Shown: piece after piece, positions 1-63,844 of the stretch | How the letters are laid out: each line of letters begins with the position of its first letter | Position numbering within the stretch: position 1 is the stretch's first letter | Virus genome (UHGV): UHGV-0109393 | DNA length: 63,844 nucleotides | Strand: one strand, 5' to 3' | Origin: a virus | Notes under the pieces: model-generated | The model's database searches: none | Told to the model about the DNA's origin: nothing | The model's input: the letters and a program-made list of their open reading frames with translations, nothing else | Program-made: the position numbers and the translations under genes

Positions 1-66
1 CCGCGACGAAATTGAAAACAGCCATAAACATTAATGGCGTCAGGTTCGATGGTTCGGCTGACATTA
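1..66. repeat. Left copy of the invertible-segment inverted repeat (partial; continues left of the window)
   Basis: Positions 1..52 are the exact reverse complement of 4591..4642; the match degrades over the next ~15 bp. Confidence 0.85.
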
Positions 67-2111
67 CGTTGACTCCTAAAGATCTGGACGTTTACAGCAA
101 AAGCGAAATAGACAATAAAAAAGGGATGAGAAAATACACTTTTTCAGCGCCTGCAAATGCAGTAAGCGGTAAGTGGTATCCTATAGTATTTCGCCGATCT
201 AGAGGCGGTACCGATGAATTAGCCTCACGAGTTGTGATAACTACTTATTCCTCAGCTGGCGGATACGCCATGAATAATTGTGAATTTAATGGTTTTGTTA
301 TGCCTGGCGGTTGGTCTGATCGCGGTTCATATGCGGCTGGTTTTTTCTCAATATATTCTACTGCTGAGCGAGCTATACACTCGATTATTTCAAGTGTGAA
401 AGATGACGATTTGTGTAGTGTGTTTTACGTTGAAGCCAGAGCATTTCCTATCAAGATATTTGCTGAGGAGGGCTTGAACGTAATTGTTCCAACTACTGAC
501 TATACCGTTGGTCAAGCCACCTATAAGTGGGGGGCCACAGATCCAGTAGCAGAAAGTACAAATACTCAAACCATTCTGGATTTTAAAAATGGACGTGGTT
601 ATTACTGCTCACATCAGTTTGTTTCAAGCCTTTCAGGAAATGCAGCAACAGCAACGAAATTAGCAAGTTCAATAAACATAGGTGGTGTATCCTTTGATGG
701 TTCAGCCGATATAGATTTGCCTGGTGTTAATGCGACTGGTAATCAGAACACCACGGGGAATGCGGCGTCTGCCACGAAATTACAAACGGCAAGAACCATT
801 GGTGGCGTTTCATTTGATGGCTCCGCCAATATCAACCTGCCGGGCGTGAATATTGCTGGTAGCCAGAACACGACTGGTAATGCTGCAACCGCAACGAAAC
901 TTCAGACGGCCCGCACAATAGGCGGCGTGTCATTCGATGGTAGTGCCAATATCGACCTGCCAGGTGTGAATAAAACAGGTAATCAGAGCACAACCGGTAA
1001 TGCTGCAACTGCAACAAAACTGCAAACAGCACGCACAATAGGCGGCGTGTCATTCGATGGCTCCGCCAATATCAACCTGCCGGGTGTAAACATTGCTGGT
1101 AACCAGAACACAACCGGTAATGCAGCGACAGCGACCAAGTTACAAACCGCTAGAACTATAAATGGGGTGTCGTTTGACGGTTCTAAAAACATTGAGCTAA
1201 CTCCAAGGTCTATAGGCACGATCAACTCAGCAACAATGTCTTTTAGTGGTGGTGCCGGATGGTTCAAGCTGGCAACTGTAACCATGCCACAGGCCAGTTC
1301 CGTGGTTTACATAAGCCTGATTGGTGGTGCAGGGTATAACGTTGGCTCCCCGCAGCAAGCAGGCATCTCTGAGCTGGTTCTGCGTGCCGGAAATGGAAAT
1401 CCAAAGGGTATTACTGGTGCATTATGGCGACGGACCTCGGTTGGATTTACTAATTTTGCATGGGTGAATACATCCGGTGATACCTATGACATTTATGTAG
1501 AAATAGGTAATTACGCCACAGGTGTTAATATCCAGTGGGATTATACAAAGGATGCAACTGTACAAATTCATACATCACCAACTTATACAGCGAATAAACC
1601 AACAGGCCTGACAGATGGAACTGTATATGTAATTTACAGTTCGCACATAAAACCGACTGCTGCTGATGTTGGGGCGTTGTCATTATCTGGTGGTCAATTG
1701 AATGGTGCACTGGGTATCGGAACATCCAGTGCTCTTGGCGGTAACTCGATTGTTTTGGGTGATAATGACACGGGCTTTAAACAAAATGGCGACGGTAATC
1801 TGGACGTTTATGCTAATAACGTCCATGTTATGCGCTTTGTCTCCGGCAGCATTCAAAGTAATAAAACCATAAATATTACAGGGCGTGTTAACCCCTCGGA
1901 TTACGGTAACTTTGATTCCCGTTATGTGAAAGATGTTCGCCTGGGTACGCGTGTTGTTCAATTGATGGCGCGTGGTGGTCGTTATGAAAAAGCCGGACAC
2001 GCAATTACCGGATTAAGAATCATTGGTGAAGTAGATGGCGATGATGAAGCCATCTTCAGACCAATACAAAAATACATCAATGGCACATGGTATAACGTCG
2101 CACAGGTGTAA
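1..2111 (+). CDS. S: Tail fibre protein S, 5'-truncated by window edge (reading frame continues upstream of position 3); C-terminal variable part in expressed orientation
   Basis: Long Gly/Asn/Thr-rich ORF with about five 40-aa tandem repeats (GNAATATKLQTARTIGGVSFDGSANI-LPGVN); followed by a tail-fibre assembly gene; sits in a Cin-invertible segment. ORF track start at 12 is TTG and not the true start. Confidence 0.8.
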   Translation, partial: ATKLKTAININGVRFDGSADITLTPKDLDVYSKSEIDNKKGMRKYTFSAPANAVSGKWYPIVFRRSRGGTDELASRVVITTYSSAGGYAMNNCEFNGFVMPGGWSDRGSYAAGFFSIYSTAERAIHSIISSVKDDDLCSVFYVEARAFPIKIFAEEGLNVIVPTTDYTVGQATYKWGATDPVAESTNTQTILDFKNGRGYYCSHQFVSSLSGNAATATKLASSINIGGVSFDGSADIDLPGVNATGNQNTTGNAASATKLQTARTIGGVSFDGSANINLPGVNIAGSQNTTGNAATATKLQTARTIGGVSFDGSANIDLPGVNKTGNQSTTGNAATATKLQTARTIGGVSFDGSANINLPGVNIAGNQNTTGNAATATKLQTARTINGVSFDGSKNIELTPRSIGTINSATMSFSGGAGWFKLATVTMPQASSVVYISLIGGAGYNVGSPQQAGISELVLRAGNGNPKGITGALWRRTSVGFTNFAWVNTSGDTYDIYVEIGNYATGVNIQWDYTKDATVQIHTSPTYTANKPTGLTDGTVYVIYSSHIKPTAADVGALSLSGGQLNGALGIGTSSALGGNSIVLGDNDTGFKQNGDGNLDVYANNVHVMRFVSGSIQSNKTINITGRVNPSDYGNFDSRYVKDVRLGTRVVQLMARGGRYEKAGHAITGLRIIGEVDGDDEAIFRPIQKYINGTWYNVAQV
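640..1200 (+). repeat. About 4.5 tandem copies of a ~120-bp (40-codon) unit inside the S gene
   Basis: Direct reading: near-identical units ...accggtaatgctgcaac-gcaacgaaactgcaaacggcacgcacaataggcggcgtgtcattcgatgg... repeated in frame. Confidence 0.8.
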
Positions 2112-2114
2112 ATT

Positions 2115-2642
2115 ATGCAGCATTTAAAAAATATTAAGTCAGGAAATCCTAAAACGAAAGAACAATATCAGCTAACAAAGAATTTTGATGTTATCTGGTT
2201 ATGGTCCGAAAACGGTAAAAACTGGTATGAGGAAGTAAATAACTTTCAGGACGACACCATAAAGATTGTATACGACGAAAATAATATTATTGTTGCCATC
2301 ACCAAAGATGCCTCAACGCTTAACCCTGAAGGTTTTAGCGTCGTTGAGGTTCCCGATATTACAGCCAACCGCCGCGCTGATGATTCAGGAAAGTGGATGT
2401 TTAAGGATGGAGCTGTAGTTAAACGGATTTATACGGCAGACGAGCAGCAACAACAGGCCGAATCACAAAAGGCCGCGTTACTTTCCGAAGCGGAAAGCGT
2501 TATTCAGCCACTGGAGCGCGCTGTCAGGCTGAATATGGCGACGGATGAAGAGCGTAGCCGACTGGAAGCATGGGAACGCTACAGTGTACTGGTCAGCCGT
2601 GTGGATACGGCAAATCCTGAATGGCCACAAAAGCCTGAATAA
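2115..2642 (+). CDS. U: Tail fibre assembly protein (U/Tfa)
   Basis: 175 aa directly after S; N-terminus [14 protein letters not shown]... is paralogous to the convergent ORF at 2671..3204, the arrangement expected for U/U' in Mu and P1 invertible segments. Confidence 0.8.
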
Positions 2643-2647
2643 AAATT

Positions 2648-2667
2648 AAGGCCCGCTATCGGGCCTT
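2648..2667. terminator. Bidirectional hairpin terminator between convergent U and U'
   Basis: aaGGCCCgctatcGGGCCtt, flanked by A and T runs. Confidence 0.6.
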
Positions 2668-2670
2668 GTC

Positions 2671-3204
2671 TCATTCAGGTTGTTCGGGAAATGTTACTGG
2701 CAGGCTGGAGGTGTCTGTAGATTCGACTTTCTGCGCATAGAGCATCCACTCAGTTAATTTTTGTTTATTCTCGTCTGAAATGATACCCAGCCGTAGCTGT
2801 GAGTCCCATAGCTGGGTTTTATCCCTGACAAGTTGCAACAGGCTTTGTTTTTCATTCTCTGCCTGCTGCCTCTGTTCTTCCTCGGTATAAGTTCGCTTTA
2901 TCACTACGCCATCTTTGAACATCCATTTACCCGAAATGTCAGCACGGCGATTTGCAGTAATGTCAGCAACCTCAACAACGCTTAAACCTTCTGGATTTAT
3001 TGTAGATACGTCTTTATCTATAGCCACAATAATTCCATCTGATGTGTAAGCAATTTTTATAGTGTCATCCTGAAAGTTCTTTTGTTCCTCATACCAGTTT
3101 TTATCGTCCTCAGAATACAACCAGACAACACCGAATTGTCGCGTCAATTCATATTGTTCAACAGTTTTTGGATTTCCGGATCTGATGTTTTTCAAATGCT
3201 GCAT
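2671..3204 (-). CDS. Alternative tail fibre assembly protein U'
   Basis: 177 aa; N-terminus [21 protein letters not shown]... is a paralogue of U; opposite strand inside the invertible segment. Confidence 0.75.
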
Positions 3205-3206
3205 AA

Positions 3207-4721
3207 TTAAATACTTCCCGCGTTATACCAAGTGCCATTGATACAATACTGCACAGGTCTTGCCTGAGTTGTATCAATAAGTTCGTCCTTATTTGAGTTG
3301 ATTGAGGCAGTAACAACATAACCAGATTTATCGTTCCAACCAGGACCATTCCATGTTTGCACTGACGATTTTGTACCTAATCGAATACCTGTAATAAATC
3401 GTGAATTACATTCTGCTTTGGTATATGCACCAACATCTCCCGCTGATGGCTTACGTGTTGTAGTGTAAAATTCCGACCAGTCGGCTTCAAAGCCATAACC
3501 GTCACGCGCAGAACGATAATAAATACCGCCGTTCTTATAATTCACGCGGAACTGAACAGCCGGACAACTACCAGCTCCCATATAAAAATGAAGAATTAAC
3601 GTAGATGCTCCACCAATATTTGCGTTATAAACCCCGCTAATTGAGTTCCATCCAACAGCTTTGTCATTTCCAACTGTGCTTCCTGTCTGCCCTAAAGCAA
3701 ATGCAGGTTGCTGGTTTTTTGTGCTGTAGTCGCGCCGCCAGCCTGGGGCGTAATCTGCGCCATGGTTTATATAAGTAAATTGCGCATTAGTGGTGCCACC
3801 ACCGGTGGAAGTGCTCGGGGTGGTTACACGGATGGTCATGGCACCTTTATTACCCATAACCTCAATAACGCAACCTGCAAGATGAATAGTTCCACAGCCA
3901 GTATCGGTAATAATTTTATTATTGCCGTATGACCATGAACATTTGCACATCCAGTATGGGTGATTGAATGCCCCTTGAGAATCCAGCCATTCAATCAATT
4001 GTGCCGTTGTCCAGTTCCCTGCCCCTGTACTAATAGCACTGTGAAAAGCGCGACATGCACCAATATTTTTTGTGAAGGTATCTTTTCCTGGAATATCTGC
4101 GCCGTTCTGGTTTTTCTGCAATGATCCAGCGGCTAGTTCTACGGTTTGCTCAAGATTTAAATTTTCAGCCGTTAGCTCAATATTTTTAGAACCATCAAAC
4201 GAAACACCGTTAATAGTGCGCGCCGTCTGCAATCTGGTCGCCGTAGCAGCATTGCCGGAGGTATCCTGATCCCCTTTGGCATTGACGCCGGGAATTGAAT
4301 CTTTTGACGTATAGACCTGCGCCCATTCAGACCAGTTGGCAGAATCAGTATCCCGCCGCGAACGGATATGTACGGGCGCATGGGCACCGCTCGTGCCACT
4401 CCAGCCAATGAATAACTCACCTTCGCCAGCAGCGGTGGCACCTTTGAGGTGAAGCACATTGCCATAGGGGGAAGGGTAGCCATTGTTGTATGCCTCATAC
4501 AGCTGAATCCCGGACGTTCCCTGTGCATTCGCCCCCAGGGCCGTTACGCGACCGCGCGATACCAGAGTATTGATATTAATGTCACCAGAACCATCGAACC
4601 TGACGCCATTAATGTTTATGGCTGTTTTCAATTTCGTCGCGGTGTCGGCGTTCCCCGCCAGCGCCCCGGTGATCCCGCCATTGAAAGTCTGGCGCGCACT
4701 CCATGTGTTAGCCGTACTCAA
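3207..4721 (-). CDS. Alternative tail fibre variable cassette (S'v), not joined to the constant part in this orientation
   Basis: 504-aa ORF whose N-terminal region ([18 protein letters not shown]) is encoded by the right inverted repeat and matches the S region at the window start; carries the same [29 protein letters not shown] motif as S. Confidence 0.7.
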
Positions 4722-4751
4722 CAGGGGGATCTTTTCACCGCTGGTACCGAG
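4577..4751. repeat. Right copy of the invertible-segment inverted repeat
   Basis: 4591..4642 is the exact reverse complement of 1..52; the repeat probably extends to the cix-like site at ~4752. Confidence 0.8.
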
Positions 4752-4779
4752 TTCTCTTAAACCAAGGTTTAGGATTGAA
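4752..4779. promoter_or_regulatory. cix/gix/hix-like recombination site for the Cin-type invertase
   Basis: TTCTCTTAAACCAAGGTTTAGGATTGAA, with the AAACCAAGGTTT core typical of Hin/Gin/Cin crossover sites as recalled; lies between S'v and cin. Confidence 0.55.
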
Positions 4780-5329
4780 ATGATGACGCCGGAAACTTCT
4801 TATAAAGCGTGGAAACAGCCACATCATAGATGATTGCAACCTGCTTACGGGGGATGCCCTTCTCGAGCAATCGCCGCATTTGCTGCCATGTTTCTTCTTG
4901 GTATTTAGGCCGACGCCCACCTATACGACCTTCTGCGCGAGCTGCATCAAGTCCAGCGCGTGTACGTTCAACGATAAGCTCACGTTCCATTTCTGCCAGC
5001 GCCCCCATTACGTGAAAGAAAAAGCGCCCCATTGGTGTACTGGTGTCGATGGAGTCAGTGAGACTCCGGAAGTTAATGCCTCTGTCACGCAGCTCTTCCA
5101 CCAGCACAACTAAGTGACGCATGCTGCGCCCAAGACGATCTAACTTCCATACGACTAGGGTGTCACCTCTGGAAAGCATACGGAGAACCTTTTTTAACCC
5201 TGGGCGTTCAGCCTTTTTGCCGCTCGCCTTATCCTCAAAAATTAGCTCACATCCTGCGCTTTCAAGGGCGTTTCGTTGTAAAGCGGTGTTTTGGTCATTA
5301 GTTGATACGCGAATGTATCCAATAAGCAT
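4769..5329 (-). CDS. cin: Serine DNA invertase (Cin/Gin/Pin/Hin family)
   Basis: 186 aa; MLIGYIRVSTNDQ... catalytic serine motif, GRxGGRRP hinge, C-terminal HTH; next to the invertible tail-fibre segment. Confidence 0.92.
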   Translation of the reverse strand: MLIGYIRVSTNDQNTALQRNALESAGCELIFEDKASGKKAERPGLKKVLRMLSRGDTLVVWKLDRLGRSMRHLVVLVEELRDRGINFRSLTDSIDTSTPMGRFFFHVMGALAEMERELIVERTRAGLDAARAEGRIGGRRPKYQEETWQQMRRLLEKGIPRKQVAIIYDVAVSTLYKKFPASSFQS

Positions 5330-5434
5330 ATGTCCCCCCTTGTATGTTAAGGGGGGAGATTTTAGAAGATGTCCTGTAAGGAAATAACAAACTGACTAAG
5401 TTAGTGGCGCATTAGATGTTATTTCTGGAGGGGT

Positions 5435-5761
5435 ATGTTTGCAGATTATGAAAATCTGGCTGTAGTAGTCATAACATCCCTACTAAGTGGAACCGGCGTA
5501 TTCCTTCTCGGAGTTAGAGACGGGCGCATTTCTGCGTCCCTGCTCAATCTTGCGAGTGAATTGTTTACTGCGGTAACAGCCGGGCTTGCGGGGTATGGGG
5601 TGGCGGTTAGCCAAGAATGGCCTGAAGGTATCATTTTCTGCGTTGTTCTGATTGCCAGTAACAACGGTAGTGAAATTTTACAGGGCTTGAAGTCCAGAGC
5701 TAGTAACGTCTTGAATCTCTTAAGCGTAATAGCGAATGGGGGAAAAGGTGGAGAGAAATAA
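5435..5761 (+). CDS. Putative holin (LydA-like) small membrane protein
   Basis: 108 aa with 2-3 hydrophobic segments; ATG preceded by GGAGGGG; first gene of the operon next to cin, as lydA is in P1 (synteny recalled). Confidence 0.4.
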   Translation: MFADYENLAVVVITSLLSGTGVFLLGVRDGRISASLLNLASELFTAVTAGLAGYGVAVSQEWPEGIIFCVVLIASNNGSEILQGLKSRASNVLNLLSVIANGGKGGEK

Positions 5762-6207
5762 TGGGTAACTTTGGAAATTATTTCATTTTTATCATGGCAT
5801 TTGTTGCCATCATTGACCGTTTCATTTTTCGTCGCAAGAGTGTTGAGATTTTGAGTATTGGTGACGCTGTAGTGAAAGAATCCGCTATAGCATTTCCTGT
5901 TTCGCTACGTGTTAAACGAAGCTGGGTCAGCAATGCTCAAATCGAATATTGGTTGCAAGACCTGAAAAATCCATCTGTGGTTATTTCAGGGAAAACGCGA
6001 CCAGTTGACGCCTCAAAACGCGGTGAGAGAGAAGAGTATTTGCTCATCGATACGAAATATCTTGAGCCAACGAAGTGGGATCTGAAAGTCACATTGACTA
6101 ACGGTAACTGTCGACTGAATCCGCTTTATCGCATTTTCCCTATCAATGACTGCATAGAGCGCCAGTTTACGATCGAAAAGCGTGAAGGAGACTGGGATGT
6201 CAAATAA
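5761..6207 (+). CDS. Hypothetical protein, possible antiholin (LydB-like)
   Basis: 148 aa, N-terminal hydrophobic segment; position and size only. Confidence 0.3.
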   Translation: MGNFGNYFIFIMAFVAIIDRFIFRRKSVEILSIGDAVVKESAIAFPVSLRVKRSWVSNAQIEYWLQDLKNPSVVISGKTRPVDASKRGEREEYLLIDTKYLEPTKWDLKVTLTNGNCRLNPLYRIFPINDCIERQFTIEKREGDWDVK

Positions 6208-6817
6208 GAATAATTATGTTCTTCTTAATTATGATGAGTTAAACGAAAAGGGGCTGGCAAAACTCGTCAAAGAAATCAGCAAAGGTGGTTACAAGATAGC
6301 GAGGGTGATCCCTGCAAGTAATGGCAGGAAGAAAGATGGGATCATGACGCGCACGTTTACCCTTATTGGTATTGATGAACAGACAATGGAAGTTCAGGTT
6401 AATGATACCGGTGATATATCTGGGATCAAACTGAATGGTAAAACAGTACCGTTCAAGCCAGTAAAAACAATGTCGGCTTTGGGGCAATCTCTTGCGGCTT
6501 TATTTAATCGCGGAGCAACTTCTTTCCAGAAGTCATTAGCTCGAAAACTTGCTCGTGCAGCAAAAAATATTGATGACGGAAATAAGAAGCGGCAGGGAGT
6601 TAAATCTAACGCTCAGAAATTAGCTGAAGCGAAAGAATCACGTGATGCACTCCGTGAAGATATCGCTAATGCTAACGACAAACTGTCTAAACTCCAGAGC
6701 AAGTCAGACAAAGTAATGCAAGATACGGGTAACGTTAAAGCTGCCTTGTCTCAGGAAGTAGCTAAGACACGTGCTCTTAAAGAAGAAATCGCGCGCCTGG
6801 AGGATGAGCATGATTAA
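6182..6817 (+). CDS. Coiled-coil protein (position matches hdf of the P1 darA operon)
   Basis: 211 aa, Lys/Ala-rich coiled-coil C-terminus; true start may be the ATG at 6197; synteny only. Confidence 0.35.
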   Translation: MKETGMSNKNNYVLLNYDELNEKGLAKLVKEISKGGYKIARVIPASNGRKKDGIMTRTFTLIGIDEQTMEVQVNDTGDISGIKLNGKTVPFKPVKTMSALGQSLAALFNRGATSFQKSLARKLARAAKNIDDGNKKRQGVKSNAQKLAEAKESRDALREDIANANDKLSKLQSKSDKVMQDTGNVKAALSQEVAKTRALKEEIARLEDEHD

Positions 6818-8747
6818 CAATCCTTTACGAATTAATATTCAGTCTACTTTTGCTGATACGATCCCCGGCTATGTGCCAAGTCGCTGGTCTTCAGAAGAAT
6901 TAAGCGAAGATGACCTGATTTTTGAGGCGGCGACCTTAGAAGATATTGAGCTTGCCTATATGGGCAATGAAATTCTGGTTGTGTCTGACGAAGCTATGTT
7001 TGAGTCCATAACTACAACCAGAATTCGGTTAGCTCAAACAATGCGAGCTTTCGTCCGTGCGCTGAATCGTGGCCTGAATGGTACGAATATTATGGCAGGG
7101 ACTGATGAAGCTGGGACCGATGAAAATGGACGTAATTGTATTGGTGGTGCGATTATCGGTCGTGTACGTCGGGTAGCTAATATCCCTGTTTTGACCGCGC
7201 AGATACCGCTTACTGACGGGCAGAGTACAAGCATAATTTTCCACTCTCCAACAGCTGACGGGGCAAAAATAAAGAGTAACGACGAGCTTGTTGCATTTCA
7301 GTTTTTACTTAATAAGCGTAACGTAACTCACGTTGTCGCCCCGATTGGTGGGAGAGATGTTTCTTTAAGCCAGGTATGCCAGGCGCTATCTAATTTGATT
7401 GAGCGTAACAGCGAAAAATTTAAGAAAGCAAAAGAGCGCCAGGACAAAATGAAGGCAGATATTGAGAGTTATCTCAATGAAGCAGATAAACTGGCAGAAG
7501 AACGGTCAATAATGATTGATCAGGTGGAAGTTGCGCAACGTGGGCTGACTGAAAAGCGTGCTGCTCTTACGGAGATGCAAAAAAAACTTGATGCCCAGAA
7601 AGCCATCAACGAGGAATTACAAGCAAAACGCGATAAATTGTTGTCTGCTAAAGGTGAAAAAACGAAAGAACGAGCGTTTAGCGACCAGCTGCGACATGTA
7701 AAACATAATCTTGCCATTGACGGAAAAACAGTGCTGGATAATGGCGCTGAAGTTAATTATGTCACGTCCGGCAGTGACAATTTCGTTACGATAGTAGCAC
7801 CTGAAGGTAAATTCAGTATTGATGCCAGTGCTGTCAAAGGAGGCAGTTTGGCAGATGCTGCAACCAAATTACTTAAAGCCTACCGAGAGCATAACGCAGA
7901 TAAATATAAAGTTGATGTGTTACCAGGCCAGCAGGAAGACCCCGAACCACCACAGACAGACCCCGAGACGAACCCAGTATCACAACCAGAGAGCCAGGAT
8001 GTAGGTAAATACCACTATGCACTTCAATCTCGCCCGGCTGGTGTTGGTGCTGTGCCGGATGGAAATAAAGCCGTGCTTGATCGTCCTGACCAGGCTGATC
8101 AGTATTACGAATATGCTCGTCACGGTATCATTACGTATGACCGTAAACTGACAGATGAAGAAGTCAGCCAGTACGAGTTGCTCTATCTTCCTGATGAAGA
8201 TGAGCTGAAAGATTTTGCAGGCCAATTGGTTGTGTCCAGCATGTCGAAACATATTGATGGCTATGTAGACCTGTTTGGCAGTGACCTGAAAACATTCAAG
8301 GCGCAAGTGAAAATTCTTTTCCGCAAAGCGTTTCCAAACGTGGCGTATCCACTTGGTGATGGGGAGAACCTTTTCATTATGGACGTATATAACGCCCTTC
8401 AAAATCATTCAAACGAAGTAACGCCAGAGCCTGAATTAGCACCTGTAGTTGAGCCAGAATCACACCCACAAACAGCACCAGAGCAACAGCCAACGCCGGA
8501 AGACGCTGAAGAAGCGGCAACTGAAGCTGATCAGGAAGCAGATAAAGCGTTGGAGTACCTTAAATCCGTCCCGGTGCAGTTTACATCTCGCGATCTGACG
8601 GTAATCAGTGCCGAACTTGACCATGTGCAGGAAGCTGCAAACGCTCTTATCAGTGCTGGTCGATACGACGAGAACGAATCAACGGTTGGCGCAGCAGTTG
8701 ACTACCTGATCAACATTCTGGCTGAAATTCAGCAGGGAGGTGCTTAA
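6804..8747 (+). CDS. Large acidic virion-associated protein, DarA-like by position
   Basis: About 647 aa from the ATG at 6804, which lies just before the upstream stop (translational coupling); DarA call rests on synteny and size. Confidence 0.35.
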   Translation: MSMINNPLRINIQSTFADTIPGYVPSRWSSEELSEDDLIFEAATLEDIELAYMGNEILVVSDEAMFESITTTRIRLAQTMRAFVRALNRGLNGTNIMAGTDEAGTDENGRNCIGGAIIGRVRRVANIPVLTAQIPLTDGQSTSIIFHSPTADGAKIKSNDELVAFQFLLNKRNVTHVVAPIGGRDVSLSQVCQALSNLIERNSEKFKKAKERQDKMKADIESYLNEADKLAEERSIMIDQVEVAQRGLTEKRAALTEMQKKLDAQKAINEELQAKRDKLLSAKGEKTKERAFSDQLRHVKHNLAIDGKTVLDNGAEVNYVTSGSDNFVTIVAPEGKFSIDASAVKGGSLADAATKLLKAYREHNADKYKVDVLPGQQEDPEPPQTDPETNPVSQPESQDVGKYHYALQSRPAGVGAVPDGNKAVLDRPDQADQYYEYARHGIITYDRKLTDEEVSQYELLYLPDEDELKDFAGQLVVSSMSKHIDGYVDLFGSDLKTFKAQVKILFRKAFPNVAYPLGDGENLFIMDVYNALQNHSNEVTPEPELAPVVEPESHPQTAPEQQPTPEDAEEAATEADQEADKALEYLKSVPVQFTSRDLTVISAELDHVQEAANALISAGRYDENESTVGAAVDYLINILAEIQQGGA

Positions 8748-9121
8748 TGACTATCTCTGTTTTAGACCGTCTGAAATTGGGTAAAGAGCTATCAGATTTA
8801 ATGCAGGCGCAGAAAACCGCGCCAGTATTACAACGCGTCGCCATTGGTAAGCAGATTGTTGATCTGATGCTTAAACTGGGGTTGGGTACTGCCGCTCAAC
8901 CGATGTCGGAACCGCAACCACAACCACAGTCTGATCCTGTTGCAGATGAAGTTCCTAAGATAGTGACTGACTTCCTGGGCGGCGTGTTCACAAAGTCCAC
9001 ACAAATGGAATTTATTGATGCGCTGCGTGGGATCTCAAACTATGTTGGCGAGTTCCTTACGTTGGAGCAGGCTAAAGAACAGACCATAAGCTGGGTGAAA
9101 GCCAACGGTTATGCCGGGTAA
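8747..9121 (+). CDS. Hypothetical protein (DdrA-like by position)
   Basis: 124 aa, start overlaps the upstream stop. Confidence 0.3.
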   Translation: MTISVLDRLKLGKELSDLMQAQKTAPVLQRVAIGKQIVDLMLKLGLGTAAQPMSEPQPQPQSDPVADEVPKIVTDFLGGVFTKSTQMEFIDALRGISNYVGEFLTLEQAKEQTISWVKANGYAG

Positions 9122-9203
9122 TCAAAAGGGGGCGAAATGCCCCTTTCACTTCTCTGTTCTCACATAAATCACACTCTTTTTACACTCACAGCTTTCTCTA
9201 TAG

Positions 9204-10601
9204 TTGGAGTGTATTTTGAACAAATCAGTTACTTCTGCGCTTTCCGAGGCCGCAGATATTAACAGCGTCATTGCTCTGGTTTCTTCATTAGAGAGGAAAG
9301 AAACACGCCTGGGGCGAAGTAGCTACGTTGTCACCAGCAAAGGTGCAGAGGTAAAGACGGCTTTTAAGGTCGTTGATGCCAGCAGTCTGATCATTTCGAA
9401 CAACCTTGACGGTATGATTAACCCGGCCTTCCCGGAAGAACTCCAACCACGAGATCGTACCCGGCTATCCAGCAAACTCCAGGTTAACCGTATTGCCTCC
9501 AATTTACGCCCGGCACAATTAACGGATTCCGGTATGAGCAGCCACGGAGCGCCGATAGTTGGTCCGGACAACGTTGTTGAATCCGGCAACGGAAGGAGTA
9601 TGGGTATCTGGCGTGCCTATGAGCAAGGACAGGCGGATGAGTATCGCCAGTACCTGATCGACCATGCGAAAGAGTTTGGTCTGAATCCTGACGAAATTTC
9701 GCAAATGTCTATGCCCGTACTAGTGCGAGAAAGACTCACAGATGTAGACCGCGCTCAATTTGCCCGCGATTCAAACATTAGCGATCTGCAAGAGATGGCA
9801 GCAAGTGAAAAAGCGTATGCGGATGCGCAATTTCTCACTGAGAGCGTCATGGCGCTATTTAATCCTTCAGATGATGGAAATCTGCTGGCGCGGTCCAATG
9901 ATGCGTTTATTCGTGCGTTTTTGCGCGAAATTGGCGATACAGCGACGGCAGGCTTGCTTACTGCCGATGGGCGTCCCACGAAACAGCTTATCGATCGCAT
10001 CCAGAATGCAATTTTTGCCAAAGCGTACAAGGATGAAAGGCTTGTTCGGCTAGTGTCGGAAGAGCCAGATCCGGAAATGCGTAATATCCTGACCGCATTA
10101 AATACGGCAGCCAGCGATTTTGCGCAAATGCAGTCGCTGTCTGGCGACGCTCACCATGACGCAGTAACAGGCTTAGTGGACGGTATAGAGCAGGTTAATG
10201 GCCTGGATAAACAGGCTATTGCAGCGCTACAGGAAGCAATTAACCTTGTTCGTGAAGCAAAAGATAACGGTCAGGCAGTAGAAGAGGTGATCGCACAGCG
10301 TGGATTGTTTGGAGATAGCACTCCGGAAGCAGAAGCGCTTGCTCTGTTTATTGTTGCCAACAACCGAAGCGCTAAGCGAATGGGGGCCGCTTTCAAGAAA
10401 CTGGCGCAAAAAATTAACGATGAACTTATTCACCAACAACAAGCGTTAGGCGATATGTTCGGCGGCGGAGATGTCGATCTGCGTAGCATTTTATCTGCCG
10501 TTTCTGATGAAATTGAGGGTGAATTTGGCGAAGGGAAAGGTCTGAACTTTGCTATGTTTGAAAATTCTACAGTTCTAAATAATTGCAGTATGGAAAACTA
10601 A
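9204..10601 (+). CDS. Hypothetical protein (DdrB-like by position)
   Basis: 465 aa acidic protein in the same operon. Confidence 0.3.
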   Translation: MECILNKSVTSALSEAADINSVIALVSSLERKETRLGRSSYVVTSKGAEVKTAFKVVDASSLIISNNLDGMINPAFPEELQPRDRTRLSSKLQVNRIASNLRPAQLTDSGMSSHGAPIVGPDNVVESGNGRSMGIWRAYEQGQADEYRQYLIDHAKEFGLNPDEISQMSMPVLVRERLTDVDRAQFARDSNISDLQEMAASEKAYADAQFLTESVMALFNPSDDGNLLARSNDAFIRAFLREIGDTATAGLLTADGRPTKQLIDRIQNAIFAKAYKDERLVRLVSEEPDPEMRNILTALNTAASDFAQMQSLSGDAHHDAVTGLVDGIEQVNGLDKQAIAALQEAINLVREAKDNGQAVEEVIAQRGLFGDSTPEAEALALFIVANNRSAKRMGAAFKKLAQKINDELIHQQQALGDMFGGGDVDLRSILSAVSDEIEGEFGEGKGLNFAMFENSTVLNNCSMEN

Positions 10602-10665
10602 GCCAACCGCTGAAATCACATACTGATTATGCTGCCGCAAAACTGGAAACAATTTGCGGTGATTC

Positions 10666-12348
10666 ATGGCAACGAAAGACAAAAACAAAGGCTTTCTGTC
10701 AGCATTGAAGAAAGCCTTCAACGGTGGTGATGTTACGCCCGCCGATCCGGTCGTTTTTACGAGCGGGCATAGTGTCGTTGCTCGTTCCGGCCTGTCTGCT
10801 TTACGTCCAGGTATACTGGGGAGCAACAGCGATGGCATGACGAGTGCAGCAGATTCAATTTCTTTATCCGCTGAACTGCCCGGCGAGCGCCTGCAAAAGT
10901 ACAACATCCTGGAAACGATGGCTAAAAGCCCGACTATCTCGACGGCTTTAAACATTCACATTGCACATGCGCTTGCGCCTTCAAAAAAAACCGGACAAGC
11001 ATTCATCCTTTCGCCAAAGGATGGTTCCGATGCTGAGGCAGTAAGTAGATGTGAAGAGTTAACCGCTGATTTGGGGGCGATGATTAATGACGGACTTCCT
11101 TCATGGGCCATGATTATGGCTATCTTTGGGGTGTCTTATGTCCGACCTTATGCTGAACAGGGCAGGGGGATAACAGGCATTGAGTCCAGTTATTACACTC
11201 TGCCACACTTCGTCCAGGAGTTTTATCGTGGTAGCCAGCTGGTAGGTTTCAGTGGTGATTACATTCTGGATACGCATAGTTTGCGCAGAGTAATAACCGA
11301 ACCGTGGAATCTGGTTTCCATGAAAAATCCCTATTGGACGCCACAGCATAAAGTTATTCCGGTTAGCTACGGCACAAAAGGGTACTCACTGTTAAGTGAT
11401 CAGGCTGATAAGCCGTTAATGGAGACGCAGAATTACGGAACTTCATTCCTGGAATACAGCTATGAACCTTACCTTAATTTATGTGCTTCGCTCGCCGCGC
11501 TGAAATCAACGCGAAATAATGCAGCCAAAATTGACCGCCTGATTGCTCTTACGACGAACACACTGGACCCGGTTAATGCGGCGAACTATACGCGTGGCGT
11601 CAGCCAGGCATTGAAGCGTCATAGTGACCTGGTGGCGCAAAGGTCGATTAATGCCAACGCTATTCCGACTGTGCTTAACCATCTGATACCTGTTATGGGA
11701 GACGGGAAGAACGGCATCACCATTGATACGCAATCCATACCCGCAGATATCAGTGGTATCGAAGACGTTATGTTTCACCTCCGGCAGCTTGCTGCAAGCC
11801 TCGGCATTGACGCAACAATGCTTGGCTGGGCTGATCAGATGAGCGGAGGGCTTGGAGAAGGCGGCTGGCAGCAAACTGCTATCCAGGCTGCATTGCGTGC
11901 GAACTGGATCAGACAGGCCGCCCAGCGAACTATTTATCGGCTTCTGGACATTCACCTCGCTTATAAATACGGCAAGGTTTACACCGAAACAAACCGCCCT
12001 TATGACGTGCAATTCAACTCAATGAACACTGCTATCCAGGAAGAGGAAAACCGAGAACTGGATGCACGCGCCAACTTTGTTGCTGTCATCTCCCAAATTA
12101 TGGACCAGATCCAGAACAACCCGAAACTGGCTGGTAGCGACGCGTTTATGCGTTATCTGTTCACTGAGCAGTTGCACATCGACGATGACACTCTCAACAC
12201 CATGATCAAAGAGTTTAAGGCGAATGAATCAGAGCAAAACAACGAGCATGGTATGTACGAATCCGCGCCGTTGTCGTCCGGTGACGATCCGGAAAACTGG
12301 ACGCCAGAACAGTTAATAAACTTTGCAAAATTTGTGATGAGCAATTAA
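10666..12348 (+). CDS. Putative portal protein (Prt-like)
   Basis: 560 aa, followed by a 332-aa ORF; size and order match prt-pro of P1 as recalled; no motif verified. Confidence 0.4.
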   Translation: MATKDKNKGFLSALKKAFNGGDVTPADPVVFTSGHSVVARSGLSALRPGILGSNSDGMTSAADSISLSAELPGERLQKYNILETMAKSPTISTALNIHIAHALAPSKKTGQAFILSPKDGSDAEAVSRCEELTADLGAMINDGLPSWAMIMAIFGVSYVRPYAEQGRGITGIESSYYTLPHFVQEFYRGSQLVGFSGDYILDTHSLRRVITEPWNLVSMKNPYWTPQHKVIPVSYGTKGYSLLSDQADKPLMETQNYGTSFLEYSYEPYLNLCASLAALKSTRNNAAKIDRLIALTTNTLDPVNAANYTRGVSQALKRHSDLVAQRSINANAIPTVLNHLIPVMGDGKNGITIDTQSIPADISGIEDVMFHLRQLAASLGIDATMLGWADQMSGGLGEGGWQQTAIQAALRANWIRQAAQRTIYRLLDIHLAYKYGKVYTETNRPYDVQFNSMNTAIQEEENRELDARANFVAVISQIMDQIQNNPKLAGSDAFMRYLFTEQLHIDDDTLNTMIKEFKANESEQNNEHGMYESAPLSSGDDPENWTPEQLINFAKFVMSN

Positions 12349-12361
12349 CCGGAGGGAAATA

Positions 12362-13360
12362 ATGCAATCACTGAATACTGTTACGGATCGCTTCTCCCTG
12401 GTAGAGAAAATCCGCAAACACACACCGCAGAACAACCGAAATTACGTCATTCAGTCGGTACGAGACACATTCAACTCGCCAGAAACAAAAGAGCGTATCG
12501 CGCTGGGTGAGATGTATGGTTATTACGGTCATGGTCGCCGGGCGATGCACTATAACAAAACGAAAAGCCTGAACTTGCCGGAAGTCTCTGTTGTGATGGT
12601 AGATGGGAAGCCTGTTGTATTGGAGAACGTGCCATCCAACAGGACTATCGACATTTCGATTGACGACAACGGCATTGTTACCCATACGCAGGAAATACTG
12701 GATACAGACACCGGGCGTATTGTTCAGGGCATGATTAATTCTGGTGCTGGTGGTTGGTCGTGGGCTACATCTGGTCCAGATTCATCGGTATCCCTGGTAA
12801 AGTCTTTCCACGGCTTTGATTACGTAACTGTGCCTAACTATATCAGCCTCGACAAGAAAAGCCTGATGCTTGAATCAGCAGAAGAGCGCGATGCGGCTAT
12901 TCATGCAGCACTTATCGAACAAGGTTTTACCGATAACGCTGCTACGGATCTGGTTCACCACTTTTCAGCAATGAAAAATCAGCAAGCCATGCTCGAATCT
13001 GCACATCGTGAAGCCCTGGAATCAGAATTGATGCTCCTTGAAGTGGAAAACATACAGCTTCGAGATAAGCTGCGCGCTCAAACAGCGATGATGGAAAGCC
13101 AGGGGGAAAATGCAAAGCAATGCCGCCGGATTTTGCGTGACGCTATCCAGGAAATGCCTGTTTTTATCAGCGCAGAACAGCGTCGGGCGCTCTGCCGTAT
13201 GCAGTCTGAAGATGATGCTCGCATAGTGGCTGCGATGCTTGAATCTCTGGGGGCAAATGCGACTTATGGCTTGCCGATATCAGGCAAGAAAGAGCCGGAG
13301 TTATCGCCGAAGGAGAGCAAAAATACTACCCCATTACTCTTCGTTTCGCGACGGGCATAA
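12362..13360 (+). CDS. Putative head maturation protease/scaffold (Pro-like)
   Basis: 332 aa directly downstream of the portal candidate; coiled-coil C-terminus. Confidence 0.35.
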   Translation: MQSLNTVTDRFSLVEKIRKHTPQNNRNYVIQSVRDTFNSPETKERIALGEMYGYYGHGRRAMHYNKTKSLNLPEVSVVMVDGKPVVLENVPSNRTIDISIDDNGIVTHTQEILDTDTGRIVQGMINSGAGGWSWATSGPDSSVSLVKSFHGFDYVTVPNYISLDKKSLMLESAEERDAAIHAALIEQGFTDNAATDLVHHFSAMKNQQAMLESAHREALESELMLLEVENIQLRDKLRAQTAMMESQGENAKQCRRILRDAIQEMPVFISAEQRRALCRMQSEDDARIVAAMLESLGANATYGLPISGKKEPELSPKESKNTTPLLFVSRRA

Positions 13361-13375
13361 CCGCTGAATGAAGTT

Positions 13376-13389
13376 AAATTTCTAACATA
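13376..13389. promoter_or_regulatory. Operator-like site (TGTTAGAAA family, reverse orientation)
   Basis: AAATTTCTAACATA followed by the dyad AGTGTATttatATACACT. Confidence 0.45.
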
Positions 13390-13474
13390 GTGTATTTATA
13401 TACACTGTTGATCCTGTCCGATGTGATCGAGTAGGATCGCGGTCACTGCTCCGGTAGCGATTGCCAAAAAAAGC

Positions 13475-13498
13475 AAAAGCCGCTGAGAAGCGGCTTTT
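13475..13498. terminator. Bidirectional hairpin terminator
   Basis: aaaaGCCGCtgagaaGCGGCtttt. Confidence 0.55.
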
Positions 13499-13560
13499 GG
13501 GTGTATAAATCCACTGGCATAGATTTATACGGTAGATAGATTTTTTCACGGAACTATCTG

Positions 13561-14523
13561 GTGAATATTTTAAATTCAATTTCAGTAACTTTCAACACTT
13601 CTGAGTATAAAAACAACACTGAATACCACAAAAAAATCAAAGGTCATCAGTTGAGTTTTTTTGCTCGTCATAGCGGTTTTCTTTCCCCTTCACATAGCGC
13701 CATTATTGCCGAGTTCGCCAACCTGGCAGGAGCTACCGATGAATACATGATCCGTCGCTCATATGCTGATATGTCCGAGATTACAGGACGCAGTATTTCT
13801 ACTGTGCGCCGGGCATTTGCTGAAGCGACGAAGTGCGGAATGCTTGTTAAGCAACATCAGGTAGCGAATAACAATGCTCAGGTGTGTAACGTATACCGGT
13901 TTACAACACAATTTCTCCACTTCATTCATGTAGCAATGGAGATAGGGGGTAAGCAGGGCATCAAATTTGCGAACGCCACAAAACTGGTTAAGCAGTTGAT
14001 TTCAAAGGTTCGGTATTTTTTTGAAACTGGGAACCCCCTGTTCAAATTGAACAAGTCCCCCCATGTTCAAAATGAACAGCCAATAGAAAATAAGAGTCAC
14101 TCTATAGCCAAAAGAAGAGAAAGATCATGCGCGGTTCAGCCAAAGGCTTCACCAGCGGATAGTTCTCAAGCGGATAATGGGATGCTGGATAAAAAACCAG
14201 TAATCAGGGAAGAACATACCAACCACTGCCTGGCGGCGGCAAAAGCGAGAGCTGCAAAGCGTCGTTCAGACGAGGGGCACGCAAAACGGCAGGCTCTGTA
14301 TCGTACCGCTGAAAAGCTGGCAAAAAAATTTGCATGGATACGTAGTGCCGCTACCGCAGTGAATAAGCCTAAACAATCCAGTGCCCTGGATTTCTCAATG
14401 GATTATTCTGGCTCCCAGGGGTGTGCAACCATTGGTGAAGCCTTTGACCTGATGAAACAGCGTGGCTATCGGTCTGAATTTGACCGGGAGGATTGGTCAA
14501 TCCCTGCGGGATTTAGGGGATGA
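13561..14523 (+). CDS. Hypothetical protein with a probable helix-turn-helix region
   Basis: 320 aa; segment MSEITGRSISTVRRAFAEATKCGML looks HTH-like; function unknown. Confidence 0.4.
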   Translation: MNILNSISVTFNTSEYKNNTEYHKKIKGHQLSFFARHSGFLSPSHSAIIAEFANLAGATDEYMIRRSYADMSEITGRSISTVRRAFAEATKCGMLVKQHQVANNNAQVCNVYRFTTQFLHFIHVAMEIGGKQGIKFANATKLVKQLISKVRYFFETGNPLFKLNKSPHVQNEQPIENKSHSIAKRRERSCAVQPKASPADSSQADNGMLDKKPVIREEHTNHCLAAAKARAAKRRSDEGHAKRQALYRTAEKLAKKFAWIRSAATAVNKPKQSSALDFSMDYSGSQGCATIGEAFDLMKQRGYRSEFDREDWSIPAGFRG

Positions 14524-14839
14524 CCTGTGTGTCTACAAAACATCCCAATGATCGGAAAATGTTCTCTCGATGATTTGTATTAGAAAATTAATTTGCTGTT
14601 TCTAAATCGGAATGTATGATCTGCATCATCGACTGAAGTCATCCATTGCTGAAATTTTTAGTTGATCTTCCATGTTTTCAGGCTTATATTCATGCCGTCG
14701 TAGCAAATTCTGCGACCAGGTTTGACAGCCTGAATGTTAGTGCGGACAACCGCAGATTTCCGATATTGCGGTATTTTTGTGTCCGTAAACCGCGTTACGC
14801 CCGAATTATGGTGGGGCGTGATGGGGAGGCTTAGGCCTG

Positions 14840-14910
14840 CTGGTTTCACTAACGCCAGTCTGTCAACCCTGTCACGTCCTGCCACCTGTTTGACAGCGGG
14901 TAGCAGGTTG
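14840..14910 (+). ncRNA. Candidate c4-type antisense RNA with target sites (module 1); boundaries approximate
   Basis: GTTTGACAGC occurs at 14720 and 14889; its near-complement TCTGTCAACC sits between them at 14858; a second pair is CCTGCCACC / GGTAGCAGG; all lie just upstream of the icd-like RBS. Confidence 0.3.
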
Positions 14911-14936
14911 TTAAACCTGTTAGTGAGGCCGTAACT

Positions 14937-15161
14937 ATGGTTAATGCCAATCCTTGCTCACGTCCAGAATTCATCTGGCGTTTTCACTCCCTGCAAAAAC
15001 ACTGCGATCACTTCGCAATTGCCGCAACTGAAAAAGAAGCCCGTTCTCTGATCCCTGATCAGTATGGCGTTCTCACTGGTCGTTTCTCTACTTCCCCACA
15101 ACCAAACACCAATCCCTGGTATCGCAATATTACCAATCCCGGCATTGCGGAGGCTCACTGA
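14937..15161 (+). CDS. Icd-like small protein
   Basis: 74 aa; stop overlaps the ant start (ATGA); paralogue of 51063..51278 (shared EFIWRF...QKH...AATE-EAR motif). Confidence 0.45.
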   Translation: MVNANPCSRPEFIWRFHSLQKHCDHFAIAATEKEARSLIPDQYGVLTGRFSTSPQPNTNPWYRNITNPGIAEAH

Positions 15162-15868
15162 TGGATATCTGCATTCTCGAAAAGCCATCAATGACCAGCA
15201 TTGAGATCGCGGAGCTGGTGGGAAAACGTCATGACAATGTGAAACGCACTATTGAGACATTAGCCAAAGGTGGCGTTATTGCTCGTCCTCAAATTGAGGT
15301 TTTCGAAAAAATCAATAACTTAGGACTACGGCGTAGTGTTGAGGCTTACGTCTTCGAAGGCGAGCAAGGCAAGCGCGATAGCATTATCGTCGTCGCGCAG
15401 CTCTCTCCCGAATTCACCGCCCGGCTGGTGGACCGCTGGCGCGAACTGGAAGAACAAGTACGCCAGCCGTTGACCGAAATAGAGATGATCGCCGCAATGG
15501 CTGCAAATGCAGTTCAGCAGCAAAAGCGGCTTCATGCTGTTGAGTCAAAGGTTAGCCAGGTCGCTGAAACCGTCGAGCAAATCAAGAAAGGCAATATTCC
15601 GGAAGGCTACATTGGCTACCGACAGCTGGCGGCGAAATGTGGCCTGACTGAAGCCAAATGTCGCAACCTGGTTAACGCTTACCGGATTCCCACCGATACA
15701 CATGAGTTTTTAACTCCAGAGGGGGTATTGTCGCGTCGTTCCATCGTGGCCTTATCTCCCTTCATGAATGCTTTTAACCGGATGATGTCGGAGGCTGAAC
15801 ACCGAGGAAAACGCTGGTATCACCCCAAAATGGGGCAATTCCAGGTGATCGGTTGGGGAGGTGAATGA
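15161..15868 (+). CDS. Antirepressor, Rha/Ant family (paralogue 1)
   Basis: N-terminal MTSIEIAELVGKRHDNVKRTIETL is the Rha-family signature; paralogue of 51278..52204. Confidence 0.7.
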   Translation: MDICILEKPSMTSIEIAELVGKRHDNVKRTIETLAKGGVIARPQIEVFEKINNLGLRRSVEAYVFEGEQGKRDSIIVVAQLSPEFTARLVDRWRELEEQVRQPLTEIEMIAAMAANAVQQQKRLHAVESKVSQVAETVEQIKKGNIPEGYIGYRQLAAKCGLTEAKCRNLVNAYRIPTDTHEFLTPEGVLSRRSIVALSPFMNAFNRMMSEAEHRGKRWYHPKMGQFQVIGWGGE

Positions 15869-16065
15869 TGGACATCATGCAGGCGGTAAAAAAAATCAGG
15901 GAAGAACAGGCTGAAGTGTGCCGCCGTAAAGCATGGAGTGTTGGTGTATGGGCCTGGCCTGATAATTACTCTACTACCGGATGGTTTTGTATTAATGGAC
16001 TCCAGATCCGGGAAGTTTATTTATCGACGGCTGATATAGTCGGTAATGATTGGATCGTGACTTGA
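15865..16065 (+). CDS. Hypothetical small protein
   Basis: 66 aa, start overlaps the ant stop. Confidence 0.3.
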   Translation: MMDIMQAVKKIREEQAEVCRRKAWSVGVWAWPDNYSTTGWFCINGLQIREVYLSTADIVGNDWIVT

Positions 16066-16073
16066 TGCGTGAT

Positions 16074-16098
16074 GCCCCGGCCTGGCCGGGGCTTTTTT
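16074..16098. terminator. Bidirectional rho-independent terminator
   Basis: GCCCCGGCCtgGCCGGGGC followed by TTTTTT. Confidence 0.7.
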
Positions 16099-16583
16099 CA
16101 TGCCTCATTAGTTGAGGTTGCTGCGTTTCCGACTGGTAACAGAGCGGTATTGCGTGGTTCGCCAGCAGGCCAGCGATAGCCAGACACTCTTGATGTTGGG
16201 AATGCGCGAATATTAACCGCATCCCCCTGGTTCCCACCCAGGACAAGCAGATCGCCATTGGCGCGGCGTCCGACAACGAAGCCTACGTGCCCACCGCCTA
16301 CGCGGGTAAATACAACGATACATCCGTATGCCGGTGTATCTAATTTCTCGCCCCAATCCAGATAGGATTTTGCCGACTCAAATCTTGTTGAGCGGATGCC
16401 TACACGTTCCAGCATTGCACCGACAAATGCTGCGCACCACGGCGTTTCATCGTCTTTAATTCCGCCGCGCTTGATGTCGCGCCAGAACTGAACGATTTCA
16501 GGGTTGTGTTTAGCGCCTTTTATTTCAGTCAGGCCAATGTGCTTACGGGCTTCAATTAGCCAGCGAGGTTCAATGTTTGCCAT
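16098..16583 (-). CDS. Putative peptidoglycan hydrolase (CHAP/NlpC-P60-like) endolysin candidate
   Basis: 161 aa with conserved Cys (PWCAAFV) and His (GGGHVGFVVG) typical of this phage hydrolase class. Confidence 0.5.
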   Translation of the reverse strand: MANIEPRWLIEARKHIGLTEIKGAKHNPEIVQFWRDIKRGGIKDDETPWCAAFVGAMLERVGIRSTRFESAKSYLDWGEKLDTPAYGCIVVFTRVGGGHVGFVVGRRANGDLLVLGGNQGDAVNIRAFPTSRVSGYRWPAGEPRNTALLPVGNAATSTNEA

Positions 16584-16733
16584 ATTTTTCTCCCGGTCAT
16601 GGGTTAATAAGTAGGCAAACTATGGGGAGTATGTGATTTTGACGGTAGTATCGTCCCCCTGAAAATAACATTCTCCATACCCTCTCAACCGTACCGCATA
16701 GCGGATTTTTTACGGTTTAGAGGGGGTAATCCT

Positions 16734-19700
16734 TTGGATAAACTACTTCATTCAATCAGTGAAGCCTCCAGCTTAGGCGAACTGATTGAAATTGTTAGTC
16801 GGTTGCATAAATTACGTGCTGTTGCGACCTTTGGCGTTAAGAAAGTCGATGGTGTCAGCATTCAAAAAACACGGCGGGCAGCAAACAACGCCGCAGTAGA
16901 GCTTCTTAATTCCCTTCCGCCCGGCTTCGATGGGGCGAAATTAACTGACGAACAACGTCAGATTCTTGCCGGGTATACCGGTGAAGGCGGCCTGACAGAT
17001 GGTGAGGGCAGCCAATACGAATACTACACACCACAGTTTATGGCTGAAGGTATATGGGATCTGTTTGCTGACTACGGTATTGATGGCGGGCACGTACTGG
17101 AACCATCAGCGGGCACAGGTATTTTCCAGGAGACAAAACGGCAGGGCATGATAATGACCAGCGCCGAACTATCTCCGATTTCCGGTCGAATAAACCAGCT
17201 TTTGCACCCGGAAGACGATGTGAATATCGGGGCGTTTGAGGCGCTGGCGGCGAAAGACGCAATGTATGACCACGCTGTTGGTAACGTACCGTTTGGTGAA
17301 GGGCGTTCCGGCGTTGCCGGGCTTGATCCGGCATATGCAAACGAGAAGAACGTTGGCAATTACTTTGTGCTGCGCACGATCGACAAGGTTAAGCCTGGTG
17401 GACTAATTGTATTGGTGGTGCCGAATGGCATGACCGATGGTACGAAATACAAAAAATTGCGCGATAAAGTCAGCCGTAAAGCGGAATTTTTGGGCGCACA
17501 TCGTATGCCTTCTGGTACGTTCAGCGAATCCGGTACAGATACAGTGGTGGACGTATGGGTATTGCGTAAACACCCGGAAACCTTCCTGGAGATGATCCCC
17601 GACACGGATGATGCAACGCTCAAGTCGGCAAACGTCCTTTGGGATACCTTCCTCAAAGGGAAATGGTTTACAACCGAAGGGAAGCGATTTGTTTACGGCG
17701 ATATGGAGCGTACCAGCTTCCGCAATACCCTGGTGGTGAAAAAGGACGGTCGTGTATCCAATGAGTCGATGAAAACCGCTCTATCGCGCCGCTTTGAAAG
17801 CCGCATTAATTGGGATTTGCTTGGCGTAACTACTCAGGCATGGCAGGGCGCGAAAGTGGGCGATAAACGCCTTGTAGGCGGCATCTGGCATGAGTTTGAT
17901 GGCCTGAAATGGGTCAAGGACGCGACAACCAAATCCTCCGCTCTTGATGTAAATCGATATGGTGTTACGACGTTTGGTGATCTGCAGATCGCGTTTCAGT
18001 CAACAAATGGCATTCTGGCGTTGTCATGGGACCAGATATCGGCGATCGCGTCCGACTATCCGTCGGTTATCAGTGATGAAGTAGCGGCAATGATTCGCTT
18101 TGCTGGCAAGCAGAGAGAAAAAGACAGAGAACGCGTTATGCGCGGCGCACTGATAGGGCAGTTGATCAACAAGGCGCTTGATAAGCGTAATCTGGGGGAA
18201 AATGTTGATGATGAACTTGCTGATGCCGCGCGCCTGGCGGAAGCCGAAATTGCGAAGTATGGTCCGCCGCACGCGATTAAGCTGAATGGGATTGCTGAAG
18301 CTGGCGCTAAAAACTGGATGACTTTCACTGGCAACGTGAAACAGGACGGCTCTGCTTCTGACCTCCTTGCTGGACGACTTGATGTAACGGATGGTGCTGC
18401 CGGTATTGACTTTACACGCCCGGAACAAGTTGTAACCCACCTTTTCAGTGACGTGGCACTTAATCCAATCACACTGGACGATTTTCGTGAGGCGTTTGCT
18501 GGCGAACTGCCAGGAGACGACGATGCTGCTCTGGAATACCTGGCGAAATTTGATGATATCGCTATTGATGGGTATGGCTGCCTGCTGCCGATGGACCGCG
18601 CCACCAGCGGCGATATTGCAACCAAAACAGCATTGCTGGTGGGCTGGCGTGATGCGTCAACAGGTGAGCAGAAAGCGAACTTTGAGCGTCAGTTGGCGAA
18701 AATCGAAGAGAAACGCATTTTCACGCCACTAAATAAAGTCACCGTTAATCTGAACGCCCGCTGGCTGGATCGCCGCTTGATAAAAGAGTTCCTGGCAGAG
18801 CAGGGCTATGACGAGTTTAAGTATACAGAACCCGACCTTAAGGTTGAGGACGGCATTCTGGTATCTCCGGACGATTACGAAGGTAAGGACGGGGTATTTA
18901 CTGGCTATCAACTACGAACCGTAAACGGCAAAAACGGGAATGAGTTCAAGAAGGCCAACAATAAAGACGGCTTCCTGAACCAGTTAGAAAACTACCTGAA
19001 CGGCATTAAACCGCGTGGGCAGAACGCTAACGAGTACCTGGATAAGATTGCTCAACTGGAAATTAGCTTCAACGACTGGTTACGCACTCACCCGCAGGCT
19101 GATCAGATAGCCCGCGACTATAACGACGCATTTAATGGCTTCATCCCGTTTACGCATTCTGACGCACCGCTTGGCCTGGAGGGGATTAGTGGGAAGCGCA
19201 TTCCTCTGACTTATCAGAATGAAGAAGTTCGGCGCTTGTCAGAAGATGGGCGCGGCATCATGGGATTTGGTACCGGGCTGGGTAAAACCACGACCGCGCT
19301 TGCGCTTGAGGCGTATAACTTCGAAACAGGTCGCACTAAACGCACGTGTATTGTTGTTCCGAAGGCGGTTTATCAGAACTGGTATCACGAGGCACAGAGC
19401 TTCTACAGTGCTGATGCCTTCGCCAATATGATGTTTATCGGTCTGGATGAAGTTCGTGATGACAGCGGAAATATTCTGACCGCGCCGGTGCTTGATGAAA
19501 ATGGCGAACCACGCCTCGACAGTAACGGGCAGCCTCTTACCCGAAATGTTGTGAAAGAGTCCGCCAGCGCCGTTATCGTTCAGCGCATGAACATGATCCC
19601 GTCGTCAAATTGGCGAACGGTCATCATGACAAAAGAGCAATTCGCGTCTATCCCGCTACGAGAAGAAACCATTGAGGAAAACTCACAGCAAGCGGTCTTT

Positions 19701-22700
19701 AATGCTGTGGAAATGGGGCGTCTTGACCTGGCATCTGGCAAACACCGTGACGCGCAGAAGAAGAACAAGATTAAGGACCAGGCCGCAAATACCGGTACAA
19801 CGAAGAAGCAGAATATCCCGTACTTTGAGGATATGAACTTCGATAGCGTAATTGCCGACGAAGGACATAACTACCGCAACTCCTTTAGCGCCGGGCGCGA
19901 AGCGGGGCAACTGGCATATTTGCCTAACCCGGCAGTATCCAAAATGGCCCGCGACATGGCTGTAAAAGCTGCGTACATGATGAAACGCAACAACGGGCGT
20001 GGTGTGGTTATGCTGACGGCAACACCGCTGGTGAACAGCCCGATTGATGCTTTCAACATGCTGTCTACTGTCATTCCGCAGGAAGAGTGGATGCGCATGG
20101 GTATTGTTACGCCGGATGATTTCGTTCGCGTGTTCGGTAAAACAGCCACAGTTCAGGTTCAGAAAATTTCCGGTGAGGTGGAAGAGAAGCAGGGACTGGT
20201 GGGCTTCCAGAACCTGGATGGTCTGCGTGGTATTTTCCATCGCTGGACTACTCTGAAGACTGCTGCGGACGTCGGGGCGACGGTAAAAATCCCTGATATT
20301 GTCGAGAATACCTTGCAGATCCCGATGACAGGAGAGCAAGAGGCCATTTACGAAGAACTTCGTAAGCGTGCACAGGAGTTAAGTAGTAAAGATGCGCTGA
20401 CGGTCGATGAAAACGGGCATATCACAAACGAAAAACCGGATGATTTCATCTTCTCCATCATCCGCGACATGGATAAGGTTGCTATAGATCCTGATCTGTA
20501 TGCCAGTGCGATTACATTCCAGTTCCCCGTTGAGCTTGCAGACAAGGTAAAAGCTATTGCTGATGCCCTGCCAAAAGTAGCTGGCGGTAAAGTGGCAGAT
20601 GATGCAGACGAGGCCGAAGAAGATGGCGCTGGTGGGCTGGTCAGTACGCGTACCAGCAAGGTAGTGAAGACCACCTTTAGCGAACATCCGTCGCATGTTG
20701 AAATACGTGCTGGCATTGAACTGGAAGCTGAAATACTGAAGGCCATTGCGGCTGCCGGTATTGATATGCAGCAGGTATCACACCCCATCCCGCCGAAGTA
20801 TGCCGCGCTGGTCGAAAACCTTCGTGAAGGTCTGAAGAACGGTAAACAAATCGTCTTCATTGATGAAAAAGCCCAGCACCAGAAGCTGCGCCGTATTATT
20901 GCCAGTGCACTGCAAATGCCGGAGCAGGAGATAGGCATTATCAATGCGACGACAGTTAGCCAGGCTGGCGGCGTCAAGCTGAAGAAGGTGAATAAGCCGA
21001 CTGAACCTACGCCAAATAAAAACGGTGAATACAAAGAAGGTGCATGGCAAACCTACTACAGCAAACTTGCCCAATATGAGGATTATCTCTCAGCTAAAAA
21101 TGATGCTGGCCTTGAGGGCATGGAAGGTATTGCCGCCGACTATAACGAAGGTCGCACGCGCATCATAATCTGTAACAAGAAGGCTGAAGTAGGTATTAAC
21201 TTGCACATCGGTACAACCGATATCCACCATCTGACACTACCCTGGACTCCTGCCAGTATCGACCAACGTAATGGGCGCGGCGCTCGGGTAGGCTCACCAC
21301 AAGAAAAGGTCAATGTTCACTACTATTGTGGCAAAGGCACATTTGATGACTTCCGTCTGGATACGCTGAAACGTAAGAAGGACTGGATCAATATGGTGAT
21401 GACCTCAGACATGTCAGAGATCGCCAATGGTGATGCGGATGACGCAGATGAACGCGCCATTATGCTGGCGGCAAATCCGGAAGAACGCCGTGCAATCATG
21501 AGTCGTCAGGCGCAAGAGCGTGAAGAACGTCTGAAACTGAAAGCCCTACGCGAAGCCAATAATGCTCTCGATAACTACCTGAAAGCGGCGAATGCTGCCG
21601 GGAAAGATATCGGCATGATGGAGACAGAACTGAAAAGCGCGATGGAGCAGGTAGAGCATTACCAGCGCAATCTTGACGACCTGATTAAAGCGGGGACGAA
21701 CAGGAACGGGCAGAAATATGTTCTGGAACAGTTGCGAGACTACAGAAAACGTGTGCGGGAGCTACGCTTTGCGATCACCAGAGCTAAAGACGCTGACACC
21801 GTTATGAAACGTTCTCGTGGTGATCTGGAACGTGCGATTAAAGCCGGGGTTCTGGAGCTTGATGCCGATGTATTGCAGAACCCACAGGAGTATGTACGCA
21901 CTGAGAAAAATATCTTGTTGCACAAGGGCAGCCATTATCGCGCGATCATCGATGAGAATCACAATACGACAGCAATTGTTCGTGTTACCGCCATTGATGC
22001 GGAAAGGGGCGGGTGTACGTGCCGCATATCCTGGCTGGATGTGGCTAGTCGTTACTCTCGTTCTCCGGGGACGGCATTATTTTTGCCCTTTAACCTGATA
22101 ATTGAATCGGTAACCTTTGAAGAGGGAGTTGCAGAATCGCGTGAAACAGCTGCACGTGGTGTTCAATGCCACCAGCTATCAACAACACTTACGCGCGATC
22201 AGTTCTATGATGCTATTCGCAATGGGGTAATGAATGTCACTGCCGGGAAGCCTGGTAGAGTATGGGGCGGTGGTTCAGCTATTAAATACTGGGCTTATCG
22301 CACAGATGATGGTCAGATCGCGCTGTCATCGACCTATGATGGCGTGATAGGCCAAAAAATCGGGCGAGCATCGGATATAGCACCTGAGCGATGGATATAT
22401 CCTGATGGCAACGACGAGGCGCTGAAGCGTGAAGTGGCAAAAATACAAGCCAGTGATAACCCGCTGAATGTCGTGGACGGTGAGGGATTCCTCCAGGCAT
22501 TGTATGGATATGATTACATCCAGGGAATGCAGGCATGGGGGTCACAGGCCACGATGGATGATGTTTCCCAGGAGTTTGAAAACTGGATGGCAGGGCGTGG
22601 TTTGTCCGGTCGCTCACTTAATAAAGTTACTTCTGAAGATATTCTTAGCCTGTTCCGTAAACCGTCCGGAGAAGGGCTGGAATCTTTCTGGAAGACCGTG

Positions 22701-23573
22701 GTGGCATACCGTTTATTCCAGGGCAGGATGAAAGCCTTTAGCAACACTGATGACATTGAACGGATGTTTAATCAGGTGAAGGCCGCGAAAATTACGGCGA
22801 AAATTGAGAAAACACGAGCTGCGCTGGTGGCCTGGCGCGATGCATTGTTTGAGCAATATAAATCACTCAGCGATGCCGATGGCTGGTCGGCATTGGAGCA
22901 GCTGGCTAATAATGGTGTCGATGGAGCGAAATTAGCCATTGTTCAGGCCGATAATCCTCTGGATTCGCCAGCAGCGCAGTGGATTAAGGTGGGGGCTGTC
23001 ATCAATGCATTTGATGAAAAACACATTAGTAAGGACGATTTTGCTGATGCTGTTTCTGTTAATCGCCTGGTAGAAATGGCCACCCGTCGCGCCCGTGAGT
23101 TGAAAGACGGCGACTATGTGAATGAGTTGCCGGATGCGCTCAAATCGGCAACGTGGCAGGACTATGTATCGCTGAAAAACGGCGGGGCCACTGAATCAGA
23201 GATCGCGGAAAGGCTTGAGCAGGCTGAAAGCAAAAGAGAAGAGCAGGCGGCAGAGGCTGAAGCCAGAGCTGATGAAGCGGCGAATGATGACTATATCATT
23301 GTGGTTAATGATAAGCCGATTCGCGCTAAGGCGCGTGTTCGCGGGCGCTGGTGGAGCGTCAGCGAAGACGTTGGCGCGGTTTATCTCATTGCCGACCAGC
23401 CAGGTTCCTCGACAATACGGAACGCCAAAGACGCGATTAAGAAGATTGGCGGGCGTTTCTGGAATTTTGAAGCAAACCCGGTTGCTGATGTGAACTTTGA
23501 CCGTCCGGCGTGGATGGTATCTACGCGTTACTCGGTAGATGAACTGCGTAAAATAATCGCCGATGCGGCCTAA
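16734..23573 (+). CDS. darB: DarB-like giant protein: N-terminal N6-adenine methyltransferase fused to a DExH helicase
   Basis: 2279 aa; methyltransferase motifs LEPSAGTGIF and GNVPFG; helicase Walker A GFGTGLGKTT, DEGH box VIADEGHNY, motif VI QRNGRGARVG. Confidence 0.8.
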   Translation: MDKLLHSISEASSLGELIEIVSRLHKLRAVATFGVKKVDGVSIQKTRRAANNAAVELLNSLPPGFDGAKLTDEQRQILAGYTGEGGLTDGEGSQYEYYTPQFMAEGIWDLFADYGIDGGHVLEPSAGTGIFQETKRQGMIMTSAELSPISGRINQLLHPEDDVNIGAFEALAAKDAMYDHAVGNVPFGEGRSGVAGLDPAYANEKNVGNYFVLRTIDKVKPGGLIVLVVPNGMTDGTKYKKLRDKVSRKAEFLGAHRMPSGTFSESGTDTVVDVWVLRKHPETFLEMIPDTDDATLKSANVLWDTFLKGKWFTTEGKRFVYGDMERTSFRNTLVVKKDGRVSNESMKTALSRRFESRINWDLLGVTTQAWQGAKVGDKRLVGGIWHEFDGLKWVKDATTKSSALDVNRYGVTTFGDLQIAFQSTNGILALSWDQISAIASDYPSVISDEVAAMIRFAGKQREKDRERVMRGALIGQLINKALDKRNLGENVDDELADAARLAEAEIAKYGPPHAIKLNGIAEAGAKNWMTFTGNVKQDGSASDLLAGRLDVTDGAAGIDFTRPEQVVTHLFSDVALNPITLDDFREAFAGELPGDDDAALEYLAKFDDIAIDGYGCLLPMDRATSGDIATKTALLVGWRDASTGEQKANFERQLAKIEEKRIFTPLNKVTVNLNARWLDRRLIKEFLAEQGYDEFKYTEPDLKVEDGILVSPDDYEGKDGVFTGYQLRTVNGKNGNEFKKANNKDGFLNQLENYLNGIKPRGQNANEYLDKIAQLEISFNDWLRTHPQADQIARDYNDAFNGFIPFTHSDAPLGLEGISGKRIPLTYQNEEVRRLSEDGRGIMGFGTGLGKTTTALALEAYNFETGRTKRTCIVVPKAVYQNWYHEAQSFYSADAFANMMFIGLDEVRDDSGNILTAPVLDENGEPRLDSNGQPLTRNVVKESASAVIVQRMNMIPSSNWRTVIMTKEQFASIPLREETIEENSQQAVFNAVEMGRLDLASGKHRDAQKKNKIKDQAANTGTTKKQNIPYFEDMNFDSVIADEGHNYRNSFSAGREAGQLAYLPNPAVSKMARDMAVKAAYMMKRNNGRGVVMLTATPLVNSPIDAFNMLSTVIPQEEWMRMGIVTPDDFVRVFGKTATVQVQKISGEVEEKQGLVGFQNLDGLRGIFHRWTTLKTAADVGATVKIPDIVENTLQIPMTGEQEAIYEELRKRAQELSSKDALTVDENGHITNEKPDDFIFSIIRDMDKVAIDPDLYASAITFQFPVELADKVKAIADALPKVAGGKVADDADEAEEDGAGGLVSTRTSKVVKTTFSEHPSHVEIRAGIELEAEILKAIAAAGIDMQQVSHPIPPKYAALVENLREGLKNGKQIVFIDEKAQHQKLRRIIASALQMPEQEIGIINATTVSQAGGVKLKKVNKPTEPTPNKNGEYKEGAWQTYYSKLAQYEDYLSAKNDAGLEGMEGIAADYNEGRTRIIICNKKAEVGINLHIGTTDIHHLTLPWTPASIDQRNGRGARVGSPQEKVNVHYYCGKGTFDDFRLDTLKRKKDWINMVMTSDMSEIANGDADDADERAIMLAANPEERRAIMSRQAQEREERLKLKALREANNALDNYLKAANAAGKDIGMMETELKSAMEQVEHYQRNLDDLIKAGTNRNGQKYVLEQLRDYRKRVRELRFAITRAKDADTVMKRSRGDLERAIKAGVLELDADVLQNPQEYVRTEKNILLHKGSHYRAIIDENHNTTAIVRVTAIDAERGGCTCRISWLDVASRYSRSPGTALFLPFNLIIESVTFEEGVAESRETAARGVQCHQLSTTLTRDQFYDAIRNGVMNVTAGKPGRVWGGGSAIKYWAYRTDDGQIALSSTYDGVIGQKIGRASDIAPERWIYPDGNDEALKREVAKIQASDNPLNVVDGEGFLQALYGYDYIQGMQAWGSQATMDDVSQEFENWMAGRGLSGRSLNKVTSEDILSLFRKPSGEGLESFWKTVVAYRLFQGRMKAFSNTDDIERMFNQVKAAKITAKIEKTRAALVAWRDALFEQYKSLSDADGWSALEQLANNGVDGAKLAIVQADNPLDSPAAQWIKVGAVINAFDEKHISKDDFADAVSVNRLVEMATRRARELKDGDYVNELPDALKSATWQDYVSLKNGGATESEIAERLEQAESKREEQAAEAEARADEAANDDYIIVVNDKPIRAKARVRGRWWSVSEDVGAVYLIADQPGSSTIRNAKDAIKKIGGRFWNFEANPVADVNFDRPAWMVSTRYSVDELRKIIADAA

Positions 23574-23609
23574 CAGATAAGGAGCGGCCCCAACCGGGGC
23601 CGAATTTGA

Positions 23610-24044
23610 ATGACGACACTAATTGACACTGTAAAACCGACGGAATCCTACCTTGAGGAAATCTTGCCGCAGGCACTCAATGGCAGGAGTGAAGAAGAAT
23701 ACCTGACAGTTTATCTTGATGGCATGGTAGAAAGACTGAAGAAAAATCCACAGCTTTATCACCTTTATGGTCCGTGGTGGCCCGCGCTCAAAACGATATT
23801 GCTGGAGCGCGGCGACATATCATTTGGACAAGTTGTAGATAGTGATGTGGCAGAGATCTACAAAATGAGTCGCCCGGCGCTTACGGTTTTGGCTGGGCAT
23901 CTGTATTCGAGCGATCGCCTGGAAAATGACGCGGTATACAATCCCGTTCATGCTCTGGAAGTCGCACCTTATGCTGATGATACAGAGCCATACGTGTACA
24001 CAAGTTACGACGAGTCAATAGAGAAATATCGAATCATGGGGTAG
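23610..24044 (+). CDS. Hypothetical protein
   Basis: 144-aa ORF directly after darB. Confidence 0.4.
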   Translation: MTTLIDTVKPTESYLEEILPQALNGRSEEEYLTVYLDGMVERLKKNPQLYHLYGPWWPALKTILLERGDISFGQVVDSDVAEIYKMSRPALTVLAGHLYSSDRLENDAVYNPVHALEVAPYADDTEPYVYTSYDESIEKYRIMG

Positions 24045-24046
24045 CC

Positions 24047-24307
24047 ATGCGAAAGAATCGTAGGTTTACGGTCGAAGACCTAAAGGAATATTCCATATCG
24101 AAGGGGTATGTCCTTGAGTTTCACCGTTACAAGAAGGTTTTTACGCTGCGAAAAGCAGAAAACCCAGCGAGCTGGAGCTGGGTATACTTCCCTCATACAG
24201 AAGACAAACTGGTAGAGCTTGTTGATGATTTAACCTATGAAGGGTGGTTGATCGCAATCGACAAGACAATCACAGAAATATCCGAACCGGATAAAATAAA
24301 CCTTTAA
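24047..24307 (+). CDS. Hypothetical protein
   Basis: 86-aa ORF, closely spaced after the previous one. Confidence 0.35.
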   Translation: MRKNRRFTVEDLKEYSISKGYVLEFHRYKKVFTLRKAENPASWSWVYFPHTEDKLVELVDDLTYEGWLIAIDKTITEISEPDKINL

Positions 24308-24446
24308 AAATAACAAGTTGGGTAAATGCCATGCGATTTACCCTCCTTGTTGATTAAGGTCACTTTTTACTCTAAAAGCAAATCCGACCTGTTGCATATA
24401 GCCCAGCCTTGAGTAGTATCTCTCTTGTTTTACAAATCTAACGCAG

Positions 24447-24938
24447 TTGTTATTATTTCGCTTATTTACTATCAATGGGTGTGTTAGAAAAATAGCGAGA
24501 AAAAGAAGGCGTCGCAGTGAATATTCTGAAACGTCCCCACATGCCGCAGCTCTCAGAGAACTGGAGAAAAACCCAGATCTAATCAAAAGGAACCATGAGC
24601 ATTACGAGCAGGTACGCGTCCTGGATTGGTTGTATCGCAATATGCGCTATGTGTATGAGCATACACACGCCACTCCAAACGGCGGTCTGCGAGGCATAAG
24701 GACGGCAATAAAAATGGTGGCAGAGGGCCAAAAGAAGGGATATCCCGATCTTTCTATAGACCTTGCTTGTGGGGGATACCACGGAATGCGCATTGAGATG
24801 AAACATGGGAGAAATCGCCTGACTCCCGAACAACTCGTCTGGATGACTCGCCTCACCGAAGCAGGTTACTACTGCTTTGAGGCGCGCAGTGCCGCTGAAG
24901 CCATAAAAGCTATCACGGAATATGTTTGTCTTGATTAA
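24447..24938 (+). CDS. VRR-NUC domain (PD-(D/E)xK) nuclease
   Basis: GYPDLSIDLA...MRIEMKHG matches the VRR-NUC Asp/Glu/Lys catalytic motif. Confidence 0.55.
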   Translation: MLLFRLFTINGCVRKIARKRRRRSEYSETSPHAAALRELEKNPDLIKRNHEHYEQVRVLDWLYRNMRYVYEHTHATPNGGLRGIRTAIKMVAEGQKKGYPDLSIDLACGGYHGMRIEMKHGRNRLTPEQLVWMTRLTEAGYYCFEARSAAEAIKAITEYVCLD

Positions 24939-24952
24939 ACGGAGAAATCGTT

Positions 24953-25153
24953 TTGCGTTTACTTAACGTGGCTGAACTTATCCCTGCTGGTGCTAACGTT
25001 GTTGCTCGCCGTCGTTCCTGGCAGCAACCATTGTGTGTTGAGTTGTTGAAACACAGCAATGGAACAATAGAGGCTCGGAATATTGTCACTGGTGATAAGG
25101 TTCACATTACCCCGGAAAGTACAGGCGCTGATGATTGGGAGTTTGTACATTGA
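24953..25153 (+). CDS. Hypothetical small protein
   Basis: 66-aa ORF. Confidence 0.3.
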   Translation: MRLLNVAELIPAGANVVARRRSWQQPLCVELLKHSNGTIEARNIVTGDKVHITPESTGADDWEFVH

Positions 25154-25449
25154 GCAAAAAATATCATGTGAACCTGGCGTTTGCCGATGACGCCGGGAGG
25201 ACGCGGAGCATTACGCTCAACACTGCCCGCAAGGTGGTAACAGCGCCTTTAATCCGGGAAGCACTCAGGGAGCTGGAAATGGGGGAGAACTCGACCCTTT
25301 TGTCGGTTAGTTGGTTAGGGAAAATGTCAGAGAAGGAATACGTAGACGGAGTTACTCCCATGACAGCCATGAGGCTGCTTTCATTGCTGCAATGGGCTAT
25401 CGTACCGGTATGCATCGTGTATTTTATCTACCAGGCAATGACACAATAA
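25135..25449 (+). CDS. Hypothetical protein with C-terminal hydrophobic segment
   Basis: ORF track start is TTG and the true start is uncertain; followed by a terminator. Confidence 0.3.
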   Translation: MGVCTLSKKYHVNLAFADDAGRTRSITLNTARKVVTAPLIREALRELEMGENSTLLSVSWLGKMSEKEYVDGVTPMTAMRLLSLLQWAIVPVCIVYFIYQAMTQ

Positions 25450-25457
25450 CCGCTCAA

Positions 25458-25482
25458 AAACCCGCCGATTAGCGGGTTTTTT
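25458..25482 (+). terminator. Rho-independent terminator
   Basis: aaaCCCGCcgattaGCGGGttttttg. Confidence 0.7.
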
Positions 25483-25521
25483 GTTTATCACATCTTTCGC
25501 TCTTGTTCTCATACTAATAAA

Positions 25522-25542
25522 ATATGTTAGAAAACTAATTTT
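25522..25542. promoter_or_regulatory. Operator-like site
   Basis: ATATGTTAGAAAACTAATTTT, 10 bp upstream of the ATG at 25553. Confidence 0.5.
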
Positions 25543-25552
25543 GCAAAAAACA

Positions 25553-26773
25553 ATGGGAACTGCAATGAGTCAACAAACTGATACTTCTAATCTGGAAATC
25601 ATCTCAGCCGCGATTGAAACGCTGCGGACACAGATCGCCCTTATTCAAAAGCGGAATCCGGGGGATGACCTGTCCAGACGGTTACATGAGAGCGTCATTG
25701 CCACGACTGATAACCTGGTCGCGGAGATCAACCAGCTACTTGAGGAAGGGACGGTTGATTACAACAAGCTGGTGGATCAGTTTGAGGAATATCAACAAGC
25801 CGTTAATGATGGCTTGATCCGTTTTTCACAAGTCACAGGCGTATCAGCGACAGTTGAAAGTCTTGGCGATGCTGTTAAGCAATTTGCCGCGAGTATGCGT
25901 AGTGAGATCGGCAATCTGGAAGCGCGTCTTGAACAGGCAAACACACTGCGCAAATCCGCAGAAGCCGATTTGAGTCGTTACAAAAAAGACTATCCAGCCA
26001 GCCTGTCAAAACGACTGGATGTTGCGGAGAAGGATAACCGTGCGCTGAAAAGAGAGCGTCGGGAACTAAAAGAGCGTTTAACAGAGCTGAATAAGCAGTG
26101 CATTAAGTATCAAGGCGAAGGTGTCACACTGCGTAAAAAGTTAGCAGCAGCGCAGAACATTATTGAAACGCTGAAACGAGAGTGTTCACAGCTTGGTCAT
26201 GATCTGAACCGCGCTTGTGGTATGGGACAAAGGCCAGAGACATTCCCGCTCATGTATGACGGGGTGGATGCTATTGCCTATATCCATGAGTACCCGCATG
26301 GTCTGGTTGCGGAGACTGGTCAGCGTGGTGAAGCTCTGTTGACGGCTAATTACCATCAACAAATTAGAACCAACCGCCTGCTGACTATGGATGTGATCCC
26401 ATCAGTATGGGGAACGCCGCTTTACTATCGCCTGCCCGGCTTCGAAACGGACTGGAATACCGATATAGACGAATGCCTGGCAGATAAAATTATGGCGTAC
26501 CTGGAGACTGATTTCCCGCGCCTGCATCGCCGGATTATGGACTCTAAGGATGCGCCGATCGATGAATTGAAAATGCGCCCAGAGACGTTGGAAGCTATCA
26601 AACAGACTGCGTTTGATACCGTATTCAGCGTGGCCTGTATCCCAAGTAGTTTTCATGAAAGCATCCCCTTTATGCAGGGCGACCGTCGTCAAGAAATTAT
26701 TGATGCCTGCCGGGTGTGGGCTAACGAATGGGACAAGAAGAATGGGGGCGTAGAAGATCTTTATGGGAAATAA
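25553..26773 (+). CDS. Hypothetical coiled-coil protein
   Basis: 406 aa from the first ATG; single gene bracketed by operator-like sites at 25522 and 26773. Confidence 0.5.
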   Translation: MGTAMSQQTDTSNLEIISAAIETLRTQIALIQKRNPGDDLSRRLHESVIATTDNLVAEINQLLEEGTVDYNKLVDQFEEYQQAVNDGLIRFSQVTGVSATVESLGDAVKQFAASMRSEIGNLEARLEQANTLRKSAEADLSRYKKDYPASLSKRLDVAEKDNRALKRERRELKERLTELNKQCIKYQGEGVTLRKKLAAAQNIIETLKRECSQLGHDLNRACGMGQRPETFPLMYDGVDAIAYIHEYPHGLVAETGQRGEALLTANYHQQIRTNRLLTMDVIPSVWGTPLYYRLPGFETDWNTDIDECLADKIMAYLETDFPRLHRRIMDSKDAPIDELKMRPETLEAIKQTAFDTVFSVACIPSSFHESIPFMQGDRRQEIIDACRVWANEWDKKNGGVEDLYGK

Positions 26774-26792
26774 TATGTTAGAAATCTAATTT
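26773..26792. promoter_or_regulatory. Operator-like site
   Basis: ATATGTTAGAAATCTAATTT. Confidence 0.5.
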
Positions 26793-26928
26793 CATCAAAC
26801 GAACATATTGATTGTGAGAGTAACTTAACTTAGAATTTTCCTTGCTGGTGGAGCGTTGCCACATTTCGCTTGCTGGGCTTGATAGTCACTTATTGGTTGT
26901 TGTTCGCCCACCAGCAAATAACAAATTA

Positions 26929-26945
26929 AAGTGTTAGAAAATTAC
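26929..26945. promoter_or_regulatory. Operator-like site
   Basis: AAGTGTTAGAAAATTAC. Confidence 0.45.
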
Positions 26946-27528
26946 ATGCATACAGGGACTCGCTTTGGCACCGAGCAAGCCAAAGTTCAGCAGGTTTAGT
27001 GCGTAAAGTGGTTTCAGAGAGAGCACTTTACGGAGTAAACAACAAGACATGTTGAGCCACGGAAGGTCTTTTTAAGATGTTCATTGATGATGGTCCGGCA
27101 GAGAGTAACGGGACTCGCCGCATCGAATCATCATCAATGCACATCCTCAACATTAAGGAGGCATAGGGATTTTTTTGTGGCGATTACCTTTTGCCCTAAG
27201 TCTCCTTAATGTTGCGGTAATGCACCTATGCGGATGCGGCCTTGCATTGTGTCTTGAAAGAATGGGGTAAGGCCGGGGATATCCCCAGGGGGAGGCACCC
27301 CCGCTGCAACGAACAGCCACAGACGGCAGTCGAGTGATGGAAACGTGCAAAGACTTTAAACCTCGTTACGGCTGGCGTGGCAAACGCGACAACCGAGACA
27401 GAGCGGTGACGGGCGGAGAGAGTGCCGCATCAAGAAAGAAGCCGACTTGTGATCCCTTTCTGCGGGCATTTGAAAGTGAATCCAGCTCAGGCAGTCGGCT
27501 TCTTTCTTGTGTGAGATGTAGCGTATTT

Positions 27529-27552
27529 GCCCATCTTCGGGTGGGCTTTTTT
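27529..27552 (+). terminator. Rho-independent terminator, possible 3' end of a small RNA
   Basis: GCCCAtcttcgGGTGGGC followed by TTTTTT; preceded by a 16-bp stem (CAAGAAAGAAGCCGAC / GTCGGCTTCTTTCTTG). Confidence 0.6.
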
Positions 27553-28012
27553 AGGGTTTTCGTCATGGTTAGCGACTTTGCGGCGGTTTAGAACCCGACC
27601 ATTAAAGTAAATGCAAACGATGATCTGATGATGGTAGCGGCCTAAGAAGCCTGACGCCACGGGGTATGAGTCGTCCCCCGTCAAAAAATCGACCGCAGAG
27701 TGTCCCCGTCTGTGTATTAGGGAACGGGGAGGCATAACAGGCAAGGGCGCTGGTGTGATTAACCAGATGAATGAGAAGGGTCAGGTCTTTCTGGTCAGCG
27801 CCCTTACCTGTTACGTCCCTCCCGCGTAACAGCCATTGATTAATGGCTTTCTGGGATAACATCCTACTACGGGTATATCCCGTCATGCTGAAGGCGCTAA
27901 TCACGCTGGAAGCCAGGGTTGTGCATCCCCTGTTACCGAATTGCAGCCAGGGCGCGGTGCGCCGAAAAGCATACGGAGGTGGAAGCCCTCGCCGGAGACG
28001 TACCCGGCAAGT

Positions 28013-28089
28013 GATGGTGTAGCTCAGTAGGATAGAGCAGCAGCCTTCTAAGCTGTCGGTCGGTGGTTCGAATCCACCCACCATCGCCA
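28013..28089 (+). tRNA. tRNA-Arg (anticodon TCT)
   Basis: Hand-folded cloverleaf: acceptor GATGGTG/CACCATC, D-arm GCTC..GAGC, anticodon loop CTTCTAA, T-loop TTCGAAT, encoded CCA; resembles E. coli argU. Confidence 0.85.
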
Positions 28090-28091
28090 AT

Positions 28092-28167
28092 GCCGGTTTA
28101 GCTCAGTTGGTAGAGCGCCTGCCTTGTAAGCAGGATGTCAGCGGTTCGAGTCCGTTAACCGGCACCA
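28092..28167 (+). tRNA. tRNA-Thr (anticodon TGT)
   Basis: Acceptor GCCGGTT/AACCGGC, anticodon loop CTTGTAA, T-loop TTCGAGT, encoded CCA. Confidence 0.85.
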
Positions 28168-28168
28168 A

Positions 28169-28255
28169 CACAACAGGTAAGGGTATTTTGCGACGTCGGA
28201 GATCGCCGTGCTTGGCAGAGGGTTCGAATCCCTACGAAGTACCCTTACCGTTGTG
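28169..28255 (+). other. tRNA-like hairpin element B (pseudo-tRNA or structured RNA)
   Basis: 16-bp stem (CACAACAGGTAAGGGTA / TACCCTTACCGTTGTG, one mismatch) enclosing a T-arm-like AGGGTTCGAATCCCT; cannot be folded into a canonical cloverleaf. Confidence 0.4.
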
Positions 28256-28632
28256 ATGAAGTGCAGCTCTTTGAAGCAACCAGAAGATAAGCATCTGGCT
28301 TCACAACATAAACCGCAGGAACGACCAATAAACGGTAGTCCGTATGGAGAATACCCCGTTGAGGAAGAGGCCTGGCCGGAACCGTAACCGGCACTACAAC
28401 GTTGAGAACACTGACGTAACGGGGTCATATCCCAATCTACGAATAAATGTTGCGTTGCAGCGTGACAACCAGTGTTCTCAACGTTGTGGTGGATTCGCAG
28501 ACTGATGCGATAGCTTTCTTGGATGTTAGGGAAATGCGGCCGCAAACCTTCCCTTTCGCGAGCGGTGATCGTCCGTAGTCCTAATTGGCTGCACCGTATG
28601 CCGGAGATTCAGTACCGGCCACCACAACGGCC

Positions 28633-28719
28633 GGAGAGTAGGGAGCATGGTGCTCAAGCGGTCTTGAAAACCGTCCCATTGCGCAAGCGATGATGGTTCG
28701 ATTCCATTACTCTCCGCCA
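28633..28719 (+). tRNA. tRNA-Ser (anticodon TGA), long variable arm
   Basis: 87 nt; acceptor GGAGAGT/ACTCTCC; anticodon arm GCGGTCTTGAAAACCGT nearly identical to E. coli tRNA-Ser(UGA) as recalled; T-loop TTCGATT, CCA. D-arm fold uncertain by hand. Confidence 0.6.
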
Positions 28720-28993
28720 GCGCAACGTTAAGAGTATTTGGCTAATTAAGCGAATGCCGGAAGCAGAACCGGATCACCAAATGCGTACAGGCGTCATCGC
28801 CGCCCAGCCAGCCAAGTGCTCTTACCATTGCGGTGAATGCGGCTAAGCGCACGCGGAACAGTTAAAACAATTTTCCTCAATAGTGAAGTCAAACATCCCG
28901 GCGTTAATTGTTAACTGGTTAACGTCACCGGGAGGCACCCGGCACCGCAATCTAACAGCAATGGCGTTTTGTCTTAAAAGGTAGCTGCAAGTG

Positions 28994-29122
28994 ATGGATT
29001 TTTGGGCCTTTGCCGATAAGAACCCTGGTTGGACATTTTTATTTCTGCTGGTGGTTGCATATGGGATCGAGCAAGCGGCAAAAGCCTTACGCGGTTCTGG
29101 CAAAAAGCGTAAGCGGAATTAA
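28994..29122 (+). CDS. Candidate small membrane peptide (42 aa), hydrophobic core with basic tail
   Basis: MDFWAFADKNPGWTFLFLLVVAYGIEQAAKALRGSGKKRKRN; not in the ORF track (under 60 aa); lies between the second AGGCA hairpin and tRNA-Ile2. Confidence 0.25.
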   Translation: MDFWAFADKNPGWTFLFLLVVAYGIEQAAKALRGSGKKRKRN

Positions 29123-29131
29123 CAGTAATCT

Positions 29132-29206
29132 GGCCCTTTAGCTCAGTGGTTAGAGCTGGCGACTCATAATCGCACGGTCACCGGTTCAAGTCCGGTAGGG
29201 GCCACC
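29132..29206 (+). tRNA. tRNA-Ile2 (anticodon CAT, ileX-like lysidine type)
   Basis: Near-identical architecture to E. coli ileX as recalled (GGCCC-TTAGCTCAGTGGTTAGAGC...CTCATAA...GGTTCAAGTCC...GGGGCCACCA). Confidence 0.8.
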
Positions 29207-29660
29207 ATATTTGGTTGTAACACGGCGTATGGCACATGCGTCGTTAGCGGTCTGGTGACGTTAAAGGGGTTACCTTTTCCCCTAGCTCAGGCAACAAACC
29301 AGGTAGCCGGAATGTGCAAGCCCCGTTCATATCGTCGGACCGAGGACTCACCATCCTGGCGATTCGGTGTGACAGCCGGAAGAGTACGGCGCACAACAGG
29401 AAAAGGCGTTTAATTAGCGTGAGCGCCGTTTCCGTTGTGGTAATTGCGGCTATGCGCTCGTGACGAAGCCATTTTCATTCACTACGTTCTGATAAGTGAC
29501 GTCGCCAGGAGTGGCTAACCTGGCAGGTGGAGGCACCACCGCCACAACTCCTTTCAATTCATCATATAGCCGCTCAGGCTGTAACCCTTAATTAATACGA
29601 AGTTTCGACATCTCTATCGGTTTAACCGAGGGATGGTCGCGCGTGTAAAAAGGAGACGTT

Positions 29661-30236
29661 ATGTTAACGGCGAACGATAACGCGTATGCAGAAGCAGACC
29701 TCATATTGAGTGACTTCATCGGTCAGCGGGAACGCTGGACACAAAAGCGAGAGGAACTTTATGCCTCGTTAGTTCGCAAAGGTGTCAACATTGAAACCGC
29801 TCAAAGCGGCGATATGACGGTAGTCAGTGTTGGATTACATGGTGTGAGCGTGTCCGCAGCCAATCATGAGCCATACGTAGCGTTATCCGAGTCGATGGCA
29901 AGGCTAATTAAGTTTCTGAAGCAAACAGAAGCCAATAATGTTTTCATCGCCAAAAAGAACATCAATTTTTCTGCCGCCATGTTCTGGATGATGAAGGGGC
30001 TGGATGCCCGCCGGGCATCATGGCCTAAAGGGAGCTATTTATCGATGTTCCGTGGCAGCATTGGCAGCAAAGAAAAGCTCTTCGAATTCTTGCCGGAAGA
30101 GGCATTCGATATTGTGGAAGGGTGCGATGTGATGGTTATGCCTCGCCTGGTAATGATGAATGGGGATTTACAGGCGCAGACAGACTGGTTCGCAACTGGC
30201 GTGGATATTATCGCAACTGACTGGGAGGCATTCTGA
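29661..30236 (+). CDS. Hypothetical protein with a C-terminal W-x-K-x-G-x(3)-RR-x(2)-W motif (DUF2829-like)
   Basis: 191 aa; FSAAMFWMMKGLDARRASW...TDWEAF; paralogous motif in 37872..38534. Confidence 0.5.
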   Translation: MLTANDNAYAEADLILSDFIGQRERWTQKREELYASLVRKGVNIETAQSGDMTVVSVGLHGVSVSAANHEPYVALSESMARLIKFLKQTEANNVFIAKKNINFSAAMFWMMKGLDARRASWPKGSYLSMFRGSIGSKEKLFEFLPEEAFDIVEGCDVMVMPRLVMMNGDLQAQTDWFATGVDIIATDWEAF

Positions 30237-30628
30237 TGTACGAGACAACAAAATTAAGCATTCACGAAGTCTCCAACGTCGAGTGGAATATCGTCACCTG
30301 TAAGATTGTATCGTGTAATGCTGCGCGTACTGATGCAGGCCATAAGAGCACGATAACAGGCTACATGGTAATGGCTTATAGGGGATTGAGAGTTCGCTTT
30401 ATCTGGAAAGCTCGGCAATTGACACCATTCAGAGAGCCGTCAATGCCATTAGAGGTAGAACAGGATTATTTAAGCCTGCCGGAAATAGACGGTGCAACGC
30501 TGGTGGATTCTGATGGTCGTAAGGCTGATTTTGAAGTCAGCTTAAAGGTGGCGCAGGCCGTAATTAATAACTCACGTGGTAAGTGGATCGCTAAGGTAAA
30601 ACACGTCGTTCGCTTATCTCGCTGGTAG
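30236..30628 (+). CDS. Hypothetical protein
   Basis: 130 aa, coupled to the upstream gene by a TGATG overlap. Confidence 0.4.
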   Translation: MYETTKLSIHEVSNVEWNIVTCKIVSCNAARTDAGHKSTITGYMVMAYRGLRVRFIWKARQLTPFREPSMPLEVEQDYLSLPEIDGATLVDSDGRKADFEVSLKVAQAVINNSRGKWIAKVKHVVRLSRW

Positions 30629-30642
30629 CGTTAGATGAATGG

Positions 30643-30660
30643 AATTAATTTTCTAATATA
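30643..30660. promoter_or_regulatory. Operator-like site (variant)
   Basis: AATTAATTTTCTAATATA. Confidence 0.35.
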
Positions 30661-30736
30661 ACCAACTTTTTGCCAGTCTATACAGAAATAACATTCTCAT
30701 TATCATCCCCTCGGTCATTTCCTGCCTGGGGGATTA

Positions 30737-31129
30737 ATGGAGCATATCAGCAGCGCAGAAATTGCGGATATCATGATTAGGGCTGACTGCTATCTGACAG
30801 TCACCGAAATCACCACTCTAGCTAAAGAAAAATATCCTCACCTTCATGTTTCACGAGTAAGTGTAACCAACATCATTCGGCATTTTGTGCGGTCAAGCCG
30901 AGCTATTTGTGAGCTTGATGATCGTGTTTACCCACGGAAATACTGGTTGCATGGCCTGAACGGATATCAGTTCAAGGTGCGCGGGCGCACCCCTGAATAC
31001 GGTAGCTTACTGGTTAAAAACTGTAGCAGGAAATCAGTCGAACAGGCGCGAAAAGAGCAACGAGAGCTGGTGGACATGGCGAATAAGCTGTGGAATGCCG
31101 CCGTTAAAAAGCGTGGTGTTGCTTTATGA
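30737..31129 (+). CDS. Hypothetical protein directly upstream of terminase genes (late activator Lpa-like by position)
   Basis: 130 aa; stop overlaps the pacA start; position only. Confidence 0.3.
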   Translation: MEHISSAEIADIMIRADCYLTVTEITTLAKEKYPHLHVSRVSVTNIIRHFVRSSRAICELDDRVYPRKYWLHGLNGYQFKVRGRTPEYGSLLVKNCSRKSVEQARKEQRELVDMANKLWNAAVKKRGVAL

Positions 31130-32490
31130 GTCTGGTTAATTGGGAAGAGCACCGCGCCAAATTTATAGCGTTGCGTGAAGAAAAAGGGATCACCGTAAAG
31201 GAATACTGCGAGCAACACGACCTTAGCTTCAATACCGCCAGAAAGCATCTCAATATGAAAAAAAATGAGGTGCGGTCGCAGGTGAAGACTACAAAAAAAA
31301 GCACCAAATCACCTCAAAAAAAACGGGCAGGAAGAGCAAAAAAAAGACCAGAAGAGGGTACAGAAACAACAAAATTTACAGAAATTGACAATTCGCAGGG
31401 CACAGGTTCTTTCCGAAGTATGCCGAGAAAGAAAACTTCGGATCATGAAAATAATGCAAATAATAACAATGAGATAAAAGAATCTGTCAGGAGATCATTG
31501 CGCGAAAAAATGGCGAAAATGATCCCCACCGAAGATAAATGCGCCTCAAAAATCGAGGGATCTTCAGCAATGATCCCTGGCGGTGCTGTGCAGCGTGCCA
31601 CGTTGCCCACTACGAGTGTGGCTCGCGACATGATGAAGAACGGCGCAGAAGAGCACCTGCGGTTAGCAATTCAAATGGCGCAAGAACGCGCACTTCAGTA
31701 CCAAAGCATTGTTGATCAGGAGGCCGAACGCCTACAGGCGGAGATAGACGCCCTGGGTGATGAACAGCCAGAAGGAATGCACCCTGGGCAGCGACTTCTC
31801 GGTCTAATCAGTGACGCGGCCTACTACATGAACGATTTTATCAGTAGGTTGGCAGCGATATATCAGTCCGAACAAAAGCTGCGACAGGGTGATGAAAAAC
31901 TTCGTCAGGGTGCTCGCCAGCAAGCATTCAGAGAGGCCGAGGCCAGAGAAAAACTCGAATTAGCACGCCTACAGGCCGAACAGCGTGGCAAAGAGATTGA
32001 ATATCGCATTGGCGCTGACGCACGCGCAGCCAGAGTTATCGCCGCCGCTATACGTATGCGTGAGCGCGAGGAGCTGGACGATATCGGTGTTGCTGAATAC
32101 ATCGAGCGTCAGGGTGTCAGTGTCCCGGCTATCCTCGCGGCGCGCGCGGCGAAAGCTATCACTCTTCTCGAACCTCCAGTTTCTGACATCAATGATGTTG
32201 ATGATGAACAGCTGGACAAAGAAGCGAAGGAGTTTGCATCGCTTCAGGCTAACCATCCGCAATGGCTGGCAGAGCGCCGGGCGGATGTGGCAACCATTGT
32301 TGAAGATCTGGGGTGCGGAGATTACGACCACAATGGCGAGCGTAAGGCTGGGGAATTCGAGGCCAACGATGAAGAGTTGGACATTGACCCTTCGGCAACG
32401 GCTGAAATTTACGGTGATTATGATGCATCAGATGCAGGGTATGACGCCGGAGATGATGATATTGCGATAGAACCGCCGGAGGATGACTAA
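31126..32490 (+). CDS. pacA: Terminase small subunit (PacA-like)
   Basis: 454 aa; N-terminal putative HTH, basic region, acidic C-terminus; immediately upstream of and coupled to the large terminase. Confidence 0.6.
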   Translation: MSLVNWEEHRAKFIALREEKGITVKEYCEQHDLSFNTARKHLNMKKNEVRSQVKTTKKSTKSPQKKRAGRAKKRPEEGTETTKFTEIDNSQGTGSFRSMPRKKTSDHENNANNNNEIKESVRRSLREKMAKMIPTEDKCASKIEGSSAMIPGGAVQRATLPTTSVARDMMKNGAEEHLRLAIQMAQERALQYQSIVDQEAERLQAEIDALGDEQPEGMHPGQRLLGLISDAAYYMNDFISRLAAIYQSEQKLRQGDEKLRQGARQQAFREAEAREKLELARLQAEQRGKEIEYRIGADARAARVIAAAIRMREREELDDIGVAEYIERQGVSVPAILAARAAKAITLLEPPVSDINDVDDEQLDKEAKEFASLQANHPQWLAERRADVATIVEDLGCGDYDHNGERKAGEFEANDEELDIDPSATAEIYGDYDASDAGYDAGDDDIAIEPPEDD

Positions 32491-33998
32491 TGGCTGGTGG
32501 GCGCAAGATTAAATGCGTCACCAGCGATCCACGCTGGCGCGATATGGTAATCAAATACCGCTACAACTTTACCCAGGCTGTTGTTGATATATTCGGGATG
32601 TTTCCCTCCCACCAGCAGCAGGAGATTATCCAGTCCGTACAGCAAAAAGGGAGCAGAACCACTGTTACCTCTGGTCACGGTACAGGGAAATCGTCGCTAA
32701 CGGCTATGTTGTTGCTGATTTATTTGATTCTGTTCCCCGATGCCCGTGTCATCATTGTTGCTAACAAAATAGGTCAGGTTAAGACAGGTGTATTCAAATA
32801 CGTTAAACAGTATTGGGCGAATGCCGTTAAGCGTCATGGGTGGTTACAGACCTATTTTGTCCTGTCTGACACCATGTTTTATGAACGCTCTCGAAAGGGG
32901 ATCTGGGAAGTTCTCTGCAAAGGCTATCGACTCGGTAACGAAGAGGCTCTGGCGGGGGAGCACGCGGCACATTTGCTTCTAATTCTGGATGAAGCATCAG
33001 GTATATCTGATAAAGCGATCGGCGTAATGACTGGCGCTCTGACTGAAGAAGATAACCGAATGTTGATGCTATCCCAGCCAACAAGGCCAAGTGGTTATTT
33101 CTACGATTCGCACCATTCTCAAGCTAAAACCCCAGACAACCCGAAAGGGATCTGGACAGCAATTGTTCTTAACTCAGAAGAATCACCGTTCGTCACACCA
33201 CAATTCATCAGGCAGAAACTCCTGGAATATGGCGGGCGCGATTCTATTGAGTACATGGTCAAGGTTCTTGGTCAGTTTCCTCGGGAGATTAACGGCTATT
33301 TGCTTGGTCGTGATGAATGCGATCGCGCTGCGCGGCGCAAGGTGTTGTTGGAGAAAAACTGGGGATGGGTGGCTACTGCTGACGTTGGTAACGGGCGAGA
33401 CAAGTCAGTTCTTAATATCTGTAAAGTGTCTGGTCACCGGGAAAAGCGGCGTGTTGTTAACTTTAAGGTAATGGAAATGCCAGGGACTATGGACCCGCTG
33501 GCTTTTGCTGACTTTATATACAACGAATGCACGCCGGATAAATACCCGAATATTACAATCGCGGTTGACGCAGACGGTTTTGGTTCAGATACCTGTGCGC
33601 AGCTGGTGCGCCGTGGGGCTAATCCGGTACGGATTCGGTGGGGGAAACCCATGTTTTCGAACAAAGACAAGGAGCGTTTTGTTAACCAGCGTGCCTACGC
33701 AAATATTATGGCTCGTGATGCCATAAAGTCAGGTCGTATGCGAATAGACAGCGACCCTAAAACGGCAGAGCAAGCGTCAAAAATCCCCTTTTTACTTAAT
33801 GAAGAAGGGAAGATGGCGATGATGCGCAAGGAGCACATGCGGCAAAAGCTGAACATCAAATCACCTGACCGATGGGATACCTACTGCTTTACAATGCTGG
33901 TGGACTATGTTCCTGCTAATGAAGATATCGGCGCTGAAATGGCTACCTTCCGCGATCAGGTTCTTGCAGATGTGGAAATGCCAGATCTGGATATATAA
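32490..33998 (+). CDS. pacB: Terminase large subunit (PacB-like)
   Basis: 502 aa; Walker A VTSGHGTGKSS, acidic Walker B-like LLILDEASG, nuclease-like C-terminus. Confidence 0.75.
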   Translation: MAGGRKIKCVTSDPRWRDMVIKYRYNFTQAVVDIFGMFPSHQQQEIIQSVQQKGSRTTVTSGHGTGKSSLTAMLLLIYLILFPDARVIIVANKIGQVKTGVFKYVKQYWANAVKRHGWLQTYFVLSDTMFYERSRKGIWEVLCKGYRLGNEEALAGEHAAHLLLILDEASGISDKAIGVMTGALTEEDNRMLMLSQPTRPSGYFYDSHHSQAKTPDNPKGIWTAIVLNSEESPFVTPQFIRQKLLEYGGRDSIEYMVKVLGQFPREINGYLLGRDECDRAARRKVLLEKNWGWVATADVGNGRDKSVLNICKVSGHREKRRVVNFKVMEMPGTMDPLAFADFIYNECTPDKYPNITIAVDADGFGSDTCAQLVRRGANPVRIRWGKPMFSNKDKERFVNQRAYANIMARDAIKSGRMRIDSDPKTAEQASKIPFLLNEEGKMAMMRKEHMRQKLNIKSPDRWDTYCFTMLVDYVPANEDIGAEMATFRDQVLADVEMPDLDI

Positions 33999-34019
33999 AG
34001 CCCCGGCAATGCGGGGCTT
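33998..34019. terminator. Bidirectional terminator between pacB and the convergent gene
   Basis: aaGCCCCGgcaatGCGGGGCtt. Confidence 0.6.
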
Positions 34020-34023
34020 GTGA

Positions 34024-35061
34024 TTACCAGAGTTTAGCGGCGTGCTGTGTTTGGGAGAAAGTGAACCCGTAACGTTCTTCTATGGTTTTACCGTATCTTT
34101 TCCGCGCGTCTGTCAGTTTTATGCCTGTCAGGTCATCTCCGGATGTCATCATTACGTCTAACAACTCCAGATCCATTTTATTCAGTCGCGCCATCGCTTC
34201 GCGTGCTGTCTGTATTTTACGCTCAATGATATGGCGAATAGCCGGATCGGCTTCCTCAAGCATTTTGGCTGATTTGTTCTTTAAGCTCTCATTGCGGATG
34301 TCGATGTTTCGCAAGATGTATGACTTCGCAACATAGCTTGGTTGGTGTTTCTCCAGATCGCGAACGCGATAGAGACTAAAGTCACCAAGCAGGCCGCAAG
34401 GTATCGACTCAACCCCAGAATAAATAGTAATGCTGCGACGTTCGCCGACATTATTAACAACGGGCACTGTGGTGTTCGGAAGTTTTGCGAACACTAAGGC
34501 TCCGTGTGCGCCTACCCTGAATCGTGACAGAGCATTGCTGCCTTCAATGTTTGTTGTAAGCACTACATCTGTGTATCCATCTTTGCGCGCCCGGTAAACT
34601 TCCCCTTCAGGTTCTGATGCGAAAAAACGGCGCTCTTCTTCAAGTGCACCAACAATCTGCGAAAATATCTTGTTTTTCAGGCTTTTCTTTATAATTGCAT
34701 CATATTTTTTGAGCAGATTTTCGCGCGTAAATGAGCGGGTGGTGGTCGCGCTTTGCACAACAATATGCGTGCTTTGATTTGTGTCCTCGATAATGAATGG
34801 GATCGGAGAATATACAGACTCAACAATGTTAGACGCTTTGCCGTCAGCGTTACGGCACAAGTCAACAAAGGCTTTCCATTCTGTGAGGCACTTTTCAGCT
34901 TCTTCTAGCACATTCTGATCATGTGTTAGTGCAACATGGCGGAATTCCTCGCCGGAATAACTGGTATCATGGAAAACAGAGTTTGCGACCACCAGCTCTT
35001 TCCACCGTTCAGCGGTTTGCAGGAACCGTTTGTACTCTTTCTCGATCGACTTCTTACTCAT
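34024..35061 (-). CDS. Hypothetical protein in the c1-equivalent position (between terminase and lox-cre)
   Basis: 345 aa; an operator-like site lies 14 bp upstream of its start codon; no recognisable motif. Confidence 0.45.
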   Translation of the reverse strand: MSKKSIEKEYKRFLQTAERWKELVVANSVFHDTSYSGEEFRHVALTHDQNVLEEAEKCLTEWKAFVDLCRNADGKASNIVESVYSPIPFIIEDTNQSTHIVVQSATTTRSFTRENLLKKYDAIIKKSLKNKIFSQIVGALEEERRFFASEPEGEVYRARKDGYTDVVLTTNIEGSNALSRFRVGAHGALVFAKLPNTTVPVVNNVGERRSITIYSGVESIPCGLLGDFSLYRVRDLEKHQPSYVAKSYILRNIDIRNESLKNKSAKMLEEADPAIRHIIERKIQTAREAMARLNKMDLELLDVMMTSGDDLTGIKLTDARKRYGKTIEERYGFTFSQTQHAAKLW

Positions 35062-35074
35062 TATTCCTACTCGA

Positions 35075-35095
35075 TTTAGTTTTCTAACATAAAAT
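35075..35095. promoter_or_regulatory. Operator-like site
   Basis: TTTAGTTTTCTAACATAAAAT. Confidence 0.5.
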
Positions 35096-35255
35096 TACTA
35101 TGACAAATCTATGCCGAATAACAGGGTGAGTAAAGGATCAAGATGCATTTTTTTATCATCCAATTTAGAAAATTCTGCTTAAAAACTGCCAGGCATAACT
35201 TAAAGCCCACACCAGCAATGCATTGCCCATCTGCGCGGAAAGGAAAAAAATTCCT

Positions 35256-35268
35256 AAATTTCTAACTT
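35256..35268. promoter_or_regulatory. Operator-like site overlapping the left arm of the lox-like site
   Basis: AAATTTCTAACTT. Confidence 0.4.
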
Positions 35269-35295
35269 TAGATAATTGGCATTATTTAAAGTTAG
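35262..35295. other. lox-like recombination site (13-bp inverted arms, 8-bp spacer)
   Basis: CTAACTTTAGATA-ATTGGCAT-TATTTAAAGTTAG; arms match 12/13 to each other; same 13-8-13 geometry as loxP; 152 bp upstream of the Cre-like gene. Confidence 0.55.
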
Positions 35296-35446
35296 GCTAT
35301 AATCATGTGTAGATGAACAGTGTTGACATCACTGAAAATACGTGCCTCGAATCAAAGGCTTGTATTTTGAAAATTAACTTATAGCTACCCTGTCATTTTT
35401 ATATTTTTCGCGTAGCGTCATCTGTATATAGAGGTCAAATAGTTTC

Positions 35447-36475
35447 ATGGGTGAATTAATTATCTCTGGCAGTTCCGGTGGTTTTCTGCGCAACATTGGC
35501 AAAGAGTACCAGGAAGCCGCAGAAAACTTTATGCGGTTCATGAATGACCAGGGGGCTTATGCGCCGAATACTCTGCGCGACCTCCGGTTAGTGTTTCATT
35601 CCTGGGCGCGCTGGTGTCACGCTCGCCAGCTTGCCTGGTTTCCGATCTCACCAGAAATGGCCCGCGAGTATTTTCTTCAGCTGCATGATGCCGATCTGGC
35701 TTCGACCACCATTGATAAGCACTACGCCATGCTGAACATGCTGCTTTCGCATTGTGGCCTTCCGCCACTTTCGGATGATAAAAGTGTTTCTCTGGCTATG
35801 CGGCGCATCCGGCGCGAAGCGGCAACTGAAAAAGGCGAACGAACAGGCCAGGCTATTCCTTTGCGGTGGGATGATCTGAAACTGATCGACGTCCTGTTGT
35901 CCAGGTCAGAACGGCTGGTGGACCTGCGCAACCGGGCTTTTCTCTTTGTTGCATACAATACGCTGATGCGTATGTCGGAAATCTCGCGTATTCGCATAAG
36001 AGATCTGGACCAAACAGGTGACACTGTCACGTTGCATATTTCACACACGAAGACAATAACGACCGCAGCCGGGCTTGATAAAGTGCTTTCCCGTCGCACT
36101 ACTGCTGTGCTGAATGACTGGCTGGAGGCTTCCGGGCTTCGTGAACATCCTGACGCGGTGCTGTTCCCGCCGGTACACCGTAGCAATAAGGCCAGGATTA
36201 CGGCAACGCCCCTTACTGCACCTGCAATGGAGAAAATATTCAGCGACGCCTGGGTGTTGCTGAATAAAGGAGATGCTACGCCAAACAAAGGAAGATACCG
36301 GACGTGGACCGGGCATAGTGCACGCGTCGGGGCCGCTATCGATATGGCTGAAAAGCAGGTGTCTATGGTGGAGATTATGCAGGAAGGAACCTGGAAGAAA
36401 CCGGAAACACTTATGCGGTATCTGCGCCGTGGCGGCGTGTCTGTGGGGGCTAATAGCCGCCTGATGGATTTATAA
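35447..36475 (+). CDS. cre: Cre-like tyrosine recombinase (divergent from P1 Cre)
   Basis: 342 aa; C-terminal WTGHSARVGAAIDMAE...LMRYL aligns with Cre's WSGHSARVGAARDMA...VMNYI; similar length and domain order. Confidence 0.8.
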   Translation: MGELIISGSSGGFLRNIGKEYQEAAENFMRFMNDQGAYAPNTLRDLRLVFHSWARWCHARQLAWFPISPEMAREYFLQLHDADLASTTIDKHYAMLNMLLSHCGLPPLSDDKSVSLAMRRIRREAATEKGERTGQAIPLRWDDLKLIDVLLSRSERLVDLRNRAFLFVAYNTLMRMSEISRIRIRDLDQTGDTVTLHISHTKTITTAAGLDKVLSRRTTAVLNDWLEASGLREHPDAVLFPPVHRSNKARITATPLTAPAMEKIFSDAWVLLNKGDATPNKGRYRTWTGHSARVGAAIDMAEKQVSMVEIMQEGTWKKPETLMRYLRRGGVSVGANSRLMDL

Positions 36476-36494
36476 ATTAAATTTCTAACACATC
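36475..36494. promoter_or_regulatory. Operator-like site
   Basis: AATTAAATTTCTAACACATC, immediately after the cre stop. Confidence 0.45.
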
Positions 36495-36548
36495 TTTTTA
36501 GATTAACATCTTTGCTGTAAAGTACCCTCGCCTATTTAGGAGGGTGCT

Positions 36549-36893
36549 TTGCAGAGTCAAATCACGGAATCAAGACGCTTCAAGGTGGATGGTTACACCG
36601 TAACCTTCGCCGCTGGTGTTAAGAACAGTCATGCTGTCGTTGTGTTCGGCATCATGACCGGGCTTGAGGCCGTCCCTGTGTTTACCCTCGAAAAAAACTG
36701 GCGAAATCTGGAGGAAGCAGAAAGCTACGTCCGGAAAGTAACCATCATTGCCGCCGAAAAACTCCTGGCCCACTATCAGGAAAATTATCGCACTATGGTC
36801 GAGAAGATTAATCTCGCTTTCACTCGCCCCACTACCGGCTTTATTGCACCGGATACTAATGCAGGTCGCTATCCTGCAAGGGGGCGTCGGTGA
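36549..36893 (+). CDS. Hypothetical protein
   Basis: 114-aa ORF. Confidence 0.4.
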   Translation: MQSQITESRRFKVDGYTVTFAAGVKNSHAVVVFGIMTGLEAVPVFTLEKNWRNLEEAESYVRKVTIIAAEKLLAHYQENYRTMVEKINLAFTRPTTGFIAPDTNAGRYPARGRR

Positions 36894-37366
36894 AAACTTA
36901 TTACACATCTCTGAATTGTTACCCGTCTTCCTATCCAGAATTGTCCGGGAAGCTGTTAGCTCTATTAGCTAAAGCACCTACGGAATGGTTTAAGCCAGTC
37001 ATTATCAATCCACACTTCCTGGATTACGGATCTGTTCGCACTCGTAACGAACTCAAAAACCTACTGGCGCATGGATTCATTCGACACCGTGCCGGGAAAG
37101 GCTATCAGTTAGCGATTGCGCCAGAAGAGGCCGTGCGGCTATTCGCATATCGTGACAGCCAGACAAAAGCTCGGGTAATAGCTCAAATACTTCATAACGG
37201 CAGCACCTATGCCCGCCAGTTTGGCGGCGACACGTCGCAGTTCTTGCGGGCGGTGCGATCGCTGGAGGAACAAGGAGTTATTGAAAGTTCCTGTCTTCCT
37301 GTTCCTACCGTTCCACATATCAAACGTCGGGTTTACACCTTCACGCAGAGAGCTAAAAAACAATGA
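36890..37366 (+). CDS. Hypothetical protein
   Basis: 158-aa ORF overlapping the upstream stop. Confidence 0.4.
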   Translation: MKTYYTSLNCYPSSYPELSGKLLALLAKAPTEWFKPVIINPHFLDYGSVRTRNELKNLLAHGFIRHRAGKGYQLAIAPEEAVRLFAYRDSQTKARVIAQILHNGSTYARQFGGDTSQFLRAVRSLEEQGVIESSCLPVPTVPHIKRRVYTFTQRAKKQ

Positions 37367-37857
37367 TTTACGTAAAAGTGAAACGCCTACATCCGGCAGC
37401 AAAACTTCCAGCTTATGCCACCTCCGGATCGGCGGCGATGGATTTTGAGGCTGTTGAAATAAAACCATGTGTCGATAGCAATGGTGCAATTTCCTCAAGC
37501 TGGTGGGTGTACACCGGACTGGCTATGGAGATCCCGCCCGGCTGGTGTCTGAAACTCTATCCGCGTTCCGGATTGGGCTGCAAAAAACATACTCGCCTGG
37601 CTAACTGCGTAGGAATTATCGACTCCGATTATCGCGGTGAAATCATGGCAAAACTGATTACAGATCCCGGTGGTGAAGGCGTTTGCCTCAAGCCAGGAAT
37701 GGCGGTCATGCAAGGCATTTTTGAGCGTGTTGAACCGGTATCGCTGGTAGAAGTTGATGAACTCGATGAAACAGAGCGAGGCGCTGGTGGCTTTGGTAGC
37801 ACATCGGAAGACCGCGTTGAAATCAAGCGTACACCGCTTCAGTACGCAAAGTTTTAA
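37363..37857 (+). CDS. dut: dUTPase (trimeric dUTP diphosphatase)
   Basis: YPRSGLG, GIIDSDYRGE, RGAGGFGSTS correspond to dUTPase motifs 2, 3 and 5. Confidence 0.85.
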   Translation: MIYVKVKRLHPAAKLPAYATSGSAAMDFEAVEIKPCVDSNGAISSSWWVYTGLAMEIPPGWCLKLYPRSGLGCKKHTRLANCVGIIDSDYRGEIMAKLITDPGGEGVCLKPGMAVMQGIFERVEPVSLVEVDELDETERGAGGFGSTSEDRVEIKRTPLQYAKF

Positions 37858-37871
37858 GTAGAGGAAGGATT

Positions 37872-38534
37872 ATGGTCAGCACTTTTCAGGTGTTCCCCAA
37901 ATACAAATGCCACAGCATCATTCGGGCATCGAAAATCAAAGATATTGTTATTGTCGGCAAAGCTTATGCGCCCATTTTTGGCAGTATCGAAGTCGTTGAG
38001 CCAAAAGGAATGACGCTTCGTGTTGATGGTGTGTTCTTGGAAAAATTCCGACCGCAAATAGGAGGATATCTCGTCACTGCTGAAAATGGCTATCTGGTCT
38101 ATGTGCCAGAGAAAGCATTTGAAAAATGCTATAGCCGGGTTAACGACGCCTCCGAAAATGGGGTATCGCTCAGCATTGAAGGTCACAATGGGGTGACATT
38201 CATTACAGCCAGGGACGTAACTATTTCTGCTGGCGGTATCGCTACTCTACAAGAAGAAATCGACCTTGAAGCAGCCGACTTTTCTGACGCGCTGATGTGG
38301 CTGAAGGATGGCAAGAAAGTTGCCCGGCGCGGGTGGAACGGCGAAAACCAATTCTGCTGGCTGGTTCCTGAAGGACAGTACCCGGCACGAATGGAAGCCA
38401 TTAAGGGATATTTCCCCGGCGATCTCGTTCCGTATGGTGCTTATTTCGCCTTAAAAAATGCACAAGGTGTAGTTGTTCCGTGGTTGCCTTCTGTAGGCGA
38501 CTTGCTGGCATGTGACTGGTTTGTAGTGGAGTGA
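37872..38534 (+). CDS. Hypothetical protein with C-terminal DUF2829-like motif
   Basis: 220 aa; FSDALMWLKDGKKVARRGW...CDWFVVE. Confidence 0.5.
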   Translation: MVSTFQVFPKYKCHSIIRASKIKDIVIVGKAYAPIFGSIEVVEPKGMTLRVDGVFLEKFRPQIGGYLVTAENGYLVYVPEKAFEKCYSRVNDASENGVSLSIEGHNGVTFITARDVTISAGGIATLQEEIDLEAADFSDALMWLKDGKKVARRGWNGENQFCWLVPEGQYPARMEAIKGYFPGDLVPYGAYFALKNAQGVVVPWLPSVGDLLACDWFVVE

Positions 38535-38540
38535 TTTAAC

Positions 38541-39341
38541 GTGGAAAATACTAAAGCAATTCAATACCGCTTGCGTAATGGCCTGCTGGTGGCTGTTAAC
38601 GCCGACATGTCACTGCCGTTTGACACGATTGAACGTACTATCATGACGTATCTCGGCTTTAATGAAGAGCTGAATGAAGAGCATGGCGTAGCTATATGGA
38701 GTGATGCAGAAAGCGGCGTTCATCGTTACATCACCGCCAGGGGCAAAGACTACTCTCTGGAAGAACTGTTTACCCTTGCACAGTCTTTCGAATGTGTAGC
38801 ATTAGACATGTTTAATGATCCTGCTATAGCGCAACGACTTATACGCGAGCTTGGGCTATCCGTTACACCAATTATCTTTAAGAATGGCAGCCTGACTGGC
38901 ACATGGCGCGTAGAACGCATCTCAAACTACCTTCCATATAACCGACAGTTAAATGGAGTAATCTCCGGCGTTAATCAGCCCGTAGCGTGTGAAAATGTAA
39001 ACCTGGTTGCCGCTGTTTTGGCAACCGCATGTCGTGTTATCGGTTTGGCTAAACAGGCTTTTATTCATTTCCCAAATGGTGCAGAAGGTAGCGCAGAGAT
39101 TATCGCGTGTGATTTCGAATTTACCTGGATGCTACGCGAATATCTTGACCAAACAGTGTTCCGCGCCGAAGAACTGGATATGTATATCACGTCAATGATT
39201 CCTGATGATGTGCGTGCTGAAGCAATCGCCACAGCAAGGGCCAAATGCCGTGCGGCGATTGCAGAGCAGGCCAAAGAAGAACCGTCCGATGAAGCCGTGG
39301 CTGATGTTGAAGCAGAGGTAGCGGAGGATGCTGACGCCTAA
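38541..39341 (+). CDS. Hypothetical acidic protein
   Basis: 266-aa ORF. Confidence 0.4.
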   Translation: MENTKAIQYRLRNGLLVAVNADMSLPFDTIERTIMTYLGFNEELNEEHGVAIWSDAESGVHRYITARGKDYSLEELFTLAQSFECVALDMFNDPAIAQRLIRELGLSVTPIIFKNGSLTGTWRVERISNYLPYNRQLNGVISGVNQPVACENVNLVAAVLATACRVIGLAKQAFIHFPNGAEGSAEIIACDFEFTWMLREYLDQTVFRAEELDMYITSMIPDDVRAEAIATARAKCRAAIAEQAKEEPSDEAVADVEAEVAEDADA

Positions 39342-39395
39342 AAACATCACCGAATTAGCTGGCTGACAGCAGAAAAAATCATTGAGTGATAGTAG

Positions 39396-39425
39396 GAAGC
39401 CCGCCTGGTTGAGCGGGCTTCTTTT
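39396..39425. terminator. Bidirectional terminator
   Basis: GAAGCCCGCctggttgaGCGGGCTTC followed by TTTT. Confidence 0.65.
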
Positions 39426-39805
39426 CAAATATTGGAACCAAATAATTCACGTAGTTTTTCCGCTACTGAAGATACGGGGATTTCACCAGTTGCGGCCCCC
39501 ACCGCAAGTTCCACCAGCACGGGAGAATCATATACCTGTATACCGTTACGGCGTAGAAATAGCAGCGCACTGTTTAGCGCGGTACGCTTATTGGCATCAT
39601 TGAATATATGCCCTCTCGCCGTAGCCACCAGGTAGGTGGCGGAGACTTCGAAAAGGTCGGTGATCTCTTCGTAGGCAACTCTGGCCTGAACTCTCCCGAT
39701 AATGGCCTCTGCCCTACCCGGATCTGACATTCCCGGCAGGCCGCCGTAGCGGCTTATATTCGCATCATGAAGCGCGATAAGTTCTTCCGGTGATATATGC
39801 CTCAT
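39425..39805 (-). CDS. doc: Doc toxin (Fic-fold kinase, death on curing)
   Basis: 126 aa; Fic-type motif HIFNDANKR; sequence essentially as recalled for P1 Doc. Confidence 0.92.
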
Positions 39806-40026
39806 TATCGGTTAACCAGTTCCTTGTTGGTGGAGTCCAGGGTGTCAAACAGGGATGCAAATTCAGCATCCAGCGCCGCTTTTTTGTAGGCTTCAAAAGT
39901 AGCCTTGCTGACAATTACTGCTGGCTCTCGGCCTCTGCGGGTGATTTCAACCTCTTCCCCGGCTTCAACATTGTTGAGCACTTCAGAAAGGTTGCCGCGC
40001 GCGGTACGGAAGTTAATGGATTGCAT
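39805..40026 (-). CDS. phd: Phd antitoxin
   Basis: [41 protein letters not shown]... matches P1 Phd as recalled; the ORF track adds two upstream codons. Confidence 0.9.
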
Positions 40027-40098
40027 AAACACCTCATGTACTCGTTATGTGTACACAACTATAAACTTCACAGGTATAAAGCACCAGCACTTTGCAGC

Positions 40099-40488
40099 TT
40101 AAATCACCGGACAATCGTCAAACTCCCCACTTCGGACATCATTGATGACATGAGTGATCACACCAAAAACAGCATTACTCCCCGTGCATCCATCGTCATC
40201 CACTGGTAACGCCTCTTTCCTCCCGGTGCTTAAATCCTCCAGGTGCTGGCGCGGATACTTCCTGTATCTCTTTATGCGATATTCACCCTCCATAGCGCAC
40301 ACAAGCAGAGAACCATCAACCGGAGTAAGCGAGGAATCAACCACCAGCAAAGCACCCTGCAATATTCCCTCACGGTGATGGCTATCAGCTGCCCGCATGA
40401 AGTAGGTTGCTGATGGATGCCTGATTAGTTGCTGATCAAGAGAAATACGGCTCTCAGCATAATCCGCCGCAGGAGAAGGGAAGCCCAT
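40099..40488 (-). CDS. humD: UmuD'-like SOS mutagenesis protein (HumD)
   Basis: 129 aa; S24 peptidase C-terminal fold, FGVITHVIN cf. UmuD FGVVIHVVK; adjacent to phd-doc as in P1. Confidence 0.75.
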   Translation of the reverse strand: MGFPSPAADYAESRISLDQQLIRHPSATYFMRAADSHHREGILQGALLVVDSSLTPVDGSLLVCAMEGEYRIKRYRKYPRQHLEDLSTGRKEALPVDDDGCTGSNAVFGVITHVINDVRSGEFDDCPVI

Positions 40489-40586
40489 AGCGTTTTCACC
40501 TCAGAATACTGTTTATTCATACAGTATACATTAAAGATGCTTGAAGTGTGCAATAGCGCGATGCTTTGCGCTCGCCTGGTGGTGCG

Positions 40587-40838
40587 TTATTTTTTGGCTA
40601 TATCTTCTTTCTGATACACCGGATCGCTCCCTTTTGGCAACTGGAGGCTTAACTGCCGGTAGTGCCGTAGCCGTTCCATGAAATAGGCGCGCAGGTTTTC
40701 CGGTTGCTCACGGGCCACCTGCTCTGCAATCACAGGTATATTCAGCCGTTCTTTGTAAGCAACGCCGCTGGCGGCAAGGTCTACGTTCACCTTGTCTCGC
40801 TCTTCCTGGCTTTTAGCTGCTATATTTCGATCTGACAC
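40587..40838 (-). CDS. Hypothetical protein
   Basis: 83-aa ORF. Confidence 0.35.
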
Positions 40839-40870
40839 AAGAAACCTCCAGGAGTTAGTGGATCAGGCAC

Positions 40871-41221
40871 ATGCACAATAACGTTCTCAATGTTAGCCGT
40901 TCAATTCAGACAATCAGAGACTGCACCAGTGTGGTGGCATCAATCCCATTGCGAAACAGCATAGACGAACTGCAAATTCGTGTATTGAATCCGAATCAGG
41001 CTAATAAGCAATTGCGCTTTATTTTGACGCTGAAAAGTGAAACAGAGGGGATAAAGCACAGCGTAAAAGTGTTTTCTGAGGCCATTCTGCTTAATGGGAA
41101 GCTCCGGCATCTGGTAAGGCCAGAACGTCAATATCCTGACGTCCTGGCGCGTGAAAAAGACCTTCTTTCTGAAGTTCAGGATAGGGTGATCGATTTCGTC
41201 AAATGCTATCCCCTGCATTGA
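40871..41221 (+). CDS. Hypothetical protein
   Basis: 116-aa ORF. Confidence 0.35.
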   Translation: MHNNVLNVSRSIQTIRDCTSVVASIPLRNSIDELQIRVLNPNQANKQLRFILTLKSETEGIKHSVKVFSEAILLNGKLRHLVRPERQYPDVLAREKDLLSEVQDRVIDFVKCYPLH

Positions 41222-41490
41222 GGGCAGGTGTTCCCTTCCGCAAAGTAGGGAAAACTGCTATCAAGTTCATCACACCATCTGCGATGGTCGTAGCACCAAA
41301 ACGCCTCCCACGGTGCAAGGAAATACTTCATCCACCAGGACACTCGATCAGGTATATCTGCTGGTGGCAGTTCTTCTGGCAATAATTTGCCTGATAATTC
41401 CCTTTCCGCCCGCGACAGCATTTTTTTGAGGCTCGCGTTCTCTTTTTCAAGCTCATCTACGCGCACCTGTAATTCAGCTTTCGTTGGCAT
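41206..41490 (-). CDS. Hypothetical protein (coiled coil, C-terminal CPQC)
   Basis: ORF trimmed to an internal Met so it does not overlap the upstream gene. Confidence 0.3.
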   Translation of the reverse strand: MPTKAELQVRVDELEKENASLKKMLSRAERELSGKLLPEELPPADIPDRVSWWMKYFLAPWEAFWCYDHRRWCDELDSSFPYFAEGNTCPQCRG

Positions 41491-42175
41491 GGTCCGCCTC
41501 ATGCTTTTCAGCCACCAGCGGCAATAAAGCCCTGGCCATCTTATGAACCAATAGTGCATCAATAATGCCAAGCGTATGCCCCGGCTTAATGTTTAATGCC
41601 GTCTCAAGGTGACACCTTTCCAGGCCACTTTTCTCGGCTTGTTTATGATGATCTGGTGTAATAACGTCGCTTTCCCGAAAGTTTCCGGACTGAAGCATGA
41701 CTGCGCGGCAGGCATCCTCGACGCCCTTAACTGCATCTGCGCAGTAGTTATAGCGATTGCATTCCACTAATTTCTGCTTGAGATTTTCAATTGCTTGCGC
41801 GACATCAGCCTGTATTACCGGCGCTGGCGGTGCGATATAAAACTTCGTCCCCAACGGCAACAACTTCATCGCTTTTTCTCCCTTAATGATGCGATAAGTT
41901 GATTTCCCGCCAAGGTCTACCGTTCCATCCATAACAAGGCCGTGTCGCTTCTCTGAAACTTCACCAATAGGCTCTGCTTCCAGCGATGCCAGTGCAATCC
42001 GTGCCAGCTCACGCACAACTTCCGGCGGCGCGTAACGGTCATTCAGGTCATCCCACAGGCGTAGCATGTTATCGCTACCAGGGTGAACATCCTCGTTAGT
42101 TCCGGCAAGCGCACTAATAACCTCATCGGCTGCCTCAATAATTTTCAGAGCTTGTTCTCTGGTAATAGTGGTCAT
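41474..42175 (-). CDS. Hypothetical protein
   Basis: 233-aa ORF. Confidence 0.4.
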   Translation of the reverse strand: MTTITREQALKIIEAADEVISALAGTNEDVHPGSDNMLRLWDDLNDRYAPPEVVRELARIALASLEAEPIGEVSEKRHGLVMDGTVDLGGKSTYRIIKGEKAMKLLPLGTKFYIAPPAPVIQADVAQAIENLKQKLVECNRYNYCADAVKGVEDACRAVMLQSGNFRESDVITPDHHKQAEKSGLERCHLETALNIKPGHTLGIIDALLVHKMARALLPLVAEKHEADHANES

Positions 42176-42453
42176 TTGTTAATCCTCAAAACTTTATGCC
42201 CAGGCGCAAAAGCACGTGTTTTGTCTTTGCTTATTCGCCAGCCATCCTTACGCGCCTCTTTTGCACAACCAGCCCATGACGTACCGATATACTCTCCGAA
42301 GTCTGGCACTGGATATACACCTTCCGTACACTGGCGGCAGTCACAATAGAGATGCATGGTGTAACTTGCGGCAATAGCCATATCACTCTCCTTTAGTACG
42401 CAAGTGGTTTTTCCAGCGGTTTTGCGCCGCGCTGGGCTTTTTGCAAAAACCAC
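42172..42453 (-). CDS. Hypothetical small Cys-rich protein
   Basis: Contains CDCRQC...C. Confidence 0.3.
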   Translation of the reverse strand: MVFAKSPARRKTAGKTTCVLKESDMAIAASYTMHLYCDCRQCTEGVYPVPDFGEYIGTSWAGCAKEARKDGWRISKDKTRAFAPGHKVLRINK

Positions 42454-42743
42454 AATCCATCATCCCGTAATGTTTCATTAACCCCACCCGTCGGTTGCTG
42501 AGTCTCACCCACTGCCAGACGCCAGGAGCGTTTCTACGAACTAACAGAATCTTTGCTTTACGGTTTTTCATCGTTTTGCTCTCCTGCGTTTCTTTGCTGC
42601 TCGTCGTGCCGATGCAATACCGGTATGGCGGCGCTTTGGTGCCGGGATGATGTTGTCAGCCATCAGGACATGCGGCTTTGCAATTAGCGCAGAAGCCCAA
42701 AAACGAGTCGGGTACGGTAACAAGCCGATACATGCCACACGCA

Positions 42744-43190
42744 TTACTCACCTCCTTTGATGCGAATGCCTGTTGCAATGCTGTTTATGATGCTGTCAGT
42801 GCATGGGGTAGAAAGCTGGGCATCTCCAGCAATTCTCATAACCTCAACATCTGCATATCGAATACCGAGGTGTATCAGACCGGCTATACCTGACTTAAGC
42901 CGGGCATTTTCCATAAATAGATCCTTTGCCCGCTGTTTTTCTGCCTCAAGCTCAACGCGCAGCTTCCCAACCGTTAGCGCAATATCCTCGTTCTCCTGAT
43001 CGCGGCGTTTTATGTATTGCTGGTTTCTTTCCCATTCATCCAACAATGCCAGCGCGATATCTGGCGAAAAGTGCTTCATAAAATCGTTAAGCGCATTAAT
43101 TCGCTGATCGAAAGGCATTACAGGTGCTTCACCAGCAATTTTTGTTTTTTCAGCGATTTCACGAAGCTTTTGATAATCAATCTTGCTCAT
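42744..43190 (-). CDS. Hypothetical protein, member of a four-paralogue family (Ea22-like?)
   Basis: N-terminus MSKIDYQKLREIAEK..., paralogous to 43187..43885. Confidence 0.4.
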   Translation of the reverse strand: MSKIDYQKLREIAEKTKIAGEAPVMPFDQRINALNDFMKHFSPDIALALLDEWERNQQYIKRRDQENEDIALTVGKLRVELEAEKQRAKDLFMENARLKSGIAGLIHLGIRYADVEVMRIAGDAQLSTPCTDSIINSIATGIRIKGGE

Positions 43191-43885
43191 TGGATGACTC
43201 CTTTACGAAGCTGTTCGGCGATATCTTCGAGAACGCCATCAGAGAATGAGCGATCAAAATCGCCTTCCGGCGCATTAGCCATAAACTCAGTAGAGGTAAG
43301 GATCATCCGGGCAATATCCGCGGCGTTCTTCGCAGTATCATCAATAAAACCAGCTTTCCAGGCTGCCAACATTCTGTTCGCCACAAAATAAGCGCCTTCC
43401 TTGCGTGCTTCAGTCTTCCCTTCAGCCAGAAAAGCATCGGTGGCTGGGGTTTCGCTGTGGTGCAGAGCATCGTTGATTATCATTGCAGCAACTCCGGCCT
43501 GCCCTGCATCCGTGACCGACACATGATTAAGAGTTACAGCCATTGCGAGTTTCAGCCCGGCGTTCTCTGCCACCAGAGCCGCGAGCTTAGTCTCAAGCGG
43601 TGCTATTCGGCACATAGCATCAATATTTGTGTCCTCCAGGCGCTTAATTTCGCCCAGGAGTGCCAGCGCAACTTTTGGTGGGATAGCCGCGATATAACGG
43701 GCATTAGCACCAGCATTCCTTTGTCCATCAATGCCAGGCCAGTCAATAAAGTATCCGCAATGCCTACCCTCAGACGTGCGCGCAGGATAAATGCCGTTAT
43801 GACCCGGCAAAATATATGCTACCCATTCATCTTGCGTTGCCTGTTCCGCCGCCTCGCGCAGTTCTTGATAGTTAATTTTGATCAC
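43187..43885 (-). CDS. Hypothetical protein, paralogue family
   Basis: N-terminus MIKINYQELREAAEQ; C-terminal TDAFLAE motif shared with 46769..47524 and 47784..48485. Confidence 0.4.
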   Translation of the reverse strand: MIKINYQELREAAEQATQDEWVAYILPGHNGIYPARTSEGRHCGYFIDWPGIDGQRNAGANARYIAAIPPKVALALLGEIKRLEDTNIDAMCRIAPLETKLAALVAENAGLKLAMAVTLNHVSVTDAGQAGVAAMIINDALHHSETPATDAFLAEGKTEARKEGAYFVANRMLAAWKAGFIDDTAKNAADIARMILTSTEFMANAPEGDFDRSFSDGVLEDIAEQLRKGVIQ

Positions 43886-44171
43886 TGGTTGCCTCCGCTT
43901 CCCACGTTTTCAGACTTTCACCACAGAACGGGCAAAATGAAATTCGAATCGGCGATTTAGAAAGCTCGCCTGACCGCAGCATGATCAGGTCTTGTGAATG
44001 AATTAATTCATGGTTATAGATTTTGTATTTCAGCAGACCTTTCCGCGTCGTGTATTCAGCATCCTGCTCCAGGGATTGTGCCAACGCCGCGCACGGTTCT
44101 ATTTTTTTGTCATTAATCAAACAAGTGGAGATTCTGCACTTTGCAGCTCCGTCACCATTACCTTGACTCAT
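43872..44171 (-). CDS. Hypothetical small protein with C-terminal CPFCG
   Basis: 99-aa ORF. Confidence 0.3.
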   Translation of the reverse strand: MSQGNGDGAAKCRISTCLINDKKIEPCAALAQSLEQDAEYTTRKGLLKYKIYNHELIHSQDLIMLRSGELSKSPIRISFCPFCGESLKTWEAEATSDQN

Positions 44172-44184
44172 TGCATTGTTCCCA

Positions 44185-45180
44185 TCAGTTATTGAACGTG
44201 ATCACTCCGCGCTCGATGGCGAAGTCGAAAAGCTGGTTGGCGGCTACGTAAAGGCGTATGCCATGTGCTTTTTCCCATGCCCGGACATCGTTTTCTGCGC
44301 TTCTGGCGCATTCATCGCAAAGAGGAACGGCCCAGCGATCGTGTTCGTTTAACGAGCGGGCGCGGTACATGAACGGGTGGTTAACTTTGCCACCGCATCC
44401 GATGCACGGACGAGAAACCACAAACCGGAGATAAGCCGGGCTTTTACCGAGGACCGCTTTTGGTCGGCGCATATACAGCAGGCCGGAATCCTCATCTACA
44501 GACAGGTTGACGATCTGCTCTGCGGTTATGTCCACCAGCTCACGGGTGCTGTGCTCCCAGGTGATATCCGATTCTTTCAGTGTGCCGGTAGGGATTTCCT
44601 GTTTTGGCTGACAAAATGCAATGCGACCGGCTTCATCTGGCAGCTCGTCTTTCAGATTCCGGCGAATGGCCCAAAAAGTGAGTTCAACCATGCTCAGATC
44701 GCGTTCTGGCGGTAGTTTTAACTCGCTCGCAGCCCAGTTCATAACCCAGTTGGCACGATTCAGGGATAACTGGTCATCCAGCTTGCCGTACCCCTTCATC
44801 ATGTATTCCGCATCATGCTTCCAGCACAGGCGAACGGCAGAGCCGTTATAGAAATGAGTGGTTAGCTGGTGGCTGCAATCGCGCTTATCGTGCGCCTGGC
44901 AATCGTGGATATTGGAACTTACCCAATGAACAAGCGAATCTTCACCGCCTAATGCGTTAAATACGCGCTCGCTTTGAAAAAATGCTTTCAGAGACTGGTT
45001 GGCAACCAGCGAATAGTTCAGATCCACTACGCCATCTGGCGTGTTTTCAGCCTGTTCGCGCGGAAGTGGAGAGATAATGAAACGGCGACCTGCGCCAATG
45101 TAGTTGCTGGTGGGCTTGTCTACCGGAAAGACAGCCACACCAGCTCCGTTTACGAAATGAGGTGTGATTATTGCACTCAT
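44185..45180 (-). CDS. Hypothetical protein with Cys/His cluster (possible zinc-binding nuclease-like)
   Basis: 331 aa; CIGCGG...H...CDEC near the C-terminus. Confidence 0.4.
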   Translation of the reverse strand: MSAIITPHFVNGAGVAVFPVDKPTSNYIGAGRRFIISPLPREQAENTPDGVVDLNYSLVANQSLKAFFQSERVFNALGGEDSLVHWVSSNIHDCQAHDKRDCSHQLTTHFYNGSAVRLCWKHDAEYMMKGYGKLDDQLSLNRANWVMNWAASELKLPPERDLSMVELTFWAIRRNLKDELPDEAGRIAFCQPKQEIPTGTLKESDITWEHSTRELVDITAEQIVNLSVDEDSGLLYMRRPKAVLGKSPAYLRFVVSRPCIGCGGKVNHPFMYRARSLNEHDRWAVPLCDECARSAENDVRAWEKAHGIRLYVAANQLFDFAIERGVITFNN

Positions 45181-45214
45181 AATGTATACCGACTCTGTTT
45201 TGTTCCGAGCGGTA

Positions 45215-45252
45215 AAATAATATGTTAGAAAACTAAAATCAACGTTCTAACG
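45215..45252. promoter_or_regulatory. Operator-like site, tandem pair
   Basis: AATAATATGTTAGAAAACTAAAATC then AACGTTCTAACG, upstream of the leftward gene at 45180. Confidence 0.45.
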
Positions 45253-45278
45253 CTTTTTTGAGTGCGTAAATGATTTGA

Positions 45279-45971
45279 TCAGACTTTAAGCTGCCCTCCC
45301 TTCACCTGCATTAGCGTCAGATTTCCGCAAAAAACCGCGCCCGTGTCTATGTAGTGCTGATTCCAGTATGCTTTTGGTCTTCGTACCGGTGTGTGCCCAA
45401 AGATAAAGCGATCTGCGCCTGTGATTTCTCCACCAATGCCATCTATCGAATCACCGACGCGACTGCGCGACCAGACAACATCAAAAAGCGACACATCCTT
45501 ACCGAACTGGTACTCTCCACCTGGATAGTCGGCATGGGCTATAACGATAGTTTCATGCCCGGTGTTCAGCTCAATGATATAGGGCAGACGCTTTACCAGC
45601 TCCACCAGCGCCCTGGCTAATATTTCCTGATCAGTGTCCAGCATGAAGAACCATTGACCGCCATTCATTAGCCAGTTATTCACATTGCCTGCGGGACTTA
45701 ACGCATCGATCATTAATCGCTCGTGGTTTCCCATAACCGACCGAAACCAGGGCATCTGCAATAGCTCCAGGCATTCAACATTTTCGGTGCCGCGATCGAT
45801 AAGGTCGCCAACCGATATCAGTAAATCCTGTGTCGGGTCAAAATCCACACGATGGAGTTCATTCATAAGTAGGGTGCAGCAACCGTGCAAATCACCAACA
45901 ACCCATATGTTTCTGTAGCCTGAACCATCAATACGGCTATATAAATTCACTTCATGCAGCGCCTGATTCAT
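45279..45971 (-). CDS. Ser/Thr protein phosphatase (lambda-PPase/metallophosphoesterase family)
   Basis: GDLHG, GDLIDRG, GNHE motifs; start taken at internal MNQALHEV. Confidence 0.75.
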
Positions 45972-46279
45972 GCGGCAACCTTCTCCCGCAGCCAGATACA
46001 AACCGGGCCATCTTCAGTGTCATGAATAGAGCCAACAAACCATCCTTCGCCCTCTGGTCGCTCTGGTTCCCAGGCGGCAATATCGGGACCATCTGCGTCC
46101 AGATTAAAATGATCTTCATCCATACTGCGAATAGTCCACTGAAGATTATTTTCCTTCATCCAGGCGTCAAATTCCTCAGTGGATATATATTCACGACCTG
46201 CGCAAAACTTTTCATACTCCGGATGTGTCCAGCAGCCATATTCATCACGTTCTACCGGCATTTCTTTAATTGTGTTCAC
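45968..46279 (-). CDS. Hypothetical protein
   Basis: 103-aa ORF coupled to the downstream gene. Confidence 0.35.
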
Positions 46280-46500
46280 TCTTCATCCTCCAAATCAGCA
46301 ACCGCGTCCATCACATCAGAACCGCGAATAACTTCAAAAGCGCGGCAGGCCATTTGAAATACCCGTTGCTCTTGCGGGTGCGGAGACTCCCAATATTTGA
46401 AGCCTGGGCGATGCGTGTACCCCATCATGGAATAAAAATCGCCAGCAAGTTCAATCGCGGCATCAACAAGTTCGCGATTTGTCATCGTCTGTTCTGTCAT
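46276..46500 (-). CDS. Hypothetical protein
   Basis: 74-aa ORF. Confidence 0.3.
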   Translation of the reverse strand: MTEQTMTNRELVDAAIELAGDFYSMMGYTHRPGFKYWESPHPQEQRVFQMACRAFEVIRGSDVMDAVADLEDEE

Positions 46501-46772
46501 TTGGTTTTCTCCTGTCTGAACATCACTATCATCAGGTCGCCTTTTGTCGCTATCCTCGCTGTTGTGCCTGGTTCAATGCTGCCAAGTTCAAATGCGTCAT
46601 AGAACGCCTCCAACGCTTTCTGGCGTTTTTCCTGTTTGCGGCGCTTTCCCCACTGCTTTAGAAAAACAGAGGCCGCCCACTTCCCCGCACTGAACATGAT
46701 GAAAAACCAACCGAGAAGCGCCAGACCGGTATTCAGGAGCGTATCGATCGTTATTGTCGTGTCGATATTCAC
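46497..46772 (-). CDS. Hypothetical small membrane protein
   Basis: 91 aa with a hydrophobic segment. Confidence 0.3.
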   Translation of the reverse strand: MNIDTTITIDTLLNTGLALLGWFFIMFSAGKWAASVFLKQWGKRRKQEKRQKALEAFYDAFELGSIEPGTTARIATKGDLMIVMFRQEKTK

Positions 46773-47524
46773 TGGCTGCTTCCTCTTCGAAGCTCATCGG
46801 CAAAGTCAGTTGCATGTTCACCGAGTAGTTTCCAGTTATCGCGTATATCAGATGCAAGCGACTGTTCGGATTTTGAGTTACATTTCTGTGCAAACATCTC
46901 CAATCCCTGCGCCCGGACTTCAGCCAGGAAAGCATCAGTGGTTGGCGTTTCAGGTATCTGTCTCCTCATCCGTTCTATTGCATGATTGAACCCGAAGTCT
47001 TCCGCGAGAGATACGTCATCCATATTGTCATTGTCATCCTCAATATCCCGTGATTCTGGAATTGCAGACTTTATTCCCGCATTCTCCGCCGCCAGCGCCG
47101 CGCAATTACCCTCCAGCTCTGCAATGCGCTGTTTTGCGGCATCAAGTTCAATCGATAATTTTTCCAACTGCTCTTTATGCTTCTTGTATTCCTGATATGC
47201 GTGCCAGGACTGACCTTTGCGCACACTATCAGTAATATCAGTAATCTGTTCTGGTGTTAGCGTGGTCAGTGGCTGTGCTGGGAAAATCAGCACCTTCCCG
47301 GAATCCCAATCAAAACCAGCGTGAATTGACTGAACCTCAACTGAAGGTGTTGAACCAATGCTGCCAGGCGAATGAACAACGATCGTTACATCCATATCGC
47401 GACGATGGCTGTGGTTGTTGGACAAAATACGATTCACCAACTCAGAAAATTTGGAAAATTTCATGCTGATTCCCTTTGATCTTCCTGGATAATGTTGTTG
47501 CAATCTTTCACGCACTCGTTGCAT
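46769..47524 (-). CDS. Hypothetical protein, paralogue family
   Basis: 251 aa; coiled coil plus C-terminal [14 protein letters not shown] motif. Confidence 0.4.
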
Positions 47525-47787
47525 ATGAAAGCGTTGTCCCCGGCAATTAACTTTTTAACGGTGTGCTGGGATTTGTTGCAGAAGCTGCAATAAAGCGTTG
47601 GACTGGCTGATACGGATGGTGCGCCAGATGTCAGCCGCGCGATGTCGTTCTTGCGACGCAATATCACACGGCTGCACTCAACCAGCATCTCCGGGGATAT
47701 CTCCTCCTCCGTAGAGAGCGTCTCTAATCGTTCGAGTATGTGGAAGGCTTTTTCCTGGGTAATTGCAGAATGAGATGTGGTCATCAT
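47461..47787 (-). CDS. Small protein with a ClpX-type N-terminal zinc-binding-domain-like C4 motif
   Basis: [36 protein letters not shown] vs E. coli ClpX [36 protein letters not shown] (recalled). Confidence 0.5.
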
Positions 47788-48485
47788 CTTTCCCCTTCAA
47801 AGTTCGGGCGCAGGCAGGATTGTCCTTTACGAAGCAGGGCTGCGAACCTGTCGGCCGCATCCGCGCAAGCAGAAGCAACGGAATCAAAAAATGGATCATC
47901 TCCGGTATCGCGCATCGTCAAAGCGAATGCCTCCAATCCCTGAGCCTGTATTTCTACAAGATAAGCCTCAGATATAGTGCTTTTCGCTTCACCTAACTCG
48001 TTATGAGCTATGTTCGCTACGCATGCGATGTCTATATCTGGATGATTAATTGGGAGATGGCTAAGAATTGCCTCAAGTGCTGCTTTTTTATTTTGGCATT
48101 CCGCCACCAGCGCCCCGCTATTGCTTTCCAGCTCTGCAATACACTTTTTAGCGGCCTCCAGCTCAACACGCAGCTTCTCAAGCGTTAGGGCCATCTCCAC
48201 GTTCTCGTCCAGCAGTTCAATCACATCAGGATCGCTACCATCAACTACTGATATGCGCGAATTTTTGTAATGCTCGTCAGCATAAGTTCGTCCAGTTTTG
48301 AAGCATCCGTCATCCTCCATGCCGGAACAGGCATAAACAACATGTGATCCAGATATGCGCTGCATTGACATTTCCTCGCCACAAACAGGGCATTTAGGCG
48401 CTGGTTTCGGTGAATAACGTTCACGTAACGGATAGTAAAGCTCGATCTCCGCCAGTTGCTCTGGCGTTAAACCTTCAGACTTCAT
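47784..48485 (-). CDS. Hypothetical protein, paralogue family
   Basis: 233 aa; N-terminal CxxC...C motif, coiled coil, C-terminal [13 protein letters not shown] motif. Confidence 0.4.
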
Positions 48486-48792
48486 GTACTCTCCTTTCGA
48501 AATAAACGTACTGATTAATCATGCCCAGGGGCATTTCGAGTTTTTCCGCGATCTCACGGCGGGGAACACCACACTGATGAAGCTGCCGTGCCAGTTCTAT
48601 ATCGCTCTGCCGGTATTTGGCTGACGGATGAAAGTCTCCTTTCAGAATCATGCTGATCCCCAACTCCCGCGCTTTAGTCCTGACGGCATCACCGGTACGA
48701 CCGATCAGCTTCCCAATACTCTCGACCGTCATAGTTCCGGCGCACTGGCGGAGTATCATGATTTCTGCCCTTCCCCATCCCCGCCAGCTCAC
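48475..48792 (-). CDS. Hypothetical HTH DNA-binding protein
   Basis: 105 aa; HTH-like segment(s), e.g. IGKLIGRTGDAVRTKARELG. Confidence 0.35.
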   Translation of the reverse strand: MSWRGWGRAEIMILRQCAGTMTVESIGKLIGRTGDAVRTKARELGISMILKGDFHPSAKYRQSDIELARQLHQCGVPRREIAEKLEMPLGMINQYVYFERRVHEV

Positions 48793-49427
48793 GCAGAACT
48801 CCTTCTAACCAAAAGAACGCCATCTTCAGAAACAACGTTGCAGGACTTCAGGTAATTCATTGCCTCTTTCGGTAATGGATTCTTTGGATCGGCGTTTGCC
48901 AGGGATTTCGATAACTTCATGATAAATTTGATCATTACCTTCTGGCGGAGCTTGTGCTCATGAGATAAAGAAAGGTAATAGGAAATGGTATGGGCTAAAC
49001 GCTCACGAAGCTGTTCTGTGCCGTGATATACAGCAGCGATATCACGCAGTGCATTGACCAGTTCCCGGTAAATATGCGGAGCAACCTGGCATTCAATGTT
49101 GGTTGGTGACTCATAAATTACAGTCAGCCCCAGCTTTTCAGCCAGCGCGTGCTCTGCACGAGCACCAACCGAATCTTCCCATCGATTGAGCAAATAGATC
49201 GCATCAGCAGAACGCACCATTGCCAGGCAAATATCCATGTATTCACTCTGACAAAGGCCACCAGGTAACACAGCTGGATTCAGAACGATATGCCCTTCAG
49301 CCATCAAATCGCTCGCTTTCGCATTAAACGCCGCACGGTTGTAATCTGGATAACCAGTCATCGGCCCCGCGATGTAAATTTTCAAAACACGTTTCACCAT
49401 CAAAATTTCCCCAGAATCGTGACGCAA
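48789..49427 (-). CDS. Hypothetical protein (possible nucleoside 2-deoxyribosyltransferase-like fold)
   Basis: KIYIAGPMTGYPDYN... resembles Rossmann-like YxAGP families; weak. Confidence 0.3.
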   Translation of the reverse strand: MRHDSGEILMVKRVLKIYIAGPMTGYPDYNRAAFNAKASDLMAEGHIVLNPAVLPGGLCQSEYMDICLAMVRSADAIYLLNRWEDSVGARAEHALAEKLGLTVIYESPTNIECQVAPHIYRELVNALRDIAAVYHGTEQLRERLAHTISYYLSLSHEHKLRQKVMIKFIMKLSKSLANADPKNPLPKEAMNYLKSCNVVSEDGVLLVRRSSA

Positions 49428-49592
49428 AACATAAGCACTGCGAAAAGCTCAATACCAAGCTCAAGTAGCGCCAACGCCCCGAAAACCAACACATAGAACA
49501 GGCCAATCTCATTCACAGATGGCTGGTGGATCGCACTTAAAGCTATAAGCATCATGTCCTCCAAACAGTTATCAGGAATGATATTAATGTTT

Positions 49593-49625
49593 TGTGTTAG
49601 AAAATCAATTTTGAATATCTAACCA
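49593..49625. promoter_or_regulatory. Operator-like site(s) in a divergent promoter region
   Basis: TGTGTTAGAAAATCAATTTT plus ATATCTAACCA; between the leftward operon and ref. Confidence 0.45.
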
Positions 49626-49672
49626 TTTTGATCAATCATAGAAAAATCGTTGAAAAGTAAGAGACTGCCATC

Positions 49673-50251
49673 ATGCAGAAACAGAGTTATTGGGAGAAAC
49701 AGAGACAAAAAGCCATGCAAAAATTGGCTGACCCGGCCTGGCGAGAGGAACAAAGGGCAAAGCGCCTTCAACAAGCTCAACGCCAGCAGCAGCGAGCGAG
49801 AGAAAAAGCCGCATCGCCTGAATATCGGCAAAAGAAAATTGAAAAAGCAAAGCAATATGAACAGCGGAGAAAAGATAAAGCTGTATCCGCTCCGCCCAAA
49901 AAAACACGCACGTCACGCGGCCTGAAGGGCAGATCACTCACAGCCGATGAACGCCGGATACAGACCGCTATCGGTACTCTCCCCTGCATTGCCTGCCATA
50001 TTCACGGGCAACATAGCCCAGTAGTATCCCTGCACCATATCTTCGGGAGAACGGCAGAGAACGCGCATAAATATGTCCTCCCTTTGTGTAAATGGCACCA
50101 CCAGTACGCAGCGCCAGCCGAGGTCCGAGAACAATATCCCTGGCTGGTCCCTGTTCATGCTGATGGAAAAATAGGCGGAAAAGCAGATTTCATACGGCAC
50201 AATGCCGATGAAATGGCGTTGTATCAGATGGCGATTGAATTGATAAATTAG
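49673..50251 (+). CDS. ref: Ref-like HNH endonuclease
   Basis: 192 aa; basic low-complexity N-terminus plus HNH core (CIACHIHGQH...LHHIFGR...CKWHH). Confidence 0.7.
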   Translation: MQKQSYWEKQRQKAMQKLADPAWREEQRAKRLQQAQRQQQRAREKAASPEYRQKKIEKAKQYEQRRKDKAVSAPPKKTRTSRGLKGRSLTADERRIQTAIGTLPCIACHIHGQHSPVVSLHHIFGRTAENAHKYVLPLCKWHHQYAAPAEVREQYPWLVPVHADGKIGGKADFIRHNADEMALYQMAIELIN

Positions 50252-50267
50252 TTTTCTAACATTTTAA
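50246..50267. promoter_or_regulatory. Operator-like site
   Basis: AAATTAGTTTTCTAACATTTTA, overlapping the ref stop. Confidence 0.45.
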
Positions 50268-50582
50268 GTTGAATTGTAAATTTCCCCGATGTACATTCAC
50301 TACCGATTGGCACACCGGTCAACTTTTTGAGACAAACTGTTTAGTTTTTCGTATTATTGCCGCCGCTATACCTATGGCGGTGCAATATAGGTGGCTGAAA
50401 AGCCCCCGTTGACTCACGGTGTTCCAGCCTTTATTGCGCCGCCACCAGACCGTGGAACAGTCAATGGCGGCTCCGAAAGCAAGGAGTCACTACACTATGA
50501 ACAACTACAGTCTTTTACCATCACTCTTCGTCCACCACTCACGCGATAATCTGCATTCTTTACTCGCGCTGGGGGTGTCAAA

Positions 50583-50750
50583 ATGACGGTTCGCTACCTC
50601 AACTTTCAAATCAAGAACATTACTGGCGGTTGCTATGACTGGTTTGTCACTCTCGGAAAAGAAGTGATCACCGGGAAGCTGGATGAAGTGAAAGCTAAAG
50701 CAATGGCCTACGCCTGCAAGCAAGCCCGGAAGAAATCCGCCAAAGCATAA
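50583..50750 (+). CDS. Candidate small protein (55 aa) upstream of immI-like module 2
   Basis: ATG preceded by GGGGGTG; MTVRYLNFQIKNITGGCYDWFV...; not in the ORF track (under 60 aa). Confidence 0.3.
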   Translation: MTVRYLNFQIKNITGGCYDWFVTLGKEVITGKLDEVKAKAMAYACKQARKKSAKA

Positions 50751-50855
50751 AATACTGACTGTTGCGCCCTGGCATTATCGTGGGGTATATTTCTACGGCA
50801 CCTTAGAAAAACGGGTGCCGGGATTGGAACCCCGGATAATGCAAAAGGCGACACA

Positions 50856-50877
50856 GACGCCGAAAGCGTCTTTTTTT
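50856..50877 (+). terminator. Rho-independent terminator
   Basis: GACGCcgaaaGCGTC followed by TTTTTTT. Confidence 0.7.
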
Positions 50878-50899
50878 GTGTCATGCCATCGCACAGCCA

Positions 50900-51035
50900 T
50901 ACGTAGCGTTTAGCTCAGAGATCAATGGTAGTGCTGGCTGGGCTGCCGAAAGGCAGGCCGGTTCCCTTTTGCGCCGGTAGTTCCAACCCAGTCAGTGCTA
51001 CCGCCATTGAGATTGGAACCTCACGCGGTAGCTCC
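50900..51035 (+). ncRNA. Candidate c4-type antisense RNA with target sites (module 2); boundaries approximate
   Basis: GATTGGAACC at 50821 and 51011 with its complement GTTCCAACC at 50980; second pair GCTACCG (50997) / CGGTAGC (51026); tRNA-like TAGCTCAGAG stretch; immediately upstream of the icd-like RBS. Confidence 0.3.
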
Positions 51036-51062
51036 TTAAATTAGCAAAAGGAGGCTGCCATT

Positions 51063-51278
51063 ATGGCTACTACCCCTACCCCAACTCATTCTGAATTTAT
51101 CTGGCGTTTCTATTCCTGCCAAAAACACCTCTATATCTGCGTCATGGCTGCTACCGAAGCAGAAGCGCGCTCATACCTTCCCGAAGAACCCTGCATTTTT
51201 GCTGCTCGCTTCACTCTTGATGCGATGGAGATCCTCAATTACTGGAATCTGCCGATGAACTGCGTGGAGGTGCACTGA
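51063..51278 (+). CDS. Icd-like small protein (paralogue 2)
   Basis: 71 aa; paralogue of 14937..15161; stop overlaps the ant start. Confidence 0.45.
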   Translation: MATTPTPTHSEFIWRFYSCQKHLYICVMAATEAEARSYLPEEPCIFAARFTLDAMEILNYWNLPMNCVEVH

Positions 51279-52204
51279 TGAATCTGTCCATCTCTCAAAA
51301 AGCGACAATGACCAGCATTGAGATCGCGGAACTGGTAGGTAAGCGCCCTGATAACGTTAAACGCACCATTGAACACCTGGCGGAACGGGGCGTAATATCT
51401 TTTCCTCAAATTGAGGAAAAGCCCACCGCAGGCCGCCCGGCGAGCTATTACGTCTTCGAAGGCGAGCAAGGCAAGCGCGATAGTATTGTCGTCGTCGCGC
51501 AGCTCTCTCCCGAATTCACCGCCCGGCTGGTGGACCGCTGGCGCGAACTGGAGAATGCCCGGGTACAGTTAAAATCAAAAGCCGAAATTCTGGCTGAAAT
51601 GGCGCAAATGCATCTTGAGCATGAACGCCGGATCAACGCCGTAAATGCCCAGGTAGCCGAGGTATCAGCACAAGTATCGATGGTCGCTGAAACACTCGAG
51701 CAAATAAAGAAAGGCAATATTCCGGAAGGCTACATTGGCTACCGCCAGCTGGCGGCGAAATGTGGCCTGACTGAAGCCAAATGCCGAAACCTGGTCAACG
51801 CTTACCGGATTCCCACCGATACGCATGAGTTTTTAACTCCCGATGGTTTGCTTGCGCGACGCTCCATTGTGGCCATGGCCCCCTTCCGGAAAGCCTTTAA
51901 GCAGGTGATGTCGGAGGCAGAACCACGCAATAAACGCTGGTATCATCCAAAGATGGGGATGTTTCAGGCAATCCACCATCCTGTGCCTGAAAGTCCAAAG
52001 GCAAACCTGTCGTTGCATACCGCCAGAGAGAGGATTAAAACAGGCTATGCAATCGTATGCCGTCGAGCATCCTGGCCTGAAGGTGTATGGGTGTGGCCCG
52101 AAGGTGGATCACGAAAGCACTGGCGCACTATCCGGGATGGGAAAATCCATGCGATTGATTTAGCTCCAGAGGATGTTGTTGCTACGGACTGGATTGTTAG
52201 TTAA
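51278..52204 (+). CDS. Antirepressor, Rha/Ant family (paralogue 2)
   Basis: MTSIEIAELVGKRPDNVKRTIEHL; the first ~100 and last ~80 residues are near-identical to 15161..15868, with a different middle. Confidence 0.7.
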   Translation: MNLSISQKATMTSIEIAELVGKRPDNVKRTIEHLAERGVISFPQIEEKPTAGRPASYYVFEGEQGKRDSIVVVAQLSPEFTARLVDRWRELENARVQLKSKAEILAEMAQMHLEHERRINAVNAQVAEVSAQVSMVAETLEQIKKGNIPEGYIGYRQLAAKCGLTEAKCRNLVNAYRIPTDTHEFLTPDGLLARRSIVAMAPFRKAFKQVMSEAEPRNKRWYHPKMGMFQAIHHPVPESPKANLSLHTARERIKTGYAIVCRRASWPEGVWVWPEGGSRKHWRTIRDGKIHAIDLAPEDVVATDWIVS

Positions 52205-52212
52205 TTACTGTT

Positions 52213-52234
52213 GCCCCGGCCTGTCCGGGGCTTT
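52213..52234 (+). terminator. Rho-independent terminator
   Basis: GCCCCGGCCtgtCCGGGGC followed by TTT; same hairpin type as after ant paralogue 1. Confidence 0.6.
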
Positions 52235-52263
52235 AACTACTAAATAACCGGATTCTCCGCACG

Positions 52264-52548
52264 ATGAAGAAAATAGATTTCACTTACTCTGCTGCCACAA
52301 TCCAGCGACGTTTCAGTCTCATAAGGGAAGTGGAACTATCAAAAAACTGCTATCAAATTCTACTGGATGAAGAGTTTTCACTGATGGTTATAGCAGAAAA
52401 ATTGGCTATGCCGAATGACCGGCACAAGGTCATAGCCAGCCTGGATCTGGTGACAAACAGATACTGGGAATACGAGGAACTACTTGAAGTTGGCTTGATA
52501 CGCGAGATGATAGAACAGGCTGTTCCCCTCCACTTACAGCAACCATAA
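52264..52548 (+). CDS. Hypothetical protein
   Basis: 94-aa ORF. Confidence 0.35.
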   Translation: MKKIDFTYSAATIQRRFSLIREVELSKNCYQILLDEEFSLMVIAEKLAMPNDRHKVIASLDLVTNRYWEYEELLEVGLIREMIEQAVPLHLQQP

Positions 52549-52684
52549 TTGAAAGGTCTTAACGATAGTCTGCCACGAATAGTTACTTCCACTGCCTAAA
52601 GTTATTTAATTGCATTACAAAGTGTAAATTAGTAACATTAGAATCTCACACAGCACTATAACTATATGTTTTTTATGTAAAAGG

Positions 52685-53044
52685 ATGATAATCGTGGCTA
52701 CTAAAATTAAACTTGAAAACCCTCAAACTGGCGAATCAATCACCGGTTTTTATGGTTTTTCCTGGACTACATTCTTGTTTGGTGCTTTTCCAGCTTTGTT
52801 CAGGAAAGACTTTATAACTTTTATTGGGGTATTTGTAGTGATGCTGATACTGGCATTCCTCACAGCCGGAATTGGCCCGTGGATTGCCTCATTTATCTGG
52901 GCGTTCATGTATAATAAATATTTCACCGTAAATAAGATAAAACAAGGCTTCATTTTTGCTGGTTCTCACACAGAAAATGAGTTGGCTGCTAGCAAGCTAG
53001 GATTGTCATTAAATCAAAACAACTGCAAAACTATTACCGAGTAA
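52685..53044 (+). CDS. Small integral membrane protein (AT-rich moron)
   Basis: About 116 aa with two hydrophobic helices; likely GTG start at ~52695; locally AT-rich. Confidence 0.4.
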   Translation: MIIVATKIKLENPQTGESITGFYGFSWTTFLFGAFPALFRKDFITFIGVFVVMLILAFLTAGIGPWIASFIWAFMYNKYFTVNKIKQGFIFAGSHTENELAASKLGLSLNQNNCKTITE

Positions 53045-53083
53045 AGCCAAAAAGCAGGCTTAATAGTAAGCCTGCTATGTCAA

Positions 53084-53917
53084 TCACGAATCTCTCTGAC
53101 AATTCAGAAACATAAACGCCCGCTTGTCTGTTAAATCCGTAACATAATACTCTCTCATGCCTGTAGGTTTTATTCTACGAGCATATACAAACTTATGAAC
53201 TGGTTGTTTTTCCCCATAACTTACATCAGTCCTAAATTCATCAACCACGCTACCATCTTTTTCAGTTTCCTTTCTCACTAGCTGATTTTCTAATACAGGC
53301 TTTGATTCGTCCATGCCACTAAAAGCATCCTGACCTGTGCTGTTGCCTCGGTTTCCGCGTGGCAAATCCCATGAAAAATAAGTGCCATAGTCAGTAATCA
53401 CACGATCCCATGTTCCGGAATCCCCCATATAGTTAGAACGCTCCCCCTTGTAAGTTACAGCCACCTTACAGGCATACGTTTCACCATTATTTTTTTTATC
53501 ATGTCCAGCCATGCTTGCAGGAGTTGCAGGGGAATTATGAATAGATGCGCTTACATCATCCTGCGTTAATTCCTCAACTGGAGCAAATTCATATATGGGT
53601 GTGCCGAGGCTATTTAAATATAACTTATATCTAACCCTAAGCGCACTTCCATCAGAGAATTCATACGTTCCCAGACATTGGAGCTTATTTTTTTCTCTTA
53701 TCTCATTGATCTGATTATAAGCATCAATTACAGAGATTGCTTCCTGATCGTCCTTCAGCAGTTCATTATAATCATCGATTAACATCTGTCTGGTTTTAGG
53801 GGCATTACAGTCAATTTTGCTAAAATCATAAGCAAAGGCAAATGTGGGAACAGAGAGAGCAACAACAGTAGCAAGTATTGTTGAGGAACATCTTTTTCCA
53901 TTTTTTATAAAAAACAT
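53084..53917 (-). CDS. Secreted/periplasmic protein with signal peptide (AT-rich moron)
   Basis: Start at MFFIKNGKRCSSTILATVVALSVPTFAFA (GGAG RBS), predicted cleavage after AFA; about 278 aa; AT-rich codon usage unlike neighbours. Confidence 0.5.
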   Translation of the reverse strand: MFFIKNGKRCSSTILATVVALSVPTFAFAYDFSKIDCNAPKTRQMLIDDYNELLKDDQEAISVIDAYNQINEIREKNKLQCLGTYEFSDGSALRVRYKLYLNSLGTPIYEFAPVEELTQDDVSASIHNSPATPASMAGHDKKNNGETYACKVAVTYKGERSNYMGDSGTWDRVITDYGTYFSWDLPRGNRGNSTGQDAFSGMDESKPVLENQLVRKETEKDGSVVDEFRTDVSYGEKQPVHKFVYARRIKPTGMREYYVTDLTDKRAFMFLNCQRDS

Positions 53918-54263
53918 TTCATTAACTCCATACTTTACCATCTTAGCCGCGAGCGCGGTCCCTAAAACCCTTAACTTCACTACCCCGTCCTTCATGTAAA
54001 CAAAATGAGGTTTTATGTTATAAAAACAATCAACTACATCAACATGATTTAGGCCAAGTTTCGGTCAAATAATAAAATCCTCAAAAAGTGGTTGACACTA
54101 TTCTGGAAATCACAAACTGCACATAATCCATCGCGCTAACGGCTCCCGTTGAAGGTTCTTTTGACGATTAACTTTCAGCCGAAGCGCGGTAGGGAGTCAT
54201 AACGCCAAAGCAGGCCGCCATGTGCGGCCTTTTTTTGTATCCGTCATCCGTGGAGGAAGGACA

Positions 54264-54917
54264 ATGGAAAAGATCGCAATATTCAGCCTGACCACCAGCA
54301 AGCCTCAAATGCTCACTGCAATACTGAAAGACGGTGCTCTCATTATTAACGAAGTAAAACCCCTTCCCGCGTCAGCATTGGAGCAAAAGCAAAAAATTCC
54401 TCCAGCTATAGCAGCCCTGCGGAAAAGCAAATTTAAGGTACTGGTAGACGAAATTACGCCAACGATCTCCGCTGGCACCGGAGCAAGCCAGGTGACTCTC
54501 AAGACCCGTCATGCCGATGGCAGAGCAGCAATCATCGTCGGGATGGAAAGATACAGAGAGTTAAAACTCCAGAAGCTATTATCCCTGCCGCAAAATAACA
54601 AAGGTGCTTTCGAAATCCCCGACTCTATCGTTGATACCGAATACAACGGTAACGGAGAAGAAGTCTACAGGGTGAACTGGCAGGATATCAGGCCGGAGCA
54701 TATTCTGATGATCCTGTGTTGCTACGCGACCGTATACCACAACGTTGCCAGTGCGGATTACGTAGAGCAGATGATCGGTACAGTCGAGAAAGAGCAAAAA
54801 ACAGGCATACTCGCTTCGTTCCTGTCCATTATTGGGCATGAAAAAGTTAAAGCAGGCACCTCCCAGCCAAAGTCACTGACTGGGAAAGAAGTTGATGAAG
54901 ATACCGTGATACTTTGA
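54264..54917 (+). CDS. Hypothetical protein
   Basis: 217 aa from the ATG with GGAGGAAGG RBS. Confidence 0.45.
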   Translation: MEKIAIFSLTTSKPQMLTAILKDGALIINEVKPLPASALEQKQKIPPAIAALRKSKFKVLVDEITPTISAGTGASQVTLKTRHADGRAAIIVGMERYRELKLQKLLSLPQNNKGAFEIPDSIVDTEYNGNGEEVYRVNWQDIRPEHILMILCCYATVYHNVASADYVEQMIGTVEKEQKTGILASFLSIIGHEKVKAGTSQPKSLTGKEVDEDTVIL

Positions 54918-55245
54918 TCACATTAGTAGCTTTGTTAACTCCCTCAATACCAGGTAGAAGAGTAACAAAAATATTGACGCCAGTATTTGAGTGGTCAATG
55001 AGGCGTTCATAAACAGATCAATAAGCTTTAACAATTCTAGAATAACATCCATGTCATTCACTCCGTTTAATTTTTAATCTAATGCCAGCAAATGAAGCTG
55101 GCCCCCGCATAAAGATTAATGAAAGTCACTTGTCACCAGTGAGGGGATTTATGAACCACATCCCCCTGAACTGGTGGCCTGTCTGTTTCTCGCATTTCAC
55201 ACCCTGCATACAGTTTCCACCAGGTTATGACTGAGAGGCTTTGTT

Positions 55246-55575
55246 ATGGGCTATAGCAGACTCGACGATAGGTACATTGAAGACGATATTTTTCGTGCGC
55301 TGTTTCACCAGGAAATGATTAAGCGGGTATCGGAGTATCACTCTGATAATTTCCAGTACACGATAAAGATTGATGAAGTATATCGTTCAGACCTTGCAGC
55401 CTACAGGGCGTATGGCAATGCAGATTTGCGCTGGGTATTCCGGGTGCTGGTGGGCCATGAGTCAGAAATGGAAGAAATGCCCGCCGGGACCACGTTAACT
55501 CTTCCTGATGTCGCATGGCTGAGGAACAAGATCCGTGATTACGCGAGCGCGGAACCGGAGATAGAAAATGCCTGA
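55246..55575 (+). CDS. Hypothetical protein
   Basis: 109-aa ORF coupled to the next gene. Confidence 0.4.
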   Translation: MGYSRLDDRYIEDDIFRALFHQEMIKRVSEYHSDNFQYTIKIDEVYRSDLAAYRAYGNADLRWVFRVLVGHESEMEEMPAGTTLTLPDVAWLRNKIRDYASAEPEIENA

Positions 55576-56764
55576 TTTCCTGAAAAACCAGGACGGGCGA
55601 TATATCACTGATGGCCTGTCCTCTAAGGACTTCACGCGTTTATTCGACCTTATCAGTAAAGAACAAACCCGTAAGCGCCGACAAGCTCACCGGACGCTGA
55701 CGCCCGGCAGACTGAGGAACAAATCCGCCGAAGATATTCTCAAGTTGGGGAAGAAGAAAGGCGGCACGTTCTTTACGCGAGACGATCTGAAAGGCTTCGA
55801 AAAGCTACGGAGTAAAACGCGCGAAAAATATGACAGTAAGACGGCAGGCATCACATACGCCCAGCTGGTGGCATCCAGCCAGGCTATCGATATTAAGCGT
55901 GCAAATAACGCCGTGGATGACGGATCTGGTATCAAAAGAGCTACACCCGTATCTCTTCGCCACAATGTGATTAATATCCGCGTAGAAGCATCGGATATAT
56001 CCGTCCACCAGCACCATATCGTCCGTATACGCTTTGAAGAATGGGATCAGATGGTCGATGACATCGCAGAAGACGATAAATCAGCTCTGAAAATCACTAA
56101 ATCACTGTGCGCCGGGCGGGTGTCTTTCGATTGTGACTGTGGTCGTCATCAATACTGGTATCGTTACATTGCTACTGCGGGTAACTTTGCCCTGGCCCCG
56201 CCAAAAGAATACGCCTATCCAAAAGTTCGTAACCCTAAGCTACAAGGCGTCGCCTGTAAACACGTGATCCACTCAATGACGCGGTTACAGTCCGCCAGTT
56301 GGCAAATGAGTATTGCTCGTGCGTTACAAAAGGCCGCAACGCAAATTGCATTTGGTGACGATCGCCGCCGTACAACTAAACACTTCTCAAAAGAAGACGA
56401 GAAGGAGTTTAATCGCAATCGTAGCAGTAAAACGAACGTTGAAGCCGCCAAACGCGAATGGAGGCTCTATCAGAAACGCCAGGCCGCTTTAAGCACAAAA
56501 CTGGCAAAGGACAACGGGAAGATTGACAAGCTACGTGACCAGCTGACCAGGGCCAGAAAGTTGTCCGATGCACAGAAAAAACGGGCAGCAGCAAAAGAAG
56601 CAGCCTTGCAACGTGAGAAACAGAAAAACAAGGAGCTTCAGCAACGCCTTGCCGATCAATTCGCACTGAAGAAGCAAGCGTTCATTGATGCACTGGTCAT
56701 GGCAGGAACGTCACCTGAGCAAGCTGAAAAAATGTTTATGGAGTACGTGAAGAAAGGTTCTTGA
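55568..56764 (+). CDS. SWIM zinc-finger-like protein with basic coiled-coil C-terminus
   Basis: 398 aa; FDCDCGRHQYW...GVACKHVIH fits the CxCxnCxH SWIM pattern. Confidence 0.45.
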   Translation: MPDFLKNQDGRYITDGLSSKDFTRLFDLISKEQTRKRRQAHRTLTPGRLRNKSAEDILKLGKKKGGTFFTRDDLKGFEKLRSKTREKYDSKTAGITYAQLVASSQAIDIKRANNAVDDGSGIKRATPVSLRHNVINIRVEASDISVHQHHIVRIRFEEWDQMVDDIAEDDKSALKITKSLCAGRVSFDCDCGRHQYWYRYIATAGNFALAPPKEYAYPKVRNPKLQGVACKHVIHSMTRLQSASWQMSIARALQKAATQIAFGDDRRRTTKHFSKEDEKEFNRNRSSKTNVEAAKREWRLYQKRQAALSTKLAKDNGKIDKLRDQLTRARKLSDAQKKRAAAKEAALQREKQKNKELQQRLADQFALKKQAFIDALVMAGTSPEQAEKMFMEYVKKGS

Positions 56765-56798
56765 TTGACAACAAAGGCGGTCATACAGACCGCCAAAC

Positions 56799-57158
56799 TC
56801 ATACACCAACCAGGCTTTCAAGAGGAATGCCAAACTGGGAATGTAAACGACGAATCATAGGTAACGTTAAATTTCGTGTCCCATTTAGCACTTCGTAAAC
56901 ACGATTTGACTTACCAATCGCCGGTTCCAGATCCTTCACGGTCAGCCCTTGCTGTTCCATACGGAATTTAATGGCTTCAATAGGTGATGGTGGCTCAATT
57001 GGGTAATGCTTTTTCTCGTACTCTTCAATGAGCAGGCACATTACTTCAAAGAAATCGCCTTCCGGTGTGTTCATTTCCGGTTCGTTATCGAACATCGGTT
57101 CGACCGCACGCAGTGCGGCCTCATAATCTTGTTCTGTACGGATAGGTTTAATGTTCAT
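56799..57158 (-). CDS. higA: HigA-like antitoxin (HTH-XRE)
   Basis: 119 aa; C-terminal HTH LTVKDLEPAIGKSNRVYEVLNGTRNLTLPMIRRLHSQFGIPLESL; directly downstream of the toxin. Confidence 0.7.
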   Translation of the reverse strand: MNIKPIRTEQDYEAALRAVEPMFDNEPEMNTPEGDFFEVMCLLIEEYEKKHYPIEPPSPIEAIKFRMEQQGLTVKDLEPAIGKSNRVYEVLNGTRNLTLPMIRRLHSQFGIPLESLVGV

Positions 57159-57161
57159 GAT

Positions 57162-57464
57162 TTACTCCAGTTCTATTGTATCCGCTTCAATGGCATCGTA
57201 TTCCTTATGTGTTCCAATAAACTTAACGAACATCCATCCTCGCTGATAAGCAATTGCGACAATTAACCTGTAATCATTTCCCTTAATATTGAACACCACG
57301 CGCCTGTTTTTAAGGATGCTGGCTGTCCGGTACTGTTCTTTGATCTCAGCCGGATTTTTCCAGTCAGCCTTTGTTGCTTCATCAACCCATGCCTTTAATG
57401 GCTGTTCTGCATCGGGATTCTTCGCCCAGAAATCCCTTAGTGTTTTTACCGAAATTATTTTCAT
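57162..57464 (-). CDS. higB: HigB-like toxin (RelE/ParE superfamily)
   Basis: Start at MKIISVKTL; FNIKGNDYRLIVAI...FIGTHKEYD is typical of HigB; toxin-first gene order. Confidence 0.7.
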   Translation of the reverse strand: MKIISVKTLRDFWAKNPDAEQPLKAWVDEATKADWKNPAEIKEQYRTASILKNRRVVFNIKGNDYRLIVAIAYQRGWMFVKFIGTHKEYDAIEADTIELE

Positions 57465-57494
57465 CACAGATTCCTTCTCGCTGAAAGTATAGTA

Positions 57495-57540
57495 GTCCCA
57501 ATATGGGACAATGTAAAGCACTTTAGTCCCATGCTGGGAT
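57495..57540. promoter_or_regulatory. Palindromic operator pair in the higBA promoter
   Basis: GTCCCAatatGGGAC and GTCCCAtgcTGGGAT just upstream of higB. Confidence 0.5.
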
Positions 57541-57567
57541 ATGAATTGAAATCACAATCTCCAGACA

Positions 57568-58401
57568 ATGCACCCTCGATACCTGATAAATCGACCTTTG
57601 AGGATGCTTATGGGCCGTTTTGACGAATGGTTTGCTGACGATGCAAGCCTGGCAAGTAAGGAGTCAGAACATGACAGCACGCAGAGAGAAACGCCAGCGC
57701 CGATTGAAGCGAATGCAGGAGGTGCGCCGGAACATGGCAATACCGGTTCGGATTCATTCAGCATTCTGGAAGAGCAACCCGCCGCCAAAGCTGATAGCCA
57801 TGATAATTTTGCTGATAGCAACGCTGGCCTTACTCCGGATACTGGCGAATCAGATATAGCCATACTCCCATCTTCCCTGGCTGGCAGAGAACCAACTCCA
57901 CAGCTAAAAGTACGCTATAACGGGCATAAAGCCTTTAACGACCAAATCCGCGCAGACTGGATGCTGATTATTGAATCCAGCCCAGACGCGTTTCAGGCTC
58001 TCTTATATCGACCAGATGTTGGCACATATGGGGTAGTCAGCGACGAAACAGGAGAAGAGTCATTCACTGAACTGGATAACAACCAGCGCGAACTGACTTA
58101 CCAGGAACCTGAAATCGTTTATGTGCTGGATAACCCGGACGGGCGTGACTCTTTCCATGCGATTGACGCAGACGGTGAGCAGGATGGCTTAACCGATGAT
58201 GTTCTGATTCTGCGTATTGCAGCAAATTACGTCCCCGTCGGATCAATTCTTGAATGGAATGAAGAGATGGTAAACGGCGTAGCCCGCCGCTGGTGGTACG
58301 TGCACCGTATTTTTAGCTACGGCACACAGCATGTTGGTTCGCTTTACTACTGCATACCTGCCAGGAATTTTGATACGACTCAAAACGGAGTGATCGAATG
58401 A
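57568..58401 (+). CDS. Hypothetical acidic protein
   Basis: 277-aa ORF. Confidence 0.4.
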   Translation: MHPRYLINRPLRMLMGRFDEWFADDASLASKESEHDSTQRETPAPIEANAGGAPEHGNTGSDSFSILEEQPAAKADSHDNFADSNAGLTPDTGESDIAILPSSLAGREPTPQLKVRYNGHKAFNDQIRADWMLIIESSPDAFQALLYRPDVGTYGVVSDETGEESFTELDNNQRELTYQEPEIVYVLDNPDGRDSFHAIDADGEQDGLTDDVLILRIAANYVPVGSILEWNEEMVNGVARRWWYVHRIFSYGTQHVGSLYYCIPARNFDTTQNGVIE

Positions 58402-59165
58402 CTTCAAATAAAACCCTCCTGGCGCGAACAGGTGAATGGCAAACCTCACGCACAGGGAAATTCCAGACCACGGGCTTTGAAAACGTGGATAACGCGTTTG
58501 CTACGCTAATCAGCAATATCTTTTCTGATATCTTACTGGTGGCCCCCGCGCCGGAAGAAAAACGCTTTGCGTCATTCCTGAATCGTCCACCAGCAGAGCG
58601 TGTCTATGTGGCCCGTTTCGACAATGCGATCGAGTTTCTTAAAGCAGTTCGTCGCGCAAATGCCGGGCAAGGAAGAAAACCGGAAAACCAGAACATTAAT
58701 CGCGATGCCTTGCCGTTGATCAACATCTCCCGGTCTATGGATATCAGCTATATCAATGATGATCAGCAGATAGACCGCAGGCAAACTGCCAGTTTTTGCA
58801 ACCCGGATACTGGAATGCCTTTAGCGACTCTGGAATACACCCAGGCTATCCTGACTTATGACGTTACGTTAATGGCTACTGATAAAGCAACCATGAGTCT
58901 GATGTGTAATTCGCTGGGCGCGCGGCTCCGCCTGATGACCGGAACACAATTTGAGGCAAACACTAACCTGGTGCGTGTTCCTGTTCCTCTGATTTGCTCC
59001 ATTCAGGATGCTAAAGACGTTGGATTTACGGATGTTTCGGCACCAGTGGGAGAAGAGAGGATTTATGCTACTCAGGCACCTGTAAGCGTCATTGCGGATG
59101 TAATCACAGCCTGGGAATTGGACGCGAAACGCGTTGTTACTGAAACCTCGCTGGCTATGGGGTAA
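58398..59165 (+). CDS. Hypothetical protein
   Basis: 255 aa, coupled to the upstream gene. Confidence 0.4.
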   Translation: MTSNKTLLARTGEWQTSRTGKFQTTGFENVDNAFATLISNIFSDILLVAPAPEEKRFASFLNRPPAERVYVARFDNAIEFLKAVRRANAGQGRKPENQNINRDALPLINISRSMDISYINDDQQIDRRQTASFCNPDTGMPLATLEYTQAILTYDVTLMATDKATMSLMCNSLGARLRLMTGTQFEANTNLVRVPVPLICSIQDAKDVGFTDVSAPVGEERIYATQAPVSVIADVITAWELDAKRVVTETSLAMG

Positions 59166-59168
59166 TCA

Positions 59169-60149
59169 ATGTCCCAGGAGTTACAACAATACTTCCTCCA
59201 GTCAGTCACAATTAACGATAACAAAGTGCCACGAGACTGGATTTTTACCGCAGTGTACGTGGAAAAGAGCAGCCTTAAAGCGCCGTTATTGAAGCTGGAA
59301 ATTCATGACATGACAGGCACCATAATTGATGACTGGAAAGCTAAATACGGTGCATCGCTGGTGGCTGAAATGGGCGATCCAAACGGTAATGCAGGCACTT
59401 TTAAAACAACTTTTTTTGTTACGTCAGCAATGCTGGCTGGGGATGTAGTTACCGTTATTGCGGTCAGTGAAGACGTGCATCGGTTTAAGATCCCCTCCCC
59501 TCGCACCAATCTACACACGAACAAAACGCCGGACACCATATTCAAGGCGTATAGCGGCAATCTTAAAATTTCCAGCAGTGTCTTAAAGCGTGCGGTTACA
59601 TATCACCTGAACGCAGGCGAAAAACCGTCAAAAATGCTCTCGCAGATAGCGCGAGACAAAGGTGCATTATGTTGGGTATGCCGGGGGGAATTTAACTTTT
59701 ACACCCTGGCTGATCTGATGAAGCAAACGCCATCATTTACCTACGAGGGGAATAACCCTAAAGCAGAATACACTTTGTCCAAAATGCGCCTACTCCAACA
59801 GGAACATGCGACAACAGCAAAGAATCATTATCGTTTTGTTGGGTATTCCATGACCGATGGCTACGTCGAATATGGCGATAGCTCACTCCCAGTGCGTTAT
59901 ATATCCGACTCTGATATGGAAACTCTTCGCAATATGCAGCTGTCTCTCGTCCCCAAAATGGATATAGAAGTCGCAGGCAATCCGGATATAAAACCGGGGA
60001 TGGTAATAGAGATTATCGTATACCGCTATGACCAGGAAAACCGCATTGATGAATCAATGCCCCGTAAGCTGATAGTAAAAAATGTTGCGCACTTTGAAGA
60101 CCGCGTAGGCTACACAACACGAATGATATTAGGAGTGCCGAACAAATGA
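59169..60149 (+). CDS. Hypothetical protein
   Basis: 326-aa ORF. Confidence 0.4.
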   Translation: MSQELQQYFLQSVTINDNKVPRDWIFTAVYVEKSSLKAPLLKLEIHDMTGTIIDDWKAKYGASLVAEMGDPNGNAGTFKTTFFVTSAMLAGDVVTVIAVSEDVHRFKIPSPRTNLHTNKTPDTIFKAYSGNLKISSSVLKRAVTYHLNAGEKPSKMLSQIARDKGALCWVCRGEFNFYTLADLMKQTPSFTYEGNNPKAEYTLSKMRLLQQEHATTAKNHYRFVGYSMTDGYVEYGDSSLPVRYISDSDMETLRNMQLSLVPKMDIEVAGNPDIKPGMVIEIIVYRYDQENRIDESMPRKLIVKNVAHFEDRVGYTTRMILGVPNK

Positions 60150-60799
60150 AGCGTAGAGCGCAAATTGTTGGAACTGTGCACCCGGCAGGGCTTATGCGTG
60201 CTCAAGTCCGTGTTTTACCTGACTGGAATGGCGTTCCTGATGACGATCTACCCTGGGCGGAATACCTGTTACCCATCGGAAACGCTTTTGTACCCACAGT
60301 CAAAGGTGACCTGGTCTGGGTAGAGTTTCCTTATTTAGATGTTAACGGTCGAATAGACACCAGACGCCCAATGATAGTTGGTGCCGCTCAGGATGCACCG
60401 GGAGGAATTCCAAACGTTGCACCAGAAGCATCTGGCAAAGGCAACGGCTGGACGCCGCCGGAAGTAGATGGAGCACCTCCCCGCCCCCAAATCTCAGCAA
60501 CGAAAGACTTCGTTATTCACCGCAACAATATTCTTGAAGTACGAACTGCTGGTGGCGGCTATGAAATTGCCAATACGGCAGCAGGCTCAAGGATTGGCAT
60601 GAATGAGTCAGGGCAGATATATATCATTGGTCCGGCTGATGTAATCGTGAATGCAGGAGGGAGTGTTAACGTCAAATCAGCCAACAACATCAATGTTAAT
60701 GGGGAAAATATAGCTGTCACCGCTAACGGAGACATAGCTTTCAAGGCAGGAGGAACCTTTCAGGCCACTGCTGGCAACTTCGATTTCAAGAAAGGATAG
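60146..60799 (+). CDS. Hypothetical Gly-rich protein
   Basis: 217-aa ORF. Confidence 0.4.
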   Translation: MKRRAQIVGTVHPAGLMRAQVRVLPDWNGVPDDDLPWAEYLLPIGNAFVPTVKGDLVWVEFPYLDVNGRIDTRRPMIVGAAQDAPGGIPNVAPEASGKGNGWTPPEVDGAPPRPQISATKDFVIHRNNILEVRTAGGGYEIANTAAGSRIGMNESGQIYIIGPADVIVNAGGSVNVKSANNINVNGENIAVTANGDIAFKAGGTFQATAGNFDFKKG

Positions 60800-60810
60800 A
60801 AAATGCACCC

Positions 60811-60850
60811 ATTTGTGTTAGATAATTAACATGTATTTTCTAACACAAAT
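60811..60850. promoter_or_regulatory. Operator-like dyad (two inverted TGTTAGA half-sites)
   Basis: ATTTGTGTTAGA...TCTAACACAAAT, a perfect 12-bp inverted repeat with 16-bp spacer, just upstream of rdgC. Confidence 0.5.
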
Positions 60851-60858
60851 GGTGAGAC

Positions 60859-61764
60859 ATGAGATCAGTCGCTTTCAAAAATATCTTCATCTATCGTCTT
60901 TCACGCGAAGTTAGCTGGGATACTGCAGCGGTAAACGCTGCTCTTGGCAAATTTGTGTTTACCCCATGCGGTTCTCAGGACATGGTTAAAGCTGGTTGGA
61001 CGCCTGTTCTTGGCAACAACCTCACACATGAATACCAGGGTTTTCTTCTGATACAGCATAAACGAGAGGAAAAAATCCTACCTTCTCAAGTGCTCAAAGA
61101 AGAGTTACAGAAAAAAATCCTGACACTTGAAGAAGAGCAAGACAGAAAGCTGAAGAAGACCGAAAAAGATTCGCTGAAGGATGAAGTGCTTCACTCTCTT
61201 CTTCCTCGTGCTTTCACGAGAAAATCACTCGCCAAAATCCTGATCGACCGCAGCAACCATCTGGTATTCGTTGAGGCAAGCAGCGCCAAAAAGGCAGAGG
61301 ACCAGCTGGCTTTATTGCGAAAATCGCTCGGCAGCCTGCCTGTCATTCCATTCACACCACGCGAACCGCTGGAAATTACAATGACCGAGTGGTTTAAAAA
61401 CGGCTTCCCTGCCGGATTTACAGCAGGTGAAGACGCCACATTAAAGGGTCTGCTCGATAATGGTGGTGCCGTTCGCTGCAACAAAGTTGATCTACAGTCC
61501 GACGAGATTATGTCTCACATTGAGGCGGGGAAAGTAGCTACGACCGTTGCAATTAACTGGATGGACCGCGCGTCGTTCAGAGTCAACGATGATATGAGTA
61601 TCAAAGCCCTGACATTCTGTGATGATCTCTATGACCAGAACGACGATATCGACCGGGAGGATGTAGCACAACGATTTGATGCTGATTTCGTGCTCTTTAC
61701 GGGCGAATTATCTGCACTGTTTAACGCGCTGGTGGAGGCCATTGGCGGTGAAGCAGAACGATAA
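60859..61764 (+). CDS. rdgC: Recombination-associated protein RdgC
   Basis: 301 aa; long blocks match E. coli RdgC as recalled (KKTEKDSLKDEVLHSLLPRAF, ASSAKKAEDQLALLRKSLGSLPV, DIDREDVAQRFDADFVLFTGEL). Confidence 0.85.
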   Translation: MRSVAFKNIFIYRLSREVSWDTAAVNAALGKFVFTPCGSQDMVKAGWTPVLGNNLTHEYQGFLLIQHKREEKILPSQVLKEELQKKILTLEEEQDRKLKKTEKDSLKDEVLHSLLPRAFTRKSLAKILIDRSNHLVFVEASSAKKAEDQLALLRKSLGSLPVIPFTPREPLEITMTEWFKNGFPAGFTAGEDATLKGLLDNGGAVRCNKVDLQSDEIMSHIEAGKVATTVAINWMDRASFRVNDDMSIKALTFCDDLYDQNDDIDREDVAQRFDADFVLFTGELSALFNALVEAIGGEAER

Positions 61765-61780
61765 TAACCGACAGCTTGTT

Positions 61781-62428
61781 GTGAGTCTTTGTGATTTTAC
61801 GGGGGCAATGGTTGCCCCCTGGCTGGAATACGGTGTCGATGCCGCTATCGTCGATCCACAGCACTTATCGACCAGTGACGAGCGGATGCAATCAGGTGCC
61901 GTTCTGACGCGTATTAGTGCGATCATCGATAGCGATGAAGTATACGCTTTTCTCCGTAAGAATTTGCAGCGCATCGTGTTTCTGGCCGGGTTCCCACCGT
62001 GTACTGACCTGGCTGTTTCCGGCGCGCGCTGGTTTTCGGACAAGGCTAATAAAGATCCGGTTTTCCAGTTCAAAGCAATGCAGGTTGTCTGGCAGTGTTA
62101 TGACATTGCAAAGATGATCGGTTGTCCGTACATGATTGAAAATCCGGTCAGCAAAATATCGACATTCTGGCGTAAGCCAGATCACATCTTTCACCCTTAC
62201 TTCTTCACTGCATATTGCCAGGAAGATAACTACACCAAAAAAACATGCCTCTGGAGCGGCCAGGGCTTTGTCATGCCTGATGCCCTAATGGACGAATCAT
62301 TAGGCAAGCCAGATAACAGAATCCATGCCGCGCCACCAGGGCCTGACAGGGCTAATTTTCGAAGTGCTACTCCACATGGATTCGCAAAGGCAGTTTTCGA
62401 AGCGAATAAGGGGGTGCTCTATGAGTAA
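61781..62428 (+). CDS. Putative C5-cytosine methyltransferase-like protein (degenerate motifs)
   Basis: Start taken at the GTG after the rdgC stop; DFTGAMV (motif I-like), FPPCTDLAVSG (PC catalytic motif), ENPV (ENV-like). Confidence 0.45.
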   Translation: MSLCDFTGAMVAPWLEYGVDAAIVDPQHLSTSDERMQSGAVLTRISAIIDSDEVYAFLRKNLQRIVFLAGFPPCTDLAVSGARWFSDKANKDPVFQFKAMQVVWQCYDIAKMIGCPYMIENPVSKISTFWRKPDHIFHPYFFTAYCQEDNYTKKTCLWSGQGFVMPDALMDESLGKPDNRIHAAPPGPDRANFRSATPHGFAKAVFEANKGVLYE

Positions 62429-63326
62429 ATCTATAGCAAGCATAGCCATAGAAAAACAGGATACGATGGCTGAAATTAGCTATATGCGCACCATTCGGAC
62501 TCCGGATGAATATGAGCGTCCGATATTCAAATGGGTAGGTGGTAAATTCTCAGAATTGCCTACAGTGCTTGAGCATCTACCACACGGTAAGCGGTTAATA
62601 GAACCATTCGTTGGTGGCGGTTCCGTATTTACGAATGCAGGATTTCGCCACAACCTGCTTAATGATATTAACGGTGACCTGATTAACTTCTATCAGACAT
62701 TGCAGCGAGAAGGACATTCGCTTGTCACGCTGTCATATAGTTTTTTCCAAAATTACAACAACGCTGACGCTTACCTCGAAGTGCGTGAGGCATTTAACAG
62801 AGGAAAGTATGACCAGCTACATCATGCTGCCGCCTTTTTGTACCTTAATCGGCACTGTTTTAATGGCGTAACGCGGTACAACCAAAATGGCGAGTTCAAC
62901 GTGGGGTATGGCAAATACAAAGCGCCCTACTTCCCACATGCAGAGATGGAGGCATTTTTGGCTGATGACGTACTCAAAAACACGTCCTTTGTATCAGGTG
63001 ACTTTGCTGGCGTCATCGAGGCGGCTGGTGAAGGCGATGTGATTTTTTGCGATCCGCCGTATGAACCGCTGCCGGATACAGAAGGGTTTACCAGTTATTC
63101 AGGAAATAGCTTCCGTTTCGACGAACAGAAACGGCTGGTATCTCTATTGGTGGAAGCCCACCAGCGCGGCGCTAAGGTAGTGATAACAAATAGTGGTGCG
63201 CCAAACATCCGTGAACTATATGAAGGAAACGGGTTTAAAGTACATCATATGGCAGCCAGACGGTCGGTGTCCTGCAAGGCGTCAACACGTGTAGTTGCTA
63301 ACGATATAATTGCAATAATGAAGTAA
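62421..63326 (+). CDS. dam: Dam-family N6-adenine DNA methyltransferase
   Basis: KWVGGKF, EPFVGGGSV (SAM-binding), DPPY catalytic motif; ATG at 62421 overlaps the upstream stop. Confidence 0.8.
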   Translation: MSKSIASIAIEKQDTMAEISYMRTIRTPDEYERPIFKWVGGKFSELPTVLEHLPHGKRLIEPFVGGGSVFTNAGFRHNLLNDINGDLINFYQTLQREGHSLVTLSYSFFQNYNNADAYLEVREAFNRGKYDQLHHAAAFLYLNRHCFNGVTRYNQNGEFNVGYGKYKAPYFPHAEMEAFLADDVLKNTSFVSGDFAGVIEAAGEGDVIFCDPPYEPLPDTEGFTSYSGNSFRFDEQKRLVSLLVEAHQRGAKVVITNSGAPNIRELYEGNGFKVHHMAARRSVSCKASTRVVANDIIAIMK

Positions 63327-63357
63327 AAAACGCCGCAGTAGCGGCGTTTACTTTTTT
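63325..63357. terminator. Bidirectional terminator at the phage-host junction
   Basis: aaaaaACGCCGCagtaGCGGCGTttacttttttatg. Confidence 0.65.
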
Positions 63358-63374
63358 ATGTGGCGAAATACCTA

Positions 63375-63844
63375 TTAACCTAACTTCGCCCAGGTATCAC
63401 GCAGCCCAACGGTGCGGTTAAATACCGGTTTTTCCGCCGTAGAATGGCGGCTGTCGAGGCAGAAATAACCTTCACGCTCAAACTGGAATGCTTTACCCGC
63501 TACCGCTTCTTTCAGCGACGGTTCAGCAAAACCCTGTTTGATCACCAGCGATTCCGGGTTAATCACCGACAGGAAATCATCCGCAGCACCTGGGTTAGGC
63601 ACGCTGAACAGACGGTCATACAAACGGATTTCAACCGGCAGCGCATGTGCCGCGCTCACCCAGTGAATAACGCCTTTCACTTTACGACCATCTGCCGGAT
63701 CTTTGCTTAAGGTGTCGGCGTCATAAGTACAGAAGATGGTGGTGATATTGCCTTCGGCATCTTTCTCCACGCGTTCAGCCTTAATGACGTAAGCATTACG
63801 CAGACGCACTTCTTTACCCAGCACCAGACGTTTGTACTGCTTGT
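63375..63844 (-). CDS. glnS: Glutaminyl-tRNA synthetase, 3' end (host gene, truncated by window edge)
   Basis: Translation ...[73 protein letters not shown]... matches the C-terminal anticodon-binding domain of E. coli GlnRS as recalled; ORF runs off the window. Confidence 0.85.

Follow-up and report, generated by a model that had tools for sequence, protein, structure and literature searches.

A second immunity I-like module with its own pairing sequences in a D6-like plasmid prophage

The window analysed here, a stretch of 63,844 nucleotides of the virus genome UHGV-0109393, is a relative of phage D6. On its plus strand, at positions 50762-52231, it carries a locus that we confirm to be a real and intact second copy of the phage P1 "immunity I" (ImmI) switch, the type in which a small antisense RNA blocks an operon for a cell-division inhibitor and an antirepressor. 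This copy, here termed module 2, possesses its own pairing sequences and lies some distance from a first copy, module 1, in the same window; D6 has both modules. The original prediction of an ImmI-like module at this position was borne out: a C4 RNA, an icd-like ORF and an Ant-like ORF with overlapping stop and start codons (a predicted coupling) were all found, as were all of the motifs that it named.

Module 2 opens with a candidate sigma-70 promoter (50762-50791, plus strand; TTGCGC, 18 nt, TATATT), which was read from the sequence and is too weak to be called by a consensus promoter scan, and from which transcription would start near G50798. Promoter-like pairs occupy the same position in the Punavirus elements JL22 and RCS47 (TTGCGC...TATGCT), in Stx phage F039 (TTGACT-17-TATATT) and in phiP27, and the match to the Rfam isrK model begins at 50798. 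This match (50798-50876, plus strand; RF01394, 62.5 bits with a gathering threshold of 50, model positions 1-77 of 77) identifies the upstream a1/b1 copy as an IsrK-family sRNA, which corrects the first account of this region. The leader displays site a1 (GATTGGAAC, 50822-50830) in a hairpin loop, followed by site b1 (GCAAAAGG, 50841-50848) and by an intrinsic terminator (stem at 50855-50871 plus a T7 run) that was called by the terminator scan. The latter stands between the upstream sites and C4, and was absent from the first account. The c4-a1b1 model also matches the isrK region of module 2, at a score below threshold (22.4 bits, E 0.0013), and, in the reverse direction, the isrK model matches the P1-type a1b1 leader (43.5 bits, E 2e-8). 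As in a P1-type ImmI, a second copy of the target sites is present upstream of C4; the leader-to-C4 distance is 44 nt, and the pairing of a1 with a' and of b1 with b' is backed by covariation.

The C4-type antisense RNA itself (50921-51008, plus strand; Rfam RF01695, 76.7 bits with a gathering threshold of 45, model positions 1-87 of 87) has a minimum free energy fold of -46.4 kcal/mol in which both the b' loop (CCTTTTGC, 50965-50972) and the a' stretch (GTTCCAACC, 50980-50988) are unpaired. The complementarity characteristic of a P1-type ImmI is found here, with a' and b' matching a2 and b2, respectively, and with b2 at the icd ribosome-binding site. Site a2 (GATTGGAACC, 51011-51020) is presented in the loop of a hairpin at 50997-51032 with the stem GCTACCGC/GCGGTAGC, and site b2 (GCAAAAGG, 51044-51054) overlaps the Shine-Dalgarno sequence GGAGG of the icd-like ORF. 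The GATTGGAACC 10-mer occurs exactly twice in the 63.8-kb window, both times inside module 2, at 51011 and at 50822 (previously given as 50821). The motifs GCTACCG (50997) and CGGTAGC (51026) had been proposed as a second antisense/target pair; in the fold of 50990-51068 they are instead the two sides of the cis stem that shows a2 in its loop, and the second pair, overlooked at first, consists of b' (CCTTTTGC, 50965) and GCAAAAGG (50841 and 51044). For loop-only duplexes, the predicted energies are -9.7 kcal/mol for a':a2 and -13.9 kcal/mol for b':b2, the latter extending into the Shine-Dalgarno sequence, while whole-molecule duplexfold calculations of C4 with the leaders ignore internal structure and were uninformative. 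A small ORF that runs over C4 (50925-51044), annotated as 'ash family protein', stops 18 nt before icd.

The Icd-like ORF (51063-51278, plus strand, from the ORF list) encodes 71 amino acids, belongs to phrog_1426 (E 1e-40), and is annotated in D6 as 'similar to P1 gene icd'; its product is 56% identical to P1 Icd. Its stop codon overlaps the start codon of the next gene (TGATG, 51276-51280), predicting by sequence the coupling of an icd homologue to an antirepressor gene that is typical of P1-type ImmI. This next gene (51278-52204, plus strand) encodes a putative antirepressor, Ant, of 308 amino acids from the Rha/Roi family (phrog_63 'anti-repressor Ant', E 1.5e-64), which is 89% identical to D6 orf82 and whose closest relatives are named Roi or DNA-binding protein. 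Members of the Rha/Roi group owe their names mostly to homology. Against Pfam Phage_pRha (PF09669), the module-2 Ant scores 29.5 bits (E 1e-6; cutoff 29.9) and its module-1 counterpart scores 36.9 bits, above the cutoff; both proteins fall in phrog_63.

The module-2 Ant ends in a fused C-terminal domain of ~66 amino acids (phrog_7385), for which a word-index search returned six close relatives and an exhaustive HMMER search five matches, one of them spurious. A Tad2-like anti-Thoeris domain (DUF2829, PF11195) was considered for this domain and for a 66-aa ORF of module 1, and was rejected (Pfam E 0.28, 12.2 bits, cutoff 25); a profile search of PDB sequences with the Ant C-terminus yielded no Tad2, and its AF2 model (pLDDT 69) gave nothing below E 1 in a Foldseek search of the PDB. 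The module closes with a GC-rich hairpin (GCCCCGGCCTGTCCGGGGC, 52213-52231, plus strand) that has no good T-run after its stem (TTTAAC) and was not called by the terminator scan. This region is homologous to the terminator region of module 1 (79% over 48 nt), and GCCCCGGCC/CCGGGGC are found at 16074/16086 and at 52213/52225. Of the common terminator type suggested for the two modules, the hairpin stem is indeed shared, but the T-run and the terminator call are confined to module 1.

Module 1 (14684-16092, plus strand) follows the same plan, with an a1b1 leader (14684-14736), a C4 RNA (14804-14889; Rfam 68.2 bits, threshold 45), icd (14937-15161), ant (15161-15868), a 66-aa ORF (15865-16065) and a terminator (16074-16092), while its pairing sequences are unrelated to those of module 2. 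At its a (TTGACAG) and b (GTTAGTG) sites it is identical to phage P1 and distinct from both P7 and D6. The paralogy proposed for the two modules is clear, the Icd-like pair being 37% identical and the Ant pair 68% identical over 237 amino acids. The further suggestion of common ends around a different middle does not fully describe these paralogues, which form a mosaic: between the two ant genes, nucleotide identity rises to 95-100% in two blocks and is otherwise 28-77%, and the last ~66 amino acids of the module-2 Ant correspond to the separate, overlapping 66-aa ORF of module 1 (37% identical).

Since the pairing sequences are wholly different, as had been claimed, each C4 should control only its own operon, and the two modules are predicted to be orthogonal, without cross-reaction; cognate loop-target duplexes range from -9.2 to -15.0 kcal/mol and non-cognate ones from -4.1 to -8.7 kcal/mol. 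Both modules are intact and their pairing sequences differ, so neither of the two outcomes named as contrary to the original prediction, identical pairing sequences or a pseudogene, was encountered. The dual anti-immunity capacity suggested at first for an element with two such modules would be a possible consequence. Furthermore, the RNA cassette of module 2 is of another lineage than that of module 1, and module 2 is therefore not a simple duplication.

The annotated ImmI of P1 shows the same order, a1, b1, c4, a2, b2, icd and ant, with b2 at the icd start. The C4 RNA of module 2 is of the same family as that of P1 and P7, and its specificity likewise depends on a small number of bases in loops and targets, the kind of difference that separates P1 from P7. 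In contrast to P1/P7 ImmI, module 2 has a leader that contains a strong terminator and is scored as IsrK; its pairing sequences bear no relation to those of P1/P7, and its cargo is of the Rha/Roi type, with no detectable similarity to P1 Ant1 (BLASTP E 0.27), so that the Ant1/Ant2 component of ImmI is not represented. The surroundings differ as well, module 2 adjoining ref and pmgF, and P1 ImmI sim and kilA-repL. The immI region of phage P22, in which an antirepressor is held in check by the small antisense RNA sar, bears a likeness to module 2; however, sar is a cis-antisense RNA from the opposite strand, whereas C4 is encoded on the same strand as its target, and the RNAs and proteins are unrelated.

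In D6, the same locus is orf83-orf82, with 98.2% nucleotide identity over 94% of 50400-52600. The D6 record annotates an icd homologue and a putative anti-repressor there, no RNA, and, on the opposite strand, orf84, which is probably spurious. The two genomes differ in the a specificity of module 2 (GGAA in the window versus GAGA in D6) and in the b specificity of module 1 (GTTAGTG versus ACTTACG). The presence of two modules in one element, at first regarded as unusual, is not so: besides D6 with the same two, in the P1-like elements RCS47, JL22 and pTZ20_1P an equivalent additional module is found between pacB and c1, alongside the regular ImmI. It contains the same isrK-C4-a2/b2 cassette and 5' icd (88-89% identity over 50797-51211 by megablast; 93-96% over the leader, 50797-51070, by blastn), but has another genome position and a longer, different Roi-like cargo. 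Recombination breakpoints around the cassette appear to fall ~110-150 nt inside icd. The extra ant of P1-like elements has been noted (PMC6906374), and a second c4/icd region was reported in 2019 in the D6-like plasmid pYU39_89 (PMC6799933). Module 2 is common and already annotated in D6-like and P1-like plasmid prophages of E. coli. In the literature, we found no experimental work on D6 ImmI.

The motif TTTGTRTTAGAAAATYAATTT has six sites in the window, where 0.02 are expected, and its position and resemblance to the P1 operator suggest that it is a D6-type C1 operator; the C1 homologue of the element is encoded at 34024-35061 on the minus strand. One candidate operator (49591-49611, plus strand) precedes ref and lies 1.2 kb before module 2, and another (14574-14594) lies upstream of module 1. 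The site at 49591, before ref, is the nearest to module 2, with none in the 1.1 kb upstream of the module, and a search of the window with the P1 C1 operator consensus, allowing three mismatches, gave no match. Unlike P1, with its Oc4, module 2 has no operator directly upstream, and the C1-controlled operator over the upstream promoter (Oc4/Op51) that belongs to ImmI was not found. In this it also differs from the RCS47 and JL22 copies, which have the P1-type C1 operator-like sequence ATTTGCTCTAATAAATTG upstream.

Comparison with relatives, like the parts of the module, their order and their complementarity, offers a direct view of the switch: a1/b1, a'/b' and a2/b2 co-vary strictly, in all three directions. 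In 75 module-2-type instances, the matches a':a2, b':b2 and b':b1 hold in every case and a':a1 in 73, with four specificity classes; in 100 P1-type instances, every match holds throughout (100/100), with nine classes. Across 31 distinct leaders, which include Stx phage F039 and phiP27, the target-site positions (a2/b2 with a'/b') are 100% paired, with seven of 15 pairs changed on both sides, and b2:b' alone is 100% paired with four doubly changed pairs. For a1/b1 against the C4 a'/b' stretches, the 31 distinct relatives are 99.6% paired, again with double changes in seven of 15 pairs. When the partners were slid as a control, only 28-57% of positions paired, and zero or one pair was changed on both sides. 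The sites are also shuffled combinatorially, with 16 combinations in 23 two-lock elements, the P1-type lock having 2x6 alleles and the IsrK-type lock 2x2.

The Gifsy-1 locus isrK-orf45(STnc1160)-anrP of Salmonella (PMC4825925) likewise has an IsrK-family sRNA with a terminator, read-through into a conserved stable RNA region of ~80 nt and then a translationally coupled antirepressor-like gene, and the middle hairpin of its IsrK likewise pairs with downstream RNA. It differs from module 2 in that orf45 overlaps C4, whereas the module-2 coupling ORF is a true Icd homologue downstream of C4, and in its host element, that of module 2 being a plasmid prophage. In Gifsy-1, short IsrK supplied in trans raised anrP translation more than 100-fold, and mutations in IsrK G28/G31 and in downstream C162/C159 derepressed anrP (PMC4825925); in the Rfam consensus, G28 is part of the a1 loop. 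Hfq binding by IsrK and its trans-activation of downstream translation have been shown only for Gifsy-1 (PMC4825925), and the authors of that study, which makes no mention of phage P1, invoke alternative mRNA folds and not a C4-type repressor.

Taken with the P1 system, this permits a proposal, by homology, of how module 2 may work. Transcription would start at ~50798 from the promoter at ~50762-50791, and most transcripts would end at the 50855-50876 terminator, yielding an IsrK-like RNA of ~79 nt that bears the decoy sites a1 and b1. Read-through transcripts would include C4, excised in P1 by RNase P, and then the icd-ant message. Pairing of a' with a2 in its hairpin loop, and of b' with b2 over the icd ribosome-binding site, would block icd translation, and with it that of ant, because the ant start lies inside the icd stop; the untranslated message may, as in P1, be prone to Rho termination. 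The IsrK-like RNA would compete for the same C4 sites and could thereby activate the operon, the effect that short IsrK has in Gifsy-1. This decoy role is our own reading of data that the Gifsy-1 authors explained otherwise. On these grounds, module 2 most probably functions as a second ImmI-type switch in a D6-like plasmid prophage, in which an IsrK/C4 cassette is joined to an icd-like leader ORF and to an antirepressor-like gene of the Rha/Roi type. Points that speak against this reading are the weak promoter, the terminal hairpin without a T-run, the lack of a candidate operator directly upstream, and an Ant protein that is dissimilar to P1 Ant1 and scores just under the Pfam cutoff.

The alternative that survives best, although we consider it unlikely, is that module 2 is mainly an activator switch of the Gifsy-1 type and not an immunity determinant, with a leader RNA that responds to stress-dependent promoter activity and switches on a DNA-binding regulator of the Rha/Roi type, required for induction or for lytic growth. 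This regulator need not act on the C1 repressor, and the Icd-like ORF would chiefly be a coupling leader; the RNA steps overlap with those set out above, and it is the output that differs. The isrK match above its gathering threshold, the intact terminator and the trans-activation and stress-induction data from Gifsy-1 all agree with such a switch, as do the names of the closest Ant relatives, the missing repressor operator at module 2, and the Stx phages and phiP27, where the isrK-C4 cassette directly precedes Rha/Roi-like genes without icd. However, strict and shuffled specificity alleles are expected from selection for heteroimmunity and would bring little gain to an internal stress switch. 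Furthermore, module 1 combines the P1 ImmI RNA cassette with the same cargo type and a candidate operator, and AnrP itself acted as a derepressor of antQ in Gifsy-1.

That module 2 arose as a duplicate of module 1 and is now decaying or redundant, without a function of its own, is very improbable. The blocks of 95-100% identity between the ant genes do suggest gene conversion, and the terminal hairpin has lost its T-run, yet all module-2 ORFs are intact, the RNA cassette differs in lineage from that of module 1, and 73-75 of 75 relatives have retained three-way complementarity although their alleles have turned over. The conservation of the full module in 86 complete E. coli genomes and in the infectious phage D6 contradicts such decay. 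That an ordinary intergenic region yields the short repeated motifs by chance, as the 7-10 nt of any single motif might suggest, is already refuted by the E-values of the covariance-model search over the whole window (3e-13 and 5e-11), by the confinement of both copies of the 10-mer to module 2, and by the compensatory changes across relatives.

A broader reading, which in our judgement could go either way, is that IsrK and the P1 a1b1 leader belong to a single RNA family of anti-antisense decoys, whose co-evolution with C4 is no less strict than that of the real targets. P1/D6-like phage-plasmids would then carry one to three decoy/antisense/target locks, with the few specificity bases of each reassorted combinatorially. 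In all of ~175 natural instances, two a1 cases excepted, the decoy changes together with the antisense RNA and the target. The a1/b1 sites, still 'putative' in the P1 record, would have a function under this reading, and adding a second module would increase multiplicatively the mutually heteroimmune types that a population contains. The reshuffling of specificity bases among elements suggests a simple, testable way in which related phage-plasmids with common hosts could remain heteroimmune to one another. As the Salmonella IsrK sRNA and the phage P1 a1b1 leader appear to be the same element, each literature can inform the other.

Module 2 is normal equipment of D6-like plasmid prophages, carried in some form by ~6% of complete E. 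coli genomes. Its genes are already labelled by standard pipelines, and it matters little as a feature of this window. The full interval 50750-52236 is matched by 318 of 5426 complete E. coli genomes (at least 80% of it being covered in the 86 mentioned above), and the leader plus 5' icd (50760-51300) by 348 plasmid records. Both modules occur together in at least 21 viral contigs and, among viral contigs of at least 75 kb with module 2, 14 of 19 also have a P1-type C4. The interval 50750-52236 is matched at 100% by NZ_CP162407.1, while in the AR_0119 plasmid the leader is 100% identical and the wider region 95.7%.

Rfam searches returned C4 antisense RNAs at 50921-51008 (76.7 bits) and 14804-14889 (68.2 bits; gathering threshold 45), an IsrK sRNA at 50798-50876 (62.5 bits; threshold 50) and, in module 1, a c4-a1b1 motif at 14684-14736. 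These RNA matches in the two modules far exceed chance, and module 2 is a genuine, intact second ImmI-type module, whose orthogonality to module 1 is a prediction. A weak promoter-like TTGCGC-18-TATATT (50762-50791), sharing its position with the promoter-like pairs of JL22/RCS47, Stx phage F039 and phiP27, is followed by the IsrK-like RNA, which displays a1 GATTGGAAC in a hairpin loop, carries b1 GCAAAAGG and terminates in a stem (50855-50871) with seven T residues. The C4 RNA bears b' CCTTTTGC at 50965 and a' GTTCCAACC at 50980, a2 occupies an 8-nt hairpin loop at 51011 (stem GCTACCGC/GCGGTAGC), and b2 GCAAAAGG at 51044 extends into the GGAGG preceding the icd-like ORF (51063-51278), whose stop codon and the start codon of the 308-aa ORF overlap as TGATG. 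The annotated P1 ImmI has the same order: a1, b1, c4, a2, b2 at icd, icd and ant1.

Every motif named in the original prediction is present in the window, as are the GC hairpins ending module 1 (16074-16092) and module 2 (52213-52231). GTTCCAACC lies at 50980, and GATTGGAACC occurs twice, the second copy at 51011 as proposed and the first at 50822 rather than 50821. GCTACCG (50997) and CGGTAGC (51026), proposed as a second antisense/target pair, are instead the cis stem of the a2 hairpin, since a2 is displayed in its loop. A 39-aa ORF over C4 (window 50925-51044, plus strand; 2166-2285 in locus L201), called 'ash family protein' in RefSeq plasmids, is the positional counterpart to Gifsy-1 'orf45', while orf84 of phage D6 (L001 4309-4608, minus strand) is an opposite-strand call across the isrK/C4 region; both calls appear to be RNA genes annotated in error as protein-coding.

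The claim that the two modules differ in specificity stands, as a prediction, on their pairing sites and duplex energies. Module 1 has exactly the P1 sites (a, TTGACAG/CTGTCAA; b, GTTAGTG/CACTAAC), the P7 sites being TTAGCAG and GATTGTG and the b site of D6 module 1 ACTTACG. Loop-only duplexes range from -9.2 to -15.0 kcal/mol for cognate and from -4.1 to -8.7 kcal/mol for non-cognate partners. The pairing sequences are not identical, and module 2 is intact, with sites of its own, rather than a pseudogene.

With the 24-nt core of the module-2 C4 RNA as query, 71 viral contigs were retrieved, yielding 75 parsed instances in four classes (a GGAA or GAGA, combined with b GCAAAAGG or GTCAAAGG). 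Complementarity is complete for a':a2, b':b2 and b':b1 (75/75 each) and holds for a':a1 in 73/75. The sole a1 mismatches, in IMG/VR loci L047 and L053, combine GAGA in a1 with GGAA in a'/a2 and the reverse; both loci have the appearance of recombinants whose breakpoint fell between C4 and the IsrK part. D6 module 2 has GAGA at each of the three a sites, whereas the window has GGAA. The P1-type cassette gave 100 parsed instances, divided among nine classes, and in 100/100 all four pairings are perfect. In a set of 31 distinct leaders that takes in the distant F039 and phiP27, C4:a2b2 is 100% and a1b1:C4 99.6% paired, with double-sided changes at 7/15 pairs in each; a slid-partner control gave 28-57% pairing and 0-1 pairs changed on both sides.

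The isrK model finds a full-length match in the P1-type a1b1 leader of module 1 (43.5 bits, E 2e-8), terminator-like hairpin included, and the c4-a1b1 model matches the isrK region of module 2 (E 0.0013); from these matches, IsrK and c4-a1b1 read as one family. The two RNAs, IsrK and c4, are annotated adjacent in APSE phage and Stx phage records, and a 2025 review gives them separate entries without drawing a relation. In Gifsy-1, read-through past the IsrK terminator enters orf45/STnc1160 and anrP, supplying short IsrK in trans increases translation of anrP >100-fold, and mutations at IsrK G28/G31 or downstream C162/C159 derepress anrP (PMC4825925); phage P1 is absent from the text of that report. 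In the Rfam consensus, G28 of IsrK is part of the a1 loop. We infer that the IsrK/a1b1 leader acts as a decoy for C4, and by analogy module 2 would operate as described for P1 and Gifsy-1.

Window 50400-52600 is 98.2% identical to 73626-75841 of Escherichia phage D6 (MF356679), a P1-like plasmid prophage, and module 1 (14500-16120) is 94.3% identical to D6 19734-21354; in both regions the D6 record has an icd homologue (orf83 and orf19, respectively) preceding a 'putative anti-repressor' (orf82 and orf18). Module 2 is an ordinary feature of the D6-type phage group, already on record. The view that two modules in one prophage are unusual was not borne out: D6 too has two, and RCS47 and JL22 bear, besides their own ImmI, an isrK-C4-icd-Roi module between pacB and c1, the extra ant at this position having been noted in PMC6906374. 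Plasmid NZ_CP162407.1 (E. coli PEC1021, 93 kb) contains the interval 50750-52236 at 100% identity. Matches to this interval occur in 318/5426 complete E. coli genomes, with at least 80% of it covered in 86; plasmids account for 437 of the 446 places matched. Among the matches listed, the P1-type C4 core also occurs in 14 of the 19 module-2 viral contigs of at least 75 kb. Sixteen different four-site combinations were found among 23 two-module elements (24 module pairings, one contig having two P1-type C4s). IMGVR_UViG_2713896909_000009 (loci L057, L144 and L199; 96.7 kb) has, as assembled, three C4 modules: two P1-type cassettes of differing specificities and one of module-2 type. The tRNA cluster also differs between close relatives, with four genes in the window (28013-29207; Arg-TCT, Thr-TGT, Ser-TGA, Met-CAT) and Ser, Thr and Asn annotated in D6.

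The likeness of window 14677-15048 to P1, and of 50797-51211 to RCS47/JL22, extends through the RNA cassette into icd for ~110-150 nt and then ends; in F039 and phiP27 the cassette reaches as far as the opening codons (MAT[IV]P) and is fused straight to a different gene. These alignments suggest a control cassette that travels as one block and can be joined to different cargo. The encoded proteins are paralogues across the modules, as proposed, at 37% (Icd-like) and 68% (Ant-like) identity. The Icd-like proteins of modules 1 and 2 share 54% and 56% identity with P1 Icd; both Ant-like proteins belong to phrog_63 ('anti-repressor Ant') and have a Phage_pRha-like N-terminus, the module-2 match falling just short of the Pfam cutoff (29.5 bits against 29.9), and neither resembles P1 Ant1. 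An antirepressor role for the Rha/Roi-type protein of module 2 is putative. Rather than shared termini around a different middle, the ant genes form a DNA mosaic, in which two blocks (15346-15450/51448-51552 and 15576-15700/51699-51830) at 95-100% identity, with exact runs up to 64 nt, interrupt a 28-77% background, a pattern suggestive of recombination or gene conversion between the modules. Blastn alignment of the two modules is confined to the ant genes, a short icd stretch and the 3' ends, and the RNA cassettes are, judged by sequence, no recent copies of one another.

The final ~66 aa of Ant2, the 308-aa module-2 protein, have as their module-1 counterpart a distinct ORF that overlaps ant. 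This domain (51992-52201) and the module-1 ORF (15865-16062; phrog_7385) make up a family of very few members, in which the pattern CRR..W..GVW.WP...DWIV is conserved. A Tad2-like identity was considered and rejected, the sole Pfam hint having E 0.28, and structure and profile searches lending no support.

The P1 operator consensus has no match within the window at up to 3 mismatches. A related 21-nt motif, TTTGTRTTAGAAAATYAATTT, occurs at six sites (14574-14594, 30642-30662, 36474-36494, 49591-49611, 60812-60832 and 60829-60849) against 0.02 expected, including positions upstream of module 1 (14574) and ref (49591) and, elsewhere, one overlapping inverted pair. The motif, similar in reverse complement to the P1 C1 operator, is a candidate binding site for the D6-type C1 repressor, a 345-aa ORF at 34024-35061 (minus strand). 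None of the six sites lies directly at module 2, which may therefore be driven by its own promoter, by ref read-through, or both. While D6-type copies have no operator there, the JL22 and RCS47 copies (L003/L004, ~2910-2927) carry a P1 C1 operator-like ATTTGCTCTAATAAATTG upstream of the isrK promoter, placed as is Oc4 in P1 ImmI.

Follow-up and report, generated by a model that had tools for sequence, protein, structure and literature searches.

E. coli and Salmonella commonly carry phage-plasmids of the P1 and D6-like kinds. The virus genome analysed here, a stretch of 63,844 nucleotides that we call the window, is judging by its sequence a D6-like phage-plasmid of the P1 family: positions 50000-57000 match Escherichia phage D6 with 97.7% identity at 98% coverage. 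In this part of the window lies an AT-rich segment with two convergent genes, which a preliminary description, made from the letters of the DNA, had called a moron for lysogenic conversion. Why does a phage-plasmid carry such a segment between its conserved genes, and what do the two proteins do for it? Our best explanation, to which we give a probability of about 0.5 when the anatomy of the locus and its function are taken together, is that the segment is a replaceable accessory cassette and that its proteins would exclude superinfecting phages. The coordinates of the features discussed below are collected in Table 1.

Table 1. Features of the cassette and its surroundings, in window coordinates.
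Feature	Position	Strand	Basis
isrK, between the C4-like match at 50370-50449 and C4	50798-50876		Rfam, 62.5 bits
C4 antisense RNA	50921-51008		Rfam, 76.7 bits
Replaceable AT-rich accessory cassette, between pmgF and the mat upstream region	~52535-53937		blastn breakpoints and lowest GC
Gene for predicted small inner-membrane protein, 116 aa, phrog_4915	52694..53044	+	ORF, PHROG match, hydrophobic segments, homologs, dN/dS
Terminator-like hairpin, 10-bp stem then TTTT	53053..53076	-	terminator scan; just past the stop codon of the exported-protein gene, between the convergent genes
Gene for predicted exported two-domain protein, 277 aa, D6 orf79, phrog_13054	53084..53917	-	ORF, PHROG match, D6 identity
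C-terminal domain, predicted beta-barrel, residues 147-277; rare unnamed family with invariant Cys150 and Cys273 and the motif YFSWDLPRGNRGNSTGQD	53087..53479	-	
Variable low-complexity linker, residues 117-146	53480..53569	-	pLDDT <50, indels, dN/dS 0.29-0.38
SimB-like domain, residues 30-116, with conserved Cys37 and Cys81	53570..53830	-	
Predicted signal peptide, residues 1-29, cleavage AFA|Y	53831..53917	-	sequence features; aligns with signal peptides of P1 SimB and relatives
In-frame scar, first ~19 codons of deleted gene X (~205 aa, secreted)	53938..53995	-	stub aligns to the X 5' end in L022
Candidate sigma-70 promoter, leftward, GTGTCA-18-TATTAT, 9/12	54069..54098	-	promoter scan; intergenic, common to all cassette types

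Genomic setting and base composition

In the D6 record the local gene order is ref, two small ORFs, icd, ant (Rha-type), pmgF, orf80, orf79, mat, 26 and 25, the last two being tail genes. That record labels orf80 hypothetical and describes orf79, on the opposite strand, as 'putative superimmunity accessory function protein; similar to P1 gene simB'. Since Rfam places C4 antisense RNA and isrK ahead of these genes, the immI region lies directly upstream of the locus. A second C4-like antisense RNA match is found at 50370-50449 (+), ~470 nt upstream of C4; its 40.2 bits are under the gathering score of 45, and it may represent an antisense regulator of immI that has been duplicated or has degenerated. 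Elsewhere in the window, an ORF of 2279 aa at 16734-23573 (+) may encode a DarB-like protein, a guess from its size and the P1-family context.

The base composition of the segment sets it apart. Across 52550-54000 the GC content is 0.386, whereas stretches of the same size (1451-bp windows) average 0.481 with an sd of 0.025; equally low values occur in just 0.3% of the 1451-bp windows, and the global minimum begins at 52601. The drop in GC that had been judged by eye is therefore confirmed on computation, and the segment is the lowest stretch of its size in the window. A 300-bp profile shows the same trough as the larger windows, with 0.36-0.40 inside, ~0.49-0.55 on the left flank and 0.47-0.50 on the right. 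GC at third codon positions is 0.40 in the membrane gene and 0.32 in the gene for the secreted protein, compared with 0.52-0.54 in ant, mat and genes 26 and 25.

Alleles of the cassette

Where does the segment begin and end, and what do related elements carry in its place? In blastn comparisons with other D6-like plasmids, homology is lost at ~52489-52534, at the 3' end of pmgF, and regained at 53938. The whole segment is present in 53 of the 119 matching plasmids, and others have different inserts between the same flanks; roughly half of the otherwise near-identical D6-like plasmids hold non-homologous genes in place of the cassette. In PLSDB, at least 80% of the secreted protein is found in 56 plasmids, the membrane protein at 90% identity or more in 56 enterobacterial plasmids, and an alternative gene, which we call X, in ~66 plasmids.

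All the alleles that we tabulated lie between pmgF and mat. The window and D6 have the membrane gene and a gene in which a SimB-like domain is fused to a second domain. Three other loci (L003, L004 and L006) have X, which encodes a secreted protein of ~202 aa, together with a gene for a secreted protein of 130 aa. L005 has a single gene for a 291-aa protein with the same C-terminal domain and a different N-domain. L022 and L023 have X, the SimB-like fusion and the membrane gene, and L007, a distant 88-kb element, has X and the SimB-like fusion without the membrane gene. This variety of alleles, together with the plasmid counts given above, marks the pmgF-mat site as a multi-allelic hot spot for exported proteins. 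We regard it as highly probable that pmgF and mat flank a recombination hot spot, that the AT-rich 1.4 kb at this site is an accessory cassette, and that its overall anatomy is as laid out in Table 1.

The protein encoded by X is ~202-205 aa long and secreted, with conserved cysteines (its gene is at 2260-2868 in L004, 5382-5990 in L007 and ~4350-4981 in L022); the gene for the 130-aa protein is at 1847-2239 in L004. Neither protein has a match in the phage collection, in PADLOC or among P1 SimA, SimB and SimC.

The label of moron suits the segment, as it is found in ~53-56 D6-like plasmids and unrelated genes for secreted proteins stand between the same flanks in others; some relatives carry the cassette and some have had it replaced. 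Like phage morons in the sense of Hendrix and Juhala, it is extra DNA between conserved genes, has a deviant composition, is present, absent or replaced in relatives, and ends with a terminator hairpin. Unlike them, it occupies a multi-allelic hot spot rather than being a simple insertion, and its own promoter is only a candidate.

Another small variable spot of low GC (~0.40) lies at 54979-55186, between mat and gene 26. The window has short ORFs only at this spot, L003 and L005 have a RelE/ParE-HigA toxin-antitoxin pair, and L021, L022 and L023 have other HTH or Gp49 genes.

A non-coding element at 54092-54240 (+) is found just upstream of mat (ATG 54264). It begins at TTGACA. A long stem (about 54128-54193) follows, an intrinsic terminator (54212-54230 plus T7) immediately precedes the mat ribosome-binding site, and the predicted fold has -42.1 kcal/mol (z -3.2). 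The element hardly varies between the window and L007, a distant relative in which the coding genes are only about 72-74% identical. It has no Rfam match at E up to 1, and within the phage collection it is found in D6 only. Conceivably, the element controls mat, as an sRNA or as a leader of the attenuator type.

The membrane protein

The rightward gene of the cassette encodes a protein of 116 aa. A longer ORF, 52685..53044 (+), would give 119 aa from an ATG at 52685, but the GTG at 52694 appears to be the better start, because AAGGA lies 8 nt upstream of it and the homologs are 116 aa long. The product has ~40 hydrophobic residues (between about 22 and 75), broken by R40-K41-D42 and by G62-I-G-P65. 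The small membrane protein of the preliminary description is thus encoded by a genuine ORF, and hydropathy predicts two, possibly three, membrane segments. The protein is 100% identical in amino acids to D6 orf80 and matches the phrog_4915 HMM with E=2.7e-47 over 5-118; this family is listed as of unknown function.

Homologs with 54-57% identity occur in jumbo phages such as 121Q (some records name them 'HrgC') and in bacterial chromosomes. The phrog_4915 family is solitary in jumbo lytic phages, Lactobacillus phages and many chromosomes, and a chromosomal homolog of the membrane gene was found alone between housekeeping genes. Some sources give homologs the Pfam name DUF2628 (PF10947). The membrane protein has no match to DUF2628 even at E up to 10, and a homolog reaches just 12.4 bits against a Pfam gathering threshold of 23 bits. 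A promoter scan found no consensus promoter for the gene, which may be read through from ant-pmgF.

Are the two ORFs of the cassette real genes? Compared with diverged alleles (dS 0.6-0.8), dN/dS is 0.04-0.09 for the membrane gene and 0.12-0.14 for the exported-protein gene. Because this is purifying selection, we conclude that both are.

The predicted exported protein: start, signals and a deleted neighbor

The leftward gene has a GGAG (53926-53929) 8 nt before its ATG at 53917. The protein matches the phrog_13054 HMM with E=3.4e-191 over 1-277, again a family listed as of unknown function, and is 97.5% identical to the D6 'putative superimmunity accessory function protein'. Its N-terminus has the features of a signal peptide: an n-region with K5, K8 and R9, an h-region at about 11-25, and A-F-A before Y30. 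These calls, like those of the membrane segments, were made by sequence rules and by alignment to P1 SimB and its relatives. The protein is therefore predicted to be exported by a Sec-type signal, with a mature mass of ~28 kDa. The convergent signal-peptide protein of ~278 aa with its own ribosome-binding site that had been described earlier is present as stated, at 277 aa. Scans of both cassette proteins against Pfam, NCBIfam and PADLOC gave no match.

The reading frame is open beyond this ATG, and an ORF of 303 aa starting at 53995 was considered and rejected, as its first 19 codons belong to deleted X. The evidence comes from L022, where 53938-53995 aligns to the 5' end of X and the alignment then jumps to the 3' end of X and the start of the simB-like gene; X is intact in L004, L007 and L022. 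In the distant alleles P0006 and P0008, similarity to the exported protein starts at or just before ATG 53917. Since the upstream codons read as the stub of deleted X, we take the start at 53917 as settled. Comparison of the alleles shows that X was deleted in the allele shared by the window and D6, that an in-frame stub of 19 codons was left, and that the exported-protein gene thereby became promoter-proximal.

The candidate promoter has its -35 within sequence that is invariant over six alleles. It is a consensus match only, and promoter-like sites in the cassette region are no more numerous than in shuffles. There is no site in the window for the P1 C1 operator (ATTGCTCTAATAAATTT) with up to 3 mismatches.

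The scar of a deleted neighbor and the lack of family annotation in Pfam, NCBIfam and PADLOC might suggest that the cassette is decaying hitch-hiker DNA that has lost any current function. However, this reading is contradicted by dN/dS of 0.04-0.14 with dS up to 0.8-2. Moreover, the reading frames are intact in dozens of plasmids, and the motifs of the C-terminal barrel are invariant across distant relatives. We therefore consider decay extremely improbable.

Two separable domains

What kind of protein does the leftward gene encode? A homology search with 53084..53917, as had been proposed, gave a match to P1 SimB over residues 8-116 (46% identity over 112 residues, E=1e-27), with both cysteines kept. 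The match covers the N-terminal domain only. Conservation is high over the last ~130 residues. In a full scan, 1.84 billion representative proteins yielded only 33 relatives, in two separate sets. The first consists of free-standing SimB-like proteins of 105-120 aa; the second holds about a dozen proteins in which the C-terminal domain either stands alone (145-170 aa) or follows another N-domain. In sister elements a different N-domain, which is helical, precedes the barrel. Compared with L021 (5001-5819), dS is 0.20 in the N-domain and 2.1 in the C-terminal domain, which points to a recombination breakpoint inside the gene and to an exchange of domains between alleles. Purifying selection is seen on each domain. 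The SimB-like domain and the barrel are separable modules.

The AlphaFold2 model of the full-length protein is poor (pLDDT 57), while the C-terminal domain alone, modelled with a more diverse alignment, reaches a pLDDT of 89. The models suggest a cystatin/NTF2-like fold for the SimB-like domain and a beta-barrel for the C-terminal domain. Matches in BFVD are to uncharacterised phage proteins only, and a sequence search of the PDB gave no significant match. A lead to T4 Spackle (E=0.37 with signal peptides included) was dropped, as it vanished once the signal peptides were removed. A scan of viral contigs with a single SimB-family protein found nothing.

The cysteine pairs C37/C81 and C150/C273 would fit periplasmic disulfides. 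Such pairs in both domains are also what one might expect of a periplasmic inhibitor or immunity protein that acts against an incoming enzyme or toxin, rather than against DNA entry, and that serves host fitness by lysogenic conversion. Candidate targets would be lysozymes or transglycosylases, proteases, colicins and T6SS effectors. A free-standing barrel homolog in a chromosomal islet is also in line with an inhibitor; it is found with a membrane protein and a lipoprotein-like gene, and the islet adjoins a fimbrial operon. A comparison with periplasmic lysozyme inhibitors of the PliC/MliC type gave no specific match beyond the generic small-barrel fold. We consider an inhibitor of this kind unlikely.

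On other phage-plasmids too, members of the barrel family have accessory positions. One gene stands after lydB-darA-ssb in a P1-like contig, one after a spanin-like gene on a ParM-bearing contig, and another is on a ParM plasmid. The first two neighborhoods, together with the position of the cassette between pmgF ('putative morphogenetic function') and mat (maturation control), raise the alternative that its genes serve the lytic cycle as periplasmic or membrane accessories to lysis, injection or morphogenesis. Against this, the replacement of the cassette by non-homologous genes in so many near-identical D6-like plasmids makes a core function impossible, its base composition is foreign, and simABC is non-essential in P1 (PMC10695390). 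A lytic role is thus very unlikely.

Free-standing SimB-like genes are found alone in Enterobacter chromosomes with no phage context. Because of these genes, the SimB-like domain cannot be regarded as specific to exclusion. In one Enterobacter sp. chromosome (L014, 2974-3336), a lone SimB-like gene (111-120 aa) has a gene for a periplasmic peptide-binding protein on one side and a LysR regulator on the other.

Relation to P1 Sim

How far does homology to SimB carry over to function? P1 Sim is thought to stop superinfecting phages from injecting their DNA into the cytoplasm (PMC8546580), and exclusion in P1 has been assigned to sim/simC (PMC2409434). In the P1 record SimB is only a 'putative accessory', and the products of simA, simB and simC all start with signal-peptide-like segments. 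The cassette resembles simA-simB-simC of P1 in several respects: both are non-essential accessory loci of P1-family elements that encode small proteins with signal peptides, and the two share SimB homology. They differ in content. We found no SimC homolog (BLASTP against the exported protein, E=0.89; tblastn over the whole window, best E 1.8) and no SimA homolog (tblastn over the whole window, best E 1.9), and the SimB-like module of the D6-like window is fused to an unrelated beta-barrel. They also differ in position. P1 sim adjoins c4 in immI and diverges from it, whereas the exported-protein gene lies ~2 kb past C4, with icd, ant and pmgF in between, and is convergent with these genes. By its lack of SimC and SimA and by its position, the cassette falls outside the P1 Sim system, though it may work in a similar way.

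The closest relatives are D6 orf79/orf80 (NC_050154) and D6-like plasmids of the pYU39_89 type, which have the same genes, order and flanks as the window; a few substitutions and indels separate the window allele from D6 orf79/orf80. For D6-like variants it has already been reported that simA and simC are missing beside a simB homolog, and that sit and the vicinity of simB are the two regions that diverge (PMC6799933). In our case, sit is outside the 63,844-nt window. The fusion architecture, the barrel family with swappable N-domains, the cassette boundaries and the deletion scar are in neither the D6 record nor that paper (PMC6799933).

Proposed function of the cassette

We propose a role in superinfection exclusion: located in the lysogen's periplasm, the exported protein would keep D6/P1-like phages that have adsorbed from delivering their DNA, which is also what has been reported of P1 Sim. 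SimC may be replaced in this role by the barrel, and at the inner membrane the membrane protein would put up a further barrier to entry, independent of the first. Because SimC is absent and SimB-like genes also occur outside phages, we assign an exclusion function to the cassette only tentatively, at rather less than even odds. Of the lysogenic-conversion functions first offered for this region, superinfection exclusion has weak support from the 46% identity to SimB; nothing supports surface modification or virulence.

Do the two proteins work together? T4 encodes the superinfection-exclusion proteins Imm, in the membrane, and Sp, in the periplasm. The cassette is like this pair by analogy only, as a small membrane protein and an exported periplasmic protein on a phage; its proteins have no sequence or fold relationship to Imm or Sp. 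By the same analogy, the membrane and exported proteins could form one two-component unit in which the membrane partner anchors or receives the periplasmic protein. The genes are adjacent and equally AT-rich, their counts in D6-like plasmids are the same (56 and 56, with many accessions in common among the samples listed), and alleles as diverged as 81-88% amino-acid identity (L021 and L022) still have both. However, convergent genes cannot form one operon, and L007 has the SimB-barrel fusion without the membrane gene. Conversely, the membrane gene has neither a SimB nor a barrel partner in jumbo phages, a RepL contig and chromosomes, and co-occurrence within one closely related lineage may simply be linkage. 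A two-component unit is therefore improbable.

A broader possibility is that the pmgF-mat hot spot is a diversity locus for an unrecognised class of modular periplasmic anti-phage proteins. Each would combine a disulfide-bonded barrel 'effector' with interchangeable SimB-like or helical N-modules, and would block DNA delivery by binding periplasm-exposed injection machinery, such as the Sit transglycosylase/tape-measure protein. A target in Sit would fit the divergence of sit and the simB vicinity between D6-like variants (PMC6799933). We regard this extension as speculative and unlikely.

The exclusion functions that govern which phage-plasmids can co-infect a cell or displace one another have barely been characterised. 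If the cassette has no part in exclusion, the present analysis adds one more annotated hypothetical moron. If, however, it does determine exclusion, otherwise near-identical elements would fall into 'exclusion groups' according to their cassette allele, and a rare beta-barrel and the SimB-like domain would gain their first functional handle.

Follow-up and report, generated by a model that had tools for sequence, protein, structure and literature searches.

glnS beside a dam-type methylase gene at the edge of a D6-like phage-plasmid contig

Gene content of the window edge

The window, i.e., the whole stretch of viral DNA analysed here (63,844 nucleotides), ends within a gene for glutaminyl-tRNA synthetase (glnS, encoding GlnRS), which converges on a gene for a Dam-type N6-adenine DNA methylase (Table 1). 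The methylase reading frame opens with an ATG at 62421 and closes with a TAA at 63324-63326. It is a homologue of orf63 of phage D6, according to the D6 annotation, and resembles the C-terminal half of the P1 Dmt protein. The glnS stop codon, as its reverse complement, occupies 63375-63377, and the minus-strand frame stays open as far as the window end. The fragment encodes the last 155 residues of GlnRS, which match the anticodon-binding beta-barrel domains PF20974 (E=1.3e-26) and PF03950 (E=8e-9). It is 96.8% identical to K-12 glnS over 466 nt, and its product ends in ...WAKLG*, whereas the chromosomal product ends in ...WAKVGE*.

An earlier interpretation, made from the letters alone and referred to below as the sequence-only reading, had placed the minus-strand 3' end of glnS 48 bp from the dam stop, with a terminator common to both genes. 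Both observations are borne out. The two stops lie at 63326 and 63375. The hairpin between them has a 9-bp G+C-rich stem bordered by a run of A on one flank and a run of T on the opposite flank, and a terminator scan rates it as an intrinsic terminator in both directions. Its predicted folding energy is -17 to -19 kcal/mol, with a z-score of about -3.5. The methylase itself is split, as an upstream reading frame at 61748-62428 overlaps the dam-type frame at 62421-63326 by 8 nt. The upstream frame encodes 226 aa without a Pfam match, and in D6 it is annotated as a putative cytosine methylase. In plasmids p702_18_3, pE2863-2 and pPSS-10_3, a single fused methylase gene of 2.3-2.6 kb is annotated, like P1 Dmt, and the dam part of plasmid pEP91B-2 is flagged as partial in RefSeq.

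Table 1. Features at the two ends of the window
Feature	Position	Strand	Basis or remark
One arm of a 66-nt inverted repeat (other arm at 4577-4642)	1..66		Bounds the invertible tail-fibre segment
Dam-type N6-adenine DNA methylase gene	62421..63326	+	Open reading frame; D12-class, 301 aa; Pfam PF02086, E=1.9e-56
Inter-stop spacer, 48 bp	63327..63374		Sequence; comparison of filled and empty sites
Two-way intrinsic terminator hairpin	63328..63349		AAACGCCGC-AGTA-GCGGCGTTT; scan of both strands and fold
glnS assigned to the element, 3' 470 nt (codons 399-553 and stop), truncated by the window end	63375..63844	-	Open frame; in register with D6 orf62 and pEP91B-2 glnS
K-12-type patch, 28 nt (gene nt 1413-1440)	63597..63624	-	K-12-type bases at 5 of 5 informative sites
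Last 55 nt, past the last site (63789) separating the window allele from K-12-type glnS	63790..63844		Allele comparison

Identity of the element

The last 8.8 kb of the window (55000-63844) has a sole match among phage genomes, phage D6, at 96.5% identity and 95% coverage. The same query matches 138 plasmid records, 105 of which cover at least 80% of it. These plasmids are nearly all about 75-95 kb in size, 135 of the 138 are non-mobilizable, and their hosts are mainly E. coli (109), Salmonella (19) and Shigella (6). Moreover, 58 of the 64 kb of the window align colinearly with pEP91B-2, a circular plasmid of 89.7 kb, with 99.6% identity at 67-39281 and 97.8% at 53944-63844. The best complete-genome matches to the window likewise reach 99.6%. 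On the strength of the D6 match, the plasmid matches and the colinearity with pEP91B-2, the window is, as judged by sequence comparison, roughly two-thirds of a D6-like, P1-related phage-plasmid. The label "P1-like" given by the sequence-only reading is correct as to the relationship, but the closer description is D6-like.

Several further features of the element were recorded. The accessory region at 39282-53943 is patchily common to the window and pEP91B-2 and contains ead/Ea22-like genes, DUF genes and small reading frames. Segments 39282-40097, 40827-42162, 46775-47822 and 51959-53943 have no counterpart in pEP91B-2. Four tRNA genes are located at 28013-29207, namely Arg-TCT, Thr-TGT, Ser-TGA and one with a CAT anticodon, annotated as tRNA-Ile in pEP91B-2; tRNA-Gln is not among the four, despite the GlnRS gene. 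A 191-aa protein encoded at 29661-30236 contains a Tad2-like (Thoeris anti-defence) domain (E=1.5e-9). A 2279-aa protein encoded at 16734-23573 has SNF2/helicase domains and a weak N6_Mtase match, and the pEP91B-2 annotation describes it as SNF2-related; it may resemble P1 DarB. Between tail genes, a HigB-like toxin and an HTH antitoxin are encoded at 56799-57158 (-) and 57162-57464 (-), a pair that is a second moron-like cassette. At this site, D6 and other relatives carry a different version, comprising a RelE-type toxin, two HigA-type genes and an extra reading frame.

The recombinases nearest the glnS end are a Cre-like enzyme and a Cin-like enzyme. The former is a tyrosine recombinase (Phage_integrase, E=1.1e-16) encoded at 35447-36475, in the middle of the element and near neither window end. 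Its position and family would make it Cre-like, and it is no evidence for chromosomal integration. The latter, a serine recombinase with Resolvase and HTH_7 domains encoded at 4769-5329, adjoins an invertible tail-fibre segment. The arms of the 66-nt inverted repeat bounding this segment are 97% complementary and enclose two opposed sets of tail-fibre and fibre-assembly genes; positions 2111-2461 and 2858-3208 also belong to this segment.

glnS in the relatives of the window

In phage D6 (MF356679 / NC_050154), orf62, with a length of 1662 nt, is annotated as "glutaminyl-tRNA synthetase, similar to E. coli GlnS". It lies next to orf63 (dam) and is followed by orf61, a ParA-like gene, StbB and StbA. 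The order dam, glnS and orf61/partition genes is also annotated in pEP91B-2, p702_18_3, pYU39_89 and pE2863-2. The 110-nt junction is identical in the window, D6 and pEP91B-2, and the sequence flanking it is 98.3-99.6% identical in D6, pEP91B-2 and dozens of other complete plasmids. According to tblastn searches, GlnRS at least 99% identical is encoded on 101 PLSDB plasmids, and D6 is the sole named, host-assigned phage in the collection with a full-length GlnRS match.

The nearest relative is a 70.5-kb metagenome contig (L103), found by exact look-up of the 263-aa protein encoded at 57610-58401 of the window. Over the last 16,235 nt of the window, it differs at 5 positions (99.97% identity). 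Beyond the point at which the window ends, it continues through full-length glnS into orf61, a ParA-like gene, StbB, ParM and a PAAR-like gene. The continuation into plasmid genes is thus observed in relatives, while the window itself ends inside glnS; the RepB, StbA/ParM-StbB and ParA-like genes of the relatives lie past its right end. A query comprising the D6-type dam gene and the spacer (62421-63378) was found in 101 of 5426 complete E. coli genomes, at 101 plasmid and 0 chromosomal places. In two other plasmids of the D6 group, pCUVET20-PYO4.3 and pPSS-10_3, the site is empty and dam is followed directly by orf61.

In the light of these comparisons, the glnS at the window edge is very probably the phage-plasmid's own complete, host-derived gene, and the window a contig of a D6-like plasmid prophage. 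The sequence-only reading had regarded the gene as chromosomal; the lineage-specific LG* end and the plasmid genes beyond glnS in relatives identify it instead as the element's own copy. It had also offered a phage-plasmid with captured host DNA as one of its two options. The capture is upheld, but the captured DNA is not the short fragment envisaged there; it is an old, full-length, lineage-wide cassette of promoter, reading frame and terminator known from D6. The carriage of glnS by D6-like elements is already published: the gene is described as present in all D6-like genomes and is called a moron (PMC6799933), and that article cites Gilcrease and Casjens 2018 for D6 and D6-like plasmid prophages such as pYU39_89.

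Organization and integrity of the glnS cassette

The glnS cassette measures ~1.8 kb and is bordered by the dam/dmt methylase gene on one side and by the orf61/ParA-like partition operon on the other. In plasmids with a filled site, homology to enterobacterial chromosomes begins ~75-87 nt upstream of the glnS ATG. This homology covers the core promoter (TTGTCA, 17 nt, GATCAT), the 5'UTR and the Shine-Dalgarno sequence. Promoter and 5'UTR agree with those of chromosomal glnS in different genera, and the GATC within the -10 region is retained. Judged by sequence, both a promoter and a terminator are predicted to belong to the cassette. In E. coli, methylation by Dam represses transcription from the glnS promoter (Plumbridge and Soll 1987; confirmation in PMC12369378), and the position of a Dam-sensitive promoter beside a phage Dam-type methylase gene may be a coincidence. 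Upstream of the orf61/ParA-like operon, from the glnS promoter to orf61 (L002 8726-8907), there are many iterated motifs of the GGTGCAC / GGTACC type, whose sequence differs between glnS-bearing and glnS-less plasmids (empty-site equivalent, L004 6915-7051). They may represent a partition site with group-specific repeats.

At the other end of the cassette, comparison of filled and empty sites demonstrates that the 48-bp spacer is missing in glnS-less relatives, and it would have arrived together with the glnS cassette. The stem of the hairpin it contains also directly follows glnS in Citrobacter, Salmonella, Enterobacter, Kluyvera, Atlantibacter and Pseudescherichia, whereas in E. coli and E. 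ruysiae the 3' flank has a REP-like palindrome in place of the hairpin. Because the same stem follows the gene in other genera, the terminator appears to have come in with it, as the ancestral enterobacterial glnS terminator, which would now serve the convergent dam gene as well. The homology of the window glnS to K-12 ends at the last codons (63379). A capture junction inside these codons was considered and rejected, as the downstream hairpin is the native glnS terminator of other Enterobacteriaceae. All plasmid alleles end in ...WAKLG*, an ending for which point mutations (GTT to TTA, GAG to TAA) can account.

The full-length plasmid gene, as read in relatives with the identical junction, is uninterrupted and encodes 553 aa. 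The two motifs of the class I Rossmann-fold catalytic domain are in place, HIGH at position 41 and MSKR at position 269. Relative to E. coli GlnRS, the plasmid enzyme has 3-5 conservative substitutions in addition to V552L and the loss of E554. V97I and I112V occur in all alleles, Q106K in most and D510E in some. The L103 protein aligns end to end with the crystallised E. coli GlnRS with 4 substitutions. Pairwise dN/dS is 0.02-0.03 (Citrobacter and Salmonella rows left out owing to an unaligned in-frame indel), a value that overstates selection on the plasmid copy, as the variation was partly imported from chromosomal alleles already under selection. An intact plasmid gene is likewise present in Salmonella hosts, where the resident glnS shares only ~85% identity with it.

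The cassette gene would be expected to yield an active GlnRS that charges host tRNA-Gln. A lysogen would thereby gain a second, separately replicating copy of an essential gene, and lytic replication would produce many glnS copies. Of 5426 complete E. coli genomes, 5425 retain chromosomal glnS, counted when at least 80% of the gene is present, and hosts of D6-like plasmids are among them. The benefits proposed for plasmid glnS are host fitness or plasmid maintenance/addiction, by analogy with plasmid cysS (PMC6799933).

Origin of the gene and mosaic alleles

The 5' third of the gene (nt 60-400) differs by ~5% from E. coli chromosomes in every plasmid allele, with 15 clustered fixed differences. 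Among the matches listed, which form a spread sample of 5425 genomes, the top chromosomal identity in this segment is 95.6%. Only 17 of 5500 matching records reach 99%, and 77 of the matched places are on plasmids. Identity is 93% with E. ruysiae and at most 87% with other genera. The 3' two-thirds, in turn, is mosaic: D6 and pYU39_89 are 99% K-12-like, while pEP91B-2, p702_18_3 and pE2863-2 are 98-99% like B2/A2 alleles. The 3' part of the window gene is of the pEP91B-2 (B2/A2-like) type.

Two donors were tried and discarded. E. ruysiae provides the top protein match (99%), but its nucleotide identity (95.3%) is lower than that of E. coli, its signature segment is the 93% match given above, and its 3' flank is of the REP type. 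An origin of the entire gene from E. coli sensu stricto was rejected on nt 60-400, given the best value among the matches listed. The simplest reading of these alleles is a single capture from a non-E. coli, Escherichia-like source combined with repeated gene conversion by host alleles. The gene would have been acquired once, by illegitimate recombination from an Escherichia-like chromosome other than that of E. coli sensu stricto, after which alleles of its E. coli hosts would have replaced the 3' two-thirds in recurrent rounds of gene conversion.

The window itself contains a small K-12-type patch, listed in Table 1, which holds its only differences (5) from L103 over 16.2 kb. Elsewhere in the fragment, every informative site as far as 55 nt from the window end is plasmid-type. 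The patch is either a gene-conversion tract or the product of mixed plasmid and chromosomal reads near the contig end.

Alternative explanations for the junction

The position of the window end can be considered in terms of assembly. The window is flanked by repeats at both ends, the 66-nt inverted repeat and glnS, and its end falls within a 119-nt stretch common to the window and K-12-type alleles. Among the closest draft contigs, 8 of 10 (L105-L112) break in glnS itself or no more than ~110 nt from its 3' end. Since plasmid glnS is a ~97% repeat of host chromosomal glnS, short-read assembly would be expected to break there, and an end 55 nt past the last distinguishing site is what k=55 de Bruijn assembly would be predicted to give. 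Because most of the closest contigs break at glnS, the window starts on a repeat arm and its other end lies at this distance, the window edge is probably an assembly break. The window would then be a whole short-read contig bounded by repeats, and the abutment of phage DNA and glnS partly an assembly effect.

The sequence-only reading had put forward a prophage integrated downstream of glnS. It is extremely improbable that a P1-like prophage is site-specifically integrated just downstream of an intact chromosomal glnS, a proposal for which the bare adjacency of phage DNA and the glnS 3' end speaks, and nothing more. D6 and more than 100 circular plasmids show the same adjacency, and past glnS they continue with plasmid genes. 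In D6 and each of the complete relatives examined, these are orf61, ParA-like, StbB and ParM genes rather than nagE. In the comparison with the uninterrupted nagC-fldA region of K-12, glnS alone matches the window; the sequence that follows glnS in K-12 (REP-like palindrome, chiZ, chiP) is absent from it. Of the features of an att-site prophage, chromosomal genes past the junction, att direct repeats and a nearby integrase were all absent from the window. The sequence-only reading had itself noted that neither an integrase nor an att repeat is visible at this end, and that holds: the terminal 518 nt have no second copy elsewhere in the window. The lineage-specific LG* C-terminus of the window allele also argues against a chromosomal gene. 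The misassembly at 63327-63375 that the same reading had allowed for, in which a plasmid contig is joined to a fragment of chromosomal glnS, is harder still to credit and borders on impossible. The glnS repeat does upset assemblies, as contig breaks and contig L096, described below, illustrate. However, the junction is base-for-base identical in phage D6 and pEP91B-2, its flanks recur in dozens of complete plasmids, and the glnS fragment has the plasmid-specific rather than the chromosomal 3' end.

A different route to a chromosomal location would be RecA-dependent homologous (Campbell-type) integration via glnS itself, in which case the window glnS would continue into nagE. Although very unlikely for the window, this event is made conceivable by the 1.7 kb of 96-97.5% identity between plasmid and chromosomal glnS, by mosaic alleles showing that the two copies recombine, and by the K-12-type patch in the window glnS. 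It is also suggested by L094 (GCA_018428975.1 JAGUIC010000003.1), which together with L096 makes up the two large contigs obtained by exact look-up of the Dam protein. L094 is 388 kb long, contains no N runs and reads rdgC-dam-glnS-nagE-nagB-nagA-nagC. Its glnS (10955-12616) is a hybrid, with K-12-type sequence as far as nt 1440, the promoter included, and plasmid-type sequence from nt 1572 onward. On its phage side, L094 has another ~90 kb, which comes near the length of one phage genome. L094 represents either Campbell-type homologous integration or an assembler path through the ~130-nt stretch common to both alleles. Against integration in the window stand its plasmid-type sites outside the patch, which extend up to 55 nt from its end, and its nearest relative, L103, which runs into plasmid genes. 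None of the 101 complete E. coli genomes with the D6-type dam has it on the chromosome; the gene is on a plasmid in all of them, which also counts against the integrated state that was one of the two options of the sequence-only reading. Only 2 of 1998 collection blocks with the exact Dam protein have contigs of more than 200 kb, so chromosomal linkage is rare at best, and one of the two, L096, is an N-gapped scaffold. L096 (GCA_006231505.1 SQAB01000059.1) places 7.5 kb of D6-like DNA between chiP and nagE. It was rejected as evidence of chromosomal context and attributed to scaffolding, as every junction consists of 10 N (9217-9226, 11885-11894, 12277-12286, 16835-16844).

The occurrence of K-12-like and B2/A2-like alleles in different plasmids, together with the 28-nt patch, leads to a broader question about glnS in this lineage. 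These observations form the basis for viewing the captured gene as a portable homology arm, at which continual gene conversion with the essential host glnS would be accompanied by real, occasional and reversible integration into chromosomal glnS, without att sites or an integrase. This view is unlikely to be correct; gene conversion alone between plasmid and host glnS is the likely account. If integration at glnS does occur, L094 could be an example of the integrated state. For the window, the preferred reading remains that of a glnS gene belonging to a D6-like plasmid prophage.

Comparison with known systems

The closest systems are phage D6 and the D6-like plasmids. They have the same order of rdgC, cytosine-methylase-like reading frame, dam, terminator and glnS, with an identical junction and an identity of 96.5-99.6%. 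The differences concern the 3' part of glnS, which is B2/A2-like with a K-12-type patch in the window but K-12-like in D6 and pYU39_89, as well as the HigBA cassette and the 39-54 kb accessory region, in which the window differs from D6.

Bacteriophage P1 is the archetypal phage-plasmid. It too has a plasmid lifestyle, its virion, Dmt/Dam, RdgC (hrdC), Cre-like and Cin-like genes are related to those of the window, and D6 genes are annotated as "similar to P1 gene". The P1-type dam is ~73% identical to that of the window. However, no glnS is present among the P1-type matches listed in the collections searched, Dmt is one fused protein, and the replication and partition genes of P1 are unlike the RepB, StbAB and ParA-like set of D6.

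Phage morons are autonomous promoter-gene-terminator insertions between conserved phage genes. The glnS cassette resembles them in being missing at the same site in close relatives, in its predicted promoter and terminator, and in its apparent host origin. It differs in its cargo, an intact essential housekeeping gene that is nearly identical to that of the host and creates 1.7 kb of homology with the chromosome. A further parallel is the cysS gene on a plasmid of Salmonella Typhimurium ST313, which, in the summary of Canals et al. 2019 given in PMC6799933, has been proposed to stabilise the plasmid by replacing the chromosomal copy. Both cases involve the duplication of an essential aminoacyl-tRNA synthetase gene on a plasmid. 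For glnS, in contrast, the chromosomal copy is kept in 5425 of the 5426 complete E. coli genomes.

Significance

Beyond the published carriage of glnS, the new points are minor and incremental. They concern the terminator of ancestral type, the non-E. coli signature of the gene, its mosaic alleles and the pitfalls for assembly. These pitfalls call for caution. When a phage-plasmid carries a near-copy of a housekeeping gene, contigs end there and can be misread as evidence of integration, and the same applies to scaffolds such as L096, which place plasmid DNA in the chromosome via the common glnS.

D6-like elements occur widely in E. coli, Shigella and Salmonella, with invasive S. Typhimurium ST213 among the hosts (PMC6799933; bioRxiv 10.1101/2025.09.12.675607), and appear always to bring with them an intact gene for an essential tRNA synthetase that has its own promoter. 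Their mosaic glnS alleles, although an incremental point, merit a targeted look, as they hint at a mobile element that is still recombining with an essential gene of the chromosome. If the homology-arm view were true, such elements would be able to switch between plasmid and chromosomal prophage by homologous recombination at glnS, with neither att sites nor an integrase.
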